Positions 1 to 64,000 are shown, counted from the stretch's first letter. The stretch is 64,000 nucleotides of DNA from Lingula anatina (GCA_051362555.1 CM120649.1:8928001-8992000), one strand, 5' to 3'. Notes: generated by a model from the letters alone, not told the origin. Program-made: numbers and translations.

Positions 1-409
1 AGTTTATTGTTCTTTCTTTCTAGAATACCCTTACCATGAAAAAGGAGGCAGTGAAAGACAGCAGCAAGAGCAGAACTATGTCTTATCCATGTGTACAATA
101 CATGACATGTGGCAAGATTAAGGACATTGTCAAATATTCTGCTAACAACAACCCATTCCAGAAACCCATTGTGAGGAGTAATCTGCATCTGACATTGATA
201 GTAAGGAGGAGTCTTGTATGGTATATATTGTTTTCCAGATGACAGCTATAGGTAACTTGCAACCTCCTACACAAACAAACTCAAATCATCACATTTGCTT
301 TTTTGCAATAATATATTGCAATAATACATTGCAATATTGAAATATTTGTTTTGGTCAATTCTCACACTTCTGATTATCAATTTCCGATAAACTTGGCACT
401 TAAAAAAGA

Positions 410-1945
410 CAGTCAACTGATTAGCTTATCACAGATTTTTATTGTTGTTAAGCATCTTTTGTGCAAATTTCAGAAGTATTGGACAAGATTTGACAAAATT
501 ATTAACGTTTAACTATTTTGAGCCATGGAATATTCCAGTGTGTTTGCGGTAGTTTTCTGTTTTCCGAAATATATTGCCCCAAAGAGCACTTTTCATTTGA
601 CACTGACAACTGATCAGCTTATCACAGACTTTTATTGTTGTTAAGCATCATTTGTACAGATTTTAGAAACATTGGATGAGATTTGACAAAACTATTAACA
701 TTTAACTATTTTAAGTCATGGAATTTGCCAACTTATTTTCAGTGTAATTTTTAGTTTTCTCTAATATATTGTCCAAAGAAAATTCTTTTCGTCAAACACA
801 GTCAACTGATAAGCTTATGACAGATTTTTATTAATGTTAAGCATCATTTGTGCAAATTTCAGAAGTATTGGACAAGATTTGACAAAATTATTAACGTTTA
901 ACTATTTTGAGCCATGGAATTTGCCAGTGTTTTTATGGTAGTTTTATGTTTTCAGAAAAATATTGCCCCAAAGAACAGTTTTCATTTGACACTGACAACT
1001 GATCAGCTTATCACAGACTTTTATTGTTGTTAAGCATCATTTGTGCAAATTTCAAAAACATTGGATGAGATTTGACAAAATTATTAACAATTAACTATTT
1101 AAAGTCATGGAATTTGCCAGTGTTTTCAGTGTAATTTTTAGTTTTCTTTAATATATTGTCCAAAGAAAATACTTTTCGTTAAACACAGTCAACTGATCAG
1201 CTTATCACAGACTTTTATTGTTGTTAAGGATCATTTGTACAGATTTTAGAAACATTGGATGAGATTTGACAAAATTATTAACGTTTAACTATTTTAAGTC
1301 ATGGAATTTGCCAACTTATTTTCAGTGTAATTTTTAGTTTTCTCTAATATATTGTCCAAAGAAAATACTTTTTTGTTAAACACAGTCAACTGATAAGCTT
1401 ATCACAGATTTTAATTGTTGTTAAGCATCATTTATGTAAATTTCAGAAGTATTGGACAGGATTTGTCAAAATTATTAACATTTAACTATTTTGAGCCATG
1501 GAATTTGCCAGTTTTTTTTTGGTAGTTTTCTGTTTTCAGAAAAATATTGCCCCAAAGAACAGTTTTCATTTGACACTGACAACTGATCAGCTTATCACAG
1601 ACTTTTATTGTTGTTAAGCATCATTTGTGCAAATTTCAAAAACATTGGACAAGATTTGTCAAAATTATTAACATTTAAGTATTTTAAGTCATGGAATTTG
1701 CCATTTTTTTCAGTGTAATTTTTAGTTTTCTTTAATATATCGTCCAAAGAAAATACTTTTCATTAGACACAGTCAACTGATCAACTTATCACAGATTTTT
1801 ATTGTTGTTAAGCATCTTTTGTGCAAATTTCAGAAATATTGGACAAGATTTGACAAAATTATTAATATTTAAGTATTTTGAGCCATGTGCTTTGCCAGTT
1901 TTTTCAGTGTAATTTTCAGTGTTCTGAAGTTAATTTTTCTTTCTT
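410..1945 (+). repeat. ~194-bp satellite array, ~8 monomers with A/B variants
   Basis: Motif (gt/ga)caactgatcagcttatcacaga recurs at 412, 605, 801, 994, 1188, 1385, 1578 and 1772. Confidence 0.95.
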
Positions 1946-2379
1946 TCCAGAAGAAAGCTGTAATTAATGCTTGGTGCTGCCAGTAATTATGCCACGGGGG
2001 ATTCAAGGCACAGACCGTGATCACAAGATACCGCAAATAGATTTTTAGAATTTTAGAAAATAGATTTTTCATGTGAACACAGCCTAATTCTAATGTAAAG
2101 ACATTGTTTTTGTGCTGAGCAAAAGAAATTTTGTTTCACAATAAATCTTTGTAAATCAACCATTTCTTCGGTCTTGGTATGTTCTTTGTTTAACATTGTG
2201 ACAGTGCATGTTGAGTACTTGATAAACATAGCAGTAGCAAGGACTTGTCAAATCATAAGCATATTTTACATATAAATTTAATAACTAAGATCTACCATGA
2301 CATATATTACATGAATTAGTAAGCTGTAGTCAAGGACTAATTTTGGCAAGTGGCATAGTCTATTTTTGCAGGTCATTTT

Positions 2380-2935
2380 TATATACAGTCTGTATGTCTG
2401 TACTTATTCTGGTTGGTCTGTCTGTCTGTGCTGTCGCTGTAGCTATATGACATGATGTTCGGCCCATAACTTCCAAACTATATTTTTGTTCCACTTTTAA
2501 TTTACTGAGTTGCTTTTTTGGTAAAGAGGTAGGTTGCTTTTGAAAATCGGCATGATCAGTTTACATTTATAGTAATTATTCTGTTTTTTTTTTTTTGTTT
2601 TTTTTTTCACAGTTTTAGTGACGTTCAACCCATGATTCTTGGACCATATATTTGTTTTACTTTCACTTCACCAAGTGGCTCAATTTGATAAAGAGGCAAT
2701 TGATTTTGAAAATAAGCATTATTGTTTTACATTTCTGGTAATTATTCTTTTTTTTTTTTTTTTTTTTTTGCACAATTTTTGATGTTTGCCCCATAACTGC
2801 CAAACTGTATTTTTGTTTTACTTTAAATTCACTGAGATGCTTTGTTTGGTAAAGAGGCAGGTTACTTTTGAAAATCACCATAATCGGTTTACATTTACAA
2901 TTATTATTTTTTGTGTGAATTTTTATTTTTTTCAC
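2380..2935 (+). repeat. Degenerate element: (GTCT)n tract followed by three diverged ~165-bp tandem units
   Basis: gtctgtctgtctg near 2415-2430, then units starting near 2453, 2620 and 2780 that share cccat(a/g)a...taaagagg...ttttgaaaat...tttacattt. The layout resembles Helentron-associated elements, but termini were not found. Confidence 0.5.
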
Positions 2936-3639
2936 ATAGAAATTTAAATGGCTTTTATAGCCAATGGAACTGAATCACTTGTCAGTTTTTCAATGTCAGT
3001 GTTACCTGTACCAGTAGTACATAATATCAGATGGTAAGAGTGATTATGCTGCTTTAAAGCATTATGTAACAGTGCATCAAAATTGGCCAAAACATTATTT
3101 GGTGCACTTTTTTCTGTGTAATGTCTGAATGTTTGTCAGTTTTGCTTCCTTGTTTTCTGTGTGGTGTCTGTATATTTGCCAGCTTTGCTGTCTAGTTTTG
3201 TGGAAATTATATATACATGTATTCTGCTGACTTAAACCTGGGATTGAAACTGATCTGACAATAAATCATGGCCATATTTTACTTGCAACTTAAACAATGA
3301 GTTAAGATCTACCATGGCGTCTTTGTTCAAGAACTAATTTCGGCAGGTGGCATACCTAGTTTGGTAGCTCGTTTTTTAAAGAGAAATCAGCATTAATATA
3401 TGATCTGCTAATTAATAATGCAGATCATATAATTAATATTAATATATGATCCATATTTTACATATAAATTAAATAACTAAGATCTAGCAAGACAGACGAC
3501 TGTAGACTGCTTCAATTTTAGTTTTAGCAAAACAACTTTTGGGTTTCCATTTCAAAGTATCAAACCACGAATTTTGAGGAGAAACAGTAACTGGAAGAAC
3601 TCCTTATATAGAAAAGTAAAAATGCATACTTTACCTAAA

Positions 3640-3922
3640 ACCAAGCTCTTAATTGAAAAGGGATTTGGAGATTATGATTAAAACAGAAGTCACCTAAAAG
3701 TTAGCACTTTCCAGGAACGCGTTACATGTAGCAGCAGCTTTTAACAAAACTGACATGGTGAACTTGAGGAGACGTCTGAGCTAAGAACCTGTAATTGATT
3801 AAAATGTATTCACAAAGAAAAATATCTGGATGTTGTAATGGATGATGAAAACAGACAAATCCTTAGTCGTTTTCGCGTTTGTGCATGTAAATTTCACATT
3901 CATACAGGTTGATACACAAACA
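3640..3922 (+). mobile_element. Decayed non-LTR retrotransposon ORF2 C-terminal fragment (RTE-X/CR1-L2-like)
   Basis: Interrupted translation KLLIEKGFGDY...SELRTCN*LK...KEKYLDVVMDDENRQILSRFRVCACKFHIHTG*YTN resembles the recalled LINE motif KLRTY..FK...ExYL...R..LxRFRxSxHxLxIETGRY. Confidence 0.6.
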
Positions 3923-4109
3923 TTTATCTTCACTGGTGTGTCACAATGAAATTCAGTCAAACGTGCACGTCTTTGCTGCGCCGTTTATATCCGACGCCCG
4001 AGACGCCAGTTAATTAATGCACAGCTTTATGCGCGTAATTTTTGGTCGACCACCCCCCTTTTCCTTCGTTATTATTATTTTCTCAGTGGTTATCCCCACT
4101 CCTCACTAA

Positions 4110-4390
4110 GGTCCCATTCAAAACAGATGATCCGAGTACTAACTGATCCGCTGACTAAATATGGCCGACCACACTTCAAAAGAGGTGCCGCTGATTCTCG
4201 ATGGTCTCCCCGCCTCCACACGCGCCGTCGCTGCAGGCACCTAGCAATTACACCTCGGAGTCGAGATATGATCCATTTTATGGCGCGTGTGGAGGCGGGA
4301 AGATCATTAGGAATCAGCGATTGAAGTGTTGTCGGCCATATTTAGTCGGCGGATCAGTTAGTACTTGGATTATGTATTCTGAATGGCGCC
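4110..4390. mobile_element. MITE, PIF/Harbinger (Tourist)-like
   Basis: Imperfect terminal inverted repeats of ~70 bp (…gatccgagtactaactgatccgctgactaaatatggccgac… / …gtcggccatatttagtcggcggatcagttagtacttggat…) flanked by TAA at 4107-4109 and 4391-4393. Confidence 0.8.
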
Positions 4391-5980
4391 TAATATTCTG
4401 CTCCTAGGCACTCTGTTGAATTGGTAATCTTTTGGTCAAGTTAAGAGTGCAAATTTTTTATGCCTATAGTTTTGTGCTTTGTAGTTCTTATAGTCTTAAA
4501 ACAGTCTAATTCATGTTTTAATTGAGAATAATAATAAAAAATAACCTCATTCATTTGGGATGAAAGTCTATGGACAAAACAAAATGGCGTGTTTGTATAA
4601 TATCCTGATGGTAGCGTTTTAGATTGAGGGAAATCAGCAATGGGTCTTCTCTAACACAATCCCACGACAGAGCTATTATTATGTAACCAGGTGAGCAACT
4701 TGGTGAGAGGTATTCAGATAGGACCAAGGTCAGGAGGAAGAGGAAGACACCTCATATGCCACATTGTCACAATTGCCACACGTAGACTGAAATTTTTGCA
4801 CTGCAAACTGATGTAGTTTGTTGTAAGTATTTTATAGATGACATAATAGGCAACACTGGTCGGTTTATGTTGACGATATGTTATGAAAAAGTATGCATTT
4901 CCCACTTCAGGGGTAAAGGCTCTTGGGTATATTCCATTGACAAGAATGCCGAAATGAGCTTGAAAAGTTAAACAATTTTTACGTTGCTTTTTCCAGCAGG
5001 AAAGTATTTGCTCATAAAGAAGTGAGAAGATTATCCCAGCCGTCCAAAGGTCTGAACGCGTGATTCCGTCTTAAACAAAGCAAGACGACCAAACAGGTAA
5101 CTACCGGTACATTCTCAGCTCCCAATAGATACCTTTTTTCTTACGACAGTGGTTTGTACCAATATATCCTGTTAATTAAAGTTATCTGACACTAAGCATG
5201 GTTTTCTAGAGAACTAGGGATATGGCTTAGCAAAGATAGATAAATATAAAGATTAGTATGTTGACGTGTAACAGTGTGTACAGGGCATGCAATAGTAATG
5301 ATGTCGTTGTAATCTGTACATGTGTCATTGTATAGAACGTGTAGATTCAACATACTGAGGATATATCTGTTCTTGTAATATGATTATGATATCTCTTAAT
5401 GCATACCGAAATGGATCGGTGCAAAGATTATATTTCAGTTTATCAAATCCTTAGATATTTTTCTTGTTTGTGGATTTTGTGTAATCTATTTCATTTTTTA
5501 TTTAATTTCAGCAATTCGTAACGACCCGCTACGATGAGATTGGACGCACTCCCAGAAAAGACAACATATTTGCCAGCGCCCGCACCCATGTCAACGTTGT
5601 CTTGCGTGTCGAAGTTTGTCGTTTGGTCAACTTGCAGGGTTGAGATTTGATTTGGTTTGAAATGTAATGTTTGCTTTGGGTTGTAATTTTTGTATCAAAA
5701 CGTGTATCGAATGAAGTGCAGCGTGCAACAAATGTTTTATTCATGAAACTTCTAATAAAATTAACTAAATTTAAGCGTCAACCCTGCACGTCGCTGGTGT
5801 AAATAAGTTGTAGTACAGCACTCTATCCGCACACGATCTTTTCATTGTTATTTATTGATTTTTTTTTTTTTTTTTTTTGTTCATACCCACCAGTTTCCGA
5901 ACCTGAACAACTTAATCAAAAAAGGGGCTTGCTAAGTGATCTATGAAAATAAAATTAAATTGTTGTATAATTATCATTAA

Positions 5981-6349
5981 AGATACATACAAAGTCAATT
6001 TTTTGTCATAAAAACCAACCAAATGCCAGCATATAGTTTCAAGTAGTATAACTAAGAGAATTACCAAAAGGCATTGTTTAATTTTACCCGAAAGTGATGT
6101 TTGAACATATTTTTCTGCTAGCATTCTATGCTGTTATGTCAATGGGGCAAAGTAGGTCACGAAAGTAGGTTAAATTGACAACCAAAAATTTAAAGAAAGG
6201 GGCACTCTCTTTTATGGTTGATCGGGTGATTTATTCAGTTTATCCCTCGGCATGTCGAATTTATTAGATTCGTAGAAGAAACTAGTAGAAGTGGTTTACA
6301 TGTGTTACTGGGAATTCGCGCTCCACCGATGCTCGGTTCGTATGTACCT
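5981..6349. mobile_element. TTAA-targeting non-autonomous DNA transposon (Kolobok-like termini)
   Basis: ttaa|agatacatac ... gtatgtacct|ttaa. Copy B has the empty site with a single TTAA (tatcattaagtgatgtgc, ~39480-39497). Confidence 0.8.
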
Positions 6350-8168
6350 TTAAGTGATGTGCAGGTAGAGCACTGTGCTAGTGTGACCGGTTTAATGCTT
6401 GGTTGTAAAATTATGTGTGTGGGCAATTATGTAATAAGACGCTTTATTATGCATTTGAAAATGCATGTTTATTCGTATTAAATTTGATTTTAATGAAGTT
6501 AACTCTAGGGAAAAAATACGCCGCGATTCCATTATGTAAAATGCAAACAATCTTTATTGTGATTTCATTGGCCGGATGAAATGAACAAGGTGTAAATGTA
6601 CAGTAAACTGTAAACGCTGTAATCCAAATTATGAAATTTTAGAGTATAAAATTATAAAATGTACTCAAGTTATTGCAGAATTGCCCACACGTATTGAAAA
6701 ACGGGTCTTTCTAAAATTATGACACATGGTAAGAATAAACTTCCTTTGGTTCTCGGTGTTTTGATATACTAATAGTGTGTCTGATCAGTGATAGACCCAT
6801 AGTTTTATTACTTAGAGGGGGTGGAAATGTTTGTATTTTCAGAAAATCAAACCAGGGGTTGGGTTAGTTTTTTTTCGAAATTGGTAAGTTTTTGTTATTA
6901 AAAAAAGGAAAATTAACTTTTTACCTTCATTACAAAGCGGAACTGTTCACAAAGAGAAACAGTGAATAGTAGAAAGTGTTTCCTTTTGCGTCTTTTGTCA
7001 ATTAAAATGTATATGTAGGACTGGCATTTATCGCATCTTTTACCATTTGAAATTTTGAAAAATCCCTATCAAATTCGTATCGAAAACTACAGTTGTCGCA
7101 AAGCTCTGTTTTGGGGGTAATAGGTATTTCCTAGTAATTAAACGAACATATGTAGACTGTTATCTTTTGTCAATCCTCTAAAACACGGAATTTTCCTGTT
7201 AGTTTCCAATCCACTGACTTATTGTCTAAAAATCCTTTTTCTTTTGTGATTCTTATGTCTAATCAAATATGAAAAATCAAAATACTATCAGAAAAATGAC
7301 ACTTTGATTGATTAGAGTAAGTTTTACACAAAATTGAAAGGTCAGTATTTTATTTAATGTTGATCTTGTACTTGGTATTTTCTTAATTCTGTTTTGCGAA
7401 CGGGATCAAGGGGTGATTGAGAACAAAAGGCCTGATTAGGTGTCAGTCCTGCAGTGCTGTTGGGTTATTTTTACTAAGTGTTTCTTGATCACTGAGCACC
7501 AGAGATCTTTGAGTTTATTAGCAATTCCTGAGTAAATGTGATAAGTTATTTTAAGTAAACTGGTTTTCGCATAACCTTTTCAATTTTGTTGAGGAAGTTG
7601 TGGTGTCATGAGTGTGTACCCGCGTGCGGGGGAAACGCTTACATGAGATCATATGCATTTTGAATTTTCAATTTGATACCACCTTTGAATTTGGATAAAA
7701 ATGCCCCTCGGTAAAATTTTGGATCAGTCACAAGACAAATACACCAATGTCAACTTTGAACAACGGCTGTAAAATACTTCACGTCAAATCTTTAACTCTC
7801 TCTTTCAAGTCACAGCAAAAACCTGAGAATTTCTTGTTCTGGTCAGTATTATGTCGTCTCGTATGTAGTGTTCTTGAACACCTTTTTAAAACCAAAACGA
7901 TTGATCTTGATCGATAATTTTCAAAATGCATAGAAACTCCGACTCGTTTAGTTGTAGATAGTTGTATTTAAGCTTCATTTAAGCAATGCGAAGTCGTTCT
8001 GAAAATTACTTTTTATGTAGAGCCAAAACTTCATGTATAGGTTTTGCTTACATCTGTATAGTGGAATTGCTTGTATTTGTTATATAATAAACGTACATAA
8101 AAGTTGCAATAGACTAGTTTCAAAATGTGCAAAATATCAGATGTTCATTTCCGACTTTCTTTTCTTTA

Positions 8169-8549
8169 GCTCGACTCGAACCTTTGGTTAGCAACTTGGT
8201 TGTTTTCTTCTCCTTTTTGGTCTGTCGCCTTACCTACCGAGCCACTGCCTCAACTAGCTTATTTTCATTCGTATGATCCTCTTGTGGTAGTCTAAATTGT
8301 TTATTTGGGTTTATTTTTGCAAAAGGTAATTTGCTGGGACCTAGAAGCGCCAGGAATCGAACTGGCGACCTTCTGTCTCGGAGGCAAGCGCGTTACCTAC
8401 TTCTCTAAGTGTTCCCACCCACCCTCCTCGGGTAGACTTTCTTCTTATAGTAACCGAAGAAAAATTTTTGATGGCACCCCTTTGTAATTCCAAAGTGCCC
8501 GAACCAGGAATCGAACCCGAACCCCAACCCCAGGCTACCCCTGAGCCAT
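8169..8549 (-). other. Three tandem tRNA-derived (Pol III A-box/B-box) units, degenerate
   Basis: Minus strand: TGGCTCAGGGG..GGTTCGATTCC (8549-8496); TAGAGAAGTAGG..AGTTCGATTCC (8410-8341); TGGCTCGGTAGG..GGTTCGAGTCG (8245-8169). None forms a full cloverleaf. Duplicated at ~41553-41935. Confidence 0.6.
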
Positions 8550-8834
8550 GTAGCTATCAGGAAAAACGCCAAGACATTTTGTATATTCAGTAAGTTTTTT
8601 TTATTAAGAACAATTCAAATTTATTTTACTGTATTCAATTATAAATAAAACATGTATCTATAAAACATCATTGCCGTAAGTCTTTTTACTACTGCAAGTA
8701 TCTGTGAGAATATTATTGATGTCTGCACTTTAATTCACTTACAGGTGTAAAAAAAATATAACATTCTTATCTATTCGACTTGACAAATAAACTGTCTACC
8801 ACATTAATGGTATTATATTTGATCTTAATGAAAC

Positions 8835-8863
8835 CAGGGAATTATATTCGATATAATTCCCTG
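8835..8863. mobile_element. 29-bp palindromic insert with 7-bp TSD (transposon footprint)
   Basis: atgaaac|cagggaattatat-tcg-atataattccctg|atgaaac. Copy B has a single atgaaac at ~42198. Confidence 0.8.
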
Positions 8864-10607
8864 ATGAAACAAACAAAATATTTCAACTTCTTCTTAAAAA
8901 AACAACGGTGGTTGTCTCCGCCCTCCCTGAGGAGAGAGACCCATTCTGGACTCACATGATCAAGTCCTCGAAAGAATCCATCACGCTCCAAATGTCAACA
9001 CCTGTCCCCTGGATCCGCCATTGTTTTATATTTATATAACAATGAAAACTATGAGATATTTGTTAAATGCTTTTTGTACTTTTGAAATCTTATGAAATCT
9101 GGATTAAAATCCAAAGATCATATCACGATATTTCTCATATTTCCTACATCCATTTTCAATTTCAAAAATCTTGTAACAAATAATTTGCAACCTTCTGAAC
9201 ATAAATTGTTCTAAATACGAGAAAATATCTCTTATTTCTGCATCATCTGGTCAATAGAAGGAAAGATGCTGGTTATACAGAATTGCCGAAAACAATTAAA
9301 TTTGATTTATAAAATAATTTTCAATCATATAAATGGTCCCATCATCTTTACCCAGAACCTGTATTTGTTCAATAAATTAATGGTAAAAACATCAGTCATT
9401 TTCATGATAAAACGTGCCATATTTTACACTGTAAGAAATACATTCAGAGATAAATACTAAAATAACAAAATGAGTTGCTATTCTATCCTATGAATGGCAT
9501 TTACGTGTACAAAACCAGCTTTTCAAGAAAGGAATTTTCGCAACTGAAAATTGAAATTTGTAAATGAGAGAACAGTTTCATTAGCTCTGTATGTATTAAT
9601 TTGAATTATTGTTTTTCTTTTTATCATATATTTCATTTTTATAGAAATATTGGAGGTAATATCCACATATTTTATAAGCTCTTGATAAAAAAAAAACAAT
9701 TTAAATTGAAATTTGTAAATTGTACATACTTCACTAGTAAAACAAAATAATCGATCTTGGTTCGTAAAATTACATCTCTTACTTACAAGACAGCAAATAT
9801 TCAAATTTCAAGAGACGATATGCCTTTTTTCTCATCTGAACATTAAAAGAAAGACATACAATGATCGTCTGTTGTTACATTCTAGATGTCAGTCGATTTG
9901 GAGAATGAGACTGAAGAATATATACCCGGTAAAAACAGAAATGAAGAATTCGACACCGGGATGGTAGAATTTATCAACGGTAAAGATAGTGTGCTCTTTG
10001 GTGATTTATTTGAGATTGCTGAATGTTGCAGAAAAAAGGCTTTAAAACGACATAAAATTGGTATATTTTTGCGTACTTAATTCGCATTCGATCTAAACTT
10101 GAAAGTCACCCATTGCTGTCTTGCTGAAGAATACCACAAATCGATAGTACCTTTTCACATGTCACATGTGACCAACTTGAAACTACGACAGTATAGAACA
10201 TATTTCAATTCAATAAAATAAGCTTTCTAACGGATGACCATGCATTCTGATATATGATCACGTTTTAAATATATTATATTTAATTCCTATAAGACCTCAA
10301 ATCTGTGATGTTATATTGATAAATAAAACACGTGAAAAAAATCGCCTTTAGACAGAGCCTTTTCAAATCCGTCCCAAACAACATTTCGGGCTATCAACTC
10401 GCCCTTATTTCTTGAAGGATTCATCTTATAATCTGTCACGCAGAAATCTCAAGGACTTCAATTTAGCTCACACATGAAATGAAATATTAAATCTTAATTT
10501 ATGAAATCTTGTCAATATTCGAAATGGAAGTATATTACTGTACCCCCTTAATACTTGAATTATGTTCTTTACTCCAGAAATGGGCGTTATCATATATATA
10601 TACCTAA

Positions 10608-10775
10608 CAGGGGCGGATCCAGAGATATTTCCTGACAGTCTTCCAAATTATCTTTGTTGATTCGTTCTTCATTTTTGACCGTCTTCCGACAGAAAAAATT
10701 AGATACCCGCCAATGTAAACTTGAAAATCTGACCGTCTTCCGGACGACCCAGAAGACGCCCTAAATCCGCCCCTG
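10608..10775. mobile_element. hAT-like MITE (CAGGGGCGGAT family), copy A specific
   Basis: Termini caggggcggatccag / ctaaatccgcccctg with imperfect 8-bp TSD atacctaa/agtcctaa. Absent at ~44015 in copy B. Confidence 0.75.
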
Positions 10776-13700
10776 AGTCCTAAAAGGCTATATCATATTC
10801 TATAATTCCACTACCAACTGCTCACTAAATATCAACATGTCAATGGCCAGACCCTCACAAGTCATTTCACAGCATTTTCCCCTCCTTGCCCATTTCTCAC
10901 GGTAAACTTCCACTGCCACTACTATTTCTACCGACGAAGTTCAAAATACTGAAAATGAAGTGCAACTGCATCTTCCTTTGTTTTATGAGATGCGATGAGA
11001 TGAAGTGGTGGAGGAAATAAATAGTACGTTGGGAAAATGTTGGGAAATGACCAAAACCACTTTTAAGCAAACGGGCGTCAAAATACTTTTCAAAAATAAA
11101 TCACAATTAACTTATCACCAAATACCTGACATTGATTTCTTAAAACGTTATATTGATATGGCTGAAATTACGACATTCTTATACTTAATATCTAAGCCGC
11201 CTTCGATCCACTTCCTGATCATTGAGCACTGAGGCAGTGACGTCTCCTTCCAGGCTGTCCATCCCATTACATTCATGGTAGGGGGAGGTGGCAGGCTAAA
11301 GTGGCCGCCTTTTCTTTTCAACTCTCACCAATATTTTACGGATGAAACTTCATTTGTACTTTACAACATTAAAAATACATTGGACGAATTTGTGTTTAGC
11401 ATATTTCAAAAAATGCCAGACGAAAATTAACTTCAGATCCTTATCAACCCCAAATTGAAACGACATTATGTAGGTCACTGGCTATCTTGATATGACGCAA
11501 TATGGTACAATGATTTAAATATCTGAGCAGTTTTTGTTGTTTGACCAACTGACCATGAGATTGAGCCATTTGGAGGTAAACAGAAATGCTGCAATCGGAA
11601 ACTCGGTACTTTGTTCGAGATTTATAAATTTATAGACATAAAATAACCAGCGAATTATTTGTGAATATACGATGCTTTGATATTTTTATCTGTACAATAA
11701 AAGATATTTTATGCATATAATTCTCTCATCTTTGTTCATATTCTTTCATGAATGCATGTGTGAGTGTGTGTGTGTGCGCGCGCGCATTCTCTGTTGTTAG
11801 CAAATGCACCAATCGAATGGCGATATGGTACCATACAATTAATGATTTATTGTAAATAAAGTGATAGACAAATATGAGAAAAACAATAAAGTTATAGGTT
11901 ATCTACAAACTATAAGAGCTGTTCACGTACAGTTGCCGCCTTACTGAAAGTCAAAACCACATCAAGAGTGAGGAGTTCGATACGTTAGTAAGGTCAGCGT
12001 TTGACCAAACAACATTTTATATTAACGCAATAAAAAATAATAAAATCATTTGACTACTGCATATCTGCACCCTATGGCTGTATATAAGAAAGAAAGAAAA
12101 ACTGCAGCGAATCAAAAAAAAAAAAAAAAAAAAAACATTCATCTCGTCTTTTAACCCAGGGAGACTCATATCACACTTATTTTAAAACAGTTGCACTGGC
12201 TCCCTGATAGAGCACGCATTTTATTCAAAATTTTAACTTTTGAGCATGCAGTTTTTTTTTAATTAACACTCAGATTAACACTCAGATGATAACTAAAAGC
12301 TGTCGAAGAGAGCCACGGTCCTCAGATGTTTAAATTGGAGCGGGAGAATACAAAGGAACTCTTTATTTGCGTAGTTTAAAATATGCATGTTATCACTAGC
12401 TGGTGAAACACACTACATGTATTGCGGTCTATTTTATCACAGGTGAGGTGAAAATAGCTTAGCTTAAGGCTCTATTTGCCTTTCATATCGTAATTTTTCT
12501 ACTGGTTATAACAAGATAACAAAGATGAAGATGAATGTTCAGTGACTCAATAATATACATAAAAATCACGAATTATTCGATTTCAAGAAAGCGAGATCTG
12601 GAGCACAGAGAGAAAGCCGTCTCCAAGACATACCCCCACCCACTCCATAATACCGTGTTTTCAGAATCATAAACAGACTATTTCATTTCGATAGTTCAGA
12701 ACTAACGGTCAAAATCTGGTATTTGAATTTAACTCCTTTCATGCAGAAAACCAGATTACTACCATTGGTTTGAATGAATAATAATAAAAAGTACTGAGTG
12801 AAACTATTTCTGGCAATCAAGTTAACATTCGTACCTGCTACGTCAGTCTTTGAATCAAAATGGATGTAAATAGTTTATACGTTTTTAATTATGGTCATTT
12901 AATTTGCATCAGTACTTGAAATACACGTAAGGTAAAGCTTACACAAAAGGAGATCTAATGACAGAAGTCCAGTAACAGAAACACCCTTCCTCGTCTTAAT
13001 ACATGTATGTACACATTAGTTGGGCCAAAGAGGGCAGTCCTGAGAAAGTTTCGTGCGTTTAATTTTTAAAATTAAAATAGATCATGATGAAATAAGTAAT
13101 CTTAGACAAAATTTAATTTTGAAGGAATTTAATTTTGTTTTAATTAACACACATTTTATACATGTATGTACATTATGTAGAATACATATATATTTACTAC
13201 TATCTCTGTGTCAGTTATTAAACTCATCACACAAATCTATGAGTTGCAGAAGATACAGGTATATCTAATTATGTCAATAACAATACCTTACGACATTTTG
13301 GAGGTGTAGATTGCCACTTTAAATGAAATTAAATTGGTGTCGGTAACTCATTCAAAATACAGAACATATAGACTAATACGAGTATCACTTAAACTTGCAC
13401 AAAAGTATGAAAGCATCACGGAAGGATTATTGAGGATGGGGGGGGGGGGGGGGGAGGGGGGCAGGGCCATCCGGGCACATTTACGTCTTAGAAGCACTCG
13501 AGCTTCAATGGAATAATGCTCGCCTGCAACGCGGGCAGTCCGTGTTTGATTCCCAACAGATGCAAAATCTGTTAAACCGACAACTATTTGGAAAAAATGA
13601 TGTGTATTAATCCTGTCTTTAGAAACGTATTCTTTGCACAAGGGAGTTTCCTGGGTAGAATACTTTATGGTACGGCAGCTATGGATATGTTTCTAAATGA

Positions 13701-14300
13701 ATTCCTGGATGACAGGCTTTGTCAGTGATGCGCTTTTATAACTGTTCTCTGATAACTACAAGAAACTTTTGTTATTTGTTCTAAAAACTGCTTGTTAAAG
13801 AAAAAAGAACCAGAAACAGACCTCTTTCAGGTTGTTTTACTTCGACCAAGTGTAGTATAGTTGTTCTCAAAAATTGCACATAGTTGGTGCCAAAATAAAT
13901 CCTAGTTAGCATGTGGCCCATCCTAAATGCATGGCTCAATTTTTGGGGCCCACCCCTAGCCTTTTAGTAGACAAAAAGAATGTAACTCACCCCTACTGAT
14001 TCCGCCCCCCCCCTCTCCCCTCTCCCCCCGATATATAGCAATTGCTTTTTATAAGCACCTCGATATTAGGAATCGTTAATTCATAAAAAGGTAAATGGAT
14101 ACTGAATACATATATAAATAATCTAACATTGTGTAGAGGGTACACGTTGTCTGCCCACTGGATAGGACATACATGTAGAACACATTGGAGTAGAGGGAGG
14201 GGGAGTACTCTCAGGACCTTCTGGCTGTTACTAAATCCATCCCAATAGAAGTATATATATCAATGCACCTTGAAAGATCTACATTATAGTTGTTAAATAC

Positions 14301-14338
14301 AATCCGAGCTTTCGGCCCCTGGACCTTCTTCGGGGATT
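14301..14338 (-). ncRNA. Minimal type I hammerhead ribozyme motif (Penelope-like element associated)
   Basis: Minus strand AAUCC-CCGAAGA-A-GGUC(CAGG)GGCC-GAA-AGCU-C-GGAUU. Stem I is AAUCC/GGAUU, the core is CCGAAGA (a variant of CUGANGA) plus GAAA, stem II is GGUC/GGCC, palindromic AGCU replaces stem III, and predicted cleavage follows UC. Confidence 0.7.
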
Positions 14339-15601
14339 AAAAATACTTCTATTTTTATCAAGATCTATACGGTGAATCAACATGAATCCTTAAATTCATT
14401 CCAGGAACGAGTCGAGCTTTGGTTCGTAACAAGAAAAAAATTCCATTTGGTAGCTTCAATTATATTTTTACTGATAAAAATATTATCGAATGATTTAATA
14501 TCAAAATAAAGATTAATAAAAATCGCCACCTTTGGAATCTCTGGTTTGAGCATCACTTCCTGTCAGCTTTATTACTAAAGACAATCTAATTTGCATATAA
14601 GAGAACAATGCAGTTTTTTGCTTGTTTTGGGTTCATTACACATTTTTTTCATAATTTTCAAATATAAATGTTCCTTTTTCACATATACACTTATGAATAT
14701 TTTATCAGTACGCGCAATTTATTAGTTAAACAATCATAAATAACCATCATATCCCAAGTGTATATGACGTAATCTCTCCCAGGTCATAAAAGTGGTAAAA
14801 TAGCGATGATTGCCGCCCAGCTGGTGAAGTAGGTCAATTGCCTGTATAATACTGCCATACGATTATCGATTTTTTCTAGTGTGGAACATTTTAGGGGGAA
14901 GATGGTGAGAGAACATTATCAAGTTACCAAAAAATATTTGACATAAATAAAGTTACTGAAAGCAAAGTATATTGTAATATTTTACAAAGTTAAAAAAGAG
15001 TCCCAATTATTTAATTTCACAGTGTATAATTTTGCAGATATCGTGAGACATTTTTATTTCATCTGCCTCTCCCTAAAATGGCGCTGACCGCGTTAACTCT
15101 TCAACTCCCGGGAAACGCAGATAATCCAGCGCGTTGTGACAGCATGAGAACCGATATGTAGACATAGTATAGGAGCTGGGGTGGATTAAGAGAGAGTTAA
15201 CCCCCCCTCTCACACACCCATTTTCCAATCAGCAGGGAGAGTATGTGGTGGACTAACATTGTAAAATTTCCCTCAGCTCCAGGGCGTATAAAAAGATGAA
15301 AAGCTATGTGCTTGCAACACTATTTCTACCCGGCAACCGCGGGCACGTCTTGAGAACAATAAGCGGGTTACTCGTAGTGGACAGTGGTCAACAAGTCAGG
15401 AAGATCACACTAGGGACACTTAGGTAAACTGACCATTGGTGATGGGGTCATCAGTTGACCACAATACAGAGGTCACTGTTAGTGTTAGTGGGTTGTATTT
15501 GCATTTTCATAGATTTTGTATCAATAGTTTGTATATGGTATCATAATCAGTAATTTAATACCCGTGTATATAAAGCCCAGTGAGAACAGAGGGAAGAGAT
15601 A

Positions 15602-15902
15602 CAGGGGCGGATCCAGGATTATTTAAAGGGGTAGGGTCCGTTTTTTAGGAATGACAGGCAGCGGATGCAAAGCCGACCCTCGACCCCCTTCCTCCACCCT
15701 CATTGGCGTGGGGTTGGGACCCCACTGAATGGTCCTGAAATTTTTTTGTATTTTAGAGGGCCAACGGTGCCATTTAGTATTGTTTGGAAATATGATTCAG
15801 CAAGTCAAAATTTTAATTTCAGAAAGGGACCATTGGTGTGATTTTTTCCAGAAATCAAAGGGGGTCAGGATCCCACTGACACTCCCCCTCAATCCGCCAC
15901 TG
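15602..15902. mobile_element. hAT-like MITE (CAGGGGCGGAT family)
   Basis: Termini caggggcggatcc / aatccgccactg. Shared with copy B (~50016-50316). Related decayed copies lie at ~8903-9023 and from ~16065. Confidence 0.65.
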
Positions 15903-16230
15903 ATTTTGGTTTAAGCAAGCCCCTAAGAAGAGGGAATCATTAAAAATGTTCAAATGTGTAAAAGCAATTGCGACGATGTAAATTTTGAGAAAAAATACAG
16001 TATTTGGCAAATAATTCTGCAAAGAAGATACCACTTAGCTGAACGCAGTTTGCAGGTGGCATGACAGGGGCAGTTCCAGGATTTGAAAAGGGGGGGGGGG
16101 TGCAGTTTTTCTTACGAATAACAGGCCTTGGATTCGAAGCCGACCCTTGGCCCCCTTGTGTTATGCAGGACCCGCTGAAGGGCCCAAAAATATTTTGGTG
16201 TTTTGGAGGGCAAAATCGGGTCCATTTGGA

Positions 16231-16831
16231 CACGCTCGGCTGTCACCTTGATTGGATAGTAAACAATTGTCGTAATATCACTAAATGATTTTTAAAACGG
16301 GTGCATAAACTTGAAAACCACCTAGAACAACCTTAGACTGCCACACTAATCCAAAACAATGCCAAAATAAACTATAACAAGTGGTTAAAGCCTTCAAGCC
16401 GAATGTCGTAAAGTCCCCATATACCTCCATAGAGACAATAAAATAGAGTAAGCTTGTGAAACAAGATTCCACAAATTTAAACATAATAATCGAAATAAAA
16501 TACTGCCGGGTGTCGGAGCGGCCTAAAACTTGGCACGCTTACCGCAAATGCTGCAGGCTACATCATCCTGTCGCTCGTTTGTAAGTTCCATGCATGGCAT
16601 ACGCACAATCAAACCGTAAATCCAAATTCCCACCTTGACGTTTACTAGTAAGTCGGTCCACTCTGCTTTCAAATTCCACCGGGCTTACAAAAAAGAAGCC
16701 ATGTCATTGGACAATGCGACCTCTGCGGTTACGTCACTTCAAAAACTGGATGGTAGAGAGGACCGACTTAAAATCATTTAGTGATATTACGACAATCGTT
16801 TACTATCCAGTCAAGGTGACAGCCGAGCGTG
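16231..16831. mobile_element. 601-bp non-autonomous hAT-like transposon, copy A specific
   Basis: ~62-bp TIRs (cacgctcggctgtcaccttga...) with 2 mismatches and a perfect 8-bp TSD catttgga (16223-16230, 16832-16839). Empty site at ~50637 in copy B. Nested in an older MITE. Confidence 0.9.
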
Positions 16832-17689
16832 CATTTGGATTGGTTAAGGACTATAAAGCAGCTTGGGAATACAATTTATGTTGATTTTGAGAGGGGAGAA
16901 TTAGTGTTGTTTTTTTCTTTTCTTTGTTTTTTCTTTTTGGTTTTTGTAGAAACCGAGAACCCCCCCCCCCCCCCCATCCCCCTCTAAATCTACATGTACC
17001 TCTGGGTTAGCCTTTTTTAACCACTAAACTTCCCATGTTTTGACATTTGATTTGTTCACATATACATTTATTTATTATTATTATTGTTATGCTAGAATTT
17101 TATTTGTTGATTATAGCTCAGCATTCCTTATAAGTAACTGATACAGAATGTTGGCAGAGTTAGGTGGGCTGTTGTGTTGTGTTGATTGATAACTTCTTAA
17201 AATATTGAAATGACACTCTTGGAACTGGGAGAGAAGAGGGATTGTAAAAATTCACCAGGTGTGATTAACAACAATTTCTAACATTTTTCAATCTGTAGTA
17301 GAGTGTAGACAAATGGAACAAAATACAAATAATGGTTGTTTGCAAATTTATTACTTGTGACATGCAATTTAAATATTTAGTAATTAAGTTTAGGAACCAA
17401 TTTTTGTCCAGTGACAGAGTTTAAAATGTACATAATTACCATGTTTTTTGTTTTTGTTTTTTGTTTTTTTTTTTTGCTGTGTTGTCTGTCCCAGAATCAT
17501 TATGCAAAAAGTTATTAATACAGTTTGATGACATTTGTAGAAATTGAGGGGACCCAGAAACAAGTTAACAAAAAAAAAAAAAAAAAGGATTTTGGTTGTG
17601 ATCCATTTCTTAATAAGTAGTTCATTAATAAAATAAATCTGTTTATCAGCTCATTTAACAAAAAGGGACTTAGGGATTTTGTGTGTGAG

Positions 17690-17820
17690 AAACAGAGAAA
17701 GAAAAACAGAGCCAGGGAGAGAGAGAAAAAGAGCCAGAGAGAGAGAGAGAGAGAGAGAAACAGAGAGAGTCTCAGAGTGAAAGAGGAAAAGAGAAAGAGA
17801 GAGTGTGTGTGTGTTTGTGA
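17690..17820. repeat. (GA)n/(GT)n compound microsatellite (counterpart 51670-51830)
   Basis: Directly visible dinucleotide runs. Confidence 0.9.
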
Positions 17821-18580
17821 AACGAAACGATTTCATTTTACCCACTAATTTGTATGGAAAAGACTGCTGGTACTCTTGGAATAATTGTTTTAGAAAGTGA
17901 AAAGGTTTGTAAATTTTGTCTTTAACGAAGTGTCATGAAACCTAGGAAATATTACTGATGTGAACATTTCCTTTTTTTAAGAAGACCAAAATCAGCTGGG
18001 ATTTTAAAATTGTTTTTATTAATTTGTTTTATACTTTTCAGTTAGAACTCATTTACCTCTAAGGATCCGAAGTAATTGGAATATTTCAAGCTGCCCAAAT
18101 GTCTGAAGACATTATGACCCGTTTTAAATAAAGCAAGACAACTACAGGCCATGCTTGCAGCTCCTTATGAATACCACCATAATTACTGAAGACAGTGATT
18201 TCTTTTTGTATTTTTAAGTATCATATATAAACTGACAATTGTTTCTCAGGAAAACTAGCCGTGTCCAGACAAGGAAACATTTGCTTGGTTCTGCACACCT
18301 TCTGTGACATTCCATTCCTTGATATTACAATTTTGGATTAAGAAACTTGCATAATCAAAGAATTGGCATATCTATTTCATTTAAATGTGAAAATGCTGAA
18401 ATGTAGAAGCAAAAATATAATACTCAGTAATTGAGCTGTTTTTGGGTAAGTACATATACCACTGTTCATGTATGTATCTATAGTTAAATGTTTCAATGTA
18501 AAAGAAATAAAATAAGAAATGTGATTAAACATTTTGAGATAATTTAGCTAGCACTGGGATCAGGGAGTCAAAAATTTTGG

Positions 18581-18706
18581 TGCATTGTAATAAAGTAATT
18601 GATGTAGTACTTCATTTATTGTGCATTGGAATAAAGTAATTGATGCAGTACTTTGTTTATTGCATTGGAATAAAGTAATTGATGTAGTACTTTATTTATT
18701 GTGCAT
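18581..18706 (+). repeat. 41-bp minisatellite, ~3 units
   Basis: tgcattggaataaagtaattgatgtagtactttatttattg repeated. Confidence 0.9.
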
Positions 18707-19204
18707 TATACATTTTAATGCTAAATTAAACTTTTTAATTTAGAAAAGAAGGAAAAACAAAACTCATTTGATAACAGAAAATTGAATTTTTATTGTAAAA
18801 CTAAGAGAATGATATATTGAAGTTTTTAAATTGACTGCCACAGAGGTAAAAATACTCTAGTAGTTCTGCACTGTCCTCCCTGAAAAATAAGAAGATAAAA
18901 ACATTAAAATATAATTCAGGTAAAATTTATTAGTTATTAAAAGGCAGCAATCCAACAACCACCAGCTCTTGGCTGCTTTTATATAATAACTGCCTTCAAA
19001 TACAATTTTTACCAGTTGTTTGACATAGGTTGCCTCTTAAAAACCTCAACTTAGCTATGATGCCATCCAAAGAAGGAAACAAAATAACTTTCATATGACA
19101 GTAAAATAAATCTGTTCTTTTGAAAATGATGTCAAATTTTCCTAATTTCTGAATGATTGAAGTGATAATTTTTATTTAATAATAATAATAATAATAATAA
19201 CCAT

Positions 19205-21158
19205 TTATGTCCTTGACCTGCGCCTAAAGCAGGATGTAAAAAGATTAAATAATCTCCGCCACCGTGAAGGACGGCGATCCTTGGGTGCTGAAATATATGA
19301 CAAAACATTGCTCCGTAAAATGCTATTATATATTATAACCTTCAATATACAGTCTGTGCACCATCTTATTTCATAAATAAATCAACACTGAAACACATTT
19401 ACCACTGTTAAGAATAATCAAATTTTGAATTTCAATTAATACTTGTCAAAAGTACAAATACTGTTTGCACAACAAGGAGTGTATGTGTGTTTGTGTGTGT
19501 GCATGCAAGTGCATGCACAGTCACATTTTAACACTGTAATAAGTAGATACCTATTATATAGACCCTCCCGTCTTACCTCTCTCCTTCACGTCCTCTATCA
19601 CAATTTTTGTGTCTTTGACATTAACTGAAGAAAAAAATGGAAAACAAAATAATTCTGTCCATGAGCACAACAAGGATATCACACATAGTCAAAGATACAA
19701 AAATGAATAAGATCACCTAACAGTGAATTAACACAATGATTGTGTATGAGAGCCTGCTTCTGTGTGTGTGTGTGTGTGTGTAAACTTTTTGGGTGTGTTT
19801 AAATGGACCTAACTTTCTTACCTCTTTTCTTGATATCCTCAGCAAGTGACACACTGTTTGCATCTTTAATGTCGGCTAAAGCAAAAAATATGGAATAGAA
19901 ACCAAATGAAACAAAGTCCATGTTCAAACGGAATTCGGGCACAAATACGGAATTACATTGGTGAAAACACATTCAAATACAATTCACTTAAAATAAATTT
20001 GGATCTTCTTAAGTATGCTAAAGACAAGACTTTGGATAAGCAACGTGGTGTGTGTGTGTACTGTGTGAGAGTGCATGTTAGTGCGTGTGGACACATGTGC
20101 ATTACTGAGTTTCTGGTCTCACCTATCTCCTCAATACTTTTAACAACTGTTAAAACTGTTGCATATTTCTTGTCTTTGGTATCAACTGAAAGAACAGAAG
20201 CAAATTTAAAGGAGTGCAAATCATGTTCAATCTTTACACAGTAAAAGCATGGATTTTTCTGAAAATAAAGAGTGTGTGTGTGTGCAAGTGTGCACATTTG
20301 TAGATTTCATATGTGTATTTAAATAATAAATATTTTACTGAGATTCTTGTCTTACCTGTCTCTTCAGTGTTAGGAGCCTTTACTCTGTTATCATCCTTGG
20401 CATCAACTGAAACAGAATAATTAAAATGAAAGGGAATACAATTTATATTGAATCTAAGCTTAACACGTTACGTTACGGCAGTAGTAATGTAATTACAGGT
20501 AAGTAAGAAACAAGAGGGGATGTGTTAGTCAGTTATGTTTTTTTATTAATCTTATTGCATTCTGAAGTTTCCATGGAGTTAGTGTGCATTGGCTAGGTAG
20601 ACAAAATTGACCAAATTCATTGTGAATGGTCCCTGGTAATCAACAGCTTCAAGGGTCAAGACTTGCACCCTGAGAGTTAAGGTGTTTGTAGTCAAAAACA
20701 TTGATAATTTTACTTCAAGATTCCTTGCAAATAGTGAGAATGAACAAACACACCAAGTAAATGGCTAAAATCAACTGAATTATTACCTGCAATTTGCTTA
20801 TCACTGGTGTGGACTTCAGGTTCATATGTGTAGTTAGACTCTGGAATAAGATGCATACATTTTTTGTTATTCACAAATTATGATATAGACATTGAGAATG
20901 AAATAGTCTAAATTTCATTTGATAGAATTAAAGGACCATTTCTTTCCATATCTTACATTTATAGAATAATAATAATGTTAATTCACTTTTTCTTTCCATT
21001 AGTTAGATTTAATAGAATTATAAGACCTTTTATTTCCATGTCCAGTTCTCCCCATGTACAGGTCACTTCCATGCTGTCCTTGGTGGTCACCTGGAGGCAC
21101 CTGTTCCTAAAGGGTTCAGGCTCCCATATCCAGCCAGACCCAGGGTGGTAAGGCTTAA

Positions 21159-21193
<35 letters not shown>

Positions 21194-22216
21194 ATTGAAG
21201 ATAAGTTAATGTCTGAAATGAAAAAGAAAATCCAAATGAAAAGATACATATATTTAAAATTTGACTAATCAAAAACATTGTAATCTACAAGAAATGAATG
21301 AAGCTAAAAAAAAAACACTTAAATTTGTTGAACTTAGATTTTCTTTTTCAATAAAAAGGAAAATAATTTTCATCTCAGTTCATTTGTCATTTCAAATAAA
21401 TTAATATAATATACTTACGTTTTGCGGTCTAACAAACTTCCACTCTATATTTGCAGCCTTGGGCAGAAGAACTTCCGCCCTTAGAACAGGGACACCCAAC
21501 TCGGTGCACCTAGCAAGGTTTACACCACGTTGGGTGTCCCATGTCCCAAGGGCAGTTCCTCTGCCCACTATCTTGGCTTTTAAGATATTGTCCTTCAAAA
21601 CTATTCGAACAGTGGCCATGGCTGTTCAAAATAAAATAGAAAGAAATCTTGTTAATATAACTTTTTGATGTTGTAATTGCAGACATTCAAATCATTCACT
21701 AAATATCAAAAAAGAAAGGGATATATTGCATTCTTATTATGAAAAAGTAAGTCAATTTCTTTTTCATTTATATAAGAACATTTAAAAGTATGCAAGAGCA
21801 GTTTAGGACAATGTATTGATTTGGTAGAACATGTATTAGACTTAGTCCCCATACCTAGATCTATCTTATATAGGATCAATCCATCTCCAAGGGTTTTTTC
21901 CCTAAATTGCAATCAACTTAAGCAGCTTAGATGTGTGTCAGAAGCTGCTAGGGGGATATTAATGATCATTTAGCACCTTCAGTAGGAGTGGCAGACATCT
22001 AAGACGCTTAAGATGAAAGCAATTTTGGGAGAAACCCCTTGGAGATGGATCGGCCCTGTCAGATCGGTCTAGGTATGGGAACTCAGTCTATGACTCATAC
22101 AGTGTACAGCCTGATTATATATTAATAACTTCTCGTGCATGCACGCACACACACACACACAACTTACGAGCACACTGCTCTTCTTTATTATTTTCAGTTT
22201 CCATATCAACTGACAT
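19205..22216 (-). CDS. CBM20 (starch/glycogen-binding) domain protein, 243 aa, 9 coding exons (copy A)
   Basis: Manually spliced exons, all GT-AG and in phase: 22216-22168, 21621-21419, 21153-21027, 20840-20787, 20406-20356, 20185-20123, 19875-19822, 19624-19577, 19287-19205 (732 nt including TAA). Protein: MSVDMETENNKEEQCAPMATVRIVLKDNILKAKIVGRGTALGTWDTQRGVNLARCTELGVPVLRAEVLLPKAANIEWKFVRPQNPYHPGSGWIWEPEPFRNRCLQVTTKDSMEVTCTWGELDMEIKESNYTYEPEVHTSDKQIAVDAKDDNRVKAPNTEETVDTKDKKYATVLTVVKSIEEIADIKDANSVSLAEDIKKRVNVKDTKIVIEDVKERAPKDRRPSRWRRLFNLFTSCFRRRSRT*. CBM20 motifs VG...LGxW, LP...IEWKFV, WE...NR and the terminal W are present. The donor after 21027 (GTCTTA) is weak. Confidence 0.85.
21837..22090. 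mobile_element. MITE in an intron of CBM20 gene copy A (counterpart ~58196-58453)
   Basis: TIRs tagacttagtccccatacctagatc / ggtctaggtatgggaactcagtcta. Related to the MITEs at 34555 and 50777. Confidence 0.75.
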
Positions 22217-22388
22217 CTGCAAGAAATAAATCAAATCATACTTTAACAAGTTCCAATATCTTTCTTTTGTAGTGATACACACCATTATATTGGGATGATC
22301 AGCAAAAAATCAACGTTGTGTAACAAGAAATTCTCCGTAACCTGGATACAAACTTTCATGGTTAATTTTGAACAAAAATATAACTTAC

Positions 22389-22540
22389 CAGCGATTGTGC
22401 AAGATTATCTCTTTGCTTTGTTTACTAAAGCAATAAACAGGAATAATTACTGTATAAAGAAATTTGATTGGACGGCTCCTGTATTGTTCCTTAACTTTAA
22501 ACCAATCGGAATGGCGCTATTTTGACGGTCTCGACGTGAC
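22389..22540 (-). promoter_or_regulatory. Putative non-coding first exon and core promoter of CBM20 gene copy A
   Basis: Strong minus-strand donor (CTG|GTAAGT) at 22389, needed because the first coding exon starts directly at an acceptor (cag|ATG). Upstream are CCAAT boxes at 22466-22471 and 22502-22507 and a CRE-like GACGTGAC at 22533-22540. Conserved in copy B. Confidence 0.5.
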
Positions 22541-23475
22541 ACTCTCTGCTTTACAAATCACAATATATCACATGCAACTTAAACCTGGACATATCCTGTG
22601 TAAGATGCTTAATGCCTCCATCCTTGCACGGGTTTTTTGGGAAGCAGGCGATGAACCTCTGACTCATATCGGTTGGGGTGTATGGTGTAAACCCAAAGTC
22701 TCACCTCTTGCACAGCGCCATCTATGCTCAATGTTAACATGGCGTCAGTGATAATGCCGAAAATTTCATCAAACTTTCTGCACACTGAGTGTCATCCTCT
22801 GTCAGGGCATTCTTAAATGGTTCTGTCATAGTGTCTATTGCAAAACTTCACCTATGAGGTCAGGATAAAACATCTGAAATGAAGGATACATATGGACTGT
22901 GTCAGTTGTTCACTGTTCACATCACGATGCAATGTGCTTGTCACAATGTGACGATATTAGCAAGTTTTATAGACCGTAAGTGCTTTTGGAAAACAGACAA
23001 GATTGAATGCCGTCATCCACTTCAACTTTTTCATCTGTAATGATGCAACATTTTGCGATGGCATGTAAAGGTGAGATGATTATAAATCAGAGCACAACTG
23101 ACGTTGTCTTCTATTATAAATACAATTTCCTATTGTTCTTCTTGAGTCATCTGACGAAATAGTAATAACTTGACTTTAGAGTGATCACTTACGTGTATTA
23201 GTACTACCGTCCCGAGCTTCAGACACCACTGGAAATCCACATGTCTTCTGTATTACCAGCACTAGTATAGTGTATGCCTCCGGCTGTAACTAACAACAAT
23301 ACTAATTTTTACTCATTCCCTCAAGGTTTATTTGTTGAACAAAACTAATAAAATGTCATTACTCTCAGACTCTGGAACTTCTTGAGGAAAATGCCTGACC
23401 ATTGAGTTTTTTTGTCTCTTCCAGTCCATCATATGACTTAAGTCTACTTCACTGACCTAAGAAGAACAGAAATCA

Positions 23476-24185
23476 CTGCCACAGTGGAACACAATGACTC
23501 CAGACTACTGCGCTGTGCTAGAAGACACAGGACTGTACTGCCACAATGAAACACAATAATTCCAGACTACCACAGTGTACTAGGAGACACAGGACTATAC
23601 TGCCACAATGGAACACAATGACTCCATCTTACTACAGTGTACTAGGAGACACAGGACTATACTGCCACAATCGAACACAATGACTCCAGACTACTGCACT
23701 ATACTAGGAGACACAGGACTGTACTGCCACAATGGAACACAATGACTCCAGACTACTACAGTGTACTAGGAAGCACAGGACTATACTGTCACAATGGAAC
23801 AAAATGACTCCAGACTACTACAGTATACTAGGAAGCACAGGACTATACTGCCACAATCGAACACAATAACTCCAGACAACTACAGTATACTGGGAAGCAC
23901 AGGACTATACAGCCACAATGGAACACAATGACTCCAGACTACTGCACTGTACTAGGAGACACAGGCCTATACTGCCACAATGGAACACAATGACTCCAGA
24001 CTGCTACACTATGCTAGGAAGCACAGGACTATATTGCCACAATGGAACACAATGGCTCCAGACTTCTACAGTGTACTAGGAAGCACAGGACTATACTGTC
24101 ACAATGGAACATGATGACTCCAGACTACACTATACTAGGAGGCACAGAACTATACTGCTACAATGGTACACAATGTTTCCAGACT
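23476..24185 (+). repeat. 62-bp minisatellite, ~11 units
   Basis: ctgccacaatggaacacaatgactccagactac... recurs at 23476, 23538, 23600 etc. Confidence 0.95.
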
Positions 24186-25204
24186 AATTTTCAAGATGGT
24201 CAGATAACAACATGAGTTTCATTTATTAAATCTTCTTATGTAGATCACATTGTCTTCTGGATCTTTTCATATTTCAGTAGCTTGTTAAAAATCTTGTGAT
24301 GGGGTCGCCTTAACTAGCCCTAAGGAGCAGTGACAGTGTACGATTTCCGTCAATCAAAAAGAACTGCTCCGCAATTAATCTGCAGTTGAATGTCATTAAA
24401 CCAAAATGAAACGTAAAACAGATTTAATTCTGCTTTATTTAATCTTATTTACTGTATTTAAGGTGTAAAGTGAAAAATAAATAATATGTTTCTAAAAGAA
24501 AAAGATATATCCAATGTTTTTGTATTTTTGGCTTATCAAAGAACATTTGCTCCTGAAGATATAAACACAATACATGTGCTTGCCCTGTACCAAGTTGGAC
24601 AGCTACACTGTATGCCCGATACCACTATAAGGGCTGCGCAATGGCTAGACCAAACTCGGGGGGGGGGGGGGGGGGGTTTAAAGCAGAATGTTGTTTGTGT
24701 TGTGGTACTGACCTTCGACTGCAAGATATTCTTAGTTCAAACTTCAAACTCCACTTCAGCCACTTAACTTCTTGTCTCGTCTAGATAACGTCAGCTCCAG
24801 GCGGGAAAGGCAGCTCCAGGCAGTCAAACCTGTGACGTACGAGACTTATGACTTCCAAATATGCAGCTCAGGCGCATACATCTGTGACATACAAGACTTG
24901 TGACTTCCAAATGTGGAAGCGCCCCAGGCAAAATTTTGCTGAAGAACGCCTCCAGGTGGCTAGAGTTTCATATTGCTGATATGGGATATATATGAAATCA
25001 AGATCAAGCTGGCAATAAGGAAATCTAGAACCTAGGGTATGTAATGCCTGATATTTGGGTGAATTTGTGCTGCTACTGATGTAAGAATTTTTATGTAAAT
25101 CTCTCAGGTATTTTATTGCTTTGTCAAAGAAACCAAAGAAACAGTTTTAAGACGCATAAAAAGAGTAGATTGTTTTAAAGGTGAATTTTTTTATCATCTT
25201 CCAG

Positions 25205-25462
25205 CTGATCACACATGTCCTCCACATAAGTTGGTATGTGGTAATGGCCGCTGTATTAACTTTATCATGGAGATGTGACCACAACAATGACTGTAGAGTT
25301 ATTTACCAGACTAACGTGCAAACTTCTGCTGCATCACACAGGCTCAAGTATGCGATGAAACAGATCACTGTAATGATCACTGATGAAAATGGCTGTCCAC
25401 CAGCAACTTGTGCCCCAGGGATGACCAAGTCCATCAGAGTGAACAGAGGAAACAGTCAACAG
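25205..25462 (+). pseudogene. LDL-receptor class A repeat exon fragments (LRP-like), frameshifted and internally deleted
   Basis: After acceptor ttccag: DHTCPPHKLVCGNGRCIN(+1 frameshift)LSWRCDHNNDCR, fused to a second repeat CITQAQVCDETDHCNDH(frameshift)DENGCPPATCAPGMTK; ends at donor CAG|gtaaat. Confidence 0.8.
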
Positions 25463-25765
25463 GTAAATTAAAAATGTGGATATATCATAAATGAAAGCTT
25501 TCTGACTACAAACAAACATTTATGAATTCATATATATAAATCTACACGTATTTGAACTATCATTTTTGTTCAATAGATTGTAGGGGATTGTTATTGCCTG
25601 TCTGATACAGAGGAGAAAAATGACTCTCAAGATTGCAAAATTTAAGGAAATTAAAAACATATATGTACATTTTTAAAGAAAGCAGCAAAGCATTCAGATG
25701 TACCATCTACTCTCAGCAGGTTGGCTGTCATGGATCACCATACCTCTCAATCTTGTGCCATTGGC

Positions 25766-28080
25766 TTTATTGTACCACCAGCGTTAGCGCTGGCGGTACA
25801 CATGGTTTCGGTCTCGTCCGGATCGTTCCGCCGGCTCCGCCGGACGGCTACCGTTACCGCTTCTCCTCCTAGACGGTAAGGCCCCCCATACCCATCTCAT
25901 GGATTTAGGTCACCTATAATCTCAACTCGTTCCACGTAAAATTTGGGCTTTGTCGGTATTGGGGTCTGGGTGTGGCACTCATTGCAATGCACCCTTGTCT
26001 AAAAATGGCAAAATTAAATGCTAATTATCTACCCTACGGAAGGAGTTATGGGAAAAATTTCTATAGACGGCTTTCCAAAAGTCATATGTGTAGATTTCAA
26101 ATATACCCTTGGATTTGACCTTTGACCTTTACTTCAAGGTCAAACGGGCCAAAATTTTCAAAAAAATGAAATTTTTTACGAAAAAAAATTTTTTTGCCCT
26201 GTTATTCAGACACCACACAGACTTAACCAATAATATTATTGGAAAGTGTTACCCTTCAGGTCATCTTTCATCTCCATGAATTTGGGGTCAATCGGTGCAT
26301 TTTCACGGGAGTAGCGGCCATAAGATACCGAAACTGAAAACTGTCTCTAATTCGGGAACCGTTAATGCTAGAGACCCATTCTTTTTTGCATTTTGTAGAG
26401 CATGTAAAGCCCAACACTGGAGGTGGTCTCGGTTTTTTTGTATTCCATACGGTTTTCGAGTTACGCTGTATCAAAAAGTACATATTGGTGGTAAAAGCAA
26501 AATGTGCAGTACGGTAATGGATAATAAATTTTGAACTCTGGAAAAATAAAACATTAGGCTTGGCAAAGCAGACAACTTGTGTTCAAAAATGACATTATTT
26601 CATCAAATTTGAACTTCTGAAACTTCAGAGCACCTCCTATTTCAAGAATTTTGACCAAAATGACATTTTCTTTATTTTAATTAATTTTTTCTGTACGAAA
26701 TTTAAGGCACATTATGGTAACTCCAAAATTATAACATTTAGTCCCTTATATCTCCAAAACTGGCAGAGATAGGTCTATAGTTACTATTGAAGTTGAATAG
26801 GAAGTCATATACTGGCAATCTATATGTGACCTTAAAATTGACCTTTGACCTACTTTTCACCATGAACTGAACTTTGCAAATTTTTCTTCCCTTTTATCTC
26901 CAAAACTGGCAGAGATAGGTCCATAGTTACTATTGAACTTGAATAGGAAGTCATATACTGGCAATCTAAGTGTGACCTTAAAATTGACCTTTGACCTACT
27001 TTTCACCATGAACTGAACTTTGCAAAATTTTCTTCCCTTTTATCTCCAAAACTGGCAGAGATAGGTCCATAGTTACTATTGAACTTGAATAGGAAGTCAT
27101 ATATTGGCAATCTATATGTGACCTTAAAATTGACCTTTGACCTACTTTTCACCATGAACTGAACTTTGCAAATTTTTCTTCCCTTTTATCTCCAAAACTG
27201 TCAGAGATAGGTCCATAGTTACTATTGAACTTGAATAGGAAGTCATATACTGGCAATCTATATGTGACCTTAAAATTGACCTTTGACCTACTTTTCACCA
27301 TGAACTGAACTTTGCAAATTTTTCTTCCCTTTTATCTCCAAAACTGTCAGAGATAGGTCCATAGTTACTATTGAACTTGAATAGGAAGTCATATACTGGC
27401 AATCTAAATGTGACCTTAAAATTGACCTTTGACCTACTTTTCACCATGAACTGAACTTTGCAAATTTTGCTTCCCTTTTATCTCCAAAACTGTCAGAGAT
27501 AGGTCCATAGTTACTATTGAACTTGAATAGGAAGTCATATACTGGCAATCTATATGTGACCTTAAAATTGACCTTTGACCTACTTTTCACCATGAACTGA
27601 ACTTTGCAAATTTTGCTCTTCTTTTATCTCCAAAACAAGCAGAGATAGGTCCATAGTTACTATTGAACTTGAATAGGAAGTCATATACTGGCAATCTAAG
27701 TGTGACCTTAAAATTAACCTTTGACCTACTTTTCACCATGAACTGAACTTTGCAAATTTTGCTTCCCTTTTATCTCCAAAACTGGCAGAGATAGGTCCAT
27801 AGTTACTCTTGAACTTGAATAGGAAGTCATATACTGGCAATTTACTGTGACCTTGAAATTGACCCTTGACCTATCTTACGAAGAACTGAAATTTGATTGT
27901 ACCATATATATTTTTTGCAAAAGTTTAAAAATTCTTGTTGATTGCATTTTTACAGCTTGTCAAGCACAAAACTGGTGGCTGTGTCCCTTATTTTGTGTAT
28001 GTGGGGGTCTATACGAATGCGCTTGCTCCAGCTGGTGGTACAATATTCGGAGGCGGTATCGCCTCTCTGATCCTCTAGTC
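25766..28080 (+). mobile_element. Non-autonomous Helentron-associated element (HINE/DINE-1/pearl-like) with internal tandem array
   Basis: 5' subTIR attgtaccaccagc (25769-25782) that also forms a hairpin with gctggcggtac; GTCC-like simple tract; matching 3' subTIR gctggtggtacaat (28031-28044); 3' hairpin gaggcg-gtat-cgcctc (28050-28065) followed by ctagt; T-rich flanks; internal tgacctttgacc repeats. Confidence 0.85.
26745..27890 (+). repeat. 146-bp tandem array, ~8 units, inside the HINE
   Basis: tctccaaaac recurs at 26751, 26897, 27043, 27189, 27335, 27481, 27627 and 27773. Confidence 0.95.
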
Positions 28081-28399
28081 TATATTTTTGATTGGTTCAA
28101 TCTTTAATGTTGTCCATCCATGCTGTCTTTGGTCTTACTTTTCCTTGTTTTCCATTTAACCCAGAAACCCATTGTAAGGAGTTATTTGCATCAGGCATTG
28201 GTAGTAAGGGAAGTCTTGTATGGGTATATATTGTTTTCCAGATGACAGTTATAGATAATTTGCAACCTCCTACACAAAAAACTCAAATCATCACATTTGA
28301 TGTTTTCTTTATAAGTAAATAATACATTGAAATATTGAAATATTTGTTTTCATTAATTCTCACTCTTCTGATTATTAATTTCCAATAAACTTGACACTT

Positions 28400-31300
28400 A
28401 ATAAATATGCAGTGAAGTGATAGGGCTATCTCAGATTTCTGCAGTTATTTTTTTTCTTTAAAATTTAAAGAAAAAAAGCAATATAACTGACAAAATTATT
28501 AATGTTTAACTATATTTATTAGGAGAATTTGGGATATTTTCAAACCTTAATTTCACATTTCACGACTGAATTATCCATGAAGTACACTTTAACACACAGG
28601 CAGCAGATCAACTTATCTCAAACTTGTACTGTTGTTAAACATCTTTTGTAGAAATTTCAGAAAAGTTGGACTAGATTTGACAAAATTATTAGTGTTTAAC
28701 TATTTTATGTCATGGAATTTGCCAGTCTTTTCAATGTTATTTTCACTTTTCTCAAATATATTGTCCGATAAAAACTTTTCATTAGAAGCAGTTAACTGAT
28801 CAGCTTTTCTCAGAAAATTAAAGTTATAAAGCTTAATTTGTACAAATTTCTGAAACATTGGACCAGATTTGACAAAATTATTAATGTATAACTATTTTAA
28901 GTCATGGAATTTGCCTGCAGTCTTTTAAATGTCAGTTATTTTGTTCTGCTTCAGAGAACCCTTACCAGAAGCTACCTGTCCATACAGGGCTAATTCCTAT
29001 AGAAAAAGCAGGCAGTGAGAGACAGCAGCAAGAGCAGCACTATGTCTTATCCATGTGTACATTACATAATATGCAGCAAGATTTATGACATGGTCAAATG
29101 TTGTGCAAACAGCCTGATTCCAGAAACCCATTGTAATGAGTCATCTGCATCTGGCATTGGTAGTACAGAAAAGTCTTGCATGGATATATATTATTTTCCA
29201 GATGACAGTTACAGGTAATTTGCAACCTCCTACACAAACAAACTCTAATAATCACATATGCCATTTCCTTCGATAGTAAATAATAGATTGCAATATTGAA
29301 ATATTTTTGTTTTGGTTAATTCTCACACTTCTGATTATCAGTTTCCAATAAACTTGACACTTAAAAAAAAGACACAGACAACTGATCAGCTTATCACAGA
29401 CTTTAATTGTTGTTAAGCATCATTTGTACAGATTTCAGAAACATTGGACAAGATTTGTCAAAATTATTAACCTTTAACTATTTTAAATCATGGAATTTGC
29501 CAGTGTTTTCAGAGTTATTTTCAGTTTTCTCAAATATATCGTCCAAAGAAAATACTTTGTATTAGAAACAGTCAACTGATCAGCTTATCACAGATTTTTA
29601 TTGTTGTTAAGTATCATTTGTAAAAATTTCAGAAACATTGGACAAAATTTGTCAAAATTATTAACGTTTACCTATTTTAAGTCGTGGAATTTGCCAGTGT
29701 TTTCAGTGCAATTTTCAGTTTTCTTAAATATATCGTCCAAAGAAAATACTTTTCATTAGACACAGTCAACTGATCAGCTTATCACAGATTTTTATTGTTG
29801 TTAAGTATCATTTGTAAAAATTTCAGAAATATTTGACAAGATTTGACAAAATTATTAACGTTTAACTATTTTAAGTCGTGGAATTTACCAGTGTTTTCAG
29901 TGCAATTTTCAGTTTTCTCAACTATATCGTCCAAAGAAAATACTTTTCATTAGAAACAGTCAACTGATCAGCTTATCACAGATTTTTATTGTTTTTAAGT
30001 ATCATTTGTAAAAATTTCAGAAATATTTGACAAGATTTGACAAAATTATTAACGTTTAACTATTTTAAATCATGGAATTTGCCAGTGTTTTCAGTGCAAT
30101 TTTCAGTTTTCTCAACTATATCGTCCAAAGAAAATACTTTTCATTAGACACAGTCAACTGATCAGCTTATCACAGATTTTTATTGTTTTTAAGTATCATT
30201 TGTAAAAATTTCAGAAATATTTGACAAGATTTGACAAAATTATTAACGTTTAACTATTTTAAATCATGGAATTTGCCAGTGTTTTCAATGTAATTTTCAG
30301 TTTTTTCAGTTATATTGTTCTTTTTCCAGAGTACCTTTACGATGAAAAAGCAGGCAGTGAAGTTTAGGACAGCATCAAGAGCAGCATTCTGTCTTATCCA
30401 TGTGTACAATACATGATATGTGGCAAGATTTAGGACATTGTCAGATATTGTGCTAACACCAACCCATTCCAGAAACCCATTGTTAGGAGTAGTCTGCATC
30501 TGGCATTGATAGTAAGGAGAAGTCTTGTATGGATATATATTGTTTTCCAGATGACAGTTACAGGTAATTTGCAACCTCCTACACAAACAAACTCAAGTCA
30601 TCACATATGCCATTTCCTTCGATAGTAAATAATACATTGCAATATTGAAATATTTGTTTTGGTTAATTGTCACGCTTCTGATAATCAATTTCCAATAAAC
30701 TTGACACTTAAAAAAAAGACACAGACAACTGATCACCTTATCACAAACTTTTATTGTTGTTAAGCATCATTTGTACAGATTTCAGAAACATTGGACAAGA
30801 TTTGACAAAATTATTAACGTTTAACTATTTTAAGTCATGGAATTTGCCAGTGTTTTCAGTGCAATTTTCAGTTTTCTCAAATATATCGTCCAAAGAAAAT
30901 ACTTTTCATTAGACACAGTCAACTGATCAGCTTATCACAGATTTTTATTGTTGTTAAGTATCATTTGTAAAAATTTCAGATATATTTGACGAGATTTAAC
31001 AAAATTATTTACGATAAACTATTTTAAGTCGTGGAATTTGCCAGTGTTTTCAATGTAATTTTCAGTTTTTTCAGTTATATTGTTCTTTTTCCAGAGTACC
31101 TTTACGATGAAAAAGCAGGCAGTGAAGTCTAAGACAGCATCAAGAGCAGCATTCTGTCTTATCCATGTGTACAATACATGATATGTGGCAAGATTTAGGA
31201 CATTGTCAGATATTGTGCTAACAGCGAACCATTCCAGAAACCCATTGTAAGGAGTAGTCTGCATCTGGCATTGATAGTAAGGAGAAGTCTTGTATGGATA

Positions 31301-31905
31301 TATATTGTTTTCCAGATGACAGTTACAGGTAATTTGCAACCTCCTACACAAACAAACTCAAGTCATCACATATGCCATTTCCTTCGATAGTAAATAATAC
31401 ATCGCAATATTGAAATATTTGTTTTGGTTAATTGTCACGCTTCTGATAATCAATTTCCAATAAACTTGACACTTAAAAAAAAGACACAGACAACTGATCA
31501 CCTTATCACAAACTTTTATTGTTGTTAAGCATCATTTGTACAGATTTCAGAAACATTGGACAAGATTTGACAAAATCATTAACGTTTAACTATTTTAAAT
31601 TATGGAATTTGCCAGTGTTTTCAGTGCAATTTTCAGTTTTCTCAAATATATCGTCCAAAGAAAATACTTTTTATTAGACACAGTCAACTGATCAGCTTAT
31701 CACAGATTTTTATTGTTGTTAAGTATCATTTGTGCAAATTTCAGAAATATTTGACAAGATTTGACAAAATTATTAACGTTTAACTATTTTAAGTCGTGGA
31801 ATTTGCCAGTGTTTTCAGTGCAATTTTCAGTTTTCTGAAGTATATCGTCCAAAGAAAATACTTTTTATTAGACACAGTCAACTGATCAGCTTATCACAGA
31901 TTTTT
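28400..31905 (+). repeat. ~194-bp satellite arrays interleaved with a repeated ~400-bp exon-like block
   Basis: Monomer recurs at 29571, 29765, 29959 etc. (194-bp period). The non-satellite block at ~28955, ~30330 and ~31095 (partial at ~28160) also occurs at 1-410. Confidence 0.92.
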
Positions 31906-32278
31906 AGTAAGTCAAATATAATTCAGTTAAAAAGTAATTTGTATCACTATGCCATTAACATTTTTGCAAGTGACAAGTGTCTGTTCACCCCATCATAAAT
32001 ACCACGTTTTATTTTTTGAAAATGAATAGCTCTGTGCATATGTCATATTGTTAGGTTGAAGAAAATGTATGAAAACAATAAATAGGTTGGTAAATTTTTT
32101 GGATGAATTGCATATTAGTCTCATGGACTGGAAATCCGTGGAAGATAGTAAAGATGGTAATAAACAAAATTAGTTTGCCACACCTGTCTCTAGACAAATA
32201 TATGCTTCATACAAAAATGTTAGTTGTTTAACCTATATTTATGTGGTAAAGTTAAAGTGATGTTTTCTTTTTTCTCAG

Positions 32279-34511
32279 AATGGGTGCCCCCCAAAAACTG
32301 CTGACTGACCAGGGGTCGGAAATTTGTAATGAGGTAAATGTCTTGTAATATGATTTAAGTATTATTAAGTCTTTGGCATAAATTGGAAACTGGAAAGGAT
32401 ACAATCACCACTCGTTTATGTTATGCCAAATATGATAAAGGTTTTAGGGTGAATATTGGCTTCAATCTTGTTGGCATGCCTGTGAATGTGTTACTGATTA
32501 CCAGTGATATCTGTTTCAGTACTTATCAGTTTAGAGCATATGTAATATTGAAAATCCATTCTTTATTATCAATGTAAACTGTTTAATGCAGTAGAAAATG
32601 ACCTAGTAGGATTATGTTTTTAAAATAAAAAAACGGCCCAAGGCCCCTTAAATATAAAATCTATCTTTGCTTTTTTAAAAGCAATAAAAGATAAAAGGGA
32701 TGATTAATCTTAAACTTGTCTACCATTGTAGTATGTACAAATAAAATTCTTATATTTTGCATCAAAACAATTATCAATGTACTGGCATCATAAAATATGG
32801 ATAAATTAATAAACAATTGATTTTGTTAATTTCTGATTTTGCAGTTGGGGTACACAAAGAATGAAGTGGCAATGCCCAACAAAGAAGACTATAATGTGCA
32901 GGTGGAATTCCAACACCAGCAACTTACTGAGTGACACGCTAAGGTATGCATGTGGGACTTACATGTTCAATTTCCACTTAATAAGCTATTTCTGAAGTTT
33001 TTTTTTTTTGTTCCATGCAAGATTAAAGAGTAGCCCCTTACATTGAGCAACATTTGGTTTCACACAAGTTTTATAAAAGAAAAAAAAATGTCACATGTAA
33101 TCTGTTCATAAAAATATTGCAACATTGATAATATTTGTAAAAATGTGTTATCAGAATAGTGATGGCAGCAGCTGCAGTATTCAGGCCTACCCAACTACCT
33201 GCCACAGGATAAATGAAGCTAGCCACAGAAATTACAATACTCAGGCCTACCCAACTGCCAGACTCAGCACCGAATGATCCTGAATTCACCGGTAAATTGG
33301 ACCACAATACTGTTTTCAAGGTGTTTATCAGTGCGCACTTCAAAGTATAAGACGCAACACCACTCTTGCCTACATGTATTACGCGATGTGATAGAGATGT
33401 TCCTCAGCAGGGTTGGAAAGTAATGCATCTCATCTCAAAATTTGTTTCAGGGTATGATACTGTGAAATGTGTACTGACGCACACCTTGAAAACGGGTAGT
33501 GTGGTCCAATCTACAGGTGAATTCGGGATCATTCGGTGCTGAGTCTGGTAGTTGGGTAGGCCTGAGTATTGCAATTTCTAGGGCTAGCTTCATTTATCCT
33601 GTGGCTATGTGCATAGTTTAAGTTTACACAGCAAAATCTTGAACTTTGCTTCTCCCATTATTTCTGAAACATACCCTATTGAATACAATTTCTATAAACT
33701 AGATGTATTTTCAGTACATGAAGAATGTTGAAAAGTCTTAAAGCAAAGTACAAGAGATTGTATGAGGCAAAGGAAGGAAAGAATGTGGTAGTATTTCAAT
33801 TAGAATGGGGAATGAAAGTTCTGAAGTAAAACTTTCATAAGGTTGGGTGGAAAAGTGGCAAGCTAGAGACAGATTGGATTGGACCATACAGGTAAATCAT
33901 AATCATCATCCACTTGTTCACTTATTCAATGCATATATTTATGTCATATTTCATACAATTTTGATTAAAATTAAATTCAAAGGAAGAACAACTGTTCATT
34001 TTGTCCAAAAACCAGATTTTCCTAGGGGAAACCATTTTCTATACTGTTAATGACTCCATTCTGACATTCAAAGTTAGTCCATGTTTTTTGTAAGAATCAT
34101 ATCATGAAGGTCCATCTCGTCAGATGGCAAGCACAGATTCAAGAATAATAGCAATAATCACTGTTTTGGTGGTAAAGTGTTATTCATTATAATTCTAGGA
34201 AATATTTACAATGTTTTTATTGCGAAATATTAATTGCATACGAACAGTTGTTATTTCTTAATTTTGACTTAAAGATTCAGATATTAGTAGTATATTGAGG
34301 GTGGGTGCAAAATAAAATGTGTCTAGCAATTCAGCATGTCAAAATATACATTATCAAAGCTCTATAGTACCACTGTGGCTTGCTTGCATACAATTCTCAT
34401 AATACATGTAATACTTCTAGGGTAAAAAGAATGGACCAGAAGCAGAATGGAAGGGAAAGAGCTTAAAACCAAGGTGCCTTAGTTATATTCACTTGAAACC
34501 ATACACAGAAG
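32279..34511 (+). pseudogene. Intron-split Gypsy-type integrase relic (Ginger-like DNA transposon)
   Basis: AG/GT-bounded segments: 32279-32333 MGAPQKLLTDQGSEICNE (G.P....TDQG.E, second catalytic Asp); 33715-33891 ...YKRLYEAKEGKNVVVFQLEWGMKVLK*NFHKVGWKSGKLETDWIGPY (GPY/F motif); 34421-34511 ...KELKTKVP/YIHLKPY. Stops and frameshifts are present. Confidence 0.75.
33201..33605. mobile_element. Foldback/MITE with ~145-bp inverted arms inside the integrase relic
   Basis: gccacaggataaatgaagctagcc...gactcagcaccgaatgatcc... is mirrored by ...ggatcattcggtgctgagtc...ggctagcttcatttatcctgtggc. Confidence 0.8.
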
Positions 34512-34554
34512 GTTAGTTACTTATTCCATCTATGCATGACTCCATCTAGGCTAA

Positions 34555-34801
34555 GACTGGGTTCCCATACTTAGATTGATCTATCTGGATTGACCTAACT
34601 TCCTGGGGATTCACGCTAAATTGCTATCAGCTCAAGAGGCTTAAATGTCTGTCACACTTACCAAATCAGCTAGGGGTAAAGGTAATTACCCCCTAACAGT
34701 TTTACTAGGCGTGACAGACATTTAAGCTGGTTAGTTTGATAGCAATTTAGTGAGACTCCCCAGGGAGATAGATCGATCCAAATATCTGTGGGAATGGTCC
34801 C
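34555..34801. mobile_element. Tourist-like MITE with TAA TSD
   Basis: taa|gactgggttcccatacttagattgatc ... gatcgatccaaatatctgtgggaatggtccc|taa; same family as 50777-51001. Confidence 0.7.
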
Positions 34802-36037
34802 TAAGTTTGCTGATGTAATTAAAGTAAGGCTACATTCCTGCTTGCATAATTGCATACTGTAACAATAGAATTTATGAATAGAAAACCTTTCACTAAACCG
34901 TATGGTAACTAATTGTTAATTGCTTCTTGATATACCGAAAATATTAGCTGAACAGTTTCAAGTTAGGATATTGCATGTAGGTTTTACTGAACGTTGCTTG
35001 GTAGTGGTAATACAACAAAATGTGTAGTTAAAGAATTCACACCCTGTCCCCTAAGATTTTTGTAGTGTACCAACATAACCAATTGTTTTGTCCTTTTCAG
35101 AGGTTTGGAAAACACCATGACCAAGCCAAAGTGTTTTTTTTTTTTTTTTTTTTAGATTTTTAAAGCCAAACTGTCTGGGATTTGACATGCATAGATTCTC
35201 TTTGTAATATGTAATCTGAACAGTAAAAAAGTGTGTTCAACCATTCGCAATGTGGTTCCAGTATCTACTTTTAAGTTAAAATACCTGCTCAACAAGAGGT
35301 CTATCATATACTTCAGTTGGTACAATTGCTGCAAATATATGCAGTTCAGCACAGGCCAATCTGTATATTTATGACCTTGATGGAAGTGTTAATGTCAAAA
35401 GGAATGCATTTATGGAATGGATTTGAATACTCTCTTTATTAATCATGCCAGTGCAAAGGATATTATGGACATTATGTGTGAGGTGTTGGATACAAACTAT
35501 ATACAGTAACCACTGCTGTTCGGAAATCTTTTAAGACTGATCACACTGTACCAAGGACAGCATAAACAGAGACTGAATACAACAAACCACTAGTACAAAC
35601 CAAAGGACTTAATAAACATTTGCCTTGATCTTGCTTTACACTATCAGGTGGGAAAGGCAATATGTTTTCAAATGTTTGATATTAATTAGATGTCTGTTTG
35701 TGCCCTTAGATTGCTGTATTCCATTTACCTGTATATTGTATATAGTTCATTCTTGAACAACCAATTCTAATGTATACATAGACGTAGACATAGTTTGTAT
35801 TTGTACTGAGCAAAGGAAAATTTGTTTTACAATATATCTTTGTAAATCAACCATTTCTTCAATTTTGGAATTATTATTATTTTAAAAATTTGTTTAACAT
35901 TGTAGTGACAATGCATGTAGAGTACCTGTTACTTGATAAACATAGCATTAATAGGGACGGGACAATAAATTATAAGCATATTTTACATATAAATCAAATA
36001 ACTAAGATCTACCATGACAGAAATACATAGATTAGTA

Positions 36038-36345
36038 ACCCTTAGCAAAATTTAAAAAGTGTGCAGCACATGTGCTGCAAATTTACTGCACATGCACAGC
36101 ACACTCTAGAGTGTGCAGTAGACAGCTTTGGGGAGCGTGCAGAAGTGTGCAGTAAAAATCTTGCTGCACACCTACTGCACACTTCCATGAATACAAACAG
36201 TGTGCAGAGAGTATGCAAGAGACTTGGTATTTCAATAGAAGCATGAGGACAGTGTGCAGTAAAATTTGATCAGGAGTTTGCCACAAATATACAGGAAACT
36301 TTAAAATTTTAATATAAGTTGTGTATGTTGAGTGCACAGCAAACT
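36038..36345. repeat. Probable transposon end with dispersed gtgtgcag/ctgcaca subterminal motifs
   Basis: Begins where homology to 2080-2320 stops and contains many gtgtgcag and ctgcac motifs in both orientations. No second terminus found. Confidence 0.4.
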
Positions 36346-39300
36346 AAATTTCTTCAGGATTATGCTATTTTAGTGTGTAAAAAACTCATCATTTAAAAAG
36401 TGTTTAATATGCACCAATACAAGATGCATGTACTGCCACTGACAATTATTCAAACAAAATACTTCAGTACACATTTTACTTTTATAACCATCAATTAGAA
36501 AGAATCAATGTTTTAATATAAATTTATTGTCATATGAGCTATGTTAATGCGCATGCCAGATAGAAATCCATCCAGATTTTAAATCACCCTAGGCCAAATT
36601 AAAATCTATTCAGATTTGGGCATATGCGGTTTTAGCTTTTGCTTTGAAAACAAACTGCCAAATTAGTCCAACAACCTATCAATTACATTACGAAAAGCTA
36701 GTTATAAAGTTTATTTTTCTAACAAACAATGGTGTTTACCTCACTCAAAGTATGACAAAAAGTCAAGGGCAATATAAGTTTAACAACCTCTAATAGAAAA
36801 AAAAGACTAATGAACCCTTTAAATTCATTCACTAAATCATCGCTTATGCAAAGCCATGCCCACCACTAAAATTAAAGATTATTTTCAGGATGTATCAAAA
36901 ACAGTCATGAAATCTAGGATTATGGTAAATCAAACATGACTCCTACTATCATAGTCTTAGCTTTGCTAATTTGAAAATTATCGCCAAAAGATAAAAACAC
37001 AGTATATAATGCATTTTTACTATTTTCATGATGATATTCACTTCATATTTCTACTAATATACATTGTACTGAAAGGTCAACCGTACCTAGTCAGATTTTT
37101 TCTAAACTTGTCAAATTATTGCCAATAAACTAGACCAAATGCCACCATGTATAGTTTCATATAGTATAAATTCAAGAAACTACTCGGGTTTCAGAGCTAG
37201 AGGAACGTATCAAGTTTGCGACCAGAAATATAATAAAGGTGCAGTTTTAAAGCTTTTGTTCGGCTGATCGACTGATTAATTTCATTTAAGGTTCCTTTGT
37301 TTCAGTTGTGTAAGAAGTTGGTTGTAGTAATTTGTATGTGTTACAGAGAATGTACAGAGCGGCTTTCTCGCTTGTTATGCATCTTTAAAAGAAAAAAAAG
37401 CACTTTTTTAAAAAATATAAATGTTAGAAATACCTGTACAAACCTTAGTCGCCATAACTCTAGTGTTAAATATTTACAGTGCTATAGCAATAGGCGACAG
37501 CATGTTTTAATTGGGATGCGTTAATAATAATAACCTCATTCATTTGGGGTGAAAGTCTATGGACAAAACAAGATGGTTTGTTTGTGCAATAACCTGATGA
37601 TAACGTTTTAGATTGCGTTTAAGTGTCTTCTCTAACACAATCTCGCGACAATGATATGATTACGTAAACCAGGTGAGCACTTTTGGTGAGAGGTATTCAG
37701 ATAGGACCAAGGTCAGTAGGAAGAGGAAGAAGCTTCATGTGCCACATTGCCACGATTACCACACGTAGACTGGAATTTTGGCACTGAGATCTGATGTAGT
37801 TTGTTGTAAGTACTGTGTACATGATATAAGGCAACACTGATCGGTTTATGTTGACGATATTTTATCAGAAAGTATGCATATCCCTCTTCAGTTCAGGTGT
37901 AATGGCTCTTGGATGTATTTTATTGACATAAATGTCCAAATGAGTTTGAAAAGTTAAATAACTTCTTATGTTGCTTTTTCCAGAAGGAAAGCATTTGTTC
38001 ATAAAGAAGTGAGAAGATTATTCCAGTCGTCCAAAGGTCTGAACTCGTTATTCAGTCTTAAACAAAGCAAGACGACAAAGCAGGTAACTACTGGTACATT
38101 CTCAGCTCCCAATGGGTGCCTTTTTCATCTTACAACAGCGGCAATGTCGACTTCCGTTGACTTCAATTTTCATGATTTCAATTTCATACCATCCTTTATA
38201 TTACAATCTGGAATAAAATGCGCGAAAAAAGTATCTGATTTTAAAAGGAATTGAGCTAAAATGCTAGCGTTCGGATTACAAAATTATTTAAGTGGGTTAA
38301 TCGGAATAAAGTAATTGGTAAAATCATTATTTTTCTGTCTATAAAAGTGAAGTGGTTTTAATAATCACATGTAGCAATAAAATGCTGAATTTATGTCAGA
38401 CTACTCACAAAATAAGCAATATAATACATAAATAAAGCAAGAGAAAAAACAAACACTTTCTGCATCTTTGTGCTCTGTAAACCACATGTTAATTGTCATT
38501 GACCAGTGTTTTATGTTATCCTACAGAACCGAGGCAATTTAATATTGCTACATTGTAGCCCCGGTCCCCGCATTTACAAAATTCTGAATTATATCATGAT
38601 CAGAACTAGGCTTTCTGTCAAATGTTTACATTTATCTACTTTTAATTCCGCAAATATATAAAGTTTTTACGGCCGGTTTTGTTTTTATGGTAAAATTATC
38701 TATGTGGGCAAATATTATATGCAGTCTCCATCAGAATACTCCTCGTGGAGGGATATGGCTTAGCAAAGATAGAAAAAATAAAGATTAGTATGTTGACGTG
38801 TAACAGTGTGTACAGGGCAAGTAATAGTAACGTCGTTATAAAGTATATTATTGTATAGAACGTGTAGGTTCAATTTACCTAGTATATAGCTATTCTTATG
38901 ATATGATTTCTGTGTCCTTAATGCATACTGAAATGGATCGGTATAAAGATTATATTTCACTTTAAAAATTATTAGATATAGTTTCTTGCATGTGGACTTC
39001 GTATAATTTTTTTCATTTTTCATTTACTTTCAGTGTCTCGTAACAACCGTCTTACGATGAAATTGGACGCACTCCCAGCAAAGACATCAGATTCGTGTTC
39101 GCCAGCGCCCGCACCCATGTCAACGTTGTCTTGCGTTTGTTGTATAGTCAACTTGCAGGGTTGACATTTGATTTGGTTTGAAATGTAATGTTTGGTTTGG
39201 GTTGTAATATTCTGCATCAAACCGTGTATCAAATGAAGTGCAGCGTGTAACGAGTGGTTTATTCATGAAACTTCTAATAAAATGGACTATATCCAAGCGT

Positions 39301-42300
39301 CAACCCTGCACGTCGCTGGTATATTATTATACATATGTAAATAAGCTGTAATACAGCATTCTATCCGCACACATACCAACCACTTTTCGAATCTGAAACG
39401 ACACTTTTGAAGTTATCCTAAAACAAAGCAAAAAATCCCTTGCTTAATCGATCTATGAAAATAAAATTAATTGCAAATTTATCATTAAGTGATGTGCAGG
39501 TAGAGCACTGTGCTAGTTCGACCGATTTAATGTTTTATTGTAAAATTATATGTGTGGGCAAATATGTAATAAGACGCTTTGTTATGCAATCGAAAATGCA
39601 TCTTTATTCATATTAAATTGGATACAAATATTGATTTTAATGAAGCTAACTTTAGAAAAAAATAAGTCGCAACTCCATTACGTAAAATGCCTACAAGAGT
39701 TTTATTGTGGGTTCTTTGGAAAAATGAACGAGATGTAAATCTACAATAAACTGTCAACTATGCAATCCAAATATGACACTTTTGAAATTGTAAAATGTGC
39801 TCAAGTTATTGCAGAATTGCCCACACGTATTGAAACGGGTCTTTTTGAAATTGTGAAAATGCGGTTATGACGCATGGTAAGAATAAACTTCCTTTGGTTC
39901 CCGGTGTTTTGATGTACTAGTAGTGTGTCTGATCAGTGATAGACCCATAGTTATATTGCTGGGAGGGGGAGAAATCTGTATTTTCAGAAAATCAAACCAG
40001 GCGTTGGGATAGTTTTTTTTTTTTTTTAATTAATAAGTTTTTGTTATTGAAGAAGAAAAATTAACTTTTTACCTTCAATACAAGGTAGAAATTGTTTCCT
40101 TTTACTTCAAATAAAATGTATATGTAGGACTGGCTTTTATCGCATCTTTTACAACTTGACATGTTAAAAAATCCTTATCAAATTCGTATCAAAAACTACA
40201 GTTGTCGAAAAGATCTGTTTTGGGGTAATGGGTATTTCCTAGTAATTAAACGAACTTTTGTAGACTGTCAACTTTTGTCAATCCTCTAAAAACACGAAAT
40301 TGGTCAGTTAATCGCCAATTTACTGACTTATCGTCTAAAAATCCTTTTTCTTTTGTAATTTTTTTTTTTTTTTTGTCTAATCAAATATGAAAAGTCAAAA
40401 TATTATCAGAAAAATGACACTTTGATTGGTTAGAGTAAGTTTTACACAAACTTGGAAGTTCAGTGTTTTAATTAATGTTGATCTTGCACTTGGTACTTTC
40501 TTAATTCTGCTTTGCAGTCGGGATCAAGGGGTGATTGAGAACAAAAGGCCTGATTAGGTGCCAGTCCTGCAGTGCTGTTGGGTTATTTTTACTGAATGTT
40601 TCTTGATCACTGAACACCAGAGATCTTTGAGTTGATTAGCATTTTCTGAGTAAATGTGATTAGTTGTTTTAATTTAACCGGTTTTCGCATAACCTTTTCA
40701 ATTTTGTTTACATATTGTTCTTAAAAATGACTATGACTAGGATAAGGTTGTAAACTGACCATGTCTTCATGCTGTTCTTGATTCGCACGACGCATAAATT
40801 TAATTGTTCACTCAAAATTGTGCCATCAAAATCCTATTTTAAGATTTAAAGAAAAGAAAAGATGACGCAAAATATGAGGTACATATTTATTTATCTATGA
40901 GAAAAGCACTCATCAAATTTGCATAATTGAATAATGTTTGATTGCTGTTTGGTGTTGTGTGTGATCATCAGCATGGCGACATAGAAGAAGTTGTGGTGTC
41001 ATGAGTGTGTACCCGCGTGCGGGGTGGAATGCTTACATGAGATCATATGCATTTTGAATTTTCATTTTGATACCACCTTTGAATTTGGATAAAAATGCCC
41101 CTCGGTGAAATTTTGTATCAGTCACAAGACTAATACACCAATGTCAACTTTGAACAATGGCTGTAAAATACTTCACGTCAAATCTTCAACTTTCTCGTCG
41201 CAGCAAAAACCTGAGAATTTCTTGTTCTGGCGAGTATTATGTCGTCTCGTATGTAGTGTTCTTGAACACTTTTTCAAAACCAAAACGATTGATCTTGAGC
41301 GACAATTTTCAAAATGCATAGAACCTCCGACACATTTAGTTATAGATAGTTGTATTTAAGCTCGATTTACATCTCGAAATGCGAAGTCTTTATAAAAATT
41401 ACTTTTTATGTAGAGCCAAAACGTAATGTATGGGTTTTGCATACATCTGTATAGTGGAATTACTTGTATTTGTTATAATAAACGTACATAAAAGTTGTAA
41501 GATATGTAGTTTTAAAAATGTGCAAAATGTCATTCCTGACTTTCTTTTCTTCAGCTCGACCCGAACCTTTGTTTATTAACTTAGTCTTCTTCTCCTTCTT
41601 GGTCTGTCGCCTTACCCACTGAGCCACTGCCCCAACTTACTTTTTCCTCATTCGTATGATCCTCTTGTAGTAGTCTAAATTGTTTATTTGGGTTTATTTT
41701 TGTAAAAGGTAATTTGCTAGGACCTAGAAGCTCCAGGAATCGAACTGGGGACCTTCTGTCTCAGAGGCAAGCGCGTTACCTACTTCTCTAACTGTTCCCA
41801 CCCACCCTCCCCGGGCAGACTTTCTTCTTATAGTAACCGAAGAAAAATTTTGATAGCACCCCTTTGTAATTCCAAAGTGCCCAAGCTAGAAATCGGACCC
41901 CAATCCCAGGCTACCACCGAGCCGTGTAGCCATCAGGAAAACACCAAGACATTTTGTATATTCAGTAAATTTTTTATTAAGAACAATTCAAATTTATTTT
42001 ACTGTATTCAGTCATTAATAAAACATGTATCTATAAAACATCATTGTCGTAAGTCTATTTATTACTGCAAATATCTGTGAGAATATGATTGATGTCTGCA
42101 TTTAAATTCACTTAAAAGTGTAAAAATATAACATTCTTATCTATTCGACTTGACAAATAAATTGTCTACCACATTAATGGTCTTATGTTTGATCTTAATG
42201 AAACGAACAAAATCTTTCAACTTCTTCTTTAAAAAAAAAAACAATGGTGGATCTAGTCTCCGCCCTCCCCGAGGAGAGAGACCCATTCTGGACTCACATA

Positions 42301-45300
42301 ATCAAGTCCTCGAAAGAATCCATCACGCCCCAAATGTCAACATCTGTCCCCTTTAAAATGTCCTGGATCCGCCATTGTTTTATCTTTATATAACAATGAA
42401 AACTATGAGACATTTGTTAAATGCTCTGTTTAAAATTGCACGCTTTTTTTTAAAGTCGGACACTTATCGTTGGGAACAAAAAACGGACACGCACTTTCGT
42501 TATATTTGGCAAAAAAGTGTCAAAAGTCCTACGTAAAATCATATACAACGTTTATACAGCTAATGACAAAATGTAAAGACTAATGAACATTAGATAATAA
42601 AATGAATATGAAAATTTAAAAAATCGTTACCCAAAAAAAAAAAAAAAAACTATTTAGAAAACAAACTACATGTTCACTTATGAAATCTGGATTAAAATCC
42701 AAGGTACATATCACGATATTTCTCATATTTCCTACATCTATTTTCAATTTCAAAAATCTTGTAACAAATAATTTGCAACCTTCTGAACATAAATTGTTCT
42801 AAATACGAGAAAATATCACGATATTTCTGCATCATCTGGTCAATAGAAGGAAAAACGCTGGTTAGAAAGAATTGCCGAAAACAGTTAAATTTGAAAAATA
42901 AAATAATCTTCAATCACATAAATGGTCCTATCATCTTTACCCAGAACCTGTATTTGTTCAACAGATTAATGGCAAAAATATAAGTCATTTTCATGATAAA
43001 AAGTGCCATATTTTACATTGTAAGAACTACATTCAGAGATAAATACTAAAAAACAAAATAAGTTGCTTTTCCATCCTATGAATGGCATTTACATGTACAA
43101 AATTAGCTTTTCAAGAAGGGAATTTTCGCAAATGAAAATTGAAATTTGTAAATTCTACATACTTCACTAGTAAAACAAAATAATCGATCTTGGTTCGTAA
43201 AATTACATTTCTTTTTCAACAAGTCAGCAAATGTTCAAATTTCAAGGGACGAAGTGCCTGTTTTCTCATCTGAACATTAAAAGAAAGACACACAATGATC
43301 GTCTGTTGCTACATTCTAGATTTCAGTCCATTTGGAGAATGAGACTGAAGCCGGTAAAAACAGAAATTAAGAATTCGACACCGGGATTGTAGAATTTATC
43401 AGCGGTTTCGATAGTGTTCCTTGGCGATTTATTTGAAATTGCTGAATGTTACAGAAAAAAATTTGGGCTTTAAACCGACATAAAATTTGGAATATTTTGC
43501 TTCCTTAATTCGCATTCGATCTAAACTAGAAAGTCACCCATTGCTGTCTTGCTGAAGAATACAACAAATAGTATCATTTTACATGTCACGTGTGACCAAC
43601 TTGAAACTACGATAGTATAGAACATATTCCAATTCAATAAAATAAGCTTTCTAACGGATGACCATGCATTCTGATATATGATCACGTTTTAAATATATTA
43701 CATTTAATTCCTATAAGACCTCAAATTCGTGATGTTATATTGATAAATAAAACACGTGAAAAAAAATCGCCTTTAGACAGAGCCTTTTCAAATCCGTCCC
43801 AAACAACATTTCGGGCTATCAACTCGCCCTTATTTCTTGAAGGATTCATCTTATAATCTGTCACGCAGAAATCTCAGTGACTTCAATTTAGCTCACACAT
43901 GAAATGAAATATTAAATATTAATTTATGAAATCTTGTCAATATTCGAAATGGAAGTATATTACTGTACCCCCTTAATACTTGAATTATGTTCTTTACTCC
44001 AGAAATGGACGTTATATACCTAAAAGGCTATATCATATTCTATAATTCCACTGCCAACTGCTCACTAAATATCAACATGTCAATGGCCAGACCCTCACAA
44101 GTCATTTCACAGCATTTTCCCCTCCTTGGCCATTTCTCACGGTAAACTTCCACTGCCACTACTATTTCTACCGACGAAGGTCAAAATACTGAAAATGAAG
44201 TGCAACTGCATCTTCCTTTGTTTTATGAGATGCGATGAGATGAAGTGGTGGAGGAAATAAATAGTACGTTGGGAAAATGTTGGGAAATGACCAAAACCAC
44301 TTTAAAGCAAACGGGTGTCAAAATACTTTTCAAAAATTAATCACAATTAACTTATCACTAAATACCTGACATTGATTTCTTAAAACGTTATATTGATATG
44401 GCTGAAATTACGACATTCTTATACTTATAATATGCAATACGCCTTCGCTCCACTTCCTGATCACTCAGCACTGAGGCAGTGACGTCTCCTTCCAGGCTGT
44501 CCATCCCATTACATTCATGGTAGGGGGAGGTGGCAGGCTAAAGTGGCCGTCTTTCCTTTTCAACTCTCACCAATATTTTACAGATGAAACTTCATTTGTA
44601 CTTTACAACATTAAAAATACATTGGACGAATTTGTGTTTAGCATATTTCAAAAAATGCCAGACGAAAATTAACCTCAGATCCTTATCAACCCCAAATTGA
44701 AACGACATTATGTAGGTCACTGGCTATCTTGATATGACGCAATATGGTACAATGATTTAAATATCTGAGCAGTTTTTGTTGTTTGACCAACAAACCATGA
44801 GATTGAGCCATTTGGAGGTAAACAGAAATGCTGCAATCGGAAACTCGGTACTTTGCTCGAGATTTATAAATTTATAGACATAAAATAACCAGCGAATTAT
44901 TTGTGAATATACGATGCTTCGATATTTTTATCTGTACAATAAAAGATATTTTATGCATATAATTCTCTCATCTTTGTTCATATTCTTTCATGAATGCATG
45001 TGTGAGTGTGTGTGTGCGCGCGCGCATTCTCTATTGTTAGCAAATGTAAGATCCAATGGCGATATGGTACCATACAATTAATGATTTATTGTAAATAAAG
45101 TGATAGACAAATATGAGAAAAACAGTAGAGTTGTAGGTTATCTACAAACTATAAGAGCTGTTCACGTACAGTTGCCGCCTTACTGAAGGTCAAAACCACA
45201 TCAAGCGTGAGGAGTTCGATACGTTAGTAAGGTCAGCGTTTGACAAAACAACATTTTTCAATATCTCTAATATGAAATACGCATCTTGATATTAACGCAA

Positions 45301-45726
45301 TAAAAAATAATAAAATAATTTGACTACTGCATATCTGCACCCTATGGCTGTACATAAGAAAGAATGAAAAACTGCAGCGAATCAAAAAAAAATTCATCTC
45401 GTCTTTTAACCCAGGGAGACTCATATCACACTTATTTTAAAACAGTTGCACTGGCTCCCTGATAGAGCACGCATTTTATTTAAAAATTTAACTTTTGAGC
45501 ATGCAGTTTTTTTTTTTAAATTAACACTCAGATTAACACTCAGATGATAACTAAAAGCTGTCGAAGAGAGCCACGGTCTTCAGATGTATAAATTGGAGCG
45601 GGAGAATACAAAGGAACTCTTTATTTGCGTAGTTTAAAATATGCATGTTATCACTAGCTGGTGAAACACACTACATGTATTGCGGTCTATTTTATCACAG
45701 GTGAGGTGAAAATAGCTTAGCTTAAG

Positions 45727-46841
45727 CTTTCTTCATTGAAGAAAAATGATGAACTTCTGAGAGCTGTTTAAAAAAGAGATGAAAACCAAGTTTTCAGCTC
45801 ACCTTATCTACACCTGAATGAAATTGACAGTTATATAAACACACGTCAATCATTACACTGATAAGTTAATATAGGTGTAATATAGTGATTACGCCAAAAG
45901 ACAACGCGATATCTCCAGAGGTATTGATGAATGGAAAAGAATTTCTTCTTTTTTATATTTACACAACTTCATTTGCCGCCAGTTTTAACTCGACTGCTGG
46001 GGAGGTTGCAACTGCAATTGCCAATACTTCCATGTACCAGTTAATAAACAGTTATTATGCACGAATGGTAACAATTTATTATACCTCGCCAATATCCTTC
46101 AGTTATTTCAACCGGGCAGTACTATTCCATACACACATCTCCAACACATATCATATATCACATGATTATTCGACATACAACACTCAATGTTTTATCTTAT
46201 AAAAGAAATGAAATTTAAAGCGCTTGTATTTTATTTCCCCGGGAAATGATATTTTAGCATGGGTCCAAACGTAAAAACAACTTTTCATATACGCGGTATA
46301 TGCTAACGTCTGTCCTGTCTCAACATGGTTGTGACGACAACCACAAAATTATAGTCCGGTTGCTTAAGGCAAAAAAATGGCCAAATCGTGACACAGCGGA
46401 TAAAAGCACCAAATTTTGCATGTGGGTACCTTTTGATATACTAAATCAAATAAGAGCCGTAGCCCACGGGAAAAAATTACCGTTTGGCCAAAAAATCCAA
46501 AATGGCCGCCAATTTGTGAAATTCTGTAGAAATATATACATACCTATGTTGATTTTTATCAAATAAAGTATTTTCTCAATGTTTTCCACATCCTTATTAC
46601 CCATATTATGCACATATGTCAGATAACAACCGCATTCGAAAAGGACATCTTTTTTTTTTTCAAATGAAAGTCAAAGAAATTACGTTGTAGCTTAATACCA
46701 CAATCTAACGTTAAATAAATCCTCTCTCGAGCGTGCGCACGCAAAAGCAATAAGGTCACAGGCAGACTACACCTATTCCCTGTGCACCTACAGTAACTAT
46801 GTCATTTTTCTTTGTTTCCTCTAATGTCAAAATACAACTTT

Positions 46842-46888
<47 letters not shown>

Positions 46889-46987
46889 GCTATTTCTACA
46901 TTGAACTTGAACTGTAAATGAGCATAAAGCTTAAATTTTTCCTGTGAAAAATGTAATTTTATGTAATCTGTGTCGACGATATATTGT
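45727..46987. other. 1.26-kb indel between copies, bounded by ttaag microhomology
   Basis: Copy A reads gcttaaggctctatttgcc (~12462). Copy B has extra sequence between two ttaag with no TIRs. It contains a repeat-like segment starting ttaaggcaaaaaaa at ~46364 and a (GA)n run. Confidence 0.6.
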
Positions 46988-48805
46988 TTAAGTCTCTATT
47001 TGCCTGTCATATCGTAATTTTTCTACTGGTTATAACAAGGTAACAAAGATGAAGATGAATGTTCAATGACTCAATATTATACATAAAAATCACGAATTAT
47101 TCGATTTCAAGAAAGCGAGATCTGGAGCACAGAGAGAAAGCCGTCTCCAAGACATACCCCCACCCACTCCATAATACCGTGTTTTCAGAATCATATACAG
47201 AATATGCCTCATTTCGAGAGTTCAGAACTAGGGGTCAAAATCTGGTATTTGAATTTAACTCCTTTCATGCAGAAAACCAGATTATTACCATTGGTTTGAA
47301 TGAATAGTAATAAAAAGTACTGAGTGAAACTATTTCTGGCAATCAAGTTATCATTCGTACCTGCTACGTCAGTCTTTGAATCAAAATGGATGTAAATAGT
47401 TTATACGTTTTTAATTATGGTCATTTAATTTGCATCAGTACTTGAAATACACGTAAGGTAAAGCTTACACAAAAGGAGATCTAATGACAGAAGTCCAGTA
47501 ACAGAAACACACTTCCTCGTCTTAATACATGTATGTACACATTAGTTGGGCCAAAGAGGGCAGTCCTGAGAAAGTTCCGTGCGTTTAATTTTTAAAATTA
47601 AAATAGATCATGATGAAATAAGAAATCTTAAACAAAATTTAATTTTGAAGGAATTAAATTTTGTTTTAATTAACACACATTTTATACATGTATGTACATT
47701 ATGTAGAATACATATATATTTACTACTATCTCTGTGTCAGTTATTAAACTCATCACACAAATCTATGAGTTGCAGAAGATACAGGTATATCTAATTATGT
47801 CAATAACAATACCTTACGACATTTTGGAGGTGTAGATTGCCACTTTAAATGAAATTAAATTGGTGTCGGTAACTCATTCAAAATACAGAACATATAGACT
47901 AATACGAGTATCACTTAAACTTGCACAAAAGTATGAAAGCATCACGGAAGGATTATTGGGGATTGGGGAGGGGGGAGGGGGGCAGGGCCATCCGCGCACA
48001 TTTACGTCTTAGAAGCACTCGAGCTTCAATGGAATAATGCTCGCCTGCAACGCGGGCAGTCCGTGTTTGATTCCCAACAGATGCAAAATCTGTTAAACCG
48101 ACAACTATTTGGAAAAAATGATGTGCATTAATCCTGTCTTTAGAAACGTATTCTTTGCACAAGGGAGTTTCCTGGGTAGAATACTTTATGGTACGGCAGC
48201 TATGGATATGTTTCTAAATGAATTCCTGGGTGGCAGGCTTTGTCAGTGATGCGCTTTTATAACTGTTCTCTGATAACTACAAGAAACTTTTGTTATTTGT
48301 TCTAAAAACTGCTTGTAAAAAAAAGAACCAGAAACAGACCTCTTTCAGGTTGTTTTACTTCGACCAAGTGTAGTATAGTTGTTCTCAAAAATTGCACATA
48401 GTTGGTGCCAAAATAAATCCTAGTTAGCATGTGGCCCATCCTAATGCATGGCTCAATTTTTGGGGCCCACCCCTAGCCTTTTAGTAGACAAAAAGAATGT
48501 AACCCACCCCCTCCCCCCTCTCCCCCCGATATATAGCAATTGCTTTTTATAAGCACCTCGATATTAGGAATCGTTAATTCATAAAAAGGTAAATGGATAC
48601 TGAATACATATATAAATAATCTAACAGTGTGTAGAGGGTACACGTTGTCTGCCCACCGGATAGGACATACATGTAGAACAAATTGGAGTAGATAGAGGGA
48701 GGGGGGAGTACTCTCAGACCCTTCTGGCTGTTACTAAATTCATCCCAATAGAAGTATATATATATCAATGCACCTTGAAAAATCTACATTATAGTTGTTA
48801 AATAC

Positions 48806-48843
48806 AATCCGAGCTTTCGGCCCCTGGACCTTCTTCGGGGATT
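48806..48843 (-). ncRNA. Minimal type I hammerhead ribozyme motif (duplicate)
   Basis: Identical 38-nt motif to 14301-14338. Confidence 0.7.
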
Positions 48844-49060
48844 AAAAATACTTCTATTTTTATCAAGATCTATACTGTGAATCAACATGAATCCTTAAAT
48901 TCATCCCAGGAACGAGTCGAGCTTTGGTTCGTAACAAGAAAAAATTCCGTTTGGTAGCTTCAATTAAATTTTTACTGATAAAAATATTATCGAATGATTT
49001 AATATCAAAATAAAGATTAATAAAAATCGCCACCTTTGGAATCTCTGGTTTGAGCATCAC
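48806..49060 (-). mobile_element. Penelope-like retroelement 3' remnant (also at ~14301-14560)
   Basis: ORF 48863-49060 ends ...KARLVPGMNLRIHVD..., resembling the LxPxG(L/M)N end of the PLE GIY-YIG endonuclease. The hammerhead motif follows ~20 nt later on the same strand. Confidence 0.45.
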
Positions 49061-49932
49061 TTCCTGTCAGCTTTATTACTAAAGACAATCTAATTTGCAT
49101 ATAAGAGAAAAATGCATTTTTTTGTTTGTTTTGGGTTCATTACACATTTTTTTCATAATTTTCAAATATAAATGTTCCTTTTTCACTGATTCACTTATGA
49201 ATATTTTATCAGTACGCGCAATTTATTAGTTAAACAATCATAAATAACCATCATATCCCAAGTGTATATGACGTAATCTCTCCCAGTTCATAAAAGTGGT
49301 AAAATAGCGATGATTGCCGCCCAGCTGGTGAAGTAGGTCAATTGCCTGTATAAAACTGCCATACGATTATCGATTTTTTCTAGTGTGGAACATTTTAGGG
49401 GGAAGACGGTGAGAGAATGTTATCAAGTTACCAAAAAATATTTGACATGAGTTAAGTTACTGAAAGCAAAGTATATTGTAATATTTTACAAAGTTAAAAA
49501 AGAGTCCCAATTATTTAATTTCACAGTGAATAATTTTGCAGATATCGTGAGACATTTTTATTTCATCTGCCTCTCCCTAAAATGGCGCTGACCGCGTTAA
49601 CTCTTCAACTGCCGGGAAACGCAGAGAATCCAGCGCGTTGTGACAGCATGAGAACCGATATGTAGACATAGGAGCTGGGGTGGATTAAGAGAGAGTTAAC
49701 CCCCCCCCTCTCACACACACCCATTTTCCAATCAGCAGGGAGAGTATGTGTTGGACTAACATTGTAAACTTTCCCTCAGCTCCAGGGCGTATATAAAGAT
49801 GAAAAGCTATGTGCTTGCAACACTATTTCTACCCGGCAACCAAAGGCACTTCTTGAGAACAGTAAGTGGGTCACTCGTAGTGGACAGTGGTCAACAAGTC
49901 AGGAAGATAGCACTAGGGACACTTAGGTAAAC

Positions 49933-49964
49933 CTAAGATCTAATAAACGTATATTAGATCTTAG
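49933..49964. mobile_element. 32-bp palindromic insert with 7-bp TSD (transposon footprint)
   Basis: ggtaaac|ctaagatctaata-aacgta-tattagatcttag|ggtaaac. Copy A has a single ggtaaac at ~15423. Confidence 0.8.
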
Positions 49965-50776
49965 GGTAAACTGACCCGTGTATATAAAACCCAGTGAGAA
50001 CAGAGGGAAGAGATACAGGGGCGGATCCAGGATTATTTAAAGGGGTAGGGTCCGTTTTTTAGGAATGACAGGCAGCGGATGCAAAGCCGACCCTCGACCC
50101 CCCTCCTCCACCCTCATTGGCGTGGGGTTGGGACCCCACTGAAGGGTCCTGAAATTTTTTTGTATTTTAGAGGGGCAACGGTGCCATTTAGTATTGTTTG
50201 GAAATATGATTCAGCAAGTCAAAATTTTAATTTCAGAAAGGGACCATTGGTGTGATTTTTTCTAGAAATCAAAGGGGGTCAGGATCCCACTGACACCCCC
50301 CCTAAATCCGCCACTGATTTTGGTTTAAGCAAGCCCCTAAGAAGAGGGAATCATTAAAAATGTTCAAATGTGTAAAAGCAATTGCGACAATGTAAATTTT
50401 TAGAAAAAATACAGTATTTGGCAAATAATTCTGCAAAGAAAATACCACTTTGCTGAACGCAGTTTGCAGGTGGTAAGACAGGGGCAGTTCCAGGATTTGA
50501 AGAGGGGGGGGGGCAGTTTGTTTTTATGAATTACAGGCCTTGGATTCGAAGCTGACCCTTGGCCCCCTTGCGGTAGGGTTCAGGACCTGCTGAAGGGCCC
50601 AAAAATATTTTGGTGTTTTGGAGGGCAAAATCGGGCCATTTAGAATGGTTAAGAACTATAAATCAGCTAGTTTAAATTCCGATTTTGAGAGGGGGAAATT
50701 AGTGTTGTTTTTTTTTTTTCTTTTATTATTATTATTTTTTTTGTAGAAACCGAAGGACCCCCCAATCCCCCTCTAA

Positions 50777-51001
50777 GACCCCATTCCCATAGATTTTAGA
50801 TCGATCTATCCCTGTGGGGAGTCTCACTAGATTACTGTCAGCTTAGCCGGCTTAAGCGTCTGTCCCGCCTACTAAAAGCTGTAAGGGGGTAATTAACTAT
50901 GGTGCCCGCTCGGCTGACTGCAATTTAGCGTGAACCCCCAGGGAGTTGGGTTGATCTAAATTTAAATCTCTGGATCGATCTAAATCTCTGGGAATGCACC
51001 C
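50777..51001. mobile_element. Tourist-like MITE with TAA TSD, copy B specific
   Basis: taa|gaccccattcccatagattttagatcgatc ... gatcgatctaaatctctgggaatgcaccc|taa. Empty site cctctaaatctac at ~16981 in copy A. Confidence 0.85.
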
Positions 51002-51776
51002 TAAATCTACCACTGGGTTAGCCTTTTTTTAACCACTAAACTTCCCATGTTTTGTCATTTTGATTTGTTCACGTATACATTTATTTATTATTATTATTGT
51101 TAGTATTGTTATGCTAGAATTTAATTTGTTGACTACAGCTCAGCATTCCTTATGAGTAACTAATACAGAATGTTGACAGAGTTAGGTGGACTGTTGTGTT
51201 GATTGATAACTTCTTAAAATATTGAAATGACACTCTTTGAACTGGGAGAGAAGAGGGATTGTAAAAATTCACCAAGTGTGATTAACAACAATTTCTAACA
51301 TTTTTCAATCTGTAGTAGAATGCAGACAAATGGAACAAAATATAAATAATGGTTGTTTGCAAATTTATTACTTATGACATGCAATTGAAATATTTAGTAA
51401 TTAAGTTTAAGAACCAATTTTTGTCCAGTGACAGAGTTAAAAATGTACATTATTACCATGTTTTTTTTGCTGTGTTGTCTGTCCTAGAATCATTATGAAA
51501 AAAGTTATTAATAGAGTTTGATGACATGTGTAGAAACTGAGGGGACCAAGAAACAAACAAACAAACAAAAAAAGGATTTTGGTTGTGATTCATTTCTTAA
51601 TAAGTAGCTAATTAATAAAATTCATCTGTTTATCAGCTCATTTAGCAAAGCAGGTCTTAGGGATTTTGTGTGTGAGAAACAGAGAGAGAAAAACTGAGCC
51701 AGGGAGAGAGAGAAAAAGAGAAAAACAGCCAGAGAGAGAGAGAGAGAGAGACTCAGAGTTAAAGAGCAAAAGAGAA

Positions 51777-51807
<31 letters not shown>

Positions 51808-52185
51808 TGTGTGTGTGTGTGTGTGTGTGTGAAATGAAATGATTTCATTTTACCCACTCATTTGTATGGAAAAGACTGCTGGTACTCTTGGAATAATTGT
51901 TTTAGAAAGTGAAAAGGTTTGTGAATTTTGTCTATAACAAAGTGACATGAAACCTAGGAAATATTACTGATGTGAACATATCCCTTTTTTAATAAGACCA
52001 AAATCAGCTGGGATTTTAAAATTGTTTTTATTAATTTGTTTTATACTTTTCAGTTAGAACTCATTTACCTCTAAGGATCCGAAGTAATTGGAATATTTCA
52101 AGCTGCCCAAATGTCTGAACACATTATGACCCGTTTTAAATAAAGCAAGACAACTACAGGCCATGCTTGCAGCTTCTTATGAATA

Positions 52186-54080
52186 CGGTAATGTGCCAAG
52201 CATTTCGACAGGCCCAGTCAATCCGACCACAAAAATTATTTTATAAAATTAATTTTTCTGGGCTCAAACAATTAGTCCATACGTCAAAATCATGGGACAG
52301 AATTTTTTTCTTGTTCCGATTGTTCGACCACATCGTCGACAAGACTCCGTAAATTTTCAAGCCAGTGAAATAGATGCTGCATGCCTCGGCCCTTTGTCAA
52401 TTGTTGTCCTTTCAGTAGCTCTCGTCAATGAGGAAGAAACAATTAATTGAAGATCTAATCTGGAAGCATGACGTACCTGTCTTTTCCTTTGTCCCCTATG
52501 ACAATAATAGTGCTTATAGACATACAAATTTTGCTATTAAGCAGACTTGCCCTCGCTGACTGATTCATCACGCCCGTAACTGGGGAGGGGGGGGGGTTAA
52601 AAAAAGGTCTATGCTGGATGAAACCAAATATCGACAGTGGGTAGAATACGTCGTAAACACCTTCATATAGACCATATATCGCGTTTGCTAGCACTAATAA
52701 AAAGTTTGGGAAGAATAAGCAATTTATTTTCAAGTTCGATTGAAATATATATGCAGATGGGGAAACGTTCTTGAAGTCAACACCGCAAGATTTTACATTT
52801 ACTACAATCGACCGAAAGATCAGCGGGATCGACCGCCCAGACTTCTTGGCGCCAAATACCATGCGCTGTCAAAATCTGACGAACACGTGTCGCTGTTCAC
52901 CTACATGGATAACTGATTTGTCAACAATAAAAATGACGTCTTCCTTAACTCCATGGGAGCTTCATAGAGAGTTCCACTGGGTATTTACGTTACCTGTGAG
53001 TCACTTTCTATTTCCCCAGATGCATGAAATGTTGATAATATTTAGCGTATTCCACGGCGAACTCCATTCCTGTGACCCCCTCCCCCAAAATGGGACCGTC
53101 TTCATTAACATGTGGATTGCGCTATGCTAGAGCAGACCAGATAAAACCAGTCTCTCATTTCTGCATGTGCTCAATTCTCACGTCAAATTATAAATGCGCC
53201 TGTTTTGTGAAAATTATGGCAAGTAAATGCTTTTTTTACGTTCTGGTTGTATCAGTGGGGTTTTCAATATGCACCGTGGTTTGTGCACAGCGAGAGTATA
53301 TAAGTAAGAAAATCGGAAGAATGCCAGCAAAATACTGTATGTCTATCGGCACAGGTACGCTCCGTATTTTGCCTTTTGTCAATATGTTTTTATATGACGT
53401 TTTTTAAATAAAATACTTAATAGTAATTTGAAGTTACACTGATTTCCGTTTGAGTACCAGTTGGTATTCTTTGATACGGGTGATTGAATTTTCTTCGGAA
53501 GTACGTACGTCTACGCATCGACGCTGAGCAAGCCTTGCGGGTTGAAAACAACTGATCTCAGACTGGTAAAAAATTTCAATTCGGTTGATTTCAGTTGTCA
53601 TATTAAAATTCAAATAGGGCGTACGTAGATCACATAACTATTTGAAGTCCACTAAAGCCACCGGTTTCAAATATAAGTGACCGGCCTTTGTTTACAACAC
53701 CTGTCTCCGGGGAAATACTCGTCCCACTTGTGAAGCGCATCATGAAAGTGATCGTAGGTGAGGGAAATATATCATCAAAAATTATAATTGTCGTCTTTTT
53801 TAATGTTAAGTAATGTTAGCACATATTGTACACAGCAAAATAAGATTTCAGGAGGATAAAACATGGCTGAAACACATGTAAGGCGAAAATTGCGGCTTAT
53901 CTTGCGTAACACTTCCGGTAAAATGCAATACTTCCGGAAAGATGGATGTTTTGGCAGATGCCCCTAACAATCCGACGATATCAAAGGTTTCCATTTGCTG
54001 TATTTTAATCAATTCGACCAAACTGACATTTCCATGAAATTAATTAATTAATCTTGGTCGAATTGTTTGGCATATTACCG
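52186..54080. mobile_element. 1.9-kb non-autonomous Tc1/mariner-like element, copy B specific
   Basis: ta|cggtaatgtgccaagcatttcgac ... gtcgaattgtttggcatattaccg|ta (24-bp TIR, 3 mismatches, TA TSD). Empty site ttatgaataccac at ~18165-18177. No transposase ORF recognised. Confidence 0.88.
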
Positions 54081-54484
54081 TACCACTATAATTACTGAAG
54101 ACAGTGATTTCTTTTTGTATTTTTAAGTATCATATATAAACTGACAATTGTTTCTCATGAAAACTAGCCATATCCAGACATTTCCTTGGTACTGCGCACC
54201 TTCTGTGACATTCCATCCCTTGATATTACAATTTGGATTAAGAAACTTGCATAATTAAAGAATTGTCATATCTATTTTATTTAAATGTGAAAATGCTGAA
54301 ATGTATAAGCAAAAATATAATACTCAGTAATTGAGCTGTTTTTGGGTAAGTACATATACCACTGTTCATGTATGTATCTATAGTTAAATGTTTTTTCAAT
54401 GTAAAAGAAGTAAAATAAGAAATGTGATTAAACATTTTGAGATAAATTAGCTAGCACTGGGATCAGGGAGTCAGAATTTTTTGA

Positions 54485-54725
54485 AATAAAGTAATTGATG
54501 TAGTACTTCATTTATTGTGCATTGGAATAAAGTAATTGATGTAGTATTTTATTTATTGTGCATTGGAATAAAGTAATTGATGTAGTACTTCATTTTATGT
54601 GCATTGGAATAAAGTAATTGATGTAGTATTTTATTTATTGTGCATTGGAATAAAGTAATTGATGTAGTATTTTATTTATTGTGCATTGGAATAAAGTAAT
54701 TGATGTAGTACTTCATTTATTGTAA
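54485..54725 (+). repeat. 41-bp minisatellite, ~6 units
   Basis: Same unit as 18581-18706; aataaagt recurs at 54485, 54526 and onward. Confidence 0.9.
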
Positions 54726-55560
54726 ATAAAGGTCAGTAGTAATAAGTACTTAAGCTATGAGGTGATGACTTTTTCATTATTGATATGTCTTATTGTTATA
54801 ATTATTGTTATATCTCACACACACTACATTCATAAGTAATGATCAATGTAGCTATCTTGAGCATAATCAGGCGAAAAAAAAATAAATAAATAAAAATAAA
54901 ATAAAATAATAATCCTGTCTGTTGGTATTGGAAGATCAGCAGATTATAATGTTAGGGACATGAAATGGATGTGAAATGTTTGTTAATAAAGTTTTTAACA
55001 TTGTGGTTGAGAGATTCCTGGGTTCAAAGCACTGCCTTTTTGCTGGAAAAGTCCACTCTTAATCAGAATTTAATCTAGGCTCTTTCTCAAGTTTGGACAA
55101 CTATTGGGGTTTACTATTGGGGTTTACAGAAAATTGCATTTTTATTGTAAAACTAAGATAATGATATACTGAAGTTTTTTTAATTGACTGCCACAGTCGT
55201 AAAAATTCTCTAGTAGTTCTGCACTGTCCTCCCTGCAAAATAAGATAAAAACATTAAAATATAATTCACTTAAAACATATTAGTTATTAAAAGGCAGCAA
55301 TCCAACAACCACCAGCTCTTGGCTGCTATCATATAATAATTGCCATTAAAATACATTTTTTACCAGTTGTTTGACATAGTTTGCCTCTTAAAAACTTCAA
55401 CTTAGCTATGATGCCATCCAAAAAAGGAAGCAAACAAAACTTTCATATGACAGTAAAATTAATCTGTTCTTTTGAAAATGATGTCAAATTTTCCTAATTT
55501 CTGAATGTTTGAAGTGATAATTTTTATTTAATAATAATAATGAATAATAATAATAACCAT

Positions 55561-58500
55561 TTATGTCCTTGACCTGTGCCTAAAGCAGGATGTAAAAATG
55601 TTAAATAATCTCCGCCACCGTGAAGGACGGCGATCCTTGGGTGCTGAAATATATGACAAAACATTACTCCGTAAAATGCTATAATATATTATAACCTTCA
55701 ATATACAGTCTGTGCACCATCTTATTTCATAAATAAATCAACATTGAAACACATTTACCACTGTTAAGAATAATCAAATTTTGAATGTCAATTAATACTT
55801 GCCAAGAGAACAAATACTAACTGTTTGCACAACATAAGGAGTGTATGTATGTGTGTGTGTGCATGCAAGTGCATACACAATCACATTTTAACACTGTAAT
55901 AAGTAGATACCTATTATATAGACCCTGTCGTCTTACCTCTCTCCTTCACGTCCTCTATCACAATTTTTGTGTCTTTGACCTCAACTGAAGAAAAAAATGG
56001 AAAACAAAATAATTCTGTCCATGAGCATAACAAGGATATCACACACAGACAAAGATACAATAATGAATAAGATCACCTGACAGTGAATTAACACAATGAT
56101 TGTGTATGAGAGCCTGCTTCTCTGTGTGTATGTGTGTGTGTGTGTAAACTTTTTGGGTGTGTTTAAATGGACCTAACTTTCTTACCTCTTTTCTTGATAT
56201 CCTCAGCAAGTGACACACTGTTTGCATCTTTAATGTCGGCTGAAGCAAAAAATATGGAATAGAAACCAAATGAAACAAAATCCATGTTCAAACAGAATTC
56301 GGGCACAAATACAGAATTACATTGGTGAAAACACATTCAAATACAATTCACTTAAAATAAATTTGGATCTTCTTAAGTATGCTAAAGACAAGACTTTGGA
56401 TAAGCAACGTGGTGTGTGTGTGTACTGTGTGAGAGTGCATGTTAGTGCATGTGGACACATGTGCATTACTGAGTTTCTGGTCTCACCTATCTCCTCAATA
56501 CTTTTAACAACTGTTAAAACTGTTGCATATTTCTTGTCTTTGGTATCAACTGAAAGAACAGAAGCAAATTTAAAGGAGTGCAAATCATGTTCAATCTTTA
56601 CACAGTTAAAAGCATGGATTTTTCTGAAAATAAAGAGTGTGTGTGTGTGTGTGCAAGTGTGCACATGTGTACATTTCATATGTGTATTTAAATAATAAAT
56701 ATTTTACTGAGATTTCTGTCTTACCAGTCTCTTCAGTGTTAGGAGCCTTTACTCTGTTATCATCCTTGGTATCAACTGAAACAGAATAATTAAAATGAAA
56801 AGGAATACAATTTATATTGAATCTAAGCTTAACACGTTACGTTACGGCAGTAGTAATGTAATTACAGGTAAGTAAGAAACAAGAGGGGATGTGTTAGTCA
56901 GTTATGTTTTTTTATTAATCTGATTGCATTCTGAAGTTTCCATGGAGTTAGTGCACATTGACTAGGTAGACAAAATTGACCAAATTCATTGTGAATGGTC
57001 CCTGGTAATCAACAGCTTCAAGGGTCAAGACTTGCACCCTGAGAGTTAAGGTGTTTGTAGTCAAAAACATTGATAATTTTACTTCAAGATTCCTTGCAAA
57101 TAGTGAGAATGAACAAACACACCAAGTAAATTGCTAAAATCAACTGAATTATTACCTGCAATTTGCTTATCACTGGTGTGGACTTCAGGTTCATATGTGT
57201 AGTTAGACTCTGGAATAAGATGCATACATTTTTTGTTATTCACAAATCATGATAAAGACATTGTGAATGAAATAGTCTAAATTTCATTAGATAGAATTAA
57301 AGGGCCATTTCCTTCCATATCTTACATTTTATATAATAATATTGTTAATTCGCCTTTCTTTCCATTAGTTAGATTTAATAGAATTACAAGACCTTTTATT
57401 TCCATGTCCAGTTCTCCCCATGTACAGGTCACTTCCATGCTGTCCTTGGTGGTCACCTGGAGGCACCTGTTCCTAAAGGGTTCAGGCTCCCATATCCAGC
57501 CAGACCCAGGGTGGTAAGGCTAGATAAATAAATAAATAAATAAATAAATTGAAGATAAGTTGATGTCTGAAATGAAAAAGAAAATTCAAATGAAAAGATA
57601 CATATATTTAAAATTTGACTGATCAAATACATTGTAATCTACAAGAAATGAATGAAGCTAAAAAAAAAAAACACTTAAATTTGTTGAACTTAGATTTTAT
57701 TTTTCAATAAAAAGGAAAATTATTTTCATCTCAGTTCATTTGTCATTACAAATAAATTAATATATTATACTTACGTTTTGCGGTCTAACAAACTTCCACT
57801 CTATATTTGCAGCCTTGGGCAGAAGAACTTCCGCCCTTAGAACAGGGACACCCAACTCGGTGCACCTAGCAAGGTTTACACCACGTTGGGTGTCCCATGT
57901 TCCAAGGGCAGTTCCTCTGCCCACTGCTTTGGCTTTTAAGATATTGTCCTTTAGGACTATTCGAACAGTGGCCATGGCTGTTCAAAATGAAACAGAAAAT
58001 AGAAAGAAATCTTGTCAATATATCTTTTTTGATGTTGTAATTGCAGACATTCAAATCACTCACTAAATATAAAAAAGGGATATATTGCATTCTTATTATG
58101 AATAAGTAAGTCAATTTCTTTTTCATTTATATAAGAACATTTAAAAGTATGCAAGAGCAGTTTAGGAAAATGTATTGATTTGGTAGAACATGTATTAGAC
58201 TTGGTCCCCATACCTAGATCTATCTTACATAGGATCAATCCATCTCCAAGGGGTTTCTCCCTAAATTACAATCAACTTAAGCAGCTTATATTAGAAGTGT
58301 GCCAGAAGCTGCTAGGGGGATATTAATGATCATTTAGCACCTTCAGTAGGAGTGGCAGACATCTAAGACGCTTAAGATGAAAGCAATTTTGGGAGAAACC
58401 CCTTGGAGATGGACCGGTCCTGTTAGATCGATCTAGGTATGGGAACTCAGTCTATGACTCATACAGTGTACAGCCTGATTATATATTAATAACTCCTCGT

Positions 58501-58590
58501 GCATGCACACAGACACACACACACACACACACACAACTTACGAGCACACTGCTCTTCTTTATTATTTTCAATTTCCATATCAACTGACAT
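55561..58590 (-). CDS. CBM20 domain protein, 243 aa, 9 coding exons (copy B paralog)
   Basis: Exons 58590-58542, 57977-57775, 57519-57393, 57209-57156, 56775-56725, 56549-56487, 56239-56186, 55984-55937, 55643-55561. Exon lengths and splice sites match copy A, with no stops or frameshifts. Substitutions seen: METE>MEIE, KAKIV>KAKAV, VDAKD>VDTKD, VNVKD>VEVKD, FNLF>FNIF, FRRR>FRHR. Confidence 0.85.
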
Positions 58591-58715
58591 CTGCAAGAAA
58601 TAAATCAAATCATACTTTAACAAGTTCCAATATCTTTCTTTTGTAGTGATACACACCATTATATTGGGATGATCAGCAAAAAATTAACGTTGTGTAACAA
58701 GAAATTCTCCATAAC

Positions 58716-60591
58716 TAGGGAGGTCAGGTCACAAAGCTCACGCAGTCGAAAACGGGAAGAAATCTAACCTCGCTGTTTGTTTTCTATCATAACTTCCAAG
58801 ATTTGGGTCCTATGATAAATATGAAAATATATTTAAAAAGTGCATTGAATGGGCTTTCTAACAATATGTGTAACAATGTATCATGTCTCCGTTGTAAGCC
58901 TCCAGCCACGAAAATGCTGTGAGAAATCGCTGGTGATTTCACTTCCTCGTTTGGTTCCCACTATTTACGAATTTTGCTCAACATGCGCGTTTCGCGCCAT
59001 TTTTCTAAAAGCTCCGTACGGCGTCCCGGATGTTATTTCCTCATATTTGGACACATATTCATGAGAAAAATGAATCAAGCGTTCGAGTGAGGGGTTACAG
59101 AAGTTTACTCAACCGAAAACAGCAACCAAAACTAGCTTGTAAAGTTTTTAATCGTGTTTTAGAGTTAGAATAACGAATTTCTGAAAGTTCTGTAACCCCT
59201 ACCTAAATTTTTTAACTAATTCTCGGTTCAAATCAGTTTTTTATTTATCATTTTTTGGTAAGATAGAGCCGTAACAGCCGTTAGAAAATCAGTGACTTTG
59301 ATCTTACCGCAAACAAAATGGCGGACGCACCAAGCTGTTCTGCTGATGAAAAAGCAACTGCACTTTCAGTACCCAAAGAGGATCAAGATATCAGAATATC
59401 TAATCAGAAAATCTTTGAATTGTTCACGAAACCCAGTGATATTGATAAAACGCCTACAATTCAATAATATAGAGTTTATTTTATTTTTCAAACAAAGTAT
59501 GAAATAACGTATGATATTGATGGGGCTAATGCTTTTTTCGTCTTTGAACTCGTCAGTGAACATAAAAGGGGAATGTTAATTAAAATCATGGAGATATGCA
59601 ATAACTCTAGAATGGTTTATGACAGCCGAACAAAAGGGAACAAAATAAATAAATATTTATTTATTTTTTCTTAACAACAAAAAACGGAAAATTCCTAAAA
59701 CTGCCATTATGTTATGGCAGTCTCCCCAAAAAATCTCGCTGGTTTTTGTATTACCTACCTGCTATGATGTCCAATATCAATTAATTTTTTTTGGCAAAAT
59801 TATACCTTACCAAAATCGGATATTATTTATTTTCATTGTGCATTCTTGTATTTTTTACTAGTTAAACCTTAAAATCGTATATGCAATTGTCATTGTAATA
59901 TTGGTTGCCATGGCAACAGTGACAGAGTATTTGTTTACTACTTAACTTAAATTAATAAACTGAGTACCAAGAGTGTTTCCCACTTCATATTCAGTTTCAA
60001 ATTCATGATAATGTGTAAAAAGTAATTCAAACAGTTACCATAGCAACAGCTATCATAATGACGATTTTCATAGCAACAGATACATTAGAAGCTATCATTC
60101 TTTATTTTAGTGATGGCACATTATTTAGCATTATTTTCATCCAAAAGTAGCCTTTGGGCAGTGATGCTGAAGCCTTAGGTTGAAAAAAAAAAAAAAAAAA
60201 ATATCGATCGCTATTGATATTTAGCAATGGTTGCCATGGAAATAATGGATAAATTACAGAAAATTGAATCTTGTCAGATTCTTCTTGGCATAGTGTAACT
60301 TTCCAGAAAATTTCAAATGGATATTTCACTCCATTCAAAAGTTATGCCAATTTTGTTCTATTGATTGGGCAATTAGGTGACACTTTTGGCTTCCACTGTT
60401 ACATATGCTTGCATACAAGACATTTTCAAAATTTTGTGGCCGACTAGCATTCTTGAAAATTTAATAACTTTTGATTGGCTTGCTTGATTTTCAAAAATTA
60501 AAATGTTTTGGAAAGCTCATGAGTTGCTCTATCAGATAAAATCATTTTGGCTGATATTTATGTTACTATCAAAGTTGACCTGACCTCCCTA
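58716..60591. mobile_element. 1.9-kb non-autonomous TIR transposon with 7-bp TSD in intron 1 of CBM20 copy B
   Basis: ccataac|tagggaggtcaggtca ... tgacctgacctcccta|ccataac (perfect 16-bp TIR). Empty site ttctccgtaacctgg at ~22331-22345. Superfamily uncertain (P or hAT-like). Confidence 0.9.
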
Positions 60592-60645
60592 CCATAACCT
60601 GGATACAAACTTTCATGGTCAATTTTGAACAAAAATATAACTTAC

Positions 60646-60797
60646 CAGCGATTGTGCAAGATTATCTCTTTACTTTGTTTACTAAAGCAATAAACAGGAA
60701 TAATTACTGTATAAAGAAATTTGATTGGACGGCTCCTGTATTGTTCCTTAACTTTAAACCAATCGGAATGGCGCTATTTTGACGGTCTCGACGTGAC
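60646..60797 (-). promoter_or_regulatory. Putative non-coding first exon and core promoter of CBM20 gene copy B
   Basis: Near-identical to 22389-22540 (donor, two CCAAT boxes, GACGTGAC). Confidence 0.5.
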
Positions 60798-61716
60798 ACT
60801 CTCTGCTTTACAAATCACACTATATCACACACAACTAGAGCCTGGTTATCCTGTGTAAGATGCTTATGCCCCCATCCTTGCACGGTTTTTTTGGGAAGCA
60901 GGCGATGAACCTCTGACTCATATCGGTTGGGGTCTATGGTGTAAACCCAAAGTCTCACCTCTTGCACAGCGCCATCTATACTCAATGTTAACATAGCGTC
61001 AGTGATAATGCCGAAAATTTCATCAAACTTTCTGCACACTGAGTGTCATCCTCTGTCAGGGCCTTCTTAAATGGTTCTGTCATAGTGTCTATTGCAAAAC
61101 TTCACCTATGAGGTCAGGATAAAACATCTGAAATGAAGGATACATATATAGGTATGGACTGTGTCAGTTGTTCACTGTTCACATCACGATGCAATGTGCT
61201 TGTCACAATGTGACGATATTTTAAGTTTTATAGACCGCAAGTGCTTATGGAAAACAGACAAGATTGAATGCCGTCATCCACTTCAACTTTTTCATCTGTA
61301 ATGATGCAACATTTTGCGATGGCAGGTGAGATGATTATAAATCAAAGCACAACTGACGTTTTGTCTTCTTTTATAAATACAATTTCTTATTGTTCTTCTT
61401 GAGTCATCTGACGAAATAGTAATAACTTGACTGTGGAGTGATCACTTACGTGTATTAGTACCACCGTCCCGAGCTTCAGACACCACTGGAAATCCACTTC
61501 TTCTGTATTACCAGCACTAGTATAGTGTAACTAACAAAAATACTAATTTTTTACTCATTTCCTCACGGTTTATTTGTTGAACAGAACTAATATAATGTCA
61601 TTACTCTCAGACTCTGGAACTTCTTGAGGAAAATGCCTGACCATTGAGTTTTTTGTCCCTTCCAGTCCATTATATGACTTAAGTCTACTTCACTGACCTA
61701 AGAAGAACAGAAATCA

Positions 61717-62117
61717 CTGCCACAATGGAACACAATGACTCCAGACTGCTACACTATGCTAGGAAGCACAGGACTATACTGCCACAATGGAACACAATGA
61801 CTCCTGACTACTACACTGTACTAGGAAGCACAGGACTATACTGCCACAATGGAACACAATGACTCCAGACTGCTACACTATGCTAGGAAGCACAGGACTA
61901 TACTGCCACAATGGAACACAATGACTCCAGACTACTACACTGTACTAGGAAGCACAGGACTATACTGTCACAATGGAACGCAATGACTCCAGACTACTAC
62001 AGTGTACTAGGAAGCACAGGACTATACTGTCACAATGGAACATGATGACTCCAGACTACACTATACTAGGAGGCACAGGACTATACTGCTACAATGGAAC
62101 ACAATGATTCCAGACTA
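61717..62117 (+). repeat. 62-bp minisatellite, ~6.5 units
   Basis: Same unit and flanks as 23476-24185. Confidence 0.95.
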
Positions 62118-62856
62118 ATTTTCAAGATGGTCAGATAACAACATGAGTTTCATTTATTAATTCATTTATTCTTTATATGTAGATCATATTGTCTTCTGGA
62201 TCTTTTCATATTTCAGGGAATTTTTGATTCTATAATGCTGCTTGATTTTAGCCTTTCAGTAACTTTTCATCTAGTTCAATGTAATGCTACCCTGAGTGTC
62301 AGGGCACAGTAAAAGCTAGCTTGTTAAAAATCTTGTGATGGGGTCGCTTTAACTAGCCCTGAGGAACAGTGACAGTGTACGATTTCTGTCAATCAAAAAG
62401 AACTGCTCCGCAGTTAATCTGCTGTTGAATGTCATTAAACCAAAATGAAACGTAAAACAGATTTAATTCTGCTTTATTTAATTTTTTATTTACTGTATTT
62501 AAGATGTAAAGTGAAAAATAAATAATATGTTTCTAAAAGAAAAAGATATATCCAATGTTTTTGTATTTTTGGCTTATCAAAGAACATTTGCTCCTGAAGA
62601 TATAAACACAATACATGTGCTTGCCCTGTACCAAGTTTGACAGCTACACTGTATGCCCGATACCACTATAAAGGCTGCGCAATGGCTAGACCAAACTCCG
62701 TTTTTTAAAGCAGAATGTTGCTTGTGTTGTGGTACTGACCTTCGACTGCAAGATATTCTTAGTTCAAACTTCAGTTTCCACTTCAGCCACTTAGCTTCTT
62801 GTCTCGTCTAGATAACGTCAGCGCAAGTCGGGAAAGGCAGCTCCAGGCGGTCAAAC

Positions 62857-63412
62857 CTGTGACGTACGAGACTTATGACTTCCAAATATGCAGCTTAGGC
62901 GCAAACATCTGTGACATACAAGACTTGTGACTTCCAAATATGGAGGTCAGGCGCATACATCTGTGACATACAAGACTTGTGACTTCCAAATATGGAGGTC
63001 AGGCGCATACATTTGTGACATACAAGACTTGTGACTTCCAAATATGGAGGTCAGGCGCATACATTTGTGACATACAAGACTTGTGACTTCCAAATATGGA
63101 GGTCAGGCGCATACATTTGTGACATACAAGACTTGTGACTTCCAAATATGGAGGTCAGGCGCATACATTTGTGACATACAAGACTTGTGACTTCCAAATA
63201 TGGAGGTCAGGCGCATACATTTGTGACATACAAGACTTGTGACTTCCAAATATGGAGGTCAGGCGCATACATTTGTGACATACAAGACTTGTGACTTCCA
63301 AATATGGAGGTCAGGCGCATACATTTGTGACATACAAGACTTGTGACTTCCAAATATGGAGGTCAGGCGCATACATCTGTGACATACAAGACTTGTTACT
63401 TGCAAATATGGA
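62857..63412 (+). repeat. 52-bp minisatellite, ~11 highly homogeneous units
   Basis: gtgacatacaagacttgtgacttccaaatatggaggtcaggcgcatacat(c/t)t recurs at 62911, 62963, 63015 ... 63379. Confidence 0.95.
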
Positions 63413-63699
63413 AGCGCCCCAGGCAAAATTTTGCCGAAGGACGCCTCCAGGTGGCTAGAGTTTCATATTGCTGATATGGGATATATATGAAATCAAGATC
63501 GAGCTGGCAATAAGGAAATCTAGAACCTAGGGTATGTAATGCCTGATATTTGGGTGAATTTGTGCTGCTACTGATGTAAGAATTTTTATGTAAATCTCTC
63601 AGGTATTTTATTGCTTTGTCAAAGAAACCGAAGAAACAGTTTTAAGACCCATAAAAAGAGTAGATAGTTTTAAAGATAAATTTTTTTATCATCTTCCAG

Positions 63700-63817
63700 C
63701 TGATCACACATGTCCTCCACATAAGTTGGTATGTGGTAATGGCCGCTGTATTAACTTTATCATGGAGATGTGACCACAACAATGACTGTAGAGATGACAG
63801 TGATGAGGAAGGGTGTA
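63700..63817 (+). pseudogene. LDL-receptor class A repeat exon, frameshifted
   Basis: DHTCPPHKLVCGNGRCIN(+1)LSWRCDHNNDCRDDSDEEGC has the full six-Cys LDLa pattern and the DCxDxSDE motif. The expected donor gtaagt reads gaaagt. Confidence 0.85.
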
Positions 63818-64000
63818 GAAAGTGTTACTGAGAATGAAGATGGATATCAAAGAAATGGGTTGTCAAGTAGTGGGTAATGGCCTTTCTGAAGCTGTAAAGA
63901 TTGCTTGTCAATTTAGTACACATAGGAATTTAGAGACAAGTAATAGGTGCATTTTACTCAGAAAATATAACTTCTTTGTTAGAAAACGTGATATAAAATT

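What the first reader, a model, noticed from the sequence alone, without database searches (positions are those of the whole stretch)
19205..22216. Hidden stand-alone CBM20 protein with a C-terminal membrane-anchor-like tail: candidate new glycogen-tethering adaptor
Seen: nine exons splice in frame to 243 aa, intact in both duplicated copies. Established: the N-terminal motifs match CBM20, including the binding-site-1 residues (W of LGxW, K of EWKF, W of WE, NR; equivalent to laforin W32/K87/W99), while the site-2 Trp position appears replaced by Leu. The well-known animal CBM20 proteins are laforin (plus phosphatase), GPCPD1/GDE5 (plus phosphodiesterase) and STBD1 (N-terminal membrane anchor, C-terminal CBM20). 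This protein has no catalytic domain and the reverse layout of STBD1. Inference: a non-catalytic adaptor tethering glycogen to a membrane or organelle.
Basis: partly seen in the sequence, partly recalled or inferred. Interest (0 to 1): 0.85.

Follow-up and report, generated by a model that had tools for sequence, protein, structure and literature searches.

The report
Lamp-shell glycogen receptor with membrane helix
This is a real, spliced and already catalogued lamp-shell (brachiopod) gene with a starch/glycogen-binding-type domain at one end and a predicted membrane-binding helix at the other, and it likely hands glycogen to autophagy membranes as known oyster and yeast receptors do.

Summary
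The gene is real. Nine exons splice to an open 243-aa frame in both tandem copies, and RNA reads show 6 of the 8 introns. The domain is CBM20 by Pfam and by predicted fold, with site 1 intact. It is neither hidden nor a new layout. Close relatives are RefSeq Lingula anatina genes (93% identity), and they sit in the published dataset defining STBD1-alpha, the lophotrochozoan glycogen receptor with an N-terminal CBM20 (PMC12913940). The tail is not transmembrane; it is a basic amphipathic helix. Glycan module, disordered linker and C-terminal amphipathic helix is also the layout of the yeast glycophagy receptor Atg45 (PMC11145338). Best reading: a divergent brachiopod STBD1-alpha-type receptor that likely binds glycogen and grips autophagy membranes through the helix. 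Weak points: Atg8-binding motifs occur at chance level, STBD1 site 2 is mostly lost, no mollusc protein is among the hits, and nothing was assayed. The helix seems undescribed for animal STBD1-alpha, so this is a modest new variant.

The parts
22705..22740 (-). Upstream coding exon used by RefSeq models; adds 12 aa (255-aa form); also at 60994 in copy 2
   Evidence: 12/12 match to the P0002 N-terminus, GTGAGA donor, in frame; sense-strand depth in bin 22600-22749 in X2; joint not seen
22389..22470 (-). Candidate non-coding first exon (243-aa form) beside two opposed CCAAT boxes at 22467 and 22502; 5' limit approximate
   Evidence: GTAAGT donor, no ATG, upstream in-frame stops; low sense depth in X2 and X3; joint not seen; inferred
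22168..22216 (-). Coding exon 1 (aa 1-17), ATG directly after the acceptor
21419..21621 (-). Exon 2: first two thirds of the CBM20 (W44, L63, K78)
   Evidence: Pfam PF00686 29.1 bits; PDB alignments; reads in X2 and X3
21027..21153 (-). Exon 3: rest of the CBM20 (W94, N101, W118); weak donor used in RNA
20787..20840 (-). Exon 4 (54 nt, phase 1-1): start of the linker
   Evidence: RNA joints on both sides
20356..20406 (-). Exon 5 (51 nt, phase 1-1): linker microexon
   Evidence: RNA joints; similar to exons 6-8
20123..20185 (-). Exon 6 (63 nt, phase 1-1): linker microexon with the only linker AIM-like core, YATV 169-172
19822..19875 (-). Exon 7 (54 nt, phase 1-1): linker microexon
19577..19624 (-). 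Exon 8 (48 nt, phase 1-1): linker microexon
19205..19287 (-). Exon 9: basic amphipathic tail (aa 217-243; helix about 226-240, C236, RRPS 221-224, S241 third from the end) and stop codon
   Evidence: hydrophobic moment 0.62, shuffle P 0.007, tail charge +9; AF2 helix at low confidence; joint 19287/19577 in 9, 8 and 8 reads
55561..58590 (-). Second, intact copy of the gene (same nine exons)
4512..25298 (.). First unit of a direct duplication (second unit 37501-63793), 82-97% identical by segment

Best explanation
A spliced, expressed brachiopod gene encodes a non-catalytic protein with one N-terminal CBM20, a predicted disordered microexon-built linker and a basic amphipathic C-terminal helix, and it likely works as an STBD1-alpha/Atg45-style glycophagy receptor. 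Shown: the gene model (6 of 8 introns in RNA), the CBM20 match, intact site-1 residues, no catalytic domain, no transmembrane segment, and an amphipathic, positively charged tail. Predicted: the beta-sandwich fold, linker disorder and tail helix. Inferred: (1) site 1 (W44, K78, W94, N101) stacks on alpha-1,4-glucan chains of glycogen; (2) the roughly 90-residue linker acts as a flexible spacer whose length changes by gain or loss of phase-1 microexons; (3) the tail helix lies in an anionic membrane surface, possibly helped by acylation of C236; (4) together with a weak Atg8-binding core (YATV), this holds glycogen against the forming autophagosome for lysosomal breakdown; (5) phosphorylation at RRxS sites could release it.
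For: Pfam CBM_20 above cut-off. AF2 domain pLDDT 81-91. Foldseek best hit is STBD1 CBM20 8x8k, E 1.4e-6, TM 0.79 by target; VIA Z 12.9, rmsd 1.8 A over 92 residues, tied with glucoamylase (13.5) and GPCPD1 (13.1). Site-1 residues match STBD1 W293/K322/W334/N339 and oyster W36/K69/W83/N88. The three RefSeq relatives are in the STBD1 evolution alignment, and L. anatina is scored with 3 STBD1-alpha. Oyster STBD1-alpha binds glycogen and GABARAPL2. Atg45 has the same three-part layout, and its C-terminal amphipathic helix binds membranes and is needed for glycophagy. Tail moment 0.59-0.62 in three sequences, shuffle P about 0.01 each. Selection looks purifying: 6 non-synonymous codons over 571 sites against 6 synonymous over 158, and both listed read variants in the tail are synonymous.
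Against: No binding or localisation was tested. AIM cores after the domain are at chance level (2 observed, 1.36 expected, P 0.41); no xLIR match; YATV follows basic residues. STBD1 site 2 (H271, Y272, V273, R333, W355) keeps only the last Trp, by eye. No mollusc or vertebrate STBD1 is among the 8 hits at E<=0.001 in 1.84 billion representatives. Another Lingula CBM20 (XP_023931029) carries the mollusc-type EWKWVV/RWE signature that this family lacks (by eye). The published tree file was cut short, so placement and support were not seen. RefSeq models of three paralogs (P0003, P0004, P0005) lack the tail. The AF2 tail helix has pLDDT only 50-58. The three fold hits are tied, so the fold does not single out STBD1.
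Confidence: 0.5

Rival explanations
1. A glycogen-to-membrane tether without autophagy. The CBM20 holds glycogen particles or glycogen enzymes at the plasma membrane or an organelle through the basic helix, and kinase or 14-3-3 action on RRPS/RRRS releases them.
For: AIM cores are no more frequent than chance. Strongly basic tail (+9) with RRxS at 221 and 238 and Ser third from the end, the pattern by which NPH3 is released from the plasma membrane (PMC8531446). Junction reads came mainly from the three runs of one study, hinting at restricted expression.
Against: Every characterised stand-alone glycan-module protein of this layout that I read about (oyster STBD1-alpha, Atg45) is a glycophagy receptor. 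Kinase and 14-3-3 motifs are short and common in Arg-rich tails. The NPH3 parallel is an analogy only.
Confidence: 0.27
2. A fast-evolving, lineage-specific paralog family whose CBM20 has shifted ligand or role, for example sensing foreign or symbiont alpha-glucans, as has been speculated for the RNF213 CBM20.
For: At least five RefSeq loci plus two window copies. No close relative outside Lingula. Site 2 is altered and the loop after strand 1 looks shortened (by eye). Linker microexons differ among copies. RNF213 precedent.
Against: Site 1 residues W44, K78, W94 and N101 are kept in all four full CBM20 relatives aligned. Copy divergence looks purifying, not positive. No immune domain was found: 1 CBM20 hit and 1 sub-threshold hit in 122 ORFs scanned.
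Confidence: 0.15
3. The basic tail is a nuclear or nucleolar localisation or nucleic-acid-binding signal rather than a membrane helix, or the gene is a dispensable duplicate.
For: Nine Arg and one Lys in 27 residues. Tail absent from three paralog models. No junctions listed in 4 of 8 runs.
Against: Hydrophobic residues fall on one helical face beyond shuffle expectation in three sequences. The frame is intact in both copies with synonymous bias.
Confidence: 0.08

Closest known systems
STBD1-alpha of lophotrochozoans (oyster STBD1, LOC105333128; PMC12913940)
   Same: Single N-terminal CBM20, no catalytic domain, no N-terminal hydrophobic segment, site-1 W/K/W/N, only non-canonical AIM-like cores, lineage-specific duplication. 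The RefSeq relatives of this gene are in that paper's alignment.
   Different: The CBM20 is very divergent (no mollusc hit at E<=0.001) and lacks the EWKWVV/RWE signature and site-2 Arg. It has a C-terminal amphipathic basic helix, which the paper's main text does not mention (0 hits for amphipath, palmitoyl, exon, Lingula); oyster STBD1 is described as binding glycogen in a free state.
Yeast Atg45 (Yil024c; PMC11145338)
   Same: N-terminal glycogen-binding module, linker with a Tyr-type AIM, and a C-terminal amphipathic helix that binds membranes and aids glycophagy; similar size (189 aa against 243).
   Different: Atg45's module is PF16561, not CBM20 (PF00686), so the likeness is in layout and probably convergent. 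Its AIM and helix are tested; here both are only predicted.
Vertebrate STBD1-beta (genethonin-1; PDB 8X8K; PMC11406230)
   Same: CBM20 fold (best Foldseek hit) and site 1; a membrane-targeting segment at the end opposite the CBM20.
   Different: Reverse order; hydrophobic ER anchor rather than an amphipathic basic helix; canonical W-x-x-V LIR; full site 2.
Laforin, GPCPD1 and RNF213
   Same: N-terminal CBM20 or CBM20-like domain.
   Different: All carry catalytic domains. Here Pfam finds only CBM_20 and the transcript splices into the stop-bearing last exon.
RefSeq L. anatina LOC106177204, LOC112042489, LOC112041521, LOC106159370, LOC106180838
   Same: Same family: 226/242, 172/194, 121/172 and 115/121 identical to copy 1 for four of them; LOC106159370 is 45% identical to P0002 over the domain.
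   Different: Named only 'uncharacterized'; none is letter-identical to the window copies; models differ in first exon, microexon content and tail.

Membership tests
CBM20 (PF00686) | Score above the Pfam gathering cut-off | tested here: met
   29.1 bits for exon 2 and 32.5 for P0002, against 23.3
CBM20 (PF00686) | Ig-like beta-sandwich superposing on solved CBM20s | tested here: met
   AF2 model of P0002; Foldseek 8x8k E 1.4e-6; VIA Z 12.9-13.5
CBM20 (PF00686) | Site-1 Trp, Lys, Trp, Asn | tested here: met
   W44, K78, W94, N101; equivalents named
CBM20 (PF00686) | Binds starch or glycogen | not testable with these tools
   needs a binding assay
STBD1-alpha | Single N-terminal CBM20, no other domain, no N-terminal hydrophobic segment, lophotrochozoan host | tested here: met
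   host inferred from 92-95% identity to L. anatina proteins
STBD1-alpha | Falls in the STBD1 clade of the CBM20 tree | tested here: inconclusive
   Relatives are in the published alignment and the species count of 3 matches the three single-domain RefSeq proteins, but the tree file was cut, no mollusc homolog was retrieved and no tree was built here
STBD1-alpha | AIM/LIR motif outside the domain | tested here: inconclusive
   YATV 169 and WRRL 226 fit the loose core used for oyster STBD1, but at chance level (P 0.41) and with no xLIR match
STBD1-alpha | Binds Atg8-family proteins and drives glycophagy | not testable with these tools
STBD1 (vertebrate, beta type) | N-terminal hydrophobic anchor and C-terminal CBM20 | tested here: not met
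   reverse order; no hydrophobic segment
STBD1 (vertebrate, beta type) | Site 2: H271, Y272, V273, R333, W355 | tested here: not met
   only the last Trp (W118) is kept; by-eye comparison
Atg45 | PF16561 glycogen-binding domain | tested here: not met
   Pfam gives only PF00686
Atg45 | C-terminal amphipathic helix | tested here: met
   by sequence: moment 0.62, shuffle P 0.007; AF2 helix at low confidence; membrane binding itself untested
Laforin / GPCPD1 | Phosphatase or phosphodiesterase domain after the CBM20 | tested here: not met
   spliced reads run to the stop-bearing exon; no such Pfam hit in the protein or in 122 ORFs

The most novel reading that the evidence does not exclude
Brachiopods evolved, independently of yeast Atg45 and apart from true STBD1, their own glycogen receptor family: a divergent CBM20 joined by a microexon-tuned spacer to a phospho-switchable amphipathic membrane helix. 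It would be an animal counterpart of Atg45 that captures glycogen on membranes largely without a canonical Atg8 motif.
Probability: 0.2. Interest if true: 0.6.

Novelty: new variant of a known kind. Interest (0 to 1): 0.33.

Why it matters
Glycophagy receptors appear to need two grips, one on glycogen and one on the autophagic membrane. Vertebrate STBD1 uses an N-terminal ER anchor, yeast Atg45 a C-terminal amphipathic helix, and oyster STBD1-alpha is described as unanchored. If the helix here binds membranes, an animal N-terminal-CBM20 protein has reached the Atg45 solution, and 'STBD1-alpha' would be a mixed group that needs a fresh tree. That would refine a 2026 evolutionary model and is easy to test. 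It is not a new class of protein.

Tried and rejected
Transmembrane anchor: rejected. Continuation into a catalytic domain: rejected; reads splice into the stop exon, and 122 of the window's 180 stop-to-stop ORFs of 62 aa or more (repeat arrays and most of the duplicate copy left out) gave only the CBM20 exon and one sub-threshold DUF3479 hit. A decayed upstream coding region at 22740-23470 as a lost N-terminal domain: not supported; frames are broken and the spliced RNA there is on the opposite strand. Further CBM20 copies in the window: none beyond the two. Rfam: 0 matches. No whole genome was held, so copy number and synteny are untested. No RNA holder was listed by index; the runs used came by species label. 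Earlier scan findings: nothing in 3 look-ups. The Atlas search for the linker and tail did not complete, so tail look-alikes rest on HMMER only. The Atlas search of P0002 gave only generic CBM20 clusters. P0007 (Spironucleus repeat protein) was judged a chance hit. Horizontal transfer from algae or protists was considered because the nearest non-Lingula hits are such CBM20s, but they are weak (E 5.8e-10 or worse) and uninformative. No tree was built, since no STBD1-alpha sequence was retrieved by a tool. No complex was predicted. Literature: CBM20 + Lingula gave 0 papers; five locus or accession terms gave 0 in main texts; CBM20 + amphipathic helix + glycogen gave 1, the Atg45 paper.

Full report
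Observation. The minus strand of 19205-22216 carries nine exons with GT..AG introns that join to 732 nt and an open frame of 243 aa (earlier trials with wrong exon limits are). The region lies in a direct duplication, 4512-25298 against 37501-63793, 82-97% identical by segment. The second copy (58590-55561) is also open. It differs at 15 nt, in 6 synonymous and 6 non-synonymous codons, over about 158 and 571 sites, which suggests purifying selection on small numbers.

Expression. Nine RNA runs were listed by species label, none as an indexed holder; 8 of the 9 were laid. Joints for introns 3-8 appear in X1 (7, 5, 12, 8, 17 and 9 reads), in X2 (10, 10, 4, 1, 3, 8) and for five of the six in X3; X9 shows intron 3 only; X4, X5, X7 and X8 show none. 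X1-X3 reads over the coding exons lie almost all on one strand, consistent with a minus-strand gene. Introns 1 and 2 were not listed in any run. Exon 2 has depth 2.8 and 1.8 in X2 and X3, and the tool dropped rows beside repeats, one of which abuts exon 3. Reads differ from the window by 1-10%, so they show that the family is expressed, not which copy.

Identity. Exon 2 retrieves RefSeq Lingula anatina proteins XP_023933041 (P0002) and XP_023932861 (P0003) at 97-98% over that exon. Further relatives are XP_023930636 (P0004), XP_013391095 (P0005) and the linker-plus-tail model LOC106180838 (P0014). Copy 1 is 226/242 identical to P0002 and 115/121 to P0014. The host is therefore inferred to be Lingula, and the gene family is annotated, not hidden. 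RefSeq begins one exon earlier; that exon is in both window copies (22740-22705, 255 aa). An ATG-free exon with a donor at 22389, next to opposed CCAAT boxes, would give the 243-aa form. Neither joint was seen.

Domain. Pfam CBM_20 scores 29.1 bits for exon 2 alone and 32.5 for P0002, cut-off 23.3, with no other family. AlphaFold2 on an 8-sequence alignment gives a beta-sandwich at P0002 residues 30-140 (pLDDT 81-91), a low-confidence linker (148-237) and a C-terminal helix at 239-253 (pLDDT 50-58). Foldseek ranks STBD1 CBM20 (8x8k, E 1.4e-6) first, then GPCPD1 and glucoamylase. VIA ties the three at Z 12.9-13.5. Site 1 is complete: W44, K78, W94, N101, matching STBD1 W293/K322/W334/N339 (PMC11406230, passages) and oyster W36/K69/W83/N88. 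Of STBD1-type site 2 only the last Trp (W118) is kept, by eye.

Linker and tail. Exons 4-8 are 48-63 nt, all phase 1-1 and multiples of three. Exons 5-8 resemble one another (local scores 57-77 among them, 30-48 for other pairs), suggesting exon duplication. Reads and RefSeq models show length variants. There is no hydrophobic segment: the best 19-residue hydropathy is 0.92, inside the CBM20, and tail windows are about -1 or lower. The last 27 residues have net charge +9. The best 18-mer has hydrophobic moment 0.62 (shuffle P 0.007; 0.59 and about 0.01 in copy 2 and P0014; the window was chosen as the best of 13, so P is optimistic), with W226, L229, F230, F233, C236 and F237 on one face. RRxS motifs lie at 221 and 238 and S241 is third from the end. 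Both listed read variants in the tail are synonymous. AIM-like cores after the domain are YATV and WRRL: 2 observed, 1.36 expected, P 0.41, no xLIR match. The tail is missing from the P0003, P0004 and P0005 models, which may be annotation error.

What is known. PMC12913940 (abstract, passages, sections 7, 8, 10, 21, part 1 of 11, and supplements seen: Data 6-7, parts 1-2 of 3 of the alignment, passages of the review file, and only the first 400 characters of the tree) defines STBD1-alpha: lophotrochozoan proteins with one N-terminal CBM20 and no hydrophobic N-terminus. The oyster protein binds glycogen and GABARAPL2. Its Data 6 scores L. anatina with 3 STBD1-alpha, 1 STBD1-related and 1 GPCPD1, and its alignment holds five Lingula rows including P0002, P0003 and P0004. 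That these three are the three STBD1-alpha is my inference; the tree was cut. The main text has no hit for amphipath, palmitoyl, exon or Lingula. PMC11145338 (passages) shows yeast Atg45 with an N-terminal glycogen-binding domain (PF16561), an AIM (YVNL) and a C-terminal amphipathic helix that binds membranes and acts together with the AIM in glycophagy. That is the same three-part layout as here, built on a different module. PMC11549300 (passages) adds RNF213 to the animal CBM20 proteins. PMC8531446 (passages) gives a precedent for an amphipathic helix released by phosphorylation of a third-last Ser. Other papers were seen only as search listings.

Against a plain STBD1-alpha. HMMER of P0002 over 1.84 billion representatives gave 8 hits at E<=0.001: two Lingula paralogs, four algal, protist or unnamed CBM20 proteins, one Spironucleus repeat protein and one unnamed protein with a similar tail; none is a mollusc or vertebrate STBD1. 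By eye, mollusc rows share EWKWVV and RWE motifs that this family lacks but another Lingula protein, XP_023931029, has. Membership by layout is met; membership by descent is open.

Mechanism. Shown: gene, splicing, domain, site 1, absence of catalytic and transmembrane parts. Inferred: the CBM20 binds glycogen, the linker spaces it from the membrane, the basic amphipathic helix lies in an anionic membrane, and with a weak AIM it holds glycogen at the forming autophagosome (0.5). Rivals: a non-autophagic, phospho-regulated glycogen tether (0.27); a divergent family with a shifted ligand or immune role (0.15); a nuclear-signal tail or dispensable duplicate (0.08).

Verdict. What remains is an Atg45-like helix and a microexon linker on a divergent animal N-terminal-CBM20 protein, which I did not find described (searches). 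New variant of a known kind; interest 0.33.

Noticed in passing
window 23070-23423, + strand: A spliced transcript on the opposite strand (GT..AG joint, 7 and 14 reads in X2 and X3) lies head to head with the gene, overlapping the RefSeq first exon region. Two opposed CCAAT boxes at 22467 and 22502 suggest a bidirectional promoter. No long ORF there.
   Followed up: partly
window 23193-23283, - strand: An exon-like stretch upstream of the gene matches the last 15 residues of RefSeq P0003 (10 of 15), so that model's C-terminus may be a mis-splice into the neighbouring duplicated unit.
   Followed up: partly
window 21850-22100 and 22890-22940: Interspersed repeats: reads from all runs pile up on both strands with loose ends. 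The first lies in intron 1.
   Followed up: no
window 58715-60592, 45726-46988, 52186-54081: Insertions of 1.3-1.9 kb found only in the second duplicated unit; the first sits in the gene's 5' intron. No Pfam hit in the ORFs scanned there.
   Followed up: partly
window 405-1926, 29370-31906, 26742-27895, 23475-24186, 61716-62117, 62858-63412: Tandem arrays with periods 193-194, 146, 62 and 52 bp. The 194-bp family lies just upstream in coordinates of each duplicated unit.
   Followed up: no
P0011 (unnamed ENA protein, 558 aa), residues 500-558: A non-CBM20 protein ends in a similar acidic-repeat plus PSxWRR-F..F..C tail (34% over 59 aa; library E 9.6e-4). It may be a recurrent tail type.
   Followed up: partly
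PMC12913940 Supplementary Data 13: By eye, one Sipunculus nudus row shares a VVG....ALGGWD..RG motif with P0004 and others are similar, so they may be the nearest non-brachiopod relatives. The Lingula rows seem misaligned at strand 1. The fourth paralog P0005 is under the Pfam cut-off (21.3) and is not among the five Lingula rows.
   Followed up: no
window 20787-21153 and 22168-22216, runs X8 and X9: Reads with clustered differences point to a more divergent paralog expressed in a different study's samples.
   Followed up: no
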